Both the position numbers and the translations under genes were made by a program. Positions 1 to 64,000 of a DNA stretch of 64,000 nt are shown in pieces; position 1 is the stretch's first letter, and every line of letters starts with the position of its first letter. The stretch is from Eledone cirrhosa (taxonomy: Eukaryota): contig OZ024743.1 of assembly GCA_964016885.1 (NCBI GenBank), positions 156,736,001 to 156,800,000 on the forward strand, written 5' to 3'. The notes under the pieces are model-generated. The model had not been told where the DNA came from, did no database searches, and saw nothing but the letters and a program-made list of their open reading frames with translations.

Positions 1-65
1 TTCGAAATCTCGAATTCTAATAGGATCTGTATATTTCATTTCATTATGAATATACAAAAGACAAA

Positions 66-99
66 AGAGAAACAGGGAGATACAGAGAGAGAAAGACAA

Positions 100-164
<65 letters not shown>

Positions 165-180
165 GAGAGAGAGAGAGAGT
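66..180. repeat. (GA)n microsatellite
   Basis: Long GA dinucleotide run; it produces the spurious SLSL ORF 44..283. Confidence 0.95.
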
Positions 181-2384
181 TACTGCTCCACTGAATTGTA
201 AGTGAAATTAATTGAAGGGAGTTAAGGGATAAGAGGTTAATGGAAATTTTATGAGATAATTTTACAATTAGCATGCCATGCATAACATGGATTGAGAAAT
301 AAATCTATTGACATGTATGTGACTGAAACATAAATATATATATTATTTTATTAAATGATAATTTATATATCATGCGTTGGCCTTTATCTCATCGTCTTCT
401 TCCGCGTATTTTTCATATGTTCGATTATGTTATCATGGACCTTAACGGCGAGACAGTGTAGCTTCCTACGACTTACTCCTAACAATAGAATTACGAATTA
501 CCACACTATGGACATCAAGACATGATATTTGAATTTGACTATATCTATTTGGTTGTAGCTACTTTATTTCAATGTAGTACGATTTAATGCAAAACTGATG
601 GACGAAATAAAAACATTGATTCACAAAGTAGTATTTGTATATTGTAAACGATGTAAATTATCTGAAGTCCATTGACAAATTTCATTATCTCTATATATAA
701 AACAGATGTATGTCTGTCTGTGAAACCGCATGCATTTCTACATTTTACAACCGATTTGCACCAAATTCCATACATTATCTATTGAAGTTCACATTAAAAC
801 TGTATTAGTACCTAATAACTTTTCAAGCTTACGTTCGATTTAAACTTTACCGGACACATTGGTTACCCATTGACTAAAGATTATGTTGAAAACACCTGGA
901 ACAAGCAAGGGGACCCCAGGGGGCAGTAATCCCCGGCGAGTCATTTATTGAATTTGGCTATTGTAATGTAACAAACCGTCATAGCTTCGATAATTGGTAG
1001 TCCAGTAAAACGAACTTTGACTTAGTTGTTATTCATGTACTACAGATGAAGATACAGTGAGGCACATTTACTTTCATTTCAATTCTGCAAGAGGACCCTC
1101 CTCAGGGACAATGAGCCCAATTCATTAACCTATAAAAGTTCAAAGTGCCACAATAAAAAGCACTATAACCTCAGGAGTTTATACTTGATTCTTCCAAATA
1201 CTAAACAAAATGGTTTTGCGTGCCATAAGATAAAGCACCACACATTCGTTATCACTTGAATTTTGAAAGGGAACCCCCTAGGGGGGGGGGCGGTGAGCCC
1301 CTTTGGACCACTTTTAAAGTTCATATTATGGTTGCGGCAAAGCATTTCAACTTCTGGAAATAAAAATCAATGTAAATGAAAGTTGACGCATCGGTTACTC
1401 ATGCCCTACAAATAGAGTAGCGAATTTTTAAATCCCACTGACTTAACTTTAGTTTGTTTAGTTAACTTTAGGATGATTGAATTTAATTTTGCACACGGTT
1501 GTCTCCCACGTGTAATTGCACCACAATTAAGTACAGAATGGGGAGTTACATTTTTTTCCTTGAACTTTGGCGTCATTTCACACTCCTAACCAAGAAATCA
1601 CGATTTAACCCAGGTGTAAATGTTAACGCCTACTGTATGTGGATCGTGGTATTTCACACTCATGCCTAAACTGTGCGAATGATTGATTAGTTTTTGCACC
1701 TGGTTGTCTCCCCCGTTTAATCGCACCTCAATTAAGTGCGAAATGGCGACTTCTGTCCAACCACACATCAGTGAGTTGTGTTCAGTAGATTTTATCACAC
1801 TTATTTGTATTATCTAACCTATCAGACAACTCGAGTGTTGTTCATTGAGCGAAATCACTCCTATTTATATCGGTGAAGTCCGACCTAGGATCACACTTCT
1901 TTTTTGGCTTTTGACAAGTGGTAGGTTTTTTTACATAAGTACTCTCATAAGCTACGCCATGTTTCTGAAATGTATGCTTCTTCAACATTTTTCACCTTAA
2001 AAGAGGTTTAGTTAATGTGTTTATGGTCATAAGGTTCCAGTTTATCATGCTGTGATTTTTCGGCCATTTTGGCCTGTTTCCTTTCAATGGTTAGCACTTA
2101 CTTATTGCTATGTTCGAACTGAACAAACATACTGACACTTATATACATCCCACTGTAGCCACACTATTTAATTTCCTTTATCACAGGTAGACCGTACGCT
2201 GCGTTGTCCCTAACTTAAAACCTGAAATTTGACTGGTACACAAAATCTTGCAAAATATACCCACTTTCTTAAACCACATAAATTTATCACAATTTTTCAC
2301 AATTTTTATCCGTGTTTAGATTTGTTTACTTAAACGTTATTTGTCCACTATTTATCGTTCTCCCTGGTTAATTTTCTAAAGACA

Positions 2385-2940
2385 ATGCCCCCAAGAAAAG
2401 AACTTTCATTGGTTAATTATCTGATGATGCAAGTAGGTCTAAGCGACGGCGTCTCACCGAAGATGTAAATGCGACTGCGATAAGGCTCTTACAGTATGGT
2501 ATGCAGACGGCAGCTGCAAGAGTGGAGGAGGATGACAGTCGGCGTGAATTTCGACGGAACAAAGATGCTGCTGCGACTGCTGCTGCTCGCGCTCGAGAGG
2601 ATGAAGGACGACGTGCCGTTCAACGAAGCAAGGACGCCACTGCAATAGCCGCTGCTCACGCGCGAGAGGATGAAGAACGACACGCCGTTCGACGAAGCCG
2701 AGCCGTCACTGCAACAGTCACTGCTCCCGCTCAAGAGGATGAAGGACGACGAACCGTTCGACAAAGCAGGGACGCCGCTGCCACTGCTGCTGCACTAAAT
2801 ACTGAAACCATAGAGCAACGACGTGGTCGACTTCTGCAAAATGAACGGAGGCGATCATCGTTACGTGGCATTTCTAGGACTTGCAATTCACGATGGTTGT
2901 TGAAGGCCTTTAACTACGACCCCTCCTCCGACTACGCTGT
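2385..2940 (+). pseudogene. Helitron RepHel N-terminal remnant (charged repeats)
   Basis: Starts MPPRKRTFIG*, has RAREDEGRR-type repeats and ends at AFNYDPSSDY, the motif that precedes the RepHel zinc finger. It carries an early stop and a frameshift. Confidence 0.7.
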
Positions 2941-2945
2941 GCTAG

Positions 2946-3462
2946 CCTGGAAATCTGCACGTCTACAAGTCCCTTGACTCTCTGGCTGATCCGGACGAAG
3001 TTGTTAATTACCCCACAAAATTTCTTAACCGCCCAGTCCCTCCCGGATTGCCACCACACTTACTGCGACTTAAGAAAGTTGCCTCTGTCATTCTCGAAGG
3101 CTTTCCAAAGGCACGCGTCTTGTCGTCCAAAAGGCAATGCCTCATGTTATTGAGGCAACAATACTTACAGGATGTGGTAAGGGGGATACTGTCTTCATAC
3201 TAAGGATACCTCCCATTCCATCCGGTAAAGACATTCCTATCACATTCAGAAGGCTGCAATTCCCTCTGCGGCTAGTTTCGCCATGTCGGTTAACAAATCT
3301 CAGGGTCAGACGCTGATGGTCGTAGGGCTTAATTTAGAAGGACCATGCTTCTCCCATGGTCAACTATATGATTGCTGCTCTCAAGTGGGGAGCCGACATA
3401 ACCTATTTGCTTTTGCAACTCGCGAAAAAACCCAAAATATAGTCTATAAGGAAGTTTTGTAG
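2946..3462 (+). pseudogene. Helitron PIF1-like helicase C-terminal remnant
   Basis: Translation across frameshifts gives YKSLDS..VNYPTKFLN..PPGLPPHLLRLK, GTRLVV, IEATILTG, FRRLQFPLR, FAMSVNKSQGQTL, PCFSHGQLY and TQNIVYKEVL* (TAG 3460-3462). Confidence 0.9.
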
Positions 3463-3840
3463 GTACGCCATCCGCCAACAAGTAATCGCTCTTTTTTTTT
3501 GTATAAGTGCTTACATATGCTGTATCCGTTTGCTATTTTTATCCTTTTAACAATACCACGTACGCATCTGCGATTGCTTTTGCTATACGTTATACATTTT
3601 CAATGTCTCCGTTTTCCGAATTTATATGTTGCTCTTACGCTTTGCTATCGACGTCCCGTAGTTTTACCCTAATTAATCTATTTTTCCCTACATTTTATTT
3701 ACACATTTTTTTGACATTCCAGCGTGATCTTTCCAAGGCCGTTTTTCTGGCCACCGACTGTTACATGCTTTTCTAGGAAACAATCTCAAATAACAAGCAA
3801 AGCAAATACGACACACCAAAGTGGTGTTAAGGACTTCTTA

Positions 3841-4225
3841 AGGGCCACCACCTCTAATCGGAGTCCTCTTTGCTGACAGCTCTGCCGCTGGGACGTTTAA
3901 GAGTGAAAGATCCAAGGGCCTCTTCAGGGACACCAAGTTTAAATTGTTACCATCGGATTCATCTTTGCTGGCAGCACCAACGCTAAGATATTTCAAAGTG
4001 AACGTTAAAAGGTCCTCTTCAGGGCCACCAAATATAAATTGTTATCGCTGGATTCGTCTTTACTGGCAGCACCGCCGCTGAGACTTTTAAGAGTGACCGA
4101 TTCAAGGCTCTGTTTAGGGCCACCAACTTTAAATTGTTACCATCGGATTCGTCTTTGCTGGCAGCACCGCCGCAGAGATATTTCAAAGTAAACGTTCAAA
4201 GGCCCTCTTTAGAGCTAAAATCTAT
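3841..4225. repeat. ~95-bp minisatellite (about 4 units) in Helitron 3' region
   Basis: AGGGCCACCA-type unit starts at 3841, 3926, 4021, 4116 and 4211. Confidence 0.9.
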
Positions 4226-4889
4226 AAATGGTTACTTCAAATGTTTTGTTTAACGGAAGTATTTCGGTTCATTTGACACGACTACCCCATTGAGAGTTAT
4301 ACCGGGCAACGCCGGGTACCTCTGCTCGTGTTATCTAAAAGTGATGTCAATGAAATACCAAAAATTAAGATTCTATCTGAAGGAGACAGACATTCGGATA
4401 AAATAAATTAATATGAGAAAAATATCAAGGTCTCGTTTGGAAATCCAACCCGATTGCTTGACGTAAGGAAATCAGGGTTGTTTGTTTTGCCTGTTTTTGT
4501 TTGTTTGTGTGTGGGTGTGTGATTTGTCACTTTTGCTCCTGTTTCGTTGATACCTTTATCGATTTTCCATTTTTTTCAAAGGATCTTTTTTGTAATTCTA
4601 CAGAGGGTATGTTAGATTTATTTTCTAGCTGCATATATTTATGTTAATTATAATCTTTACATAGTATATATTTCACCATGTACTTTAAATGTAGTTTTTG
4701 TTTTTCTTGTGTTTCCCTCTAGTCTTGCTGGCTTATTTTGCATCAGGCTATTTTTTTTATAACTTTAACTCACTGACATAGTATTGAAGATGTTACCGTA
4801 TTACATGTATTTAGATATGTTTATGTATCAATCTAATTCAATAATATTCCTCATTATCCTCTTTTATTATTTGTGTATTTTGCAGTATA

Positions 4890-5076
4890 GGTGGATTGGC
4901 TGTATCGGTAGAGGGTCGGACGCCATGCTTTCCAGCATAGTTACGTCCCTTTACGATCTGAGTTCAAATCCCGCCGAGGTTGACTTTGCCTTTCATCCTT
5001 ACAGGGTCGATAAAATAAAGTACCAGTCATGCACTGGGTGATTGCAGGCCTTTGGGCTTAAGTAGAAACAATTATT
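4890..5076 (+). mobile_element. tRNA-derived SINE (Nin/Deu-like core), copy 1
   Basis: A-box-like TGGCTGTATCGG, B-box GAGTTCAAATCC, core GCCTTTCATCC..GGGTCGATAAA and tail GTAGAAACAATTATT. A ~27-bp TSD sits at 4866-4892 and 5071-5097 (2 mismatches). Confidence 0.9.
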
Positions 5077-5925
5077 TGTGTATTTTGCCATATAGGTAAT
5101 TCATTTATAAATATTTCTAAGCCTTTGTTTCTCATTTTCTTACCTTCGTTACATTACCCTATTCATTTTGCAATATATTAGTGATTTTACTTAATTCTTC
5201 TTTCGTTCTTCCTGCCTTGTCGCATTTGTGCAATCCGACTCTAATATCAATTCGTCTTTCAAATTTATGTGCTTTCTTCGATAGTGTTTCCAGTTTTAAA
5301 TCGCCGGCTAATTTTTCCATACAAAAGTGATGATTCACTGCTCTTCTATAGCATTGTAGAGCTCAATATATATATGGAAGTTAACGCAACGAACAAGAGA
5401 ATGATGTTATGGTGTTTCTAGGTGTGTTAGGCCTATATATTTCTACTATTCCTGATTTATTTCACTTCGTCACCTTTTTACAAATCGTAATATATATGAA
5501 GTTCTTTTGTGTAGATATGTCCTACCTGTTATAAGTTTATGCAAGAGCACACGCTGTATGGAACGTAATTCTTTAAGAATATCAAGTAATCATTACGTTT
5601 CGAAATTCATAGGTTCGTAATTTTTTTTCAAACATTTTTTAGTAGATTGTATTTCTTCAGCGATATATTTCAGGTAATACAAATTCATTGTAAGATTCTC
5701 CTTTATTTCTCACGCAAGTTTGTTAAGTGTATAATCAGCTCGTGTAAGGCAGTGCATACGTCAAATGTCATATTCCCACGTGTAATTTGCTTCATTCATT
5801 CAAATGAAACATGTTAGAAATTGTAATGCAAAATTTTGACGTGCAGAATAATATATTTTAATCCATATATTTCAGGAAATATCTACACAAACACTCCTTC
5901 TCATGATCATTCTCCCTCCCTATAA

Positions 5926-5948
5926 ATATGTGTGTGAGTGTGTGTGTA

Positions 5949-6011
<63 letters not shown>
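5926..6011. repeat. (TG)n/(CA)n/(TA)n compound microsatellite
   Basis: Read directly; left flank of the PLE insertion. Confidence 0.95.
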
Positions 6012-6012
<1 letters not shown>

Positions 6013-6140
6013 CCTAAACATCGAGTGCTCTCACGGGTGAACCTGCAGTAACTCCTAGTTACACCTCCTGGATATTTAGCTCCTTTCTTTGTCGAGCGCT
6101 TACCTGGAACAGCATGTAATTGTTCTACAACACTTCCCCC

Positions 6141-8669
6141 TTAAAGGACATTCCTATACCTTCGGAAGATGTCTAAATGGACTTATTACTAAAGCAGACT
6201 AATAATTTCATCAGGAGGATCCGTTGGAGGGCCTACCACTACAACAACAGGAGGGCCCCTGGATCAATTGACAATCCCACCAACCACATAAAATGACTTT
6301 TTAAATCTACGAAAAACCAACCGCACAACCCACTCCTTGAGGAGTTTGAGAGCAGGACCATTACCATGGTCCGGACAATTAGATTCAGGAAACCACCGCG
6401 AAACCCTGACAGAAGTGCATTCCTGTCTGGTCTCGCCTCAACCATAAAAAAGATCAAGAATAGCACTGGCATTATCGTACCAGCTAATAAAACAGGAAAC
6501 CTATACAATTTGGAGTACAAAACCTACAACAAATGCATTACAAACGAAATCGCTAAAATATACAAAACATCAACACGAGAAAAGCTAGCACACATGAACA
6601 AACAGGCGAAAACAATAATGACCGAATTGATTATTAACGACAGGACCTATCCTTACAATCCTAGGACACCGAGACTATCCATTAAAGATCATAAACCGGA
6701 CTTCCAGTCAAAACTAACGGTCAGGCTCATAGCTCCTTCCGAATCGGACCTAGGTAGACTTAGCAAATCAATCATTGACCGAATTATACCTGAACTTAAG
6801 ATTAGAACTAAACTCAGCCTATGGCCTTGTACGAAGGAGGTAATAGACTGGTTTTGTGCCATTGAATCTAAGTCGAATGTTCGATTAGTCCAATTGCACA
6901 TTACGAACTACTACGCATCGATATCCCCAATCATCCTTAACAAGGCACTGATCTCAGCCATGAACAGATCAAGCCTCACTAGAAAAGAAGTGGACATAAT
7001 AATAACAGCTAGGAAAACTTTACTAGAATTCGACGGAAGATTGTGGGAACGACAGAATAGACGAGATAGCTTCGACATCACCATGGGATCGACTGACTCC
7101 GCACAGGTTACAGATGTAGTAGGCATATACCTCCTAAATATATTATCAGACGAGATCCCCTCCTTGGGCGGTGGCTTATACCGGGATGATGCCCTACTAT
7201 TGACCCGTGGACTTAATAATAGCCAATTAAATAGACTACACAAATGACTTAGGTACATACTTAAGACCCAAGGTTTAGCAGTAGAAATCGAACCAAACAA
7301 TAGGACAGTTATCTTTTTGGATGTCACCCTAGAATTAGACTCAGGCCTCTACCGTCCATAGCACAAACCTAATGAAAATCTTATATACGTCAATAGACAC
7401 TCCAACCACCCTAGGAGCATAATTAACTCAATAGTTAAAAGCGTCTCCAACAGAGTGTCCATTCTGTCGACTAATGAAAACATCTTCAAGCAGCACGCGG
7501 AATACAACGACTCTGCACTTATAAACGCTGGTTATACTGAGAAGATTTCTTACATCGACCCAAATAGAACCGTAACACCACTAAACATAACCGGACCCTT
7601 AGAAACGAACATAGAAGAAATCTCCACACCTAGGACAAACAATAACCTAAGACCCTCCCTAGCCGGCAGTGCAGACAGCACCACACATAACTGTTTAAAA
7701 GATAAAGCCATACTCTCCAACCCCAATAACGACTCCGACTATCGCACACGTTTGCAGCCCAATATAGACAAAGGATATAACGCCAATAGATTACTTGAAA
7801 CCACTATGAAACATACACCTGACCAAAACACATACAAACTACCACCCAACCACAGAAACCTCACTAAACACCGCATAAACCGAAGTAGACCTGTCACATG
7901 GTATAACGCCCCCTATTCTATACACGTCGCCACTCACATACCGGGAACCTTCTTCAGGGCTCCCGAACAATCTTTCCCACGCACACACAAATACCACAAT
8001 CTCTTCAATAGACACACCGTAAAATTCTCTTTCTCCACAGCACCAAACCTAGGCCACACAATAGCACACACTAATAGGGCAAAAATACGAAAACACATGG
8101 TTTCCCCGCAACAAACCACCACCACAACCGAGAACGAAACCACACCAACATCACAACACAACAACCCACACATCACAACCACACCGCATGACACCAACCG
8201 CCAACGTGCAACCACACCGGTTACACCCAACTGCAACTGCAAAAAACGGGCCGAATGCCAACTTAACGGGGAGTGCCTCGTTAAGAATATTGTTTATCGG
8301 TGTGATGTTACAGCTGGCAATAAGGAGTACTCATTTATAGGTGCGAATATCCACTACGTTTAAGGAGCGCTGGTATAACCACAGAATCTCCTTCAAACAT
8401 AGACTGAAACGACCCCAAACCAAACTGGCCGACTTGATATGGCACCTCAAGGACAGGAATATTGAACCCCAGATTTCGTGGTCAGTGAAAAGACACGTGA
8501 CAGAAACGACAGCAGATTATGGCTGGCTGAGGCGGCGGAAATAATTGAATTAAAATCCGCCATAAACTATAGGTCGGACATAATTTTCAATTGCAGACAC
8601 ACCAGGATGAACACTTTTTCTGCACAAACATTCGGGGGAAGGCCACGCACTTACCATGACCCACCATAA
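6141..8669 (+). pseudogene. PLE reverse transcriptase / GIY-YIG endonuclease, disrupted
   Basis: Motifs LKDIPIP..FIRRIRWRA..FKS, PANKTGNLY, KDHKPDF, FDITMGS, GGLYRDD (YRDD 7179-7190), FLDVTL, YVNRHSNHP, WYNAPYS, CNC..C..GEC..IVY..FIG, FKERWYNH and INYRSD..CRH. Stops at 6174, 6294, 7245 and 7359; frameshifts near 8345 and 8495. Confidence 0.9.
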
Positions 8670-9615
8670 TAATAACCACATCTGCTTCGTATCACCATCG
8701 CCCATCTCAACGAATTTATTAATTTTAATTTTAATTTTAATTTTAATTTTAATTTAATTTTATTTTACTTTATCTTATTTTATTATATTGAATGTAACCA
8801 TCTGTAAGCCCGTATTTTGTATATCATGCCGCATACATCACCCACACCAAAAATTACACTAACCATGAACCAGCATATTACTAACCACCTCCTCCCCGTC
8901 TCACCATCGCCCATCTCAGTGAACTTATTGTATTGTACTGCATGTAACCATTTCTAAGCCCGCATTTGTATATCATACCGCATACATCACCCCCACCAAA
9001 ATTCACATCACCATACACCCCTCATCGTTGCAACATCGTATTAGATCGATGTCCTATAATAGGTTTTACCTTACAATCCATAATAACAAGGGATCTTTTA
9101 AATACAATGTCGATCATATCACACCATCGCCAATACCACCACACCACACATCGTCATATGTCTACCATACAAACGTACAACCTTATCCCCCCCATGCTCC
9201 CTCTGTCTACCATAACCTACAACCCCACGCTAAATTCGATCCTGTAAATGTACTGTCGCACGCACACACAACCACATACTTAAACAATCATTAACATTAT
9301 TAGCATCACCAACACATATCATCCCTCGCTCACAGATCGACTATCTTACCCTGTAACACATCGTAACTTCTGATCATGTAATCATCTTGTCGAACATATC
9401 ACCCCAGTACCATCACCACCACCATGACCACAACACACATCGCCATACGTCCATAAACTCTTCTCCCAGCGTTACCTATTTCACCTTTTAACCGGTAACC
9501 AATCGCACCATTCGATCTTATATATATTTTTGTCGCTCACAACTCCACCACCACAAGACACAACTCCATACTTCATCAACACCGCCATCACATACATCCA
9601 CTCCCCAACCAACGA

Positions 9616-9714
9616 ATGTGTGTTTGTCTGTGTGTAAGTATTTTTTACATATACGGGCATATAGATATGCGTGTGTATGCATATTTATATGTATATATAT
9701 ATGTGTATGTGCAC

Positions 9715-9745
<31 letters not shown>

Positions 9746-10280
9746 TGTGTATGTGTGTATGTATGTGTATGTATGTGTGTGTGTATGTGTATGTCTACAT
9801 ATATGTATATAGGTGAATCTGAGTGTATGTGTACGTGAGCTCGTATATGTGCATGTATGTGAATATGTGCGTGTGTGTGTGTGTCTGTATATATGTGTAT
9901 GCATATATATGTGTGAGTATACGTGTGTGTGAGTGTGTAAATGTATATGTTGTATACTAGCGTGTGCGTGCATGTGCCATATCCATATATGCGTGTATGA
10001 GTATATGCATGTGTATGTATATATGTATAATACCTTCTCCATTGCCTCTCACCTTCCTTCCATCTTTGTTCCTCGCCACCCCCACCGATACTTCCCCACT
10101 CTCCATATTTGTGACCGCATGCGCGCATGCACATACATGTGTGTACATATACATATGGCTGTGTATGATCGTTTGTCGATATGTAAGGGCAAGGGTGTGC
10201 GTAAGTGTTTTTTGTTGTGTGTGTTTATACAACAATATATGTGCACATATATACATGTGTGTGTGTATACGTATATACAA
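9616..10280. repeat. Degenerate (TG)/(TA) low-complexity tract inside PLE 3' region
   Basis: Read directly; source of many spurious HT/YI/CV ORFs. Confidence 0.9.
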
Positions 10281-10721
10281 CGCATTTGTCAGACGAAGAG
10301 CGTCTAGCTATGTGTCTCCGTAAGGACTTTTATCACCAATACATCCACCACACCACCACAAACGCCACTACCATAAACAACAACACCACTACCACACCCC
10401 ACACTCACGGCAACCCGTCTACTGACAATCCACTAACCTCATACCATAGCCCATCCCAGTAAGCGACCATAACCACCATCATATCATCACATCAGCCGCC
10501 ACATACTCTACACGCCAAGGCCAACCCGCCACCACTATACCACAGCCCATCTCATCCACCGACCGTCACCAACATCTCACCATCACATCCACCCCCATGT
10601 ACACTACAGGCCAGTACATCGCCTTGATCCTTCCCACCAATCAAAACAACTCATTTTGTCAAACTCTTGAAACTCTGTCTTTACCACATAGCATGTATTT
10701 CATTTTCTTATAGCATTTTAA

Positions 10722-10810
10722 GAGGGTCCGTCGAGCTGCTGATTATTGAGTCGGGTAGGATCGATATAGATCGAACCTTGAGCTGATCAGTGGCGAAACG
10801 CGCGTCACCT
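10722..10810 (+). ncRNA. Degenerate type I hammerhead ribozyme (PLE pLTR)
   Basis: GGGT-CCGTCGA (mutated CUGANGA), stem II GCTGCTGATTA/TGATCAGTGGC, then GAAA-CGCGCG-TC-ACCT with a palindromic stem III. Confidence 0.6.
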
Positions 10811-10954
10811 ATCAATGAAGGAATAATCAATCGTCCTTGTTATCCTTTCAATATATTACACTCTGTATAGCTCTACACCTCATCACAGAAGTGAACCTAA
10901 ACATCGAGTGCTCTCACGGGTGAACCTGCAGTAACTCCTAGTTACACCCCCTGG

Positions 10955-11045
<91 letters not shown>

Positions 11046-11060
11046 CATACATATATATAT
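10955..11060. repeat. (TA)n microsatellite
   Basis: Read directly; right flank of the PLE. Confidence 0.95.
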
Positions 11061-11635
11061 AAGAATTAAAATACTAGAGTGTGTTGGAGTTAAACACCCT
11101 CTTAATAGGACGAAACATTGTTGGCTAATAAAGACTTTTGATGTATTGAAGGCTTCTTTGGTTTATTTTCATAATGCATATATATATATATACATACATG
11201 CATATTTATATATATGTGTGTGTGCGTGCGTGTGTGTATACTTTGAATACACATTTAGAGAGATGGATGTGAGTGTACTAGATATAATTCTAGAATGAAA
11301 TGAAATAATTTCACCATAATAATGTTTTGTTATGATATGGGAAATATTATTCGAACATGTGAAACATCACTGTAGTAATTCCTCCGAATTAGTAAAGTGA
11401 GAAAATATCAGAACTTATAATTGAAACATAAGCGGAATACAATGGGTAGTGAATCTGATATCTTGATACGTTTTTGTCTCATTACACTTAAGCGAAACAC
11501 AGTTTAACTTTTATTACAAATCATATGTAATTAGAAAAAGTGTATAGAATTGTTGTGAGTGATCAATAAGTCGTATCTGTTAAAAGCCTGTAACTATAAC
11601 TGCTTCTTATGACACAATTGGTAAATATTATTTGA

Positions 11636-11808
11636 TGGCAGTATCGGTAGAGGGTCGGACGCCATGCTTTCCAGCATAGTTACGTCCCTTTACGATCTGA
11701 GTTCAAATCCCGCCGAGGTTGAATTTGCCTTTCATCCTTACGGGGTCGATAAAATAAAGTACCACTGGGTATTTGCTGGCCTTGTGCCTAAAGTAGAAAC
11801 ACTTATTT
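11636..11808 (+). mobile_element. tRNA-derived SINE, copy 2
   Basis: Near-identical to copy 1; TSD TTATTTGAT at 11628-11636 and 11803-11811. Confidence 0.9.
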
Positions 11809-13443
11809 GATATAATCTAATATAGAGAAACATAGCATTTTGTGAGAAGACCCATTCATCAACTTACTAAATAACAGTAATGAAAAACGTGGGTGAAAAC
11901 AAACATTAACTAATATTAATTAAAATTAAAGTGCCAGGATGGTGTGAGCCTCTTTTCACTATAGGTATAATTTATTGGCTGACCACATATGTTTGTTTTT
12001 TTTTAAATTTAACATTTATGCTTCTGTATTGGAATGTATTAACACATCACCAGGCTAGTCGATTCAGCAGACATTTCCATCGGAATTAAACACATACCAT
12101 GTTCATTTTTTATTTCCGCTTTTACGTATTTTTGTGCCAACGAAATTTAAATTTATGAAAATTAATAAGAAGCGTGTGAAATATCTTAAGGTCGTAGGTG
12201 AACTTTGCTGTGGTAATTTCAATTATACATCTAGAAAGACAGACCAGATATAATTTAATTTCCTACCCGGCATTCGTTATCTATATTGGCTTACCCCGTC
12301 TCTCCCTCTCACTTTCTCTCCCTCCCTCTCTCTCTCTATCTGCCCCCCTCTCTCTACCCTTCGCCTTCTCTGACATTACTGGTTGAACGTTTTAATATTG
12401 TAGATATAAATGTAAGTAATTGATTTCTAATCAACATCCCATGCCATATGACGTTTAACTTGTTCAATCGGCGAATCAGGATTATGTTCTCTCAGCATGA
12501 ACCTAATGGAAACAAAATATCCATGTTTTAACTGAAGCTTTTGCCACACATTACAGCCATTATTAATTCAAATTGCATGGTAGTAAAACGTATCAAAAAT
12601 CGGATAACATTTCACGCTGATTCGAACATATATTACGTCAACACAGTTGATAGGATTGTAAGACTTCAATATAATCACCAGATCAAATATTTGTTTGTAT
12701 TACATTATTTGCAAAACGTGCTATATTACAGTATAATTATTCAGAATGATAATGCTATTAAGTAGTACACTAACTACACTTAATATGAAAGTTCCTAGAT
12801 GGATAGAAGAATCAGTGGACAGATGTATGTAATTATCAATAATCTACTTGTCTGCAGGATCAGTAGTTTACATCCTGGTAATGCCACAGCATCGTGGCGT
12901 TGTCCAAGACTATAAATAGATTTACGAATCATTCAGCCTATGGTAAACACGCCATATCCAGTGTATGTACAGGTTACATATAGCCATTCCTTAGATATAT
13001 TTCACGAAGCTTTACTTCAACGGGGGTGTATATAAGGCAGGTATCATCAAAGCTATTTCAAAATCCACATATCAGAATAATTTCCATTGCCATCAAAACC
13101 AAATTTCAAATGAATATATTGAAGATATCTTGTTACACTTCACTATAGATTTGCTGAAATCAAATCACCAATGAGTAGTAGATTCGAAGTATTGGAAAGG
13201 TAATTGAGAAAAGAATTGCATTACTTTGTTAGGCTAAATCCCGCTGTGCTCAATTTTGATGTTCATCATTTCCATTCATAAAAAGAAAAGAAAAGAATAA
13301 CGGTTGAAATAACCAACTATATCCATCCTTAAAGTTTGAGCATTGTACTTATTTTATCAATCAATATTAACCGTGCAAATTTGAGACATATATGTACTGG
13401 ACTTAGAGACCTGGCTGAAAGTCCCATCTTTTCCAACGTGTAA

Positions 13444-13557
13444 TCTTCTTCTTCTTCTTCTTCTTCTTCTTCTTCTTCTTCTTCTTCTTCTTCTTCTTCT
13501 TCTTCTTCTTCTTCTTCTTCTTCTTCTTCTTCTTCTTCTTCTTCTTCTTCTTCTTCT
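13444..13557. repeat. (TCT)n microsatellite
   Basis: Perfect trinucleotide run; explains the poly-E and poly-R ORFs. Confidence 0.97.
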
Positions 13558-15610
13558 TTCACTGATCCCTGAGCAGGTTGCGGGGACAGAGTTGTCAAAC
13601 ACTTTCCTGTGGGTACTCTCAGAAGTAGAAGCATGTCTAACTGGGGCTAAAACTGATGGTCAACATATTTTAATCTGCTTCACCCCCAGAAATTTACATC
13701 ACAAGCCACCAAGCTCTCAATTGCTAACATGTTATTCCTCTTAAAACAAAAACATATCTAAATTCTTTGAAATGGGAACTCAATCTCCATTTTGTTAATA
13801 CTAGATCACCAGGCCTCATATTGAAAGCAAGGTGGGCAATGATAGAGTACGAAACTTATGATAAAGCTCAAACTAAACTCACACTGAATTTATTAAAACT
13901 GAATTCTCATGGATTTTAACTTATCGTTTTCTTCGTAAGCATGTGTATTTACTAATGATTCCAATCACGTCTAAGTCATCTAGTACATTAGACATTGGGG
14001 TTTTTCGAATTAGGGAGTGATTTAGTTATGCAATGTTAGAAGGAAAATATGAATATTGATATTAATGAGGTATCAAACTAATCTGATCTCTGCATCTCTA
14101 TTTAAACACGCAAATCTAGGAAAGGAGGTCTGTTCGGTCGGCAACAGAATGATTGCATACTTCATTAGTATGTTGCTACTAAAAAAATGTTGAACTCAAA
14201 TTCTAAAGATGGACGTTGATTAAGTGTTTTCTACTTGTATGAGAAATATTTAGGTAAATTATAACAATTTCATTCTTATTATATTAACAAAAAGACACTG
14301 CAGACATTTTTCATATTTCATTCATTCAAAGGCTTCACTAAATTATTTATTAATCTCTCTATTTATATACGTTACTATTATTTTCGCTTTCTAGATGAAA
14401 TCACATTTATATGAAGAATGTTTTAATGTTATGTCCGTTGTATTTTATGATTATTGTTTTTATTTTCTATATTGATATTTCACTTATTTCCTTCTAGTTT
14501 TAATATCTTTGCAATTTTAAATAAATAGAATAATTTTCCTTCAAATGTGTATAAAACCTATATAGTGATATGTCTGATATTAAGAGAGAAAGCTAGAGAG
14601 AGGGTGCGAGAGAGTACAGGAAGAATACGGAGAATAAGTAGAAAAGAAAAAGATAGTTGGTTCTCCTTCTTTTCAAATAATGTTTTCCCTTTGTATAGCT
14701 GAAATGTTATTCAGATCTATAAACATTAATAAGTAGTCGGGGTCCTACAAAAGCATAGAATGAAGATATAAGCAAAGAAACGTGGTGCAAAACAAATTTG
14801 GCATTTATAGCGAGTAAAAATGATAAAATGACAGATTTGACAATTTATTTTGTTTACTTATGTCCCTTATATTTGTTAGAGCTTTCTTATTTTTTCTACA
14901 TTTTTCAATCACATTGTCTCTCAATTTCTGTTTAGAAATATTAAAGTATTCAAGTGCTGACATTTCTAACTCAAGCATTCACAATGGAATGAAGATTAAC
15001 AATCTGTGTCAAACTGAAAACTATAACTGACATTATACTTCTATTTTCAAATGTTCAACGTATCGTTGCCTAAATATCTTCCGAAAATTATTATGGTTAT
15101 TTACAAATAACACATTCTCTTTTAATTTAGTTTTATGGAAATTGTCAGTGTGTTTCAGTTTGCTACATTGTTAGAATACAAATCATGAAGATTTTAATAA
15201 GCAAGCTGGATGAAATAAAAATGAGAGTAAGTGACTGTGGAAGAAGCTAGACATTTCCATTCTTTCATTGAAGCTATTTAACATTGTTTATGTTACTAAT
15301 ATATGTAAGAAGTATACTTTTGAATTTCACTAAACCCTATTGCCTTTCCAATCCCTAGAATATACACATACCGCACCCAAACAAAAGAAAACAAAACAAA
15401 ATTGAAATAAATTTATAATTAAGAAGTAGAAAATTACTATGACATGAGGCTAAAATCATTGAATGAAGTAATCATTACTAAATTTTATTTTAAATGATAG
15501 GATTCATTTGAAAATAAATAAGGTTAGGCATTCGTTTTGAAGGCATAATTAAGTAGTTCTCGAATATGTGTGGGTTTATAAGAAAACAATTACACCTAGC
15601 ATAACTTAAT

Positions 15611-15669
15611 AACTGTTTCTACTTTTGGGCACAAGGCCAGCAATTATCCAGTGCATTACTGGTACTTTA
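15611..15669 (-). mobile_element. SINE 3' fragment
   Basis: TGTTTCTACTTTTGGGCACAAGGCCAGC..GGTACTTT is the reverse complement of the SINE tail. Confidence 0.8.
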
Positions 15670-15780
15670 AATAACAGTCACTAGAATATGTCTTTAAAAT
15701 TTACTTGCATACTCAAACATACACACATGCATATGTGCACATACACACGTATACACTCATGTATATATATATATATATAT

Positions 15781-15889
15781 AATTGTTTCTACTTTGGCAC
15801 AAGGCCAGAAAATCACCCAGTACATTACTTTATTTTATCGACCCCGTAATGATGAAAGGCAAAGTTAACCTCGGCGGGATTTGAACTCA
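15781..15889 (-). mobile_element. SINE 5'-truncated copy
   Basis: Reverse complement of the SINE from the B-box (GGGATTTGAACTC) to the tail. Confidence 0.85.
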
Positions 15890-15912
15890 ATATTATATAG
15901 ATATATAGATAT

Positions 15913-15994
<82 letters not shown>

Positions 15995-15998
<4 letters not shown>

Positions 15999-16237
15999 GA
16001 TTAATAAGTAAAGTAATTAATCATAGTGTAACAGGTAGTCATTATCTGAATCTAAAGTCAGCTCTACTAATATAAATTTTAAAAATTCCATTCGGTAGAG
16101 TATGAACGAATGTTGTTTTAATTTATATTAGTGGAGCTGGCTTTAGGTTCTAAAAGTAATGCCTGTACCACTTTGATTAACATATATTTGATATATTTGC
16201 CAGACGATATGATTAATTACTTTACTTATTAATCAAT
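15995..16237. repeat. Imperfect foldback (inverted repeat) next to (TA)n
   Basis: ATTGATTAATAAGTAAAGTAATTAATCATA pairs with TATGATTAATTACTTTACTTATTAATCAAT; inner arms CTAAAGTCAGCTCTACTAATATAAAT / ATTTATATTAGTGGAGCTGGCTTTAG. Confidence 0.8.
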
Positions 16238-16513
16238 ATATTAATACATATATCATGTTCCTTCTCCTAAGAGTTAGTAAAACAGATTTGTTGTAGACCA
16301 AACGCACTGTTAATTCTAGCATTGCCATTGGCCTGTCTGTATCCTCATATCATTGCGTTTCCTAGCCATGTCCGTTCAAAACCTGTTTTGAAGCCACGTT
16401 ACCATTCTTAAATAAGATTTCTTTTACTTGCTTTCTGATTTGAAAATAATCGAAATTTTACCATCTACGTACGTTTTTTTACTTGCAGTCGGACTTTTCT
16501 TTGGCAATGCATC

Positions 16514-16583
<70 letters not shown>

Positions 16584-17409
16584 AGTGCTATATGTAGGCT
16601 AACATTAGTTATTTAAATATTTTATAAAGACACCATATTATTTATTCATTCTTACGACTGAAGACAGACATAACATCTGCCTTCAAGAATCCACTGGTAG
16701 ATGAAATAATTATCTCATGTTTTTATTACATAACTATATATATATATATATATGTGTGTGTATGAGTGTGTGTGTGTGTGTATGTGTGTGTGTATGTGTG
16801 CGTGCGTGTGTGTGTGTATATATATGGATGGTAAGGATCGATCTTATAACATCATTTCCCTCAGATATTCTTATCAAATTGCACCTGTATAATCGTACAA
16901 ACAAGCATAAAGTGGATACATTTGTCTAGAAAATATCTTACCATTGAATTTATATATATATATATATATAATTAAGGAACGTTTGATATATACATGTATC
17001 AAGCATCAACAAAAAAATGACTAGACGTAGTGGTTTTAAACATGTATACTTTGTCTTCAGTTCTGGGTTTGAATATAGCCTTTGTGTTTATATACATCAA
17101 TTACCTTCCATGGTGATCGATATATTCACTACGAACCCGGCCATTTAATTTAGTTAAAGTTATTCTAAAGGAATAATAGAATATGCATGCAAGGATACTG
17201 AAATTTAGATATTTACATTTTAAATATGTTACTTTTTTTAATTGAATATATCTTCTTACATAGTTTTACAAATTTCCTCCTTTTAATGCCTGATATATCT
17301 ATATATCAATTCATAACATATGCTCGGATATATTCCTAGAGCTGAATTACAGGAGATATGGAGATTGTCTGATTCTTTTTTTAGACTTGACATTCTTATT
17401 ATTGATATA

Positions 17410-17559
<150 letters not shown>

Positions 17560-17686
17560 GGAGTTGAGTTTTATTGTAGTACAATAAAGCAATGCAGATA
17601 TCGGATAAGAAGCACTCTACAGTTTGTAGGACAGGTGTATACATAATATATAAGAACAAAAGATGGTTAAATGAGTTCCATGTATT

Positions 17687-17750
17687 TTATTATGCGCATT
17701 TCAAAAACAAATATCATCATGCAATAATATTTGTGTTTTCATCAGATAAT
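17687..17750 (-). ncRNA. Type I hammerhead ribozyme (inverted pLTR arm)
   Basis: Reverse complement of the HHR at 19511-19575. Confidence 0.75.
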
Positions 17751-18309
17751 ACAGAAAGACATGATATGAAGGTTAAAAAACACTTGTGGATAGTTCAGTT
17801 TTAAATCAACATATGAGAAGTAGTTTTAGATTGATGTGTGATATTGGGAAAAATATTTTATTTAGAGGGGGGCGGGTTGGAAAGGATGAACAAGAGGAGG
17901 AGATGAGAGTAAAAAGTGGAGAGGGAGGAGTATAATGAGGAAGGATGAGATAGGAGGAGAGATGCGTGATAGAGAGAGAGAGATAGCTTTTATAACTGAG
18001 AAAGATATATTGTTTTACATAGAGAGGTTGAAAACCGTTGGAAGATAATGTATAAATTAAAAGAATTTGAAAATTAACGAAGAGAAAAATAATGTAAAGT
18101 TAAGGTTTGTATATTGAGGGTTTGATAATATGTGTGATAAAAAAGAAAATGTTAATATGTATTGAGAATAATATTTAAGGGTTTAATAATATGTGCGATG
18201 GAAAGAAAATGTTGATATGTATTATTAAAAAGAATAGGTAATTTAAGTAAGGGTATATTGTGAGATGAGCATGAATGAGTTAGATGAAAGGGAGAAAAGA
18301 ATAATGAAT

Positions 18310-18629
18310 TTTGGCTCCACTTCCACCTCTTTTAAAGCTCGTCTTTATAACCATCATTCGTCTTTTAAATACAAACTTAAAAGAACCAACACGGCTCTCT
18401 CAGAACTCATATGGTCCTTGAAAGACAAAAATATTAAATATAGCATCTTTTGGAAGAAGGTTTCTTCTGCGTCTACATGAACAGTTCTCTATCCAAAATT
18501 TGCAATCTCTGTCTAAATGAAAAATTTACCATTATTTCTAATTTAGATTCTATAATAAATAGACGCACTGACTTGTTTTCTATCTGCTTGCATAAATTCC
18601 ATAAAACATTTCACAAAGTATACAGCTAA
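18310..18629 (+). pseudogene. PLE GIY-YIG endonuclease C-terminal fragment (Naiad-like)
   Basis: FGSTSTSFKARLYNHHSSF..TALSELIWSLKDK..W, a frameshift, then CNLCLNEK..INRRTD..CLH..* (TAA 18627-18629). Confidence 0.85.
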
Positions 18630-19510
18630 TATTCAATTCTTTATCAATTTAGAATCTTTTTCTCAAAGGCACATATATATATACACTTCTTTTAAAAATA
18701 TACCCATCTTTCTACCTTATTTCAAAGGTTATTATACATTCTATAATACTTGTTACTCATTCTACATCGCTCCTATTTATCACTTCCCTTTCTTCTCTTC
18801 TTCTTTTAATGTCTAACCCCTAATATGTACCTGTTCTCACTCTTGCCTAACATAGAATCAATTATTACATAATACAATACATTCTTACTCTATATCACCT
18901 TGTAAAAATCCTTCGTAAACATATACATTTTTTTGACGTTAGATTATTCATCCTCAATTCATTATTCTCTTCTCCCTTTCATCTACTCATTCATGCTCAT
19001 CTCACAATATACCCTTACTTAAATTACCTATTCTTTTTAATAATACATATCAACATTTTCTTTCCATCGCACATATTATTAAACCCTTAAATATTATTCT
19101 CAATAGATATTAACATTTTCTTTTTTATCACACATATTGTCAAACCCCTCAATATACAAACCTTAACTTTACATTATTTTTCTCTTCGTTAATTTTCAAA
19201 TTCTTTTAATTTATACATTATCTTCCAACGGTTTTCAACCTCTCTATGTAAAACAATATATCTTTCTCAGTTATAAAAGCTATCTCTCTCTCTCTATCAC
19301 CCATCTCTCCTCCTATCTCATCCTTCCTCATTATTCTCCCCCCTCTCCACTTTTTTCTCTCATCTCCTCCACTTGTTCATCCTTTCCAACCCGCCCCCCT
19401 CTAAATAAAATATTTTTCCCAATATCACACATCAATCTAAAACTACTTCTCATATGTTAAAACTGAACTATCCACAAATGTTTTTTAACCTTCATATCAT
19501 GTCTTCCTGT

Positions 19511-19575
19511 ATTATCTGATGAAAACACAAATATTATTGCATGATGATATTTGTTTTTGAAATGCGCATAATAAA
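19511..19575 (+). ncRNA. Type I hammerhead ribozyme
   Basis: TTAT-CTGATGA (19516-19522), AT-rich stem II, GAAA-TGCGCA-TA-ATAA. Stem I is TTAT/ATAA and stem III is minimal and palindromic, as in PLE HHRs. Confidence 0.75.
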
Positions 19576-19608
19576 ATACATGGAACTCTATTAACCATCT
19601 TTTGTTCT

Positions 19609-19705
<97 letters not shown>

Positions 19706-19768
19706 AAGAATGGGAGAGAGAGAAAGAAAGAGAGAGGTGAGGAGAGAGAGGAAAACTGCTCTTGGATC

Positions 19769-19897
19769 TAGCTGTCGAAACAGCCGGAGTTCAGCCCTCG
19801 GGCTCCTGACTCTTTTCCTATTACACATTCTACTACCCTAACTATCGAGTACTTTGGTGCGTTATGGTCCACCTGGTTCCTTACCACACTTTCTTTG

Positions 19898-19900
<3 letters not shown>
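19769..19900 (+). repeat. Dispersed ~130-bp retroelement 3' tail ending in (TA)n
   Basis: Homologous to the minus-strand copies at 52097-52182 and 52376-52520 (TTTGGTGCG.TAT.GTCCAC.TGGTTCCTTACCACAC). Confidence 0.7.
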
Positions 19901-19931
<31 letters not shown>

Positions 19932-21132
19932 AATGATGGATTTCAAGTGTGCAAGAATCTAATTATGTTCAAAGTGTGAATTAAATGATTTCTAATAAAT
20001 ATGAAAGAGCCGCAGGAAAATTCGTTATGGTGTCCCTCGGCCTGAAGAAAGAAGGCCCACACATTTTCCTGAAATTTACCAGTGTCATTTTTAAATAAAG
20101 AGGGAATCTTTGGATAATATATTCCCTACTTCTTCGAGTGTTTAATGAGTTCTCACTGGCCGAACGATTAAAGAGTAACATGACGTAAATAAACTAATAT
20201 TCAGATAATTTGGACAAAATATGAGATACGCATTGTGTTAATTCTGTCAATATAATTATCAATGCTTGAACAGTTCATCATCACATGCATACATACATAG
20301 ATATATACATACTTAAATACATACATGATGGCTGCAACTCAATTCCGAGTAATGCCATCGCATGATACTTAACTTACCTATGGCCAGCAATGACACGTAT
20401 CGCAAATGTTACATATCAAGCGATATATGTGTTTGAAGCTTTTATATTTAAGGAAAGACTTTGCACTGGGCCAATCTCACTCTCTGAACATAGAATGTAT
20501 TTACCGAAAACGTAGAACTGGTCTACATCATTGGATGCAAGTCTTTACACCAGCATGTCCTTCTACCAAAGAATTCTCCAGGTTTTGTTTTTTATCTGCA
20601 TGGTGATCAAAATCACTCTCCTCACCAAGCAAGCTTGATGATGTTGCCTTTTCAGTCGCCGACGACGGCCATGCACAGGTTGTACTGAGTTACATGTTAC
20701 CAGTAGCGTTTAATAGCGACCTGACATACATTCATACACACATACGTATGTAAATACATATTCACGCAGACATATATACTTCTACACTCATATAGAGTAG
20801 TTGATTTTATTGATATACATATTTATTCAAACAACCAGGTTTTATAACTATCTATTATCCATTTATACACATATGTCAACCACGAGCGAATTTCCTAGAG
20901 AGTATCTAAGAAATTCGATAGTTCTTTTCGTCTTTTTTTGTTGAGGTTGATGATGCTGTTGATAATAACGATGAGAAAGGTGGTATTGTCGGTGGTTGTG
21001 GTTGCGGTGGAGATGTTATTAATAGTGATGCTAACTCTGGTTGAAAGGAAGGGGATGGTGGTGATGATGGTGACAATGGCAGATGGGATGTGTAGTGTTT
21101 GGAGCAGCGAAAATGATGATAATGATGACGAT

Positions 21133-21133
<1 letters not shown>

Positions 21134-21179
<46 letters not shown>

Positions 21180-21180
21180 C
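21134..21180. repeat. (CAT)n microsatellite
   Basis: Read directly; explains the poly-His ORF. Confidence 0.95.
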
Positions 21181-23966
21181 GCTCATCAAATTTCTGCTGC
21201 TAATTCCAACCTTTTAAATTTTATTTATATACATGCTATCTTGAGTTGCCTTTCTCTCTTCTTGCTGCTGTCCTCGAAAATGAGCATTTTCTTCTATTTC
21301 TAGTGTTAGTGACATGTTGATGTTGTTTTATGTGATACTGCTGCTGTCTTCGTTATGCAGCTCGTATAATACAGCTGTTGCAGTAAAAATAGATTCTGTG
21401 TGCTGCTGTTGTTACTGTTGTTGATAGTGATGTTTTCAAATAGTAATATATTACTTAAGATCTTACTGCTCTGGTTGCTACATTTGATACATATAATGCT
21501 GTTGCTGTTATCGGTTGTGACATTACTTTTGCTGGTGATGTCGCTATAAGTTTAGTCTGAACTTTTCACTGAATATTTATTTTTTAATGGCCAAGGAGGT
21601 GTTTGGCTCCACTGCTTGCTAAACGCATCATTGATTTAGATTTTTCTCTTTTAAAATAATTCCAGCTTGTTGCAATTCTCTTAAATTAGATAACCTTTTA
21701 ACATCAATTTACTTTTTATAATTATCTGGATTCAACCGGTTTGATTTTTAGTTACTTTTATCACTTTATTCTTTCAATTTTCCTAAAATGTTCTATTATT
21801 TTTCATTACGTTATATTCCTTATTTGTTCTTGTTCTTTTTGTCAAACTTATTTTGTATGCTGTCTACCAATGATGATATTATATAAAAGCCAAGAGCATA
21901 TAGGTTAGACGATCTGTGAACCTGGCTAGACTGTGTATCTGTTGATACTTTTGTTTTATGCATAGCTGTAGTTGTTTAGTTACAGATCATCGCTTAACAC
22001 ACAGAATAGCGACCATAAGATTTCCAGTGGTGTTCATTCTCTTTTCTCATCAGCATAGTGTGTCAAGTATTACATTATCCAATGTGTCCTTCCTCCTATT
22101 TCAAATTAATCGTGATATTTTATTCAATAACCATCGTTATTGTTCGTGAGGGTGGGGGTTATGACATACCCAATCAGAAATGTAGTTGCCAACCCATTCA
22201 GAAATACCCACGTGTGTCCGAATAACTTTATTCATCCATTTGTAAATTTTCGATCAAATCGTATTGTTTAATGATAATGTGCTAGGTTATAAACATAATA
22301 GGCAGTCAATATTAGTAACACTTTCTTTCAGCCATAACATTTCCAACTAAAATTATTGAAATACCAAATACATATATCCACGATTAGCTACTGGGATTAC
22401 GTTTCCTATTCAATCAATTACAATGGGAAATATCACAAAATTCATTCTACCTCTGATTATTACGGCAGTTATTTGAACTGATTCAATATCAATTAATATA
22501 TTCTGAGCGTACACTCAAAGAAATACAACACTTTAAATTAAATCAAACCTACATAGAGGTAAAGTGATTATATATATATACACTTTCCCACCATGCCTTC
22601 CGTCAATATGCTTTGTATGCAACGGAAATGTTGTTTCATTCGTCTCCGTTCATCATTAATATATGAATATTGGTATAGAGCAGGCACATCCATTTTTTTA
22701 CAATTATCAGACATAGACAAGGATAAATCAATAGAATTAATTAATCTGTTATAACGATTTCTGATATTTTTTTATAATATATTGATTTTTTAAATATTAA
22801 TTATCTTTGATGGGCACTAGACCAAAATTAGTAAGAAAATGTTATTTTATATCAATATCCATTCATTTATCATAAACAATGTACAACAATGACCTCATCG
22901 AGGCAATAACAATTCTATGCAAATAAATGTTCTAGACAAATGTTCCACCTTCGTCTATATTTTGTATATGGCAACAGGTGGTTGCTATGAATAACCAGTC
23001 TATACTAATATATGGCCTTTTCCTCCAACGTACTATAAGCATTATAGGCGGTTTATTGCAATGTACAGTATACATCATTAATTTTTAATGCATATTTGAT
23101 GACTGTTGACATATTATATTTATAACATATAGAGAAAATAAACGCCTATAATTATATAATTTTTCTTTTGCAATTCCAAGGGAAGGGGAAAGTTGACTGA
23201 ATTGTTAATGGTATTTTACGTTATCAATCCCGTAAGGAAGAAAGGCAAAATTAATATCAGCAGGATATACGCCTAAAATTATTGAATTCAAAAATATTTA
23301 ACAATACCAGATCTGTATTTCATAAGTAATATAGATTTATGTGTTTAATAGTCGTAATCAGTATAATCAATTGCACTTATGCTTTGGACCTAATTTGTTG
23401 ATACTCACAAAAGTTTCAACAAACAGTCTTATTCATGATGTCTATAAATGGTCTCCTCATTTCCGTACATTTAACATTTATTGGTTATGAGACGAAACTG
23501 AATGACAAATTGATTTTCCGTAATCATATTTCGTTTACCGATAGACGAGATCCAAGACCTCATTCGCTTACTGAGTATACTTTATTGAAACCATCAATAC
23601 TTACCTCGTTTTTATCGTCACTCGCACTGTATCACTTCCCCATACATATACTATCATGATCACCATTACCACAACGCCCTTACAATTTTATTAGGTTTAT
23701 TATTATTAGTCATTATCAATATTTTACATTTTATGTATATTATGAGAGTAATGGCCTTGATGTGTGTTTCACACTACATATTAATTTAGTAGTATATTCT
23801 TTGTTTTCTTTGTCTTGGTGCTATTTGTTATATTGCATTGATTGTTTTGTTTTCACTCATCGCAATATTTTATTGCTTGCTTCGTATATAATACATAGTT
23901 CTAGTATCACATTGGATAAAACATATTATATGAAAATGGTTATGTAAATGATTCCGAATATCTTAT

Positions 23967-26900
23967 ATCCTGGGTATGACATTAAACTACATCCAGTGGC
24001 AAGGCTCCAGTTCGGGAGTTCAGGAGATGTGGGGAATGTGGAGTTACCCCTTAGTTGTCATGACTGCCAGGTCTGCCCTGGCCCGGGGTGGTAGTACCTG
24101 TTAGGGCTCCATTTATGGGTTAAATAACTACCTTATTCGAGTGGCGCCGGTAAGGTATTGTCAGCCATTGAGAAGAAATATGGAGAATCGATCTAACAGC
24201 ACTAGGGTTAGAGCCCCTAATTACACTGTCAAGGAGCAGCCTGGTAGTTATGACTCTGCTGGCTTAGAGCCACAGAGAGGGCCAGTGGATGATGGATCAG
24301 CTGTCTCTGAGACAAATATAAAGAATGCAGTTTTGTCCTGCAGAAGAGCCATCAAAATGGGCACTTTGAATGTGAGGACTATTCGGACGCTGGAGAAGAG
24401 AGAGGAGTTGGGACATCTGTTCGAGGAGAGTGGTATACAGATACTTGCGATCCAAGAACACAGGATTCTACACGATGAGCTCGTGAGGAGTGTGATGATC
24501 GGGAGGAAGAGCCAGTTCATCACTACATCGGCAGTGAATAACACAACAAATGCTGCAGTAGGAGGAGTGGGTTTTGTGTTCAGTGCAAAAACCAATCTGT
24601 TGGTGAGGGAAATAATGCCTATCTCCCCGCGAGTGTTGAGGGTGACCTTCAATGGAAACCCAAGACTGACAGTCATCTCAGCCTATAGTCCAACCGAGGG
24701 GGACAGTGATGTGAATGCGGAGGAGTTCCATGAGGAGGTGTGTAGAGCTGTCAACACCACTCAGGCACACAATATCCTGCTTGTTTTGGGGGACTTCAAT
24801 GCACATCTGAGTAAGGAGGGCAGTGAAGATCCTTGCTGGTACTTCCATAACAACACCAACCGAAATGGAAGACTACTGAGAGACACCCTGCTGGAGGCGA
24901 ACTTGATGGCGACCAACCTAGGGTTTAGGAAGAATCTGGGGAAGATGTGGATCTACATCTCAGATATGCACCTGTCCAAGTCCCAGATTGATTTCATTCT
25001 GGTAGGAAAAAGTGTCGGAATAGTGTTCTGAACACGGAACCATACAGCTATTTCAGTACACTGGGTAGTGACCACCGGCTTGTTATGAGTGAGGTCCGCG
25101 TGAGCTTAAGAAAGAGCAAGGCTCAGCCCCAGAGAACAATCTATGACTGGGGAGCTTTCAAGGAAGATGATAAGCTACAGGAGAAGTTCACGGTGGAAGT
25201 GAGAAACAGGTTTAGTGCTCTGTGTGGAGAGTCAGAGGAGAGAGAGATTGGATGGACTGAGGAGAGTGTGACGAGGAGGTACGGGCACTTCACCAATGCA
25301 GTGGCGGAAGCAAGTGAAACCCTGGTGCCGAGGAAAAAGAACAAAGGGAAGCACGTCAGCTCTGCAAACCCAAAAGTGTGTGCAGCCAGAGAACACCTGA
25401 AAGCTGCCAGGGACCAATTCCATGCTGATCCTACGGAGGAGAGAATGGAGACTGTGGAGGTGATGAGGGAAGAGCTCTGTACCGCTTACACTGAGGTCAG
25501 AGAGGAGGCACTGATAGAGAAGATCAGAAGTGTGGAGAGAGCGGTTGACAGATCTGGATGTAAGGAGAGCTGGATCAACGAGATCACAGGGAGGAAGAGA
25601 AGGTGTTCGAGTCAGATCCAGGGAACGGGGCCCGAGGATAGGAAGAGGAAATGGCTAGACCATTTTAGGACCCTACTAGGAGAGCTACCCTCCACAGCCC
25701 AGAGCACTGGGGAGATCAGGCGGCTGTTTGAGGAACTGGATGTTGAGACAGAGCCCTTCACCAGAGATGAGCTTCAGAGAGCCAAGAAGAGGATCAAGGA
25801 GGGCAAGGCTCATGGAGAAGATGGAGTGGCATCAGAGGTGATGAAGAGGTGTGATTTTGATGATATCATCCTGGGGTTCTGTAACGGGGCACTGGAGAAA
25901 GGAGTTGCCCCGAATCAGTGGAGGATCAGTAACATCGTCCCAGTGCCAAAGAAGGGAGATCTCTCTAACACCAACAACTACCGGGGGATCTCACTGACAT
26001 CACTTGTGGCAAAGACCCTCAACAGGATGATTCTTAACAAGATCCAGCCTGAGATGGAGAAGAAGCTCAGGGACAACCAGAACGGCTTCAGAGAGGGTAG
26101 GTCAACCAACAGTCACATCCTGATGCTGAGGAGGATATTAGAGGGAGCTAGAGCAAAGTGCCCTCCTGCGGTCATGGTTTTCATTGACTTTAGGAAGGCC
26201 TTTGATTATGTGGCCCGTTACTGCCTGATGAAGATCTTACAGGCTTATGGAATCCCCAAGAAGATAGTGGACCTGATTTCACTGCTCTACACCAACACCA
26301 AAGCCCAAGTCATTACACCTGATGGGATGACAGAGTTCTTTGAGATACTGGCTGGAGTGCTCCAGGGAGATACATTGGCTCCCTACCTTTTTATCATCGT
26401 AGTGGACTATTGTTATGCGCCTTGCACTGGATAAACACCAGGACTCTGGCTTTACTGTAGCACCGGCTCAGAGCAGGAGAGTTAGGGCGAAAAAGGTATC
26501 GGATGCTGAATTTGCCGACGACATAGTTTTGGTGACAAATACAGTGAAGGAGGCAGAGGATTTGATGCGGGAGGTTGAGACTGTGTCGATGAGTGTGGGG
26601 CTGAGAATGAATGAGACTAAAACAAAATATCTGGTAGAGAATGTTGAGAAGCCAGAGGGGATCACTAATGTAGGCGGGAAGCGGCTGGAATTGGTTGAGG
26701 ACTTCCTGTATTTGGGAGCAAAGATTGGAATACGGAAGATGATGTGGTTGAGAGGAAGAGCAAGGCCTGGGCGGCGTGCCACAGCTTGAGATCGGTGTGG
26801 AAGTCGGACCTTCGTAGAGACATGAAAATCCGCCTCTTCATTGCTGTAGTGGAGTCTATGCTGCTGTATGGGTCTGAGACTTGGACACTGACCAAGAAAC

Positions 26901-27268
26901 TCACTCAGATGGTGGATGGGTGCTACACGAGAATGCTGAGGATGGCTCTGAACATTAATCAGTATACACTGAGGATGAAAAACTCAGAGCTGTATGGGAG
27001 CATCCCAAACGTCAGCTCAAAAGTTACACAGAGGAGACTGAGGTTAGCTGGACATGCTCACCGACATCCAGAGTTGACATTGCACTCAGTACTCCTTTGG
27101 GAGCCCCTACATGGACACACTAGAAGAGGAAGACCAAGGTTAACGTATGTTGATGCCCTAAGGACAGACACTGGTCTGTTTGAGATGCAGGACATGGCAG
27201 CGATAATGAGGGACAGAGACCGCTGGGGAGAACTCGTCCATGGATCTCGGGAATTTTACCCGCCTTAG
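23967..27268 (+). mobile_element. Full-length RTE-clade LINE
   Basis: Single APE-RT frame, 3.3 kb, flanked by a perfect 9-bp TSD ATATCTTAT (23958-23966 and 27269-27277). Confidence 0.93.
24180..27268 (+). pseudogene. RTE APE endonuclease-reverse transcriptase, three frameshifts
   Basis: Motifs GTLNVRT, LAIQEHR, AYSPT, LGDFNA, QIDFIL, SDH, NYRGISL, QNGFR, FIDFRKAFD, GVLQGDTLAPYLF, FADD, FLYLG, LLYGSETW, GRPR. Frameshifts near 25010, 26415 and 26730. Confidence 0.93.
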
Positions 27269-28610
27269 ATATCTTATGTGACGTTTTAAAGACCAGTGAT
27301 TAACCATGGTTTTATGCATAGGAAATGGTATTCAATTATATTAATATGCTTGGCGAATATGGCACTGGATCCAAAATATTATGTGATATTGTAAACTACC
27401 GTGCGTTCGTCAGATACCTAACATGTACATTGGTTTCTAAATTACACGTACGAGAAAATAGACTCTCCAAACACTTTATTGAATTCTGTATCACATCTCT
27501 AAAATATGCATTTCGGAACCAGCTCCAGCTATATTTGTCGTTCTTACTCAGGTTAGGCTATTAAAAATAATATACGTAACCGCCTACGCCTGCGTGTTTG
27601 TGAACATTTAAATAATATGTTAACATGGATTTGCCTAAATAAGATAAATTTATGATGAAAATATCACTGATAGTCGACCGGGAAAAGTAAAACTCTTCTC
27701 TAAAATCGCATATTCAAAGTTAACTAATATCCAGCAATACCTTATTCTTCATATGTCAACCATGTGTAGTGTAACTGCAACCAAATCAGATTTTAAACAC
27801 AGCATGACCTATTTTGTCTATTTATCCTAAGCTTTATAACATACACATTAACATCAGAAGCCATGTCTATCTATCAAATGTTAAACTATCATAATTGTAT
27901 GCATATATAATAAATAGATGTACGAGTAAAATACTTTAAAAAATTGAATACAAACTCATTAATTTAGTTGAAACACATACACATAACTGCCTTTGGCATT
28001 CAAGTAATTTTCGAAAGGCTGCTTTGCGAAAACATTTAAAAATAATTTAACTACAACTACATTTACAGTCACGTTTCTTTTATATTTCTTAATAATATTA
28101 AAATAAAATAAAATTATCTAAAATAATATTTTTTAGAATATCATTCTTTCATTAATTTTATTCAGATTTTTTATTTTTTTTTATTTTTTATTATTATTAT
28201 TATTTTTTTTTAACAGAGAGTGGTTTAATAAAACTACATCCCTGATAATTAATCATTCCATCATTGAATTTTGAATCGATTATGATTCCATATATGTCAT
28301 TCTGCAACGAATATTGATGATTTCCATTAAAAGTTAAGGTAAATACTGTATGTATTAGAATTACTATACTGATTAATAAAGAAAATAAATCTTATCTTGT
28401 AACTTGAAGAATGTCACCTCTTCTAGACAAACACATTCTGTAGAACTACCATCACTATCAAATTAAGAATGGAGGACGATTAAGAATAAATCACTTATGA
28501 TCTCTCTTATTGTTTCTACCTTATTCTGGTTTATTGCCATTCACTCTCTCTGTTACTTCACTCTTAATCGCCCATTCATACACATACATATACATTCTTA
28601 CATACACAAA

Positions 28611-28679
<69 letters not shown>

Positions 28680-28723
28680 GAGTGTTTGTGTGTGTGTGTG
28701 TGTGTATTCGTAAGTGAAAAATA

Positions 28724-28913
28724 ATAATTGTTTCTACTTTAGGCACAAGGCCAGCAATTACCCACTGCATTACTGGTACTTTATTTTATCGACCCCGTAA
28801 GGATGAAAGGCAAAGTCAACCTCGGCGGGATTTGAACTCAGCTCGTAAAGGGACGTAACTATGCTGGAAAGCATGGCGTTCGACCCTCCACCGATACTGC
28901 CAATCAACCGCCC
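28724..28913 (-). mobile_element. tRNA-derived SINE, full-length copy
   Basis: Complete reverse-complement copy; perfect 18-bp TSD TAAGTGAAAAATAATAAT at 28711-28728 and 28914-28931. Confidence 0.93.
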
Positions 28914-29419
28914 TAAGTGAAAAATAATAATAAAATAATATCATTACATTATTAATATTCGGTTTGTTTACAAGTAAACATCTTCATAAAACACCACGTG
29001 GTAGATGACAATCTCATCATTTTTTTCCATCGGCAGCTGAGAGAAAACAATCGACAATTGACAATTGTTTCGGATTGTCTTGCTCCTTGTCAAGATTGTG
29101 TATTCTGCTTCTTCTGCTATCCGATTCAACTTCTTAGAATACATAGTATTCTCAATTATATACATAGGCTGATTAGTCTCATTTGCATACCGAGTGATTT
29201 TACGACAGTCTTTGCCGAAAATTAAAAACCGTGAAGGATAGCTAAATGTCTTTGTGATTGAATAATAATAATATTATAATAATTTCATAACATTATTGAT
29301 ATTTGGTTTGTTTACATGTAAATAACCACTTAAAGCACTCCGTCCTAGATGACAACGTCATCACGTCAAGTACATGGAAATAAATCATAATTTAATAATA
29401 ATGGATTATGGTACGTAGG

Positions 29420-30620
29420 CTTTGGTCTCGTGCTGCAATTAAAAATCCTCCCGGGTTAGCTTTAATCCAGTGATTCGTAGCCACTTTGCTTTTTCATGTA
29501 TGGTGTTTTCTTGTAATCGTTTTAAGATGGCATTCTGGAGATTTGTTTTCAGTTTAGATTTAAAATATTTCAAAATCTCCGTTCTATTTCTCGTTGGTTT
29601 TCCTTTTCCTCGCAGCTGTCTGTTAAAATGGTTTCTGCTTTGAATTAATTCCCCTCCTTCAAGACTCAGTACAATGTATTTTGTTTTCTTCATGTTTTAT
29701 GGCTATTTCTATTAACTTTCCTCTGTTGTTCTTTAGAAATGTTTGTAGTCCTAAATGAGTTCATTTATAATAGTTTTCTATTTGCTTAAGGCCCCTTCCT
29801 TTATGTGTTCGTGGCAGGCACAATCACTCTACAACTGACTGTGGCTGGTGTATTCTATTGCAGTCATTATTTTTTTTGTTTTTTCTCTCTATTCCTGTTA
29901 GCTCCTTTAGTCTCCAGTTCATAATGTTAAGACAGTACCTTACTACTGGGATCATTAATCTTATTATTTGATTTAGTTCAGTTTTAAGTAGTATACTAAT
30001 CCGTCTGTCGTATTCCTTTTTAATCTTATCTTTCATTTATGTATGCTTATTCCTTATTATTTGTATGCCTTAATTTGATCTAATTGTTACAGTGTCTTTA
30101 TCTAGCCTTTTATTAATAGTTTAGCGCATTTTTCTAGACAACATTCCATGCCTTTTTGTTTTTTTTGAGAATCCATGTACTGTATGTAGCAGTGACTTTC
30201 GTTTTGCGGTATACAGTTTTAAATTATCCATATATAGGAGATGGTTAATTTTCTTTTTGTAGCATTTATACCCTTGCCCAGTTCGGTTTAGTGTCTCATT
30301 TAATTGTGTTAGTGCTACGTAGAAAAGCAGTGGGGAGAGGGAATCCCATTGAAATATTCCTCTGTTGATTGGATGAGCACGATTTGTATAGTTCATCGTT
30401 ATTTTGCAGTTTTGTTGTTTTCGATTATGACTTTATTTATTAGCAATTGGTCTTCACAGTCATATGAGACTTTGAAACGTCCTTTCTGCTTTTCTAGAAG
30501 CAAGATCGTCTCCAGGTGTTTAGTTAGTTTCTGCGATATCATTGCAGTTATGGTTTTATATATTGCAGGCAGTTAATTTATGGGTCTGTAGTTTAGAGGG
30601 TTTTCCTTTATATTTACGTT
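29420..30620 (-). mobile_element. Decayed R4/Dong-clade non-LTR retrotransposon RT fragment
   Basis: NYRPI, INRGIFQWDSLSPLLF, INHLLYMDNLKLY, MKDKIKKEY..ILKTELN and WL..GLK..AARDQ; lies next to a (TAA)n tract. Confidence 0.75.
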
Positions 30621-30647
30621 TGGGAGTGGTTTTCTGTTCGTTGTTAT

Positions 30648-30668
30648 AATTATTATTTTTATTGTTAA

Positions 30669-30720
<52 letters not shown>
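30648..30720. repeat. (TTA)n microsatellite
   Basis: Read directly. Confidence 0.95.
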
Positions 30721-30949
30721 GGTCGTCGGCAACGGAAGACGTATTTTTATTGCAAAGGAGTCATAAAACTTCCATTGTACCCTGTGTCAGTGGGATCTTA
30801 TAATATTTGGCCCTTTTGGCCCAAATAAATTAACTTCATGTTTTTTGCTTGAGAACTTGACTTGATTCGCCTCCCAACAGTAAGATTGCCATCTCATGAT
30901 AGCGACATGAAAGTTGAGAGGAAAGACATAACAAACACAATTATGGACA

Positions 30950-33120
30950 CGAAGAAAAAATAATTACAAACAAAAATATCCAACAAAGGAATTAGCAACA
31001 CCAACTACAACATGAATAACGACCGTACCAACAGCAACACTGAAACATGTGAAGCGAGCAACGGCAACAAGAACTCCGTCAGCTCCAAAAGCAACAACGA
31101 AATTTAAAACAACAACAACAGCAACAATTGCAAAGACAATAACAATAACAACTGCACCAAGATCAACACCAACAGCAACTACAACAGTGAGCATTAGAAT
31201 TGACCTGACTCAAAAAGAGAAAAAGTTGGTCAAAGCCTGGAAGCACATTAAACAATAGAAAACCTGGGCAAAATTAATTCTCCCGGCAGATGCTATAGAA
31301 GCGGTCTTTAGATGCATCTCGGTAGAAAATAAATCAACGAACAGCACTCCCCTATTTGAAGTTGTAGCTGTACTGAAGTACATCATAGATGATACAGAAT
31401 GCCTAGCGAGAGGTAGAAAGGGTGGACTGGTTCGGGATTGAAATGGAGATGTCTGAAGACCTGAGAAAAATCCAGGACCACATCCTCCTCCGATACGGGA
31501 CGGCTCTGCAAGTAAAAACCGAGAGCAAAAGATTGCATTGTTTCGTATGTGGCTAAACAATTCCTTTGCGAGACTTCTGCTCTGAAAAGTGAAAGGGGTC
31601 AAAAATATCAACTGCTGTTCATGCCCGGTCGGGTAACTCCACCAATAACAACACCGGCAACACAACCAGCAGAAACACCAGTGGAAACTCCACCACCAAC
31701 TTTGACCACCCAGTGGGAATACAAGGAAACCTCTCAGAAATTACACACATTGGCACAAGCACAAACCCAAACACACAGAGATACGGAAACACTTACTGGC
31801 ACATACACCTCTCTTGCAGTAGCTAAGACGAGGCAAAACCTAAACAAAAAGCAAAAAAGAAGACAAATAAAATAATCTCCACAGCTCAGGAAAGCATACA
31901 CACAAGAGATTGCAGACACTACCCACACAACTAAATCAGACATTTCCACATCAACACCAACGCCACCACCAGAATCCCCCAAAAGCGAACAGCCACAACA
32001 AACACAAAATTAAAGAACAAACAAACGACTGAAATCGCAGACATCACACCCACAATAAAAACAGACACCCAAACCAACACAAACAACATCATCACCACTA
32101 CAATCACCCAAACGCAAACAAATAATACCACAACAACAAGGCACACACATGTTCGTCCTTGTAAAAAGAAATAACAAGGAATTGATAGTCATCATAGCAC
32201 AAAGACAAGAAATAAAAAAGGGGAGGAGATTTTTGAAACAAACAGCTTTTCCGTGCTAGAAGATTTGTTTCTGGTAGGAATGTCGATTGACGACTACAAA
32301 TGGATTAAAATGCATTTTCCTCGTGACCTGGAAACCACGAATATAAGAGTAGCAAACAGATTGCATACATGACTCCCAAATAACTCCACCGTATATAGAG
32401 ATCGAAACATCTGACGTCCCAAGCGCCTAGAATGTAAGTAAACCTATACACTTTTCCTTTAACCTGCCAGCATGGCCATGAAAAGAATAAAAGGTTTATA
32501 TGTTAGTATCCCGGGTTCGCACTAGAAGCAGGGTCGCCTGATGGACTACCTCAGATCACTAAATATGGTTGTGATTCCCGTCAGCAAGACCAGGATTTTC
32601 GACACTAGTCCCTATTGTCGACAACTATTAGTTCGTTGCATATCTCATTCGGTCGAGAATATGATCTGGGGTAACAGTGATGTTTAAGACAGGCCTGGCT
32701 TCCGATGTAAGGTCGATCTTTCGGAACCCGGATGGTACGTTGGTGGTCCTGGACGCGAACAATAACTAAGGTGATGTCTTTAGATTGGTGGCCGTCTATT
32801 GCCCGACTGTGGTTGGACGGCCGAAATACTTGAGGTGCCTGGAAGCCTTTCTGGGTACGTCTCGCTGTGTACTGTTACCAGGGGAGTGGAACGCACGCTG
32901 GGATTGTGCGAGAGACGTTGATAGGAGCGGATGATGCAAAGGCCTCAGGTAACCGATCAGCCAGTTCCACCCGTTTGATAGGTACCAACTAGATTTCCCT
33001 AAGGCGCCAGTCTGAACATGGACCAACTGCATTGGGTCATCTAGATCGTATATAGACAGAATTTCCATAAAGAAAATAGATAGAAATAGTGTAGGCTGTC
33101 CACGTAGGTTGCACACGGAT
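30950..33120 (+). mobile_element. Decayed Tx1/L1-clade LINE 5' part (ORF1 remnant plus APE)
   Basis: Thr-rich CA-biased ORF1 remnants, then from 32478 KQGRL..LRS, LVVLD, FRLVAVYCPT, LEAFLGTSR, GEWN and SYIDRI. These match ORF2 of the element at 58.7-64 kb. Confidence 0.75.
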
Positions 33121-34309
33121 CGGCGAAACTCCAGTCGAGACTTTGAAGAAAAAATAGGTACATTGTTGTCTATTAATTCATCATATTTTGTAATTTGATA
33201 TATATATTCCAAACCACTTTTTTCACATAAAACAGGAATAATTTCGAAAACTGATCAGATTAGAGCAGAAATCACGATCACTCTATCACAAAATTATTTT
33301 TGAAAAGCATAAGAAATGCGCAACTGGTAAAAACTCAAAACTAAAACTGAATACTAACTAATATGTATTACTAATTTATAGTTATTCCTAATTAAACTAT
33401 TTTTCACTGAGAAAAATTTGTCAGCATTTTCTTTTCCTATTTACTAATATATCACAACTCGTGTGTCACACCTATATTTTTTAAATATATATAAACATAT
33501 ACAAATGTATAGATGTGTATGTGTATGTGTGTGTATGTGTGTGTGTGTATGTGTGCATGTGTGTGTGTGTGTGTTTGTATGTATGTGTGTGTGTGTGTGT
33601 GTGTGTATGTGTGCGTGTGTGAGTGAGTGTGTGCAATTAGAATCGACGATTGCCCTACCCTGTAATAAATTCCTCTAGAAATTCAAAGTCAACCAAGAGC
33701 CAGACATACATCGTGCGTCTGTACCCGACGCTGGAGACTATACAACGTGACTACAAGATGAGCTAAATAACACGTGTTCTTTCATCTCAATCCTTGCTCC
33801 CCCACTTACTCCAACCACTGCTATAGGAAAGAATGTCAATATCAAGCTGTAGCTGTCACATTACGCAGTTTCTAAATGATAATAGCTATTATTATCTGCA
33901 GTGACAACTAACCGATTACGTAATTGGTCACCATCTACTCGTTTATTGCATACACTAACGTTTCCTTAACTGCAACCACATCCGCATGAACCACTGAGGC
34001 AAACCATAAAGCTAGATGAAATTATCGTGTTGCATTAACAGGAAAAAATAAATTAATCAAATCAAATATACAAATATTATTTAAATAATCAACAACAAAA
34101 ACACAATTAAAAAATGCTATACACACATGTATATGGCCTCACCCAGATGGCTGGAACCAGTCAGAGGGAAAGAAACAAAATATATATATAGATAGATAGA
34201 GAGAGAGAGATGGGTGAATTTCTGCGGTTCTGTGACTACATCGCACCGTGCACTGTATTTCTCTTTCTTTCACTCTCTCTCTGTATATATATATATATAT
34301 ATATATATA

Positions 34310-35060
34310 ATGGGAAAATTTGAACAGGAACAAAACAGAGAGGCAGTACAACGATTGTTTATTAATTTCACGCTCTGGAGAGTGGGGTGGTGGTGGGGAA
34401 CGACGTTTCGGGCATAAGCCCTTCCTCAGAGGAGAAGTGTGTGAGAACAGAGTTCAAAGGGTGTGTAGGGGAGTGATGGAGAGACATATAGCGAAAAGAA
34501 ACGGTGCGAATGAAATTAAAAATAAAAATAAAAATAAAGCATGATCAAAATAAAGGGAATGAAATAAAATTAAATATAAAAGCATGATCAAAATAAACTG
34601 AAATAAAAAGGGGTAAAACAGGTGGTGGAAGGGCGTGGGGTGTGTAGGGGTGGCGGTAGAGTGGGGAGAGGGAGACGGGGTGTCCGAGCGGGGAGGGCTG
34701 AAGGTCGTGTGTGTGTGTAGGTGTACGTGTGTGTGTGTGTGTGTATGTGAAAGTAAGGGTTGGGGGAAGAACGGGGTTGCATGTTCAGGAAGAGGTGTGT
34801 GTGTGTGTGGGGGGGGGGGGGGGTTGTAGGTCGGAGTGTATGTGCGTGTGTGGATAGAGGGGTGGGGGGAGGAATAAGGAGGCTAAGGGTGTAAATATGT
34901 GGTGGAAAGCACGTGTGTGTGTGGGGTTTAAGCATGTTGTAGGTGTAGGTGGCGTGTGGGAGAAAACAAATTTTTGGGGTGTGTGTGTGGGTGAGTTATA
35001 TAGGTGATTCCGTAAGAGGATGGTTGAAATGTTGGTAAATTCCTATGATGTTTAGTAGAT
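34310..35060 (-). mobile_element. PLE 3' end (pLTR) fragment
   Basis: A C/A-rich 3' region on the minus strand leads into a minimal HHR and ends at (TA)n near 34309. The distal boundary is approximate. Confidence 0.6.
34402..34429 (-). ncRNA. Minimal hammerhead motif (PLE type)
   Basis: Minus strand reads CTGAGGA-A-GGGC-TTAT-GCCC-GAAA-CG-TC; stem I is not evident. Confidence 0.65.
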
Positions 35061-35420
35061 ATGTGTGTGTGTGTGTGTACATACACGACCACAGCCTGCG
35101 TGCCAAAGCAGATATCACACTTAACATGAAGTTCAAAAAACCCTGGACAATCACTCATGGAACCGTAACAAGACGAAACGAAATGTGCGTCCCCACCTGC
35201 CAAACCAGCTATGAAAAATGAATCGAAGACCTTTAGACTATAAGGCACACACACACACACACACACACACCCACACACACACATATTATATATATATATA
35301 TATATATATAAAGAATTAGTATATCTAGCAACATATATTCAGATGTACACCTATGCAAGCAAAATATATAGGTTTTGTCTTAGTAACTTTGTGGTTCAAT
35401 GCAAGGGGATGCAGAACAAT

Positions 35421-35514
35421 TATATGAAAGACGTAAAATAAGAAAATTATAAAAATGTACTTACTAGTAATTAAGTAAATTTTTATAATTTTCTTATTTT
35501 ACGTCTTTCATATA
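35421..35514. repeat. Near-perfect palindrome beside (TA)n
   Basis: TATATGAAAGACGTAAAATAAGAAAATTATAAAAAT pairs with ATTTTTATAATTTTCTTATTTTACGTCTTTCATATA. Confidence 0.85.
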
Positions 35515-35530
35515 TATATATATATATACA

Positions 35531-35790
35531 TATGTTCGTTACGTGTGTAACACCACTTACAAGTGGTGCGCCGTTCGAAGTACTAAATGCTGTTACAAGA
35601 TCTGTTTCGTCTGGCTTCTATTCCAACGTTACCGCCGTAGAGTGCAGAGTGTAAATACATTTTAAAAAGTCGAGGTCATTGTTACAGCATATGTACAAAG
35701 AGTTTAGATGTCTCTTTTCACATATAAGCTCGCATGTCTAATGAGAAGTCGAAAAAGATTCGGACTCAACAGCTTGTTTGTACCCTGAGC
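35531..35790. repeat. Direct repeat copy A (copy B at ~38176-38440)
   Basis: TATGTTCGTTACGTGTGTAACACCAC..GAGAAGTCGAAAAAGATTCGG occurs twice, each time right after a TA run. Confidence 0.85.
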
Positions 35791-36096
35791 AAAATAGATA
35801 AATTAATATCTAAATAAATGAAATCAAATCAAATATACAAATATTACTTAAATAATCAACATCAAAAACACAATTATAAAATGATATACACACAAGTATA
35901 TGGCCTCACCCAGATGGTTGGAACCATAACAAGAAGAAACCAAATTTGCGTACCCACCTGTCAAAACATGTATGAAAAAGGAATCGAAGACTTTTAGACA
36001 CACACTCATACACACACATATATATTATTTTTCCTGTTATCTTTTCTTTTTGCTTTCTTCATTTTCTTTATCTACCTTTCCCTTTCTTTTATCCTC

Positions 36097-36217
<121 letters not shown>

Positions 36218-36562
36218 TTTTTACTTACTCTTAACACTATGACTTACTAAAGTAAACAAACCACTATCCTGATGTCCTCCAAAAACAACGGTCACCTTTT
36301 TGAAAGGGTACGTCAATTATCTATTTGTAAAACATATATATATAATGAAATAAATATGGTTTTATAAATATAGTTTCCATTTATTAATATTGTATATCTA
36401 CTCCAAATATTTGTCGAGTGCTTTATATCAGTTATAATAATATTTACTTGTTGTATCCCAACAATTTAAATTTAACTTTTGCATATATATATATATATAT
36501 ATTTCGTTTCTGAATTTGTTCAGGAAGATTCTTTATCTGAAAACGTGTGTTGAAACCGATAT

Positions 36563-36913
36563 TGTTATGCTTTGGAAGGGTCATGTTGCCAATAAGAAAC
36601 ACACCCTCCAGTTGCTTTCACTTCAATTTATTATAGATTAAATTTATAAATTAAGAATTTATAAATTTCCGGTTGGTTGGCTGGTTGCACAACCAGACGA
36701 TTGTTCATATATTGTCAAAGTTCTTTCGTCACACATTCTGTGAGTTCTTCAGTGACTGGGCATTTTTTTCTTTGTTTTTGTGCCTCTCCTTTGTTCTGTC
36801 CTACGCCAGAAATTTATAAATCCTTAAATTTATAAATTTAATTTATAATAAATTGAAGTGAAAGCACTGGTGCGTGTGTTTCTTATTGGCACCATGACCC
36901 TCCCAAAGCATAA

Positions 36914-36915
<2 letters not shown>
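36563..36915. mobile_element. Foldback element with ~110-bp inverted termini, related to the LTR-like repeat at 38821
   Basis: TGTTATGCTTTGGAAGGGTCATG.. at the left and ..CATGACCCTCCCAAAGCATAACA at the right. It shares the TGTTATGCTT.GG.AGGGTC start and AAGTTCTTTCGT with 38821-39066. Confidence 0.65.
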
Positions 36916-37006
<91 letters not shown>

Positions 37007-37198
37007 GTATAGGATTATCCAAGATGCAGTGATGGTTAATTACTACACTGGATATGGTTGACGTACGGTAAGAGGTTACTCTACGAGTTATGGAAGAATT
37101 GTTCAAGAAACTTAGTTCCTGATCCTTCAGTATTCCGGAGTGTATATAAAGAATGAATAATAACAGGTAGACATCATAAAAAGGTAGTTTATTCCGTG

Positions 37199-37310
37199 TG
37201 CTTACAAGTGTTTCCACGGTGGTACTGCAGCCTAGTTCCGCTACGTGCAAATTCACAAGTATTTGCAGAACTCGAATATCCAATGCTGTGACCACTGTTT
37301 CCTCAGAGCA
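37199..37310 (-). ncRNA. Type I hammerhead ribozyme with extended stem II
   Basis: Reverse complement of 37955-38066. Confidence 0.7.
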
Positions 37311-37954
37311 GAATGGTAAATATACAATGTAAAAACCCTTAAGTGGGGTTGTTGGGGAAGATAGAGTGGAACAGGAAGAGAGAAAAGTAGGGAAGATGGA
37401 GAGAGAAGGAAAGATATGCAGGGGTTGGAGAAGTAGGAGAGAGTGGCTTGTAGATATCTTAATCAAAATGTTATGGTAGGGGTTTTATTAGTTACTTTTG
37501 GAGAGATGCGTAGATAGTTGAGGTCGGAATTATTTATTGCCCCAGAGGTCAAGTTCATAGATGTTCATAGATGTTGATTACTACTACAAAACCAAAAGTT
37601 CACTCACCACATATACTTTATCTGTCCCCTCTCTACCTATATATCTCTCTCTACATCCATTACACTCTCTCTCTCTCACCTTTGACCTACCTCCCTCTCA
37701 ACATCTATGAACTTGACCTCTGGGGCAATAAATAATTCCGACCTCAACTATCTACGCATCTCTCCAAAAGTAACTAATAAAACCCCTACCATAACATTTT
37801 GATTAAGATATCTACAAGCCACTCTCTCCTACTTCTCCAACCCCTGCATATCTTTCCTTCTCTCTCCATCTTCCCTACTTTTCTCTCTTCCTGTTCCACT
37901 CTATCTTCCCCAACAACCCCACTTAAGGGTTTTTACATTGTATATTTACCATTC

Positions 37955-38066
37955 TGCTCTGAGGAAACAGTGGTCACAGCATTGGATATTCGAGTTCTGC
38001 AAATACTTGTGAATTTGCACGTAGCGGAACTAGGCTGCAGTACCACCGTGGAAACACTTGTAAGCA
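37955..38066 (+). ncRNA. Type I hammerhead ribozyme with extended stem II
   Basis: TGCT-CTGAGGA (37959-37965), ACAGTGGT..ACCACCGT, GAAA (38051), CACTTG-TA-AGCA, followed by AATAAA. Confidence 0.7.
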
Positions 38067-38542
38067 CACGGAATAAACTACCTTTTTATGATGTCTACCT
38101 GTTATTATTCATTCTTTATATATATATATATATATATATACATATATATATTTACAATATATATATATATATAATTATGTTCGTTACGTGTGTAACACCA
38201 CCTACAGGCGGTGTGCCGTTCGAAGTACTAAATGCTGTTACAAGATTTGTTTCGTCTGGCTTGTATTCCAACGTTACCGCCGTAGTGTGCCAGAGTAAAT
38301 ACATTTTAAAAAGTCGAAGTCATTGTTACAGCATATGAAGTAAACGATTTAGATGTCTCTTATCACATATAAGCGAGCATGTCTAACGAGAAGTCGAAAA
38401 AGATTCGGGCCTCATCAGCTTGTTTGTACGCTGAGCTAATCGATAAAGTTTCAACAGATGCTGCAACACTGACTACGACAATTTAAATTTCACTATTTAC
38501 TGAGATGTTTAAGTATTACAGACTAGCAACCTTTTAATTAAA

Positions 38543-38760
38543 CTAGCAGAATCGCCCGGCTTTTCTCGGGATTCTAAACATAGATTGGCATGTTTATCCC
38601 TCATTTCTGAAACACTACAGAGAAGTACAGCAACCTCCGCCTCGGGATGGTCTCTAGATTTTGTGCTTATAAAAAAATTCGTCGTAGATTACCCGAGTGT
38701 TTTTCCGTGCGTAGATAATCAATACTTTATCGCGAAATAAATACTTGTGTTCATACTTTG
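38543..38760 (-). mobile_element. Helitron 3' end fragment
   Basis: Minus strand reads CCCGAGAAAAGCCGGG-CGATT-CTGCTAG|T, like the 3' ends of the other two Helitrons. The 5' extent is uncertain. Confidence 0.55.
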
Positions 38761-38820
38761 TTAATGTGTATGCAAAAAAATCTGTACACAATATATAATT
38801 ATATATATATATATATATAT

Positions 38821-39066
38821 TGTTATGCTTGGGGAGGGTCTTATTGTTATAATAATATTGCCAGAATTAATAACAGAACACACTCACTGTTTGGTTTGCT
38901 TTCGCTTCTGTATCTTTTATATCAGTTAATTAATTCGGTCCTCAATGTTTACCATTGACTGATCAACGGTCAAAAATACAGATATAATATAGAAATAAAC
39001 ACATATATATAGTCTAACCAAGTTCTTTCGTTGCACATCTGCAACACCGTCAGTGGTGCTATTACA
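38821..39066. mobile_element. Possible solo LTR
   Basis: 246 bp bounded by TGTTAT and ATTACA; no TSD seen. Confidence 0.4.
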
Positions 39067-39309
39067 TTCCTCCTGTCGTATTGTAAATTTAATCTGTTTT
39101 AATCTGTTTATTTATTTATTTATTTATTTATTTTTGTGTTCTCTGCGCATGCGTTTGCGTATGTGTATAGTGATTGGTGTGTGTTCTCGTTTGGGTGACT
39201 GTGTTTTGGTAATTGTATTCTATCTTAGTTTACTAGTGTGTGCTTATATGTCTTTGTTGTTATTGTACCTGTGTATATATTTATTTATTTTTTTTATTTT
39301 TATTTCTCT

Positions 39310-40530
39310 CATTTCTATGTTTAGATATTATTTTAATTTCTATGTTGTCTATGTTACCGTCATGTTGTTGTCTGGCGTGTTCTTATAATACTGAACCGTT
39401 TATTCGTCCTTTTTGTTCCCCCCAGTATTGGTCTATCTTTTCACCTATGCTACGAGCTTTCTTACATATGTATGTTGCTGTCATGTTTCTGGAGGTACCC
39501 TCTGTGCATCTTATGCTATAGACTACGTTTCTAGTTTTACAGTTTATCCGGGGGTTTACTTTATATATAATACATTTCCTATTAGTACAGTGGGTTTTCT
39601 TAAAGGGGTATGTTTTGCTGATCAGTTATTTGATGGTGGTTCCTGACTTTTCTACCACCTTAATCTTTATGTGGGTCTTTCTCAGGGCCATTCTACACTG
39701 GTTGGCTAATTTTCTTTTCAGGGGTAGCGTCCACAAACATAACACTATGGTATCTCTGGTTGTCGTACCATGAGGTGGCTTTCCCTATCTTATCGTTAGT
39801 CCTATCTAAGCTATTCCATGATTTGCTCCTGTATAATGGGCAAATTCCTTTCATGCGCAGTTCTATGAGGGTCTTATACTTCTCCATGGCTCCTTCGTAT
39901 ACTCTGATTCTGTCTATTTGGTTGTAGCCAAAGAACTGCATACGGTTGATGAAGTGTTTGATGTGTCTTTCCATTTCTGTTGGGTCGCACATGCGCGACA
40001 TGTTCTTCATCACTGGTACCAAGTCTGCGATCAGAATATTAAAATTTGCACTACTGGACGTTGCTGAGTTTTTGAGTATCAGGTATTTAGAGGCCATGGG
40101 TTTAGCGTAGTATGAGTGCGGAATTTTGGCCCTCTCGTCTATAGTGTTAATCCAGATTTCAGTGTCTAATACAGGTAGTCTACTGTTAGGGTGTTTGGAA
40201 AGGTAGCCGATAGTTTCAGTTATACTCTGGTGTATGGAATTAGCTATCTGCTGGATGCTTTGCATTGTGCTACATTCTAAATCACACTTGTTAGTACTCT
40301 CTTGTGAGGGTGTCCTCATTACTATATTAATGTCTTCTACATAACGAGAAGTACATGATGAGGTCTATGGAGCTCTCACCAATGAGATCTTTGAATCTCC
40401 TTTTCCACCATACCATAAATGCTTGGCAACGTCACCAGCTATGCTGGCGGCAATGGGTTCTCCCTCATTTTGGGTGTAGATCTTCTTGTTGAATTTGAAT
40501 ATATAGCCCTCTAGGGTAGATTTAATACTA
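39310..40530 (-). mobile_element. Decayed PLE (RT C-terminal half plus GIY-YIG)
   Basis: YIFKFNKKIYTQNEG, YVEDINI, TMQSIQQIANSI, RLPVLD, YYAKPM, PLYRSKSW, VMFVDATP, IKVVEKSG and NCKTRNVVYSIRC..YI. The clade differs from the 6-kb element. Confidence 0.8.
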
Positions 40531-40561
40531 GCCCCTATTGTGGTGGTGAAAAACTCAGATT

Positions 40562-40593
<32 letters not shown>

Positions 40594-40596
40594 GTA

Positions 40597-40675
<79 letters not shown>

Positions 40676-40697
40676 GTGCGTGCGGGGGGTGTGTTTG

Positions 40698-40792
40698 TGT
40701 TGATACCTCTTCCTGCTATATCAAGCATTAAGCTAATATATCCCTTCCATATACTGTACTGATTGTGTTGTTATGTCTGTTTACATTTGACA
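40698..40792 (+). repeat. PLE tail fragment homologous to 50163-50252
   Basis: Shares ATACC.TCTTCC..CCTTCCATATACTGTAC.GATTGTGT. Confidence 0.55.
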
Positions 40793-41189
40793 TACATACA
40801 TATATATATGTAACAAGGAGTAAGTAGTAGTTGTTAAATGAAATAATAAGAATAGCTGATTTACTTCCTAGGAGGCTAGTAGAATTGTCTGTTGTTTGAG
40901 ATTACGAAGCATGTGGTGAAGTTTTGGGTAATAAATCGAAATATCAAAGCGAATTCACTGTAAATATTCAGTAGAATGGAAGTTTGGTGAATAATTTGAA
41001 ATTATGTTTTATCATATCGTACCATGAAGATGAGAAGCTTGGTTATTATAGATTGCTGAGAAAGCTGTTGTTGAGAAAGTTGTTGATGTTGGCAATGGAA
41101 GCCATAATCCGAAGAAAGCTTCGTGCTGTTTTCTTTTTTTATTAAATACCGTTTCGTGTTTTTTTGTTAACGGGTAAATGTTCGTTCCC

Positions 41190-41207
41190 ATCACGTCGGG
41201 ATCACCA
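41190..41207 (-). promoter_or_regulatory. Second tRNA-Trp primer binding site
   Basis: TGGTGATCCCGACGTGAT directly after LTR2. Confidence 0.8.
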
Positions 41208-42660
41208 AAGTAATGAAGGGTATTAGTAGTGGTTGTTAGATTAAATACAATAATAGCTGATTTACTTTATATATAAAAAGGTTTACTTCACTTCAGTCAA
41301 AAAGAACAATAAACAAGTTACCATAAGTCGCAAAGGTTAACAATGTTATTTTGTTGTTGGTTCATGAGGCTGGTGTAGTCTGCGACCAGGAGAGAGAGTA
41401 ATGGTCTGTAGTTGTATGTAGACCTTGGCGGCCTCTAGATAGCAGTGGGTCTTTATTTTGCTTGCCTATAGAGTACAGCTCCGATCTCTCTTTGTGTTAG
41501 AAGGATGATACAGGCCTTATATACCTGTCGCTTTCTGTCTCCCGCCTTGGGGGATCGCCCACGCATGCACGTGACCACGGCGAAAATGATGGTGCTCTAG
41601 AATTTGACTCTTAGGTGTCACCCATAGTTCAAGGCGTTGACAGATCTCGCTACATTAGTTCCCTACCCAGATCGTTGCAGAAGCATCGATCGATTACAAA
41701 AGGGGTAGAGAAATCTGATTCCAGATGCGTGTCCCACAAAATGTTGGTACTACGCGAAATGTTGGTACTGCGCCCGCATTTCGAGTGTAGAGAAATTTGG
41801 AGAGAGAAAAAAAAATATCGTAGAACTGTGTATGCATGTGTGTATGTAACATTTAGAAGAAACTGTAAATATACAAAGATGTGATCATGTATTTCGAACT
41901 GTTGTGTATGGATGGCTGAACGTTCAGGGTTGCGGTATCGGATTACAATATGATAATACAGAGGACTATTTCTCTCGTATCATCATATGTGAGTCGAAGT
42001 TTACGCTATGACATGTGAGTTTACAATTTTGAGTTGCGTGCTGAGTGAGTCGATGCGTGTAGTCCCAATGGGTGATTTCATGTCTTTTATAGCTGTTGCC
42101 GTACCTCGACCAGGTGAAACCAACCGAATCCAGAACATACCATAGACAAAAACATGTTGGTGTGTGACAAATAAAATGATGTGTGTTTGTTGCAAAACGT
42201 GTATGTTCATAGAAGCATATAATTCATAAAAAAAAATTAAAAAATTAAAATATTCGAACATTGTTTGTAAAAAAAACAAAAGGAAGAAATAATTGTTTTT
42301 TAACAAAAAGTTCAGTTTTTCTCTTCTTTATGCTATCGTTTTCTTGCTAGGAAGCTAGTAGTATTGTCTGTTGTTGGAGATTACGAAGCACGTTGTGAAG
42401 TGTTTGGTTATGAATCGAAACATCAAAGCGAAGTCACTGTAAATATTTCGTAGAATGGAAGTTTAGTGTATAATTTGAAATTATGTTTTATCATATCGTA
42501 CCATATAGATGAGAAGCTTGTTTATTATAGATTGCTGAGAAAGCTGCTGTTGAGAAAGTTGTTGATGTTGGTAATGGAAGCCATAATCCGGAGAAAGCTG
42601 CGTGTTGTTTTCTTTTTTTTTAAATACTTCTTCGTATTTTTTGTTAACGGGTTCGCCCCC

Positions 42661-42678
42661 ATTACGTCGGGGTCACCA
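42661..42678 (-). promoter_or_regulatory. Primer binding site complementary to tRNA-Trp 3' end
   Basis: TGGTGACCCCGACGTAAT versus the eukaryotic tRNA-Trp end ATCACGTCGGGGTCACCA (1 mismatch). Confidence 0.8.
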
Positions 42679-43098
42679 AAGTAACGAAGGGTATTAGTAG
42701 TGGTTGTTAGATTAAATAACAATAATAGCTGATTTACTTTATATATAAAAAGGTTTACTTCACTTCAGTCAAAAAGAACAATAACCAAGTTACCATAAGT
42801 CGCAAAGGTTGACGATGTCATTTTATTGTTGGTTCATGAGGCTGGTGTAGTCTGAGATCAGGAGAGAGAGAGAGAGAGAGGCGTATAAGTAGCAGTGAGT
42901 CTTTACATAAGTCGTCTATAGAGTACGGCTCCGATCACTATGTGTGTTAGACGTGGGATGATACAGGCTTTATTACAAAGTTTATATAACTGTCGCTTTC
43001 TGTCTCCCGGCTTGAAGGATCGTCCACGCCGAAAAGGATGGCGACCTAGCATTTGACTTTTAGGTGTCACCCAAGGTTCAAGGCGTGGACAGATCTCA

Positions 43099-43402
<304 letters not shown>

Positions 43403-44533
43403 TAGTTCTGTATTATACATAGAGCACTTTTTTTCCTTTGCTTTTTCTTCGGAAATAAGATATATATATAAATATATGTTATAAATATATGTTATAAATA
43501 TATATAAATATATATATATATATATGTATTTATTTATTTATTCATATGTGTATGTTTTGTTGGGTGTGCGTATGTTTTCACGTGTTCGTGCCTACATATT
43601 ACTATATGTATGTGTGTGTATTTTTATTCTCTGTAATTATAGTGGTCTTTTGATAATCACTATATATTGTAATCATGTTAATGGAGAGATTACTCATATT
43701 TCCTAATGATCTATTTCTCAAGACCAAAACAACAGTTTTACAATTTTAGGATGCGAAGGCAGGTGACTTAATTTGTAGGGTTTTCTGCCCATGTTCGTGA
43801 TGTCCTTGAGTTCTTTTTCAGTTTCATGTTGCTTGTTCTTTCATTTAACATGATCACTTATTTCACTTTGCTCGATCCCACATGTACAATGTCAATGACG
43901 TTGAAACGAAAAGGTAACATATCACAGTGACTGTAGTTAGACCACAAAAACACGTTTCGTTATGGGCTTTAGTGAGAAACTTGCCATATACAAAAAACAT
44001 AGTTAGTCACGCCGGAAATAGTCATTAAATGTTTACGTCTTCAGTCAACAAGTTAATATAGATGTTAATGGTATCATTGGAAACTGGATATTTGTAGCAA
44101 TATGGTGTATAGTCTTATATGTGGCCACATACAGGCAGGTAATTTGGGATGTCAACAATCAAAACGCTAGCACCAGCAGTACATTAGTATTGTTCATGCA
44201 TAAATAAAACACAAACATATAGTATAGTCAATAAGAACAACAATATTTTTATCTAAGTTAAATTAATTAACACTAATAAGTCACCATCAATATATAACAC
44301 CTGTCAAGCGTTCACACAGAAAAGAAATGAAATTATTTTATTAAATGAAGTAATTTAAAATCAAATGAATTGTAATTACAGAAATGTCCATATTGAATTA
44401 AATATATGAATTAATAAATATAAAAATACCGAAGCAATCTTTAATTAATAAATGGTTTAATTAATAAATTAATTAGCTCCATTCATTATAGTCTTAAAGA
44501 TAAAGATTATATTTAATTGATCAATAGGTAAAT

Positions 44534-44746
44534 ATTTTAGCCAGAAATATAACGAATTACGTATCTTAGAAAGGGAAATCATTTCGGTAGACTGCAATGA
44601 TCTATAAAATAGATCATCGCAGTCTACCAAAATGACTTCCCTTTCTAAGATGTGCACTTCGTTATATTTCTGGCTAAAATTATTTTTTTATGGGAGTATA
44701 ATAATATAGATTCTATATTATTATACTCATAGAAAAAATAATTTTG
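44534..44746. repeat. Two abutting palindromes
   Basis: 44534-44680 has ~70-bp arms centred on GATCTATAAAATAGATC; 44676-44746 has ~33-bp arms. Confidence 0.85.
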
Positions 44747-45009
44747 ATTTCATTAATTTCGGGGACGAAAATATGCCCGTTTTCCAAATTCGAGAGAGCA
44801 TTTCAGCTACATTTTGGTTAGTCTAATTTTCATGCATGTATTATGTATGGATGCATGTATTATGTATATATATGTGTGTATATATATTATGTATATATAT
44901 GGATGGGTGGAGGGACAAACGTATGGATGCATGTATTTATGTATGTGTATCATGCAAAGCTTCTTGAATCAAGGTGTTTTGGAATATTAATGGCATTATG
45001 ATTTCTGCT

Positions 45010-47300
45010 GGTTTGATAACTAAATCCAGGTCGGTCCAACACTCAACACGTTGCGTATAATGGATATTACAGACATACTGCATTGACGTTTGCGGCAAAT
45101 TACATAATCGATTAAATGCAACTGGGTGCTTCCATGTTCTATCCTTCAAGTGTGCGCTTACAATTAGCACCTTGGACCTGTACACAGATCCAACAGCTAC
45201 TATTAGCTTTCCCTTCCCAACTCCATACCTTCCAATTCTTTCTCACATGTGAATTATCACCTTTCAAAATGTTCTGCTCACCATGTGGAATTACATGAAG
45301 AGTATTAAATAAATGTTTCTACTTTAGGCACAAGGCCAGCAATCACCCAGTGCATTACTGGTACTTTATTTTATCGACTCCGTAAGGATGAAAGGCAAAG
45401 TCAACCTCGGCGGGATTTGAACTCAGATCGTAAAGGGACGTAACTATGCTGGAAAGCATGGCGTCCGACACTCTACCGATACTGCCAATCCACGAAACGC
45501 TGTCATTTTTACTTCATTGCTATTAAGTGTTGGAGCATATACAAGAAAAATGACATGTCTGCAAAGTCTTTGGCTGGTCACTAATCTCACAAGAAAGCTC
45601 TGATTATTTTGTTCTTTGAGAATTTCGCCCCAATCAGAAAAATGTAAATCCACAAGGTGAGTGTTTGAAAGAGCTGCTATATCTTATAGCAGAGCGATGC
45701 AGTAATTTTTGAGACTAAGGTTGTTCTGCGTTCTCGAAATAATCCATTCGGTTTTTCAGTCAGAGTTCGTTCATTCCAGCAATCTATGGTGATTTGATCA
45801 TTTTTATTAATATTATTGTTTTTTCTGTTGTTTCAAGTTCATATACGGACGTTCATATGTCAAGTTAAGCTGGTAAAAGAGAAATTGGGCAGGCAATGTT
45901 TTTACAATTGTTTTACATCATCTCTTTCTGCATCAATGACTCTTCTTAGGCTGTAATCAGACACGGAGTTTACAACACAGTGCATCTATTAGATGGAACT
46001 GCTACAGCCACATTTAAGGATTTGTTTAAAGAGAATGGTCAGGAGATAAAAGCAATATTGTTGAAGAAGTATGCCATCAGGTTGCAAATGTTGAATAAAA
46101 GGCATATCAAGAGAAGGTTATCGACTTGAAGAACGTTTTTAGAAGGCTAAATCTGATGCCGAGCAAGAATTGTGTTACATGGTAGTGAAGGATATGATAT
46201 TCAGACTTCAGCGTATTCAAGGAATTCAATGGAATTCTATAATCTGATAAAACTAGTCTTTGGATCACGATCCACTATGATAACACCATTCAGATCAAAG
46301 GATGGCTAAAATCTACTAACACAGATGAATAGATTAACGAAACGACTGAGAGAACATTTCAATGATTTATTAAATAGAGAAACTCAGGGTGACTAAAATG
46401 TTATAATCAATATTGATCTGGCCTTCCAAGCCCTGTAGTATTATATATTAGTATCTAGAAAGTTACTGTAGTTGAAACTGCAGGAAAGAGTGGATTATTT
46501 ACAGAGATTTTCAGATATGGGGGGGGGGGTTAGTTTATGCATGAATTAATTCTGGGAATATGGTGAGAGGTTGAAATATCAAATAATTGGGAAGACACAA
46601 TACTTATAACTTCATACAAAACGAAACGACAGCAGGTAGAATGTGAATGTTATAGAAGATTTTCTCTTTTCTGTGCAACATGGAAACTACTTGAATCATC
46701 CATGTTTTGTAAACTAGACAATAATATATCAAACCTGATCTTGACTGACTGATATAGTAGATGGACAACTAATTAAATTAATCAATATGTACATATGTTT
46801 CCATATTCGGGAAGTACAATTAACCAGTATTGCACAATGGATGACGAAATAGCCTCCAGTATTAAAAAAAGCAACCGATTCCTTGGCAGTATTTAGAGCA
46901 CGTGTTTTGAGCCGTAAGTGAATAAGAAAAGATAAAACACCTACAGTATGCAATGCATCTGTACTGTCAACTGACTTATATTGCTCTGAGACCTGGGTTG
47001 TCTATCGCAGATACATGAAACTCCTGGAACTGTTTTAGCAGGGTTGCGGGCGTAACATTCTCTGAGTTCTCTGGAGCATACACACACACTGAAATATAAC
47101 AAAATGTAGTTGTAGAAACTTCTGACGCTTACACCCACATGCACCGGTGCTAAGGAGTAAGCCAAGCTGGTAGATTTGATGATGGCACAATGAGTTGGTG
47201 GTAGCACAATCACAAAGCAAGTTTAAATATTATTTGATTGATATATGAAACCGTAGATTCGAAACGAAACGCAATTATGATGGACTGATAAAAACGAAAA
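45010..47300. mobile_element. Highly decayed RTE-BovB-like LINE with inverted 5' part
   Basis: APE motifs on the minus strand (VYAPTL, TWKHP, ECWTD; 45010-45800). Downstream motifs on the plus strand (RSKDG, KTAGKSG..EIFRYGG, CECYR, LYCSETW; 45980-47300). Confidence 0.6.
45312..45493 (-). mobile_element. tRNA-derived SINE inserted into RTE remnant
   Basis: Near full-length reverse-complement copy. Confidence 0.9.
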
Positions 47301-47670
47301 AATTCTATTATCAGCCAACTATAACGAAAGATTTCATGCAAAGAAAATCAAATGACGTGGAAGAATCGGGACATGAGAGCATAAGATGAGCAAGAATCTC
47401 GATTTTGGGGATATAAATTAGAGCAACTGAAATAAGTCAATATCATTCATATAGTGTACCAAACCATTGTTTCTGTAATGAAAAGCCGTACTAATTATTC
47501 AATATACTTCCAAATAATTTCTTTTTCCAATATTGGTTGTTTCAATGTGTCGAAATAATTAACACTACTTCTTAATTACAGAAAGCATAGTGGGGGACAC
47601 TATATGAGATATTGATTTGATATTTCATTTGTATATATAGAACTTCCATTGAGACAAATCATTTTTTATG

Positions 47671-47762
<92 letters not shown>

Positions 47763-47875
47763 GTTGTAATAAAATGAAAACGAAATTTCATTTCTCACTC
47801 TTAGTACGGCACTTACTTAAATGTAAGTATGTATGTATACGTCCATACATATATGTATACAGACGTACAGTAGCA

Positions 47876-47927
<52 letters not shown>

Positions 47928-48322
47928 TACATACAGGTACACATACATATATGTACGTATCAGTTTAGCGGACGCTTATTATAGCGGACGCTTATTATAG
48001 CGCCCGCTTTGTTCGTTTGTAAACAAACTGAACAGCCTGAATTTATGCCGCACGGTGTGGCATAAAAAGCAATATATATATATGCATGCTACTGTACGTC
48101 TGTATACATATATGTATGGACGTATACATACATACTTACATTTAAGTAAGTGCCGTACTAAGAGTGAGAAATGAAATTTCGTTTTCATTTTATTACAACT
48201 CATCGTTTTCGGTGCGCCTGACCGATTTAACTCACTCGATATGCAAATTAGGCTGCTCAGCCGTTAATTTTCATAAGGAAAGTATATACTTTCGAACGTT
48301 CAACTATCTGGCAGATGGGTAT

Positions 48323-48365
48323 ACAGTGCTGATGATAGCTAACAAGCTTGAAACTAGTATATCGT
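48323..48365 (+). ncRNA. Type I hammerhead ribozyme, element A copy 1
   Basis: ACAGTG-CTGATGA-TAGCT-AACA-AGCTT-GAAA-CTAG-TA-TATCGT. Confidence 0.7.
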
Positions 48366-48787
48366 TCCTGTGTCAGTGTTGAACAAAAAGGTGACGTGGT
48401 TGCCTTAACACCGTGCGGCATACATTCAGGCTGTTCAGTTTGTTTATAAACGAACAAAGCGGGCGCTATAATAAGCGTCCGCTAAACTGATACGTACATA
48501 TATGTATGTGTACCTGTATGTATATATGTATATATATATATATATATATGCATGCTACTGTACGTCTGTATACATATATGTACGGACGTATACATACATA
48601 CTTACATTTAAGTAAGTGACGTACTAAGAGTGAGAAATGAAATTTCATTTTCATTTTATTACAACTCATCGTTTTCGGTGCGCCTGACCGATTTAACTCA
48701 CTCGATATGCAAATTAGGCTGCTCAGCCGTTAATTTTTTAAGGAAAGTATATACTTTCGAACGTTCAACTATCTGGCAGATGGGTAT

Positions 48788-48830
48788 ACGGTGCTGATGA
48801 TAACTAACAAGCTTGAAACTAGTACATCGT
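48788..48830 (+). ncRNA. Type I hammerhead ribozyme, element A copy 2
   Basis: ACGGTG-CTGATGA-TAACT-AACA-AGCTT-GAAA-CTAG-TA-CATCGT; stem I ACGGTG/CATCGT is fully paired. Confidence 0.7.
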
Positions 48831-48981
48831 TCCTGTGTCAGTGTTGAACAAAAAGGTGGCGTGGTTGCCTTAACACCGTGCGGCATAAATTCAGGCTGTT
48901 CAGTTTGTTTACAAACGAACAAAGCGGGCGCTATAATAAGCGTTCGCTAAACTGATGCGTACATATATGTATGTGTACCTG

Positions 48982-49019
<38 letters not shown>

Positions 49020-49086
49020 TGCTACTGTACGTCTGTATACATATATGTATGGACGTATACATACATACTTACACATATATATATAT

Positions 49087-49246
<160 letters not shown>

Positions 49247-49601
49247 AGAGAATTGGGGGAAGGATAGATCAGGCTACTAGATAAACTAGGCAAGATTTAA
49301 CCTACATAAAACGGATACTACTATTTCTTATATATATATATATATGTGTGTATTAAAAAAGAAGAAACTGAAATATATACGGAACTTTTAAAAGTTCCAT
49401 ATATTTTATTATACGCATTTCGAAAACAACATCATACTGGGACAAAAATTGGTTGGCATGAGATAAAAAAAAGGTGACATGATATGAGGCCTAAAAACAC
49501 TTGTCAACAGGAAAGTGCAAAGTCTACATATGCACTTTCCTGCACTTTCCTGTACTTTCCTGTTGACAGGTGTTTTTAGGCCTCATATCAAGTTACATTA
49601 T

Positions 49602-49782
49602 TTGGCAGTATCGGTAGAGGGTCGGACGCCATCCTTTCCAGCGTAGTTACGTCCCTTTACGATCTGAGTTCAAATCCCGCCGAGGTTGACTTTGCCTTTC
49701 ATCCTTACGGGGTCGATAAAATAAAGTACCAGTAATGTACTGGGTAATTGCTGGCCTTGTGCCTAAAGTAGAAACAATTATT
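49602..49782 (+). mobile_element. tRNA-derived SINE
   Basis: Near full-length copy; TSD ATTATTT at 49597-49603 and 49777-49783. Confidence 0.9.
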
Positions 49783-49846
49783 TTATCTGATGACAACACA
49801 ATTTTTGTCCAAGGATGATGTTGTTTTCGAAAAGCGCATAATAAAA
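49781..49846 (+). ncRNA. Type I hammerhead ribozyme (partly decayed)
   Basis: TTTTAT-CTGATGA-CAACAC..GATGTTGTTTTC-GAAA-AGCGCA-TA-ATAAAA. Confidence 0.6.
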
Positions 49847-49971
49847 TATATGGAACTTTTTTAAAGATATTTTAATTACTTCTTTAATATATACTCCACT
49901 TCTACCAAATGTTGATGCTATTTATCTGTTATTTGCATAGTTTTATTGTTCTACAATATTACTCACCTTCT

Positions 49972-50018
<47 letters not shown>

Positions 50019-50162
50019 TAAGGTAATGAATTCTTTTACAAATTTTTCTTTTGCAATATATATATACAGATGTGTTGGTATCTGTGTTTCATCACATACA
50101 TATTAGTTTATATATATATATATATGGGGGGGGGGGGGGGTATGGGTGTATGTGTGTGTGTG

Positions 50163-50290
50163 TAAAAGGAAAACAAAAATAAGGACACAATCGGTACAGT
50201 ATATGGAAGGAACACATTAGTATAACGATTGACATAGGTGGAAGAGGGTATTAACGTTTCGGATGCTAGTCCTTCATCAGAAGACTGAAT
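50163..50290 (-). mobile_element. PLE tail with minimal hammerhead motif
   Basis: Minus strand reads CTGATGA-A-GGA-CTAGCA-TCC-GAAA-CG-TT (50280-50253), then a tail ending at (CA)n. Confidence 0.6.
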
Positions 50291-50500
50291 GAGGAATTAG
50301 AAAGATAAAAAGATATGGGGCGGAACAGGAAAAAATGTTTTAGAAAAAAGTAACATGTCCATTCAGGTTGGCATCTGTTATATATATATACATATATATA
50401 TATATATTAAAATAACAGATTAAAGTTTAAGCAAACAATCGCTGCTTTCACCCTTAACGGGATATTTCTGAAATAAATATGTGAACGCAGAAGTCATAGT

Positions 50501-50582
<82 letters not shown>

Positions 50583-52049
50583 TATATATATCTGCATTGA
50601 AATATTCCCGATGCATTGATGTTAAATTTAACAATCACTTGGAGGATTGTTATATAATAAAATTGCTCAAACGTTTGAACATTTATCTAGTTTCCAACAT
50701 TGCAATTTTTTCTCGTTTCTTTTCTCCATAGTTTCAATTATTTAACTGATTTTTTTTTTTACCACTGAAAAAGGCAAAATTGTTAGCAATCTGATTTTAT
50801 TTTTGACTTCAAGTAAATATTCAACCCAAATATCATTCCATAAATTATTATTTGTATTGAGGTAGACAAAGTTCTTATATTTTAGGAACGCATATTATAT
50901 CATGTGCATCTGCCAGTTATTTTTGAAGCAGGCATAAATTCACCATACATTCTTAAGAACGATATATATATATATATATAAATGAAGTTTCCATAGAAAA
51001 GGGAAAAGAAGGAAGAGTGCTCTATGTAAAGTACAGAGATATTGTGTTATGTAATAAACAACACAATAAAATTATTCTATTTACCAGATGTTTCATGAAG
51101 ATTCCTTTCTGATGAACGACTTCAGACGTCTCTATTGATTTCTCCTGTCTATTGATTTCGCTTGAGCATGTACCTTCACTCGGGTTTGGGCGTAAATATT
51201 TTCAGGAAATCGAAGGCGAACATTAATGTGACGTGCATACGTATTGAATATAATTATTTTCGTTTATCAATTTCCTGGCCGTTTTTGATCATTTTATATT
51301 GTTTTATATTATATTCGAACCTATGATAATAAACCGTAATTCGATGTTATCTTCGGTATCTTATCTCCATTTTCCCCATATACGCACCCCAATTGTGTAT
51401 TTCATTAATTATCATTTTTGTTTTATATCATATCATAATTTTCCAAATGAAAGAGTAGAAACATTATTTAGTATTTGTTTCTTTTGCAAATTGAAACTTC
51501 ATCCATTTATATTGTATACTCCTGAGTTGCAATTAATATTTTACCATACTTTGGATATACAATTATTGTCCATAACATTTAGAACACCTTTTTAAATGTC
51601 TAATTAATCATTGCAATGAAGTTGTTCTCACTCGTTAACCACGCCTTTTCAATCAGGAAATGGAATATTCACCATCTACTTCTTTACTTTCCTCTGTGCG
51701 ATCATCATCATCATCATCGACTCATCATACCGATCATCATCGCATCACCACCATTATAACAACCACTACAACTACCGCTACCTCCACCACTACCACCACC
51801 ACCAAACTTCTCCCATCACGACAACAACAACAGAAACTCCCAGTATCATCATACTTATCGTTTTGATAACAATCTTAATCTTCGTCAACATTCAACTATA
51901 CACCATTAACAGTAGCGTCGTAATCCTAAACACCATTATTTTCATCAAACGTTTCGGAGCAGTGATTTGACAGAATTATTTGAGTGTCGGACATAATGCA
52001 GTCCGATAGACTGAGTGTTTTTACCCTTGGATATTTCTACCAAACTTAT

Positions 52050-52096
<47 letters not shown>

Positions 52097-52099
<3 letters not shown>

Positions 52100-52180
52100 C
52101 AAAGGAAATGTGGTAAGGAACCAGGTGGACCATAACGCACCAAAGTACTCAATACTTAGAGTAGTAGAGTGGGTAATAGG

Positions 52181-52182
<2 letters not shown>
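52097..52182 (-). repeat. Retroelement tail copy (family of 19769-19900)
   Basis: TGTGGTAAGGAACCAGGTGGACCATAACGCACCAAAGTACTC, embedded in (TA)n. Confidence 0.7.
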
Positions 52183-52220
<38 letters not shown>

Positions 52221-52293
52221 TATATATTTGATATATATTTATCCTTATCGAGCCCTCTTTGGATTTTAGTCTTCAAATTTATTATTATTACTA

Positions 52294-52375
<82 letters not shown>

Positions 52376-52378
<3 letters not shown>

Positions 52379-52515
52379 CGAAGGAGGTGTGGTAAGGAAC
52401 CAAGTGGACTATAGCGCACCAAATTAATCGATACTTTGTTTAATAGTGTGGGTAATAGGAAAAGAGTCAGAACCCCAAGGGCAGAGCTGAAGCCGTTTCA
52501 ACAGCTATTTCTGGA

Positions 52516-52520
<5 letters not shown>
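52376..52520 (-). repeat. Retroelement tail copy (family of 19769-19900)
   Basis: GTGTGGTAAGGAACCAAGTGGAC..TAATAGGAAAAGAGTCAG..GTTTCAACAGCTA, embedded in (TA)n. Confidence 0.7.
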
Positions 52521-52549
<29 letters not shown>

Positions 52550-53207
52550 ATATAGAAATGGCTTCTACAGGACTAGACATGTTTCATTCGGGAGTACTTT
52601 ACCTACCGATCTATGAAAATATCATAGATATAACAGTAACCGTTGAAAATCCTGGACAGCTTATTCAAAATTCGTTCATCTCTCAGCACTGTCATTCACT
52701 CAACAGGTACTGAGATAAAAGTAGACTAGAGGCTATATAGCTTTTGCGTATGGAACACTTGGTAGATATTCTCATTTGCATGTAGCAAAACGAAAACAGC
52801 TGGAAATGCTCGTTTGCCTATTAGAAGTGTATATGAAAATATATACGATTTTTTTTATGTACAATATACTCATGAGAGCCTTGATATCGAAAGGAACTTC
52901 TTTTTGTTTTTGGTTGTATATATGTCTTCATATACACCCCTAGCATCTGTGTATGAATGTATGTATTTATGTATGTATGTATGTAGTTATGTATGCATTT
53001 ATGTATGTATGTATGCATGTATGTATGTAATTTGCCTGTTTTAGAGTCATGCCAACAAAATCTAAAGAAAAATGAAAACAAATCTGTTATTGAAAAATGA
53101 AAGTAAAATCATCTGGAAAGAAAGTAGAAACCAGAACAAATAAAGCAAGACAAGGAGAGAAAGGGTAAGGGTTGTATTAAAATACAAATAAATAACTTAT
53201 TTAATAA

Positions 53208-53543
53208 ATAATTGTTTCTACTTTAGGCACAAGGCCATCAATTGCCCAGTGCATTACTGGTACGTTATTTTATCGAACCGTAAGGATGAAAGGCAAAGTC
53301 AACCTCGGCGGGATTTGAGGTTAACTTTGCCTTTCATCCTTATTTAATAAATAATTGTTTTTACTTTTAGCACCAGGCCAGCAATTATTCCAGTGCATTA
53401 CTGGTACTTTATTTTATCGACCCCGTAAGGATGAAAGGCAAAGTTAACCTCGGCGGGATTTGAACTCAGATAATAAAGGGAGGTAACTCTATGCTTCAAA
53501 GCATGGCGCCCGACACTCTACCAATACTGCCAATCCACCGCCC
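53208..53543 (-). mobile_element. SINE: one full copy (53351-53543) plus a partial copy with foldback (53208-53342)
   Basis: The target sequence TATTTAATAAATAAT occurs at 53198 and 53341, and in split form at 53544; a 26-bp hairpin spans 53281-53342. Confidence 0.85.
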
Positions 53544-53758
53544 TATTTAATCTATATATATAAAACTGAGGTTGTCTGTCTGTCTATCGATTTTTGGCAC
53601 ACATCTCCTCTTAGAATCTCTCACGGAATTGCACCGAAATTGCTATACTTGTACAATGAGCCCTAGCGAAAACATCGGAAAAAAATATTTCAAATTGACC
53701 CGCCCTATCTGACGAAATCGAATATAATGTATCGATTTTTGAGCGTAAGTGATGAGTT

Positions 53759-53950
53759 ATTTCCCTTTGTTCTGTTTACATTCAGCGTAGCGTCTTACGG
53801 TCTCTTTATATTTTCTGCGTGCAAAAATTAAAAAAATGATTTCCCTTTGTTCTGTTTACATTCAGCGTAGCGTCTTACGTTCTGTTTACATTTTCTGCGT
53901 GCAAAAATTAAAAAAATTACGCTGGCAAAAATTAAAAAAATTACGCTGGC
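53759..53950. repeat. 80-bp and 27-bp local duplications inside Helitron
   Basis: TTTCCCTTTGTTCTGTTTACATTCAGCGTAGCG at 53760 and 53840; GCAAAAATTAAAAAAATTACGCTG occurs twice. Confidence 0.85.
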
Positions 53951-54203
53951 TTTCTCAGCGTTTAAAATGACATTAACACAATACACGAACAGTTGTCGAG
54001 CCAGCAAAATTTTGACCTGCAAAATTCATCAGTTCGAACACTAAGCTTCCGTTTTGCTTCATTTCCATTTAAAAGCCTTTTAAAACAATATTTTTACTTG
54101 AAAACAAGTCTATTTAAAGACTACGTAAAACAAGCAAATATTTCGTAAAAAAAAGCAAAAATTATATAAGTTTATTTAAAATATATGTATCTGTAAATTT
54201 CGT

Positions 54204-54459
54204 TAGGCGTGCAGACAGACAGTCGTGCAGACAGACAGTCGTGCAGAGAGGTGATATAGGCGTGCAGACAGACAGTCGTGCAGAGAGATGATATAGGCGT
54301 GCAGACAGACAGTCGTGCAGAGAGGTGATATAGGCGTGCAGACAGACAGTCGTGCAGAGAGTTGATATAGGCGTGCAGACAGACAGTCGTGCAGAGAGGT
54401 GATATAGGCGTGCAGACAGACAGTCGTGCAGAGAGGTGATATAGGCGTGCAGACAGACA
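54204..54459. repeat. 37-bp minisatellite (~7 units) inside Helitron
   Basis: TAGGCGTGCAGACAGACAGTCGTGCAGAGAGGTGATA at 54204, 54257, 54294, 54331, 54368, 54405 and 54442. Confidence 0.95.
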
Positions 54460-54969
54460 TAACTAATAATTTGGTTACGCTAATGTTTTTCTCTGCGTTG
54501 CAGTGTTTACATTTTCGATCTTTGTTAATAAATAACCAGTGCAGTTTTTATCCCCACCATCCTCTTTTGTTATAACATTCGGGTTATCGTTATGTTTTCT
54601 TAACTTCATAAGGCATATTGTTGGTTGAGGGAATATTAATCAAAAACACCACATGCAAGTCTGCACAGTAGACACTACAGTTTTTAAGCCAAAAAAGAAA
54701 CTTAACATTGTAACTTTAACACAGCTACTGAGCGACCCCGAAGCAACGCCGGGCTTTACTGCTAGTAAATAATAAAATCGAACCATATCTTTCAAAATCA
54801 GTTATGTATTCTTTCATATAAGAAATAAACTTCAAATGTACAATACGGTACCGTTCATCTCCATTAGTCACGAAACATTGTGTTGCAGAATAAATGGGAG
54901 AAAAATGGTATTAAATAAAACATGTTTACATGTCTTTGTTTGTATATCGACTACCATTGATATACACGA

Positions 54970-55070
<101 letters not shown>

Positions 55071-55137
55071 CAAGGTTTAGCAAATAAGAAAATGTTTCAA
55101 AATAAATTTCAAAAAGTTCACTGTACTTACTATGGTT

Positions 55138-55224
55138 ACCTTTACCGAAAGGGTTTCGAGTCTCAAAAATAAATGGATAGTCCTTGTGGGCCTCCATTGA
55201 AAATATATACTCTCGTCAGGAGGT
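55138..55224 (-). ncRNA. Type I hammerhead ribozyme, element B copy 1
   Basis: Minus strand reads ACCTC-CTGACGA-GAGT..ACTC-GAAA-CC-CTTTC-GG-TA-AAGGT. Confidence 0.8.
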
Positions 55225-55621
55225 TCTTTTCATTCGTAAGAATATAAAATTCCAGAGTTTGAATTACGAACTGGCGCTATTCAAAATTGTTCCCGAGATG
55301 TGAATGAATGATGTGGAAGCAATTCTGTCCAGTGCCGTGTGCAAAGATAGCAGGCAGAGGCAGGGAGGTCAATCTTCTACCACTATAAATAGCAGCAGTC
55401 AAACGACCAAATTTTATCTCGACCAGGGGGAGATTAATAATAATAAAGTATATATCCCTACACGCAAAAAAACATATAGGGACACATGTATTATCCAACA
55501 ATATGCCAATGTGGTTCTATGGCAAGTTAATAAATTAACGAGCCAGAACATATATAATCAAGGTTTAGCAAATAAAAGTTTCAAAATAAATTTCAAAAAA
55601 TTCACTGTACTTACTATGGTT

Positions 55622-55708
55622 ACATTTACCGAATGGGTTTCGAGTCTCAAAAATAAATGGATAGTCATTGCGGGCCTCCATCGAAAATATAAACTCTCGT
55701 CAGAAGGT
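55622..55708 (-). ncRNA. Type I hammerhead ribozyme, element B copy 2
   Basis: Minus strand reads ACCTT-CTGACGA-GAGT..ACTC-GAAA-CC-CATTC-GG-TA-AATGT. The consensus of both copies gives a perfect stem I, ACCTT/AAGGT. Confidence 0.8.
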
Positions 55709-55989
55709 TCTTTTCAATCGGAGAATATAAAATTCCCGAGTTCGAATTACGAACTGGCGCTATTCAAAATTGTTCCCGAGATGAGAATGAATGATGTGGA
55801 AGCAATTCTGTCCAGTGAGTACAGGGAATTTTTTGAAATTTATTTTGAAATTTTTTTTAATTTGCTAAACCTTGATTATATATGTTCTCGCTCGTTAATT
55901 TATTAACCTGCCACAGTACCACATTGGCATATGTTTGGATAATACATGTGTCCCTATATGTTTTTTTGCGTGTAGGAATATAAACTTTA

Positions 55990-56025
<36 letters not shown>

Positions 56026-56074
56026 CATATATATATCATATATATATACATACTTACTTATATATATATATATA

Positions 56075-56712
56075 TTAGAAATATAAGCTTTCACCGTATT
56101 TTTGACTAAAGACATGTTTAGCCTGATAGTGGAGTTTAGAACTCTCAGAGAAATAGAAAAAGATGAGTATTGACGTACATGGGAGTCGAACCCACACCTT
56201 TGGTTATACAGACCACTGTGCTTCCATTAAACCAACACATCACCCATCTCCTTCCATTCAAATTAGAAGTTACATTCTTAGCAAGTAAATGATAAGTAAG
56301 TATGTTTTGAAATAGTGAACGAGTTTGAAATTAGTATTATAAGCTTTCACCGTATTTTTTACTAAAGAAATATTTTTTAGCCTGATAGTGGGGTTTAGAA
56401 CCCTCAGAGAAACGGAAAAGATGAGTATAAAACATGGGAGTCAAACCTACATATTTGGTTATCCAGACCACTGTGCTACCGTTACACCAACACAACACTA
56501 TCATGGTAATAATTTCTTTAGTCAAAAATACCGTGAAAGCTTATATTTCTAATTTCAAACTCGCTCACTTGTCATTTACTTGCTAAGAATGTAGCTTCTA
56601 ATTTGAATGGAAGGAGATGGGTGATGTGTTGGTGTAATGGTAGCACAGTGATCTGGATAACCAAAGGGGAATATTTCTAATTTCAAAGTAGCTCGCTGTT
56701 TCAAAACATACT

Positions 56713-56715
<3 letters not shown>
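56075..56715 (-). mobile_element. 256-bp tandem repeat containing a tRNA-like sequence, with inverted arm
   Basis: AAGCTTTCACCGTATT at 56085 and 56341; inverted segments at 56512-56668 and 56672-56715; (TA)n on both sides. Confidence 0.75.
56171..56241 (-). pseudogene. tRNA-like cloverleaf (tRNA-derived head, probably not a functional tRNA)
   Basis: The consensus of three copies, GATGTGT-TG-GTGT-AATGGTA-GCAC-A-GTGGT-CTG(G/T)ATA-ACCAA-AGGT-GTGGG-TTCGACT-CCCAT-GTACGTC, has A and B boxes. Other copies lie at ~56429-56496 (-) and 56623-56668 (+, truncated). Confidence 0.65.
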
Positions 56716-56774
<59 letters not shown>

Positions 56775-56775
<1 letters not shown>

Positions 56776-57900
56776 GGTTATCTTAAAAATGCGTGCGTAG
56801 GCGGCATGCCGGTGGAGCACTAAATTCTTGCGCAGAGCAGAGTATAGTACAATAAGTATATGGAACAAGGATTATTTTTGCATCATAACACATCTAATAA
56901 AATATTACATATGTTTCACTATCGATCAACACGAGGCAAGATCTATTATACCTCGAACCTGACTCTGTAATCAAAAGGTCGTCAGATATACTTAGTATAT
57001 GAGTTCGTCTCCGATTCATAATGAGCCAACTTGATGTCGAAATCCTCCCTTCGTATGACTCTGCGGATAGCGCTGGTGGTTTTCTCTCCCAGGTATGGGA
57101 TCTTGAGGAAGCATTTATCCCTCATGTCGTGTTGCCTCCTGTACCTAGGGTCCCTTATTCTGTTGGTAAAAGATCCTGGATATCAGTTGGCCTCCAATTA
57201 CCCTGTAGAATATCTTGGCGTGGGTGGTGCCACACACTGGATCATTGCATCTGTCTTTTATCCGCTTGATCTCGTTTGTGATGTATCCTCTTTTGGCACT
57301 GCCAGGAAGAGCAGGCTTGAAGTGGACAAACAGGTTTCTGCAAGCCGCCTTGTGGATCCCCCCGTATTGCATGATGCTAAGTCGGAAATGAAGGAGGGCT
57401 ATGGACCCGCCGTTGCTGGAGCGCTCTATACTGTTCTCATCCGTGTTATTGAAAAGCTCGTAAATCCCGTCAGCCGTTTCTGGGGAGGATGTAAGGATGA
57501 GGATATCTTCCACATATCTTGAGAAGAATGCGGCGTAGGGGTAGCAGATATGAAGCCCTTTGTGTTTTAGCTGGTCAAGGTATACCTGAGAGGCTTCACC
57601 CCCATGTGTAGCCGTGGGGTCTGCTGGCATGTGTGGCCAAGAAAGTCGAAATAAGTGTCGTTGACGATAAGAGATAGGAGGACCTGGTGGATGTCGGTGG
57701 TGATTCCGAAGCAGTGAGGCTGGTGGATAATATTCGCTCCATCTGTATATCGACGACCGGGAATGCTGGAACCTAGATGTATAGAGTGACTACGTCAAGG
57801 CCGAAGGCCTACCTTTCAAAAGTTGATGTAAGCTCGTGAAGCAGACATTTCGAAGTCGAATCATTCTGAAATCTACGTCGGATTAGCGATTCTGGATGTA
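56775..57900 (-). mobile_element. Decayed PLE (RT fragment plus pLTR)
   Basis: FGLDVVTLY.VP, RYVEDILIL, KAACRNLFVHFKPALP..KRGYITNEIKRIKDRC; a 3' HHR and an end at (TA)n. Confidence 0.75.
56902..56990 (-). ncRNA. Type I hammerhead ribozyme (PLE pLTR)
   Basis: Minus strand reads ATAT-CTGACGA-CCTTTTGATTA..TGATCGATAGT-GAAA-CATATG-TA-ATAT. Confidence 0.65.
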
Positions 57901-58479
57901 ATCATTTACATATTAAGAAAACATGTGTAAGTTAAATAATTACTACGAATGGAACAGTTAATATAATATGAACAGAAATATACATAATTATATTGCGATA
58001 CGGATTCTATGCCGGTTAGATTTATAAAAGTAGAAAGTTTTAAAGAGTTTATGTCTACAATTAAAAATGAGGCCAATTTATTATTTATTATTTTTTTCTG
58101 GTAAAAATATAGTACAGTTCTAGTATACAAATGTTACAAACAGCTGTATAATTATGTACTGGTCGGTAAATCCCAGGAAAGACCAAGAAATCCCATATTC
58201 AGTTCCATTACCCTCAAGTTCGCAAATGTTGTTGGCTAAAGTGGTAGAATTTTTTAGTTTATTAATTTTGAAGGGATGTGTGTGTACATATCATCTTTCC
58301 TTAAATACATTTGAAGTAGTCCCTATATATATTATTTTCTCTTTGTTTGCCGTAATCAAACACAAGTATACCATCTCACTGCGCATAAACATATTTTGTA
58401 TGGGGTAGTTTTCGTGCTGTCGGGAATTACAGTATATCTATTTTCTGTGGGATGGTCCATTCTTATTATCGTTACTTTT

Positions 58480-58670
58480 AGATGCTGCATGTATGAGAAT
58501 AGGTTCTATTTATTTCCCCTGGTTGAGAATATCCTATGGTAAACTTTCTTTGGCATCCTAGAGGCGTTCATGCACGAGACATGGCCAACACAGCGGAGCT
58601 CTCTCAGCATCAGCATGATCTCAATGCCTGTGATATTGACCCTCTTGATAACTTCCTCGTTTGATAGATA
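58480..58670 (-). mobile_element. RTE-BovB-like C-terminal fragment
   Basis: SNEEVIKRVNITGIEIMLMLRELRCVGHVSCMNASRMPKK matches the RTE C-terminal LRW.GHV.RM...R.PK motif. Confidence 0.7.
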
Positions 58671-58921
58671 TCTTTCTTTATTTGCCACAGGGGCGTACAA
58701 AGATGTGACATTACAAGACGTGACCGCGGGGTTTTTACATAGAAATAACTTTGACATTAATAAATAATAATAAACTATATATAATAAAATAACAATTGAA
58801 ATCCCCAGTAGGGGAGAACGTTACTGCAGGGTTGTTTTACACCCCATGGATAGAACAATCCTCAACATCAGGAACACGTTTTGTAGGTTTTCCTGTCTTC
58901 CCTCGATTTATCTTCCTCAAC

Positions 58922-61900
58922 CTACAGGTTTATATACAAAGAAGTCCCATTCACTCGGGCCATTTTTGCCACATTCACCCAGCTTTCAGCGAATTTACTG
59001 GGGTGTAGCACCTCTCTCTCCACTCTCACCTTCCTTCTGAAGTGATACTTAAAGAAGGTGATAAGTTGTTGTCCGGAAAGAAAGGTGTTTGCCCTCAGTC
59101 CTGTTAACCTCGTCCACCATATTACCTCTTTCGCCATAGCCACCAGACAGAGGAAAACTGCCTCTCCTTCGTTCTTAAATGAAGGCGGCGGGGTGAGCTT
59201 CACGATGGACTCGGCTGACAACTGGATGCGTCCCACACGTGACAGCAGCTGTTCGACATAATTCCACAGTTCGGTCACCCTTGGGCACTGAACAATTGCG
59301 TGCAGAACGGTTTTGATGTCATGCTCGCATCTTGGACACGTCTTTTTGGCAGGATCTCTGCCAGGGCGTCCGTGTTGGTAGATTTTGTCTCGAACTAGTA
59401 GAGCTCCTCGGTAGCAATGGCAGGCCAGAGACCTCAGGAAGTTATCCATAGGCCCTGGACGGAAAGTCCTTCCGAACAGTCTGGTCAGTTCATCCTCCTA
59501 GTTGCCTAGATTTTCCCGGAGAACGTCGTCGCACTTATCCTCCACTAATCCCCCATAGAATGTCGAAGTGGAGTCTCCGCTGATTGCTGTTTCCGATTGG
59601 TAGAGGGCTGTGAGCGCCCGTAGGCACTCGAGGTGCCATGCACCCATTTTCGGTCTTCGCTTGACCAAGGACTGCAGCTCTGTTAGTGAGACGAGTTGTG
59701 GAAGAGCTTGTCTCACAAACGACAGCCACACCGGTTCACCGGTCAGGAATACCAGGATATGACGTAGCCTCAGCGCATGTTTGCGCATTATCAGCCTCGG
59801 CATGCCGATCCACCCGTTAGAAGGGTGTTGACAGCAGATGGATCTCCTCACTAATGTAGCTTGCTTCTTCCAGAGGAACTTGAAGAGTAGGCGTTCCATT
59901 TTGTTAAGGTATTCGCGGGGGCAAGGCACAACTGTCAAGCGGTAGTAGATGACGGAAGCTATGTAAGTGTTCGCCACTTCCTCTCGACCTTTCAAGGAGA
60001 GTTTGCACTCAGACCACTTCTGTGTAAGTGCAAACACCTTCGCCGTGACCTCGTTCCAGTTTTTGTACATCTGGAGGTCTGGACCGAACCAGACACCGAG
60101 CAATTTCACCGGTCCTTCCGTCCAACGTCCTACGACACTGTCGGAAGGCATGGGTTTGCCTCTCCATGTGCCGAGTTTCAAACCGACAGACTTGTTTGGG
60201 TTTAGTCTTGCTCCTGTCAAAGTTTCGTATTGCTGTAATAGGTTGCTGATTACCCTGATTTCCTAAGTTTTCGACACCATTACTGTTATGTCGTCGGCAT
60301 AAGCTGACGCTGCTTTCCGTAGTCCTGGTTCGATCGGGATGCCTTGCAACAGCTCCAACACCCGCAGTAACGGCTCGAGAGTCAGTACATACAGAATGGA
60401 AGAGAGAGGGCATCCCTGGCGGATGGAACCAATGATTTGGAATGGCTCTGATAGGTAACCATTCACCTTGACTGCCGAGCAGATGCTGGTGTGTATGGTA
60501 GCGATCCAGCCTCTGAAGTCGAGACCGAAGCCGGCCGCCTTGAGAACTGCTTCCAAGTGTTGTGGTGGACCCTATCAAATGCCTTAGACTGATCTAATTT
60601 TTATCAGAGCCCCACCAAAGCCAGGTTTACACCCTACCCTCTCTATGATGTATCGCATGAGGTGTACGTTGTCGTATATGGACCTGGTCGGGATTGCACA
60701 CGTTTGGGCTTCCCCTACGAGGTTCTCGACGACAAGCGCCAGCCTTGCTGCTAACACCTTGGCCAAAATCTTTAACTCTGCGTTGAGCAGAATTATGGGC
60801 CTGAAATTGCTTATCTCATCCCCCTTGTTCTCATCTTTCATGATCAACGCTACTACGCCTCTGCCTACAGAACTTGGAATCCTCCCGTTCTGCTGCCAGT
60901 TGCAGTAGACCGATTTGAGGACGCCAAAGAACAAGTCTGGCATGCCTATGTAAATCTCATAGGGTAGACCATATAAACCGGGTGATTTGCGTTTCCCGCA
61001 GCGGCCTAGGGCATCTTCTATTTAGCCCGCTGTGATCCGGTTTCGCAGCTCTCCGCACCCGTGCTCGAGAGTCGCGGTACGCCGTCGAGGTAGGAGCTGA
61101 AGTCCATCACCTCGCTGGATGTACCGTTTTGCCCGAACAGTTGTTCAAAATGCTGCTGGAAGGACGCGCACATCTACTTGGATTCAAGTATAATGCGTCC
61201 ATCTTTGTCTTGCAACACCTTTGGCTCCTTCGTTTCTTAGAGCATGTGTTCTACTACTGACAATACAACCTTCGTGTTTCACGTTGAAGAACTGGTCTGG
61301 TGCCGTTCTCGCCGCTAGCACGTCAGCTGTACTGTCATTCCTAAGTGCCTCTTCTATTTTAGATACGAGTTCCTTTTCAGTTTTGATTTTTTCTAAAGCT
61401 ATTTCCTTGCTAAATGCTATCGATTCTATTCTAATTGCTCTCTTCAGAGAGCTCCACCACCTGTTGTTGACGACGCCCCCGTCAACTGGCACTTAACTAA
61501 GGTGCTAATCCGTTTCCTGTAGGCCTTACGCGCCGGAAGCGACATGTTTAGCTTCCAGCACCCGGGTCCCTGTCTATCTGTTCTATCAAGGTTGACTACG
61601 CAGGTGACTAATTTGTGGTCTGAATAGGCAAACATATGCATTTGTGGACAGCTTAATGTTTCCTTATCATTCTGTCTAATTAAAAATCTATCTAAATAAG
61701 ATCTGATCTAGAAGACTCAGTGCGGTTTCTCCACGTCCTCAGTGGTGCACTTAGGAAGTCAAGTCGATATCTATCAGCCAGTTGGAATTGGATGATGAGA
61801 TTTTTGAGGCTATTACACCCCCCCCCCTCTATTATCACAAGCTCCTACATAATCCCAACGTACGTCTAAGATGCCATTCCAGTCCCCCGCTAACACTAAG

Positions 61901-62303
61901 GAGCGAGACGGTCCCAGGAATGGTTCCAGACGCTTGAAGAAGTCTGGTAGCGATGTCCCAGTCGGGGCGTATACGGCCACCAGTCTGAAAGCTCCACCTT
62001 CACTACCATTCATGTCCAGGACTACCAGGCTGCCCACCAGGTCCAAGTGAACGTCTGTATTTTGAGATCCAAGTTTTTTCGAAACAGAACAGCAACAACT
62101 CCTCCACCTCCTGGCTGACAGAGAGATGCGTAGATCTAAAAATCATCGAACATGGGGGTTAGCTGCTGGTTACCGTGAATCCTGGACTCAGTGATGGCTA
62201 TCACATCTTTACAATGTGACCTGAGATCATTTAAAAGCTGGCCCTGTTTCCAAGACATGCCCAGGCCACGTACATTCAAACATCCAGCTTGTATAGTCGC
62301 CAT
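58922..62303 (-). pseudogene. Tx1 ORF2 (APE, RT, C-terminal Cys-His), multiple frameshifts and stops
   Basis: MATIQAGCLNVRGL, FRLVAVYAP, AGDWN, SDHKLV, WKLN, NFRPIILLN, IRQGCPLS, SAYADD, KLLGVWF, LSLKGR, CPRC..TVLHAIVQC. Confidence 0.9.
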
Positions 62304-62343
62304 GTTGGTGAAGAAGAGTTAAGGAGAGAAAAGGCAGGAACAC

Positions 62344-64000
62344 TTAACTTTTCGTTTCCTGTAGGTCGGGTTGTTCGATCTCCATGTCCAGATTGGTGGT
62401 GTTTGTGGAGGGAGGGTATCCTTTTTATAGGACACGGTTAAGGGGCTTTTGGCAAGGGGGGGGGGGCACAGCATGTGGGAAGTTCTCTTTTAAAGTGTCA
62501 TACTGTAGGGTTGTTACCCTAATAAGTTTGAGGTTTGGGGGTGGGTCGTTGGTAGGGAAGCTTTTCCCCTCCGTTTTTATTGTGGGGTCCTTTCGCACAG
62601 TTTCCACCAGTTCTTTGTTTCTTGTTTTTATGTATGTGTAGTCTGTTTTGTTTTTTATGTATACTGTTTTTGTTTGTAGTTTTCTTTTTGTGGTTGGGGT
62701 TTGTAATTGTGGTGGTGTGGGTGTTTGTTTTGTTGGTGAAGTGGTTGGTTGTATTGATGGTGATTGTGTTGTTGGTGTGTTTGTCGTTTGTGGCGGTGTG
62801 TTTATGGTGGGGTTGGGTTTGTGTGTTTTTTCTTTAGATGTTTATGTGTCTTTTTTGTGTATTTTTTGTTTTTGGATTTTTGGGGTTCCTCTTCATTCTC
62901 ACTTAGAGATGTAGAGGTTCCCGTGTCTGAGACTTCTGAATAAGGGGTAGATGGAAGGGGTATGTTGTGTGGTGGAGTGTTTGTGCAGGTGTTTGTGGAA
63001 GTATTTGACAGGGGGGGGAGAGGCAATGGAGGGTTCTTCAGTGGGATTTTGTGTGTGTGTTGTTGTCTCTGGTCTGTGGTCGTGTGGGAGTGGCAGTTGC
63101 AGGTGTTTGTGTTGTGTTTCGTTTGGGGCGTTGATGTTGGGGTTTTGGTGTTGCTAATAACACCTTGTTTGTCCTCGGTTTGGTTAAGAGAGGGTAAAAT
63201 GCCTTTAAGTGTGTGGTTTTCATACACTTATGGCACTGAGGTCTTTTCTCCTCCACTAAAATGGAGATGACATATTATTCAAGGACGATCCTGTCCGGTA
63301 TTTTCTCAACTCTCTCTGGCCTCATGTGTACCATAACCTCGATGCAGGTTCCAAAACAGTTATGCCGTTCTTTCCTGTCTACAGATAGGAGGGTGTCCTC
63401 ATCATTATTCAGGATGCAGCGTAGGATCCACCATATGTTGGATCCTACGCTGCATCCTGAAGAAGGATGAGGACACCCTCCTATCTGTTGGGAGCATTAT
63501 GGGTTTTTTGGTAGTGATGTCAACTGTTCTATAAATTTGCTTCATTTTCTGTGTCATTTCTCTTACTTGTACGGGTATGTGTATGTGTGGGGTGTCTCCC
63601 TCAAATGTCACATAGTTGGAAGCTTCTTCCAAATATTGGGACTTTTGGGAAATGTCCATGGAATAGTATTTAAAATCCTGTTGCTTAGCAAAGGTCGCTG
63701 CAAATGAAATTTTGTTATTGTTGTTGTTGGTGGTGATGATGGTCTCATTCGTTGTGTTGCCACTGATTCCTTTTTGTTGTGTTGTTGTTGTTCTCATTTA
63801 TTGTGTTGTTGTTGTTGGTTGTGGTGGTGTTAGTGTTTGCTACATATACTTCCTTCTGTGTGTGGATACATGTGACGTTTTTGACGTCAGGCGTGTTCAG
63901 TTGCTTACAAGCAGATGAAGCTTGTTCCTCTTCTAAATGTTGAGGCGATAATGTTGGCATTCCTTTGTCCATGTCTGCTACTACCTGCTGGTCAAGTAGG
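62344..64000 (-). pseudogene. Tx1 ORF1 remnant
   Basis: Thr/Asn-rich low complexity, ISFAA, and a decayed zinc knuckle RPQCHKCMKTTHLKAFYP; lies just upstream of ORF2. Confidence 0.65.
63381..63488. repeat. 108-bp near-perfect palindrome inside Tx1 ORF1
   Basis: ACAGATAGGAGGGTGTCCTCATC..GGATCCACCATATGTTGGATCC..GATGAGGACACCCTCCTATCTGT. Confidence 0.92.

Follow-up and report, generated by a model that had tools for sequence, protein, structure and literature searches.

A 256-bp non-coding unit that carries a tRNA-like cloverleaf with intact A and B boxes belongs to a high-copy dispersed family, one end of which is recurrently joined to TA runs. At the locus described here, the unit is arranged in tandem and inverted copies with a tail, and it holds no hammerhead core. 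The element is a ribozyme-less variant of non-LTR retrozymes. Solely from the geometry of the insertion, we infer a PLE as its partner, and mobilisation by a PLE from multi-unit RNA is very probable. For the element as a whole, the explanation that we favour on balance is that it would have been pasted into TA microsatellites by the RT and endonuclease of a PLE, and that its tRNA would act as an internal Pol III promoter on uncut RNA rather than as a cleavage signal.

Layout of the locus and its neighbours

The window, that is, the whole 64-kb stretch of DNA that was analysed, is AT-rich, microsatellite-dense animal DNA. Its host is probably an octopus or a relative, as one protein match from the window was to Octopus sinensis (58% over 27% of the query). 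Within it, the locus consists of 1.66 tandem copies of the 256-bp unit and two inverted pieces, with (TA)n on either side; this layout had been described before, with a copy number of about 1.6 that is corrected here. The full unit (A1, 56074-56329) lies on the minus strand, which is the strand of the tRNA and the inferred RNA sense, and its left end stands against (TA)n without a tail. The partial tandem copy (A2, 56330-56498, minus strand) is pLTR-like and 5'-truncated, covers unit positions 1-170 with 84% identity in a gapped alignment, and has a decayed acceptor stem. Its start falls within 2 nt of the first base of its own tRNA (+1 ± 2). The inverted pieces are both on the plus strand and both cross the unit junction. 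Piece B (56496-56667) contains the last 58 nt of the unit, the junction, the leader with a 19-nt deletion and the 5' 45 nt of the tRNA, and its joint with A2 shows a 3-nt microhomology. Piece C (56671-56715) contains the last 11 nt of the unit and a tail of 34-38 nt, and stops at the recurrent terminus of the family. The A2/B and B/C joints of 56074-56715 are absent among the 15 of 48 read joints listed, and the layout of the locus is that of the assembly.

The tail is thus found on the right arm and not on the left arm. Within the tandem, a tail segment occupies 56296-56329 on the minus strand, and other copies meet TA runs at its far edge (56292-56296). The left TA run is imperfect (55988-56075), whereas the right (AT)n run is perfect (56716-56772). 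A 14-nt piece of the unit tail, oriented like the right arm, is embedded in the left run at 56048-56061 and could mark a mostly-TA target duplication or an aborted arm. A clean TSD was not present at the locus, as had been noted originally; the 10 informative nt that are repeated, at a distance of 18 nt of TA from the left end, are the unit's own tail sequence. The element holds no ORF of 120 aa and no ORF with RT and GIY-YIG.

In published PLE insertions, a truncated copy is described as standing before a full one and a further 5'-truncated copy as lying inverted at the 5' end; a tail of 30-40 bp is often confined to one end, and the targets are (TA)n (PMC8557442, in the portion available). 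Read on the tRNA strand, the locus has a partial tandem, an inverted 5'-truncated arm, a one-sided tail and a (TA)n target, that is, all four features of this layout. The same four are found in EN+ PLE insertions and in non-autonomous Chlamys elements such as MRC1 in that account. Unlike these, the present element has a tRNA module and no ORF, and a match of its 3' end to an autonomous family was not found in the 64-kb window. Searched against the rest of the window, the unit showed neither a 3' end shared with a PLE nor a LINE-related match.

Two hammerhead-bearing elements in the window are unrelated to the tRNA unit and have the same layout. The first, with a 488-bp unit, directly adjoins the tRNA element (55069-55990; cores at 55219 and 55703) and comprises 1.5 tandem copies and an inverted arm in TA runs; its hammerhead is of type I with a long stem II insertion and was missed by Rfam. 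The second, with a 466-bp unit and a minimal hammerhead on the plus strand (47762-49073; cores at 48329 and 48794), comprises 2.15 tandem copies and an inverted arm. Their end offsets are longer, at ~114 and ~60 nt. In both, the cores lie on the strand predicted by PLE polarity, and the polarity is thereby fixed. The inverted arm turns at unit position 59 in the 488-bp element and at position 58 in the tRNA element. One end of the 466-bp element stops at the same 9-mer as the right end of the tRNA element; all seven occurrences of this 9-mer in the window are in the 466-bp element, the tRNA element or the left TA run, and it was not seen at other TA junctions among the 48 runs listed.

The scan that recovered exact hammerhead cores in both neighbours found none in the tRNA unit, and its single match at one mismatch compares with 1.67 in shuffles. 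A hammerhead-like stretch on the plus strand (56123/56382) was rejected as it has two core mismatches, is antisense and stands at chance level. Since Rfam reported no hammerhead even in the neighbouring element, it is no test for hammerheads; for other ribozyme classes, which were searched by Rfam only, and for miRNA, the Rfam matches were far below threshold. Isolated minimal hammerhead-like cores occur at 34429 and 50280 (minus strand) and are possibly PLE 3' remnants.

Broken RT-like frames lie at 6297-8363, 39693-40364 and 57145-57789, and none has sequence in common with the tRNA unit. By their motifs, all three look PLE-like. A Cys-rich, GIY-YIG-like stretch closes the first, the Atlas leads for two of the three point to RT/HTH_animal clusters, and Pfam named none of them. 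Long inverted pairs near TA runs, at 17638-19623 (674 bp, 97%) and 37143-38122 (423 bp, 100%), are perhaps further two-armed insertions. Broken LINE-type frames were found at 24105-27268 and 58922-61021, with an RVT_1 match at 24992-26431. An ordinary SINE-like repeat of ~185 bp with constant ends is present in six near-full copies (4890-5077, 11636-11809, 28723-28909, 45303-45493, 49602-49783 and 53349-53539), one of which is accompanied by a partial tandem copy at 53206-53318 (tandem 53196-53463).

A high-copy family with one recurrent end

Public runs were aligned on a permuted unit (56140-56425, 286 bp) at 80% likeness, using four of the six listed runs. One sample, in two runs, gave 2,811 and 2,649 aligned contigs, and two other samples gave 2,924 and 2,548 aligned RAD reads. 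Only 300 of the 2,811 contigs and 24 of the 2,924 reads were at least 99% alike to the copy in the window, and one site was covered by up to 151 read starts. Read depth is not a copy number, and it is from these low shares and the starts per site that the repeat is seen to be a high-copy dispersed family of at least hundreds of loci. The evidence on variants comes from the best 40 of 164 rows and that on joints from the 15 of 48 listed. A1 differs from the family majority at no fewer than 9 of 190 positions, indicating that the insertion is not recent; A1 and A2 may share one template.

In all four runs, depth rises 6- to 8-fold between 56280-89 and 56300-09. At 56294, 135 reads of run X4 break off into (TA)n, and the TA-junction letter at 56295 is carried by 8 and 3 read starts and in 3 and 5 contigs. 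As this depth step and TA junction coincide with the end of piece C, the right end of the 56074-56715 locus is a recurrent terminus of the family joined to TA runs. The tail-less left end was not seen in the reads as a recurrent terminus. RAD read ends at 56264, 56332 and 56371-56375 were rejected as element ends because they were taken to be enzyme sites (AATT at 56261 and 56329, the third inferred from family variants).

On the other side, contig depth falls towards the 5' side of the RNA, from 441k at 56160 to 121k at 56200, 43k at 56240 and 7k at 56280. In 10-nt bins, depth shows no step either at the tRNA +1 position (56241) or at its discriminator, and there is no accumulation of ends at +1 or +73; 76% of the contig depth at 56230-39 is still present at 56250-59. 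Upstream of the tRNA stand 88 nt of family sequence, and 525 X4 reads cease to match the family ~20 nt into the 3' half of the tRNA. The peaks in contig depth are stretches where the window copy matches the family, so that alignment bias may account for some of the gradient, and RAD depth follows the AATT sites.

Nine of the 16 long pieces listed from other loci span the leader through the tail with 16-34 other letters, indicating that multi-unit copies exist elsewhere, as a minority of the signal. Strand changes occur in all four runs, with joints at 56178-56181, 56206, 56216 and 56235. Those at 56178-56181 overlap a CATG and are possibly library chimeras, although contigs show the same joints and read starts do not pile up there. 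Joints 'going back 254-262' were discarded as a tandem signal because they are the wrap of the permuted reference.

The original prediction of Penelope-type architecture and TA targeting in a non-autonomous, dispersed element is supported by these reads together with the layout. The read alignment shows that the repeat is not a unique rearrangement and that it has no fixed 5' tRNA head of the kind seen in tRNA-derived SINEs, given the lack of an edge at 56241 and the 88-nt leader in the family. TA targeting holds for the endpoints, but random circular permutation does not, since one outer end recurs.

The cloverleaf and the predicted leader-trailer helix

The 71-nt cloverleaf with A and B boxes (56171-56241, minus strand) was recognised by both Rfam and ARAGORN. 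It is the sole tRNA call of ARAGORN in the 64-kb window, where it was typed as tRNA-Tyr, and it scores 39.5 bits with the Rfam tRNA model against a gathering score of 29; the cloverleaf of A2 (56426-56496) reaches 28.2 bits, just below 29. In A1, 19 of the 21 listed pairs are formed, which leaves one pair of the D stem and the first pair of the anticodon stem broken. The only match to the A-box...B-box pattern in the 64-kb window lies inside the A1 tRNA, and a T5 run (56157-56161) follows 9 nt beyond the discriminator base. The earlier description of a 256-bp unit with a cloverleaf, both boxes and a T-run is thereby confirmed. The folding z was only -1.35 for the whole monomer and -0.25 for the tRNA alone. 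The best phage matches (tRNA-Trp, 77%, E 0.01-0.2) were uninformative as to isotype, and a 27-nt pattern gave no match against metagenome contigs.

Functional tRNAs typically carry a purine at position 37, and tRNA-Ser has a long variable arm. The cloverleaf has U at position 37 and a variable loop of 4 nt, and to judge from these letters it is not a working tRNA-Ser, in agreement with the original prediction. The loop triplet is GTA in A1 and GGA in A2 and B, as had been reported, except that the third tRNA copy, in B, comprises the 5' 45 nt only. In the family, GGA is found in 919 of 954 reads of run X4 and 765 of 804 of run X5 (~96%). The GTA triplet is private to A1, and the tRNA-Tyr call of ARAGORN is therefore an accident. 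The family-majority letter at 56230 restores the broken D-stem pair of A1, and no B-box or T-arm variant was found among the best 40 of 164 variant rows. A subfamily carries four linked changes at the 5' border of the tRNA (56236-56242; positions -1, +1, +2 and +6), which alter the pairing around the RNase P site; it accounts for 32-35% of X4 reads and ~7% of X1 contig depth.

In the predicted fold of the sense strand, the 18 nt immediately 5' of the tRNA (56242-56259, minus strand) pair with 56168-56151 (trailer strand 56151-56168, minus strand), lengthening the acceptor stem past a 3-nt bulge on the 3' side. The duplex has a predicted energy of -21.2 kcal/mol, compared with -9.6 ± 2.6 for shuffles, and only 1 of 5,000 shuffles was equally low; an unbroken run of 18 pairs occurred in none of 20,000. 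The antisense duplex reaches -8.3 kcal/mol, and the stalk is predicted on the tRNA strand only. For 15 of the 18 pairs, the pair probabilities in the local fold are 0.93-1.0. Five of the pairs are G-U. Of the five family variants listed in the stalk, those at 56155 (96% of X4 reads) and at 56250 and 56251 (~25%) each replace a G-U pair with a Watson-Crick pair, and the other two disrupt a pair (56246, 17%; 56242, 35%). Two-sided changes in the stalk were not seen among the best 40 of 164 variant rows. A small hairpin 3' of the stalk (56122-56148, minus strand) shows one two-sided change between A1 and A2, and its outer pairs vary across the family.

The T-run, which had been identified correctly as such, is part of the 3' strand of this predicted helix, and the helix itself had been missed. 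With T5 buried in it and six pairs lying beyond T5, the stalk would need an RNA that contains both the leader and a read-through trailer. In the letters of A1 and B there is no 5' bulge at the RNase P site, and the predicted pairing of the leader continues as far as the site. Such an 18-bp stalk is predicted to hinder, not invite, cutting, which would argue against monomer release by RNase P/Z and for an uncut read-through RNA.

Role of the tRNA, mode of mobilisation and known relatives

Both inverted arms cross the unit junction and the tRNA of A1 was copied intact; the templates were therefore multimers or circles with uncut tRNAs. The closest functional parallel is offered by schistosome Sm-alpha, which is tRNA-Gln-like and Pol III-transcribed and lies in tandem, with the upstream copy driving the next (PMC2770079, PMC6765202, available text). 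The Sm-alpha/Sj-alpha SINE-like elements share with the present family tRNA-derived A/B boxes, known here as sequence, in a short unit, tandem copies and a high copy number. By this analogy, the tRNA would most likely be a Pol III promoter. Unlike the tRNA unit, which lacks a hammerhead core, Sm-alpha has an active hammerhead, and the portions of the Sm-alpha/Sj-alpha accounts available to us contain no mention of an 18-bp leader-trailer stalk or of Penelope-type inverted arms (PMC2770079, PMC6765202).

In the model that we favour, the tRNA of the upstream copy would start transcription, in the pLTR role that it has in Sm-alpha, and the polymerase would pass T5 into the next unit, where the stalk would prevent cutting by RNase P. 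Both strands of a TA run, once cut, would serve the PLE enzyme as primers on the 3' portion of the multimeric RNA, and the two cDNA arms would stop at variable places, often inside the tRNA, before joining by microhomology. Pol III drive is plausible from the boxes and would need read-through of T5. Pol III would be expected to terminate at a T5 run that follows the tRNA by nine bases, and read-through is thus an assumption of the promoter model. The start of A2 at +1 ± 2 speaks for a promoter, as a single, post hoc coincidence, whereas the copy ends do not pile up at +1, although a Pol III start would tend to give such a pile-up in monomers. Two further observations count against the explanation as a whole, namely that tandem copies are a minority of the signal and that the ordinary SINE in the window likewise forms a partial tandem.

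The original prediction was that RNase P/Z cutting at the tRNA fold might replace the hammerhead in releasing monomers. In its wider form, a PLE-mobilised multimer would be cut at this processing site into monomers or circles by RNase P/Z, or by an anticodon-loop nuclease followed by RtcB. We regard this as unlikely, and monomer release by RNase P/Z is not supported, since copies run unbroken through the tRNA, depth shows neither a step at +1 nor one at the discriminator, ends do not accumulate at +1 or +73, and in the predicted fold the leader pairs without a 5' bulge. The better pairing of the cloverleaf in the family majority than in A1 and the start of A2 at +1 ± 2 would fit a processing site. 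DNA ends test processing only weakly, however, since those of the hammerhead neighbours are likewise not on the cut site. The ends left by RNase P/Z are not known to be ones that RtcB joins. Retrozyme circles are described as dependent on RtcB (PMC7229834, in part). The tRNA-like mascRNA of MALAT1 resembles the present fold in having an extended acceptor stem inside a longer RNA. According to the available part of that study, its extension promotes RNase P cleavage given a base bulged 5' of the site, and continuous stems impaired cleavage in mutants (PMC8457004). Whereas the extension of mascRNA measures 7 bp and has an A bulged out 5' of where RNase P cuts, the present stalk has 18 bp and a 3-nt bulge on the 3' side (PMC8457004). 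As trailers are stated to be generally without effect on eukaryotic RNase P (PMC8915964, in the text available), and as the subfamily with changes at -1, +1, +2 and +6 could open the RNase P site, the processing reading is weakened and not more than that.

A PLE-mobilised element could also be copied from a read-through Pol II transcript, in which the stalked tRNA would be a structural aid to RNA stability, export or RT loading, or a captured passenger, and not a promoter. T5 immediately behind the tRNA is in line with this, as is a stalk that would form only in a longer RNA with 18 nt of leader and six pairs past T5, and so is the missing pile-up at +1; moreover, Naiad and Chlamys PLEs are reported to work without hammerheads (PMC8557442, in part). 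But the A and B boxes fit the consensus and are free of B-box or T-arm variants in the best 40 of 164 rows, although the tRNA fold also constrains these bases, and we consider the passive role quite unlikely.

Origins without a PLE are, taken together, distinctly improbable. That the locus is an ordinary LINE-dependent tRNA SINE or a tRNA pseudogene satellite that underwent local duplication and inversion within an unstable TA tract is very improbable. The A/B boxes, high copy number, 5' truncation and possible mostly-TA TSD would suit a SINE, and SINEs of this kind form partial tandems in the window. Yet this reading is largely refuted because there is no edge at +1; family sequence precedes the tRNA by 88 nt, with 76% of the contig depth persisting across that border, strand-change joints and multi-unit pieces recur at other loci, and unrelated hammerhead units have the same layout. 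A pearl/DTC84/DINE-1-type DNA element with tandem core repeats is barely credible, because, although molluscs are known to have short tandem arrays beside microsatellites, the tRNA element has no separate left and right modules, subterminal inverted repeats, AA duplication or tetranucleotide segment, both its ends are internal points of the unit, and complete A/B boxes are reported as absent in DTC84 and pearl (PMC3879986, portion available).

Animal non-LTR retrozymes, which are proposed to be non-autonomous PLE derivatives, have non-coding tandem units of ~170-400 nt (PMC7229834; bioRxiv 10.64898/2026.07.22.740005; both in part). The 256-bp tandem unit resembles them in being short and non-coding, and two hammerhead units in the window share its layout, whereas the type I hammerhead per unit that defines retrozymes is missing from it. 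The word 'tRNA' does not occur in the main text of the bioRxiv article as available to us (10.64898/2026.07.22.740005). Among PLEs, too, hammerhead-free clades exist, as do non-autonomous head-to-tail families, including those of Chlamys, and Naiads are present in Octopus (PMC8557442, available portion). Helenus, Ajax and Cassandra TRIMs likewise have a small-RNA-derived Pol III module in the terminal repeat of a non-autonomous retroelement; they are described as LTR elements with PBS, PPT and TSDs, in contrast to the inverted arms, one-sided tail and TA targets found here (PMC10886601, in part).

A search of the literature found no published tRNA-bearing, hammerhead-free PLE passenger; repeat libraries such as Repbase, Dfam and that of Octopus vulgaris (PMC13282606, Zenodo) may hold the family under another label. 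The predicted 18-bp leader-trailer helix, which would extend the acceptor stem and bury T5, is new. It offers a sharp and cheap way to tell a promoter from a processing site.

Such a passenger, 256 nt long, high in copy number and free of a hammerhead, defines the minimal cis sequence and shows that short passengers can do without self-cleavage. Should the tRNA be a promoter, PLEs would have true SINE-like parasites other than Sm-alpha, and families like this one are probably filed as SINEs or tRNA pseudogenes, as illustrated by the tRNA-Tyr call that a private mutation drew from ARAGORN. More tentatively, and with considerable doubt, 'tRNA retrozymes' without a ribozyme may form a class of their own, as short parasites of PLEs with a stalked tRNA in place of the hammerhead module. 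In these, the tRNA would be a Pol III promoter with hidden terminator and processing sites, which would allow RNA to reach the PLE enzyme in multimeric or circular form, and the class would be the equivalent of SINEs for PLEs. PLE template choice and the building of tandem and inverted insertions are described as undefined (PMC8557442, in part); if such a class exists, it would provide a small natural substrate on which tandem and inverted insertion by PLEs could be studied.
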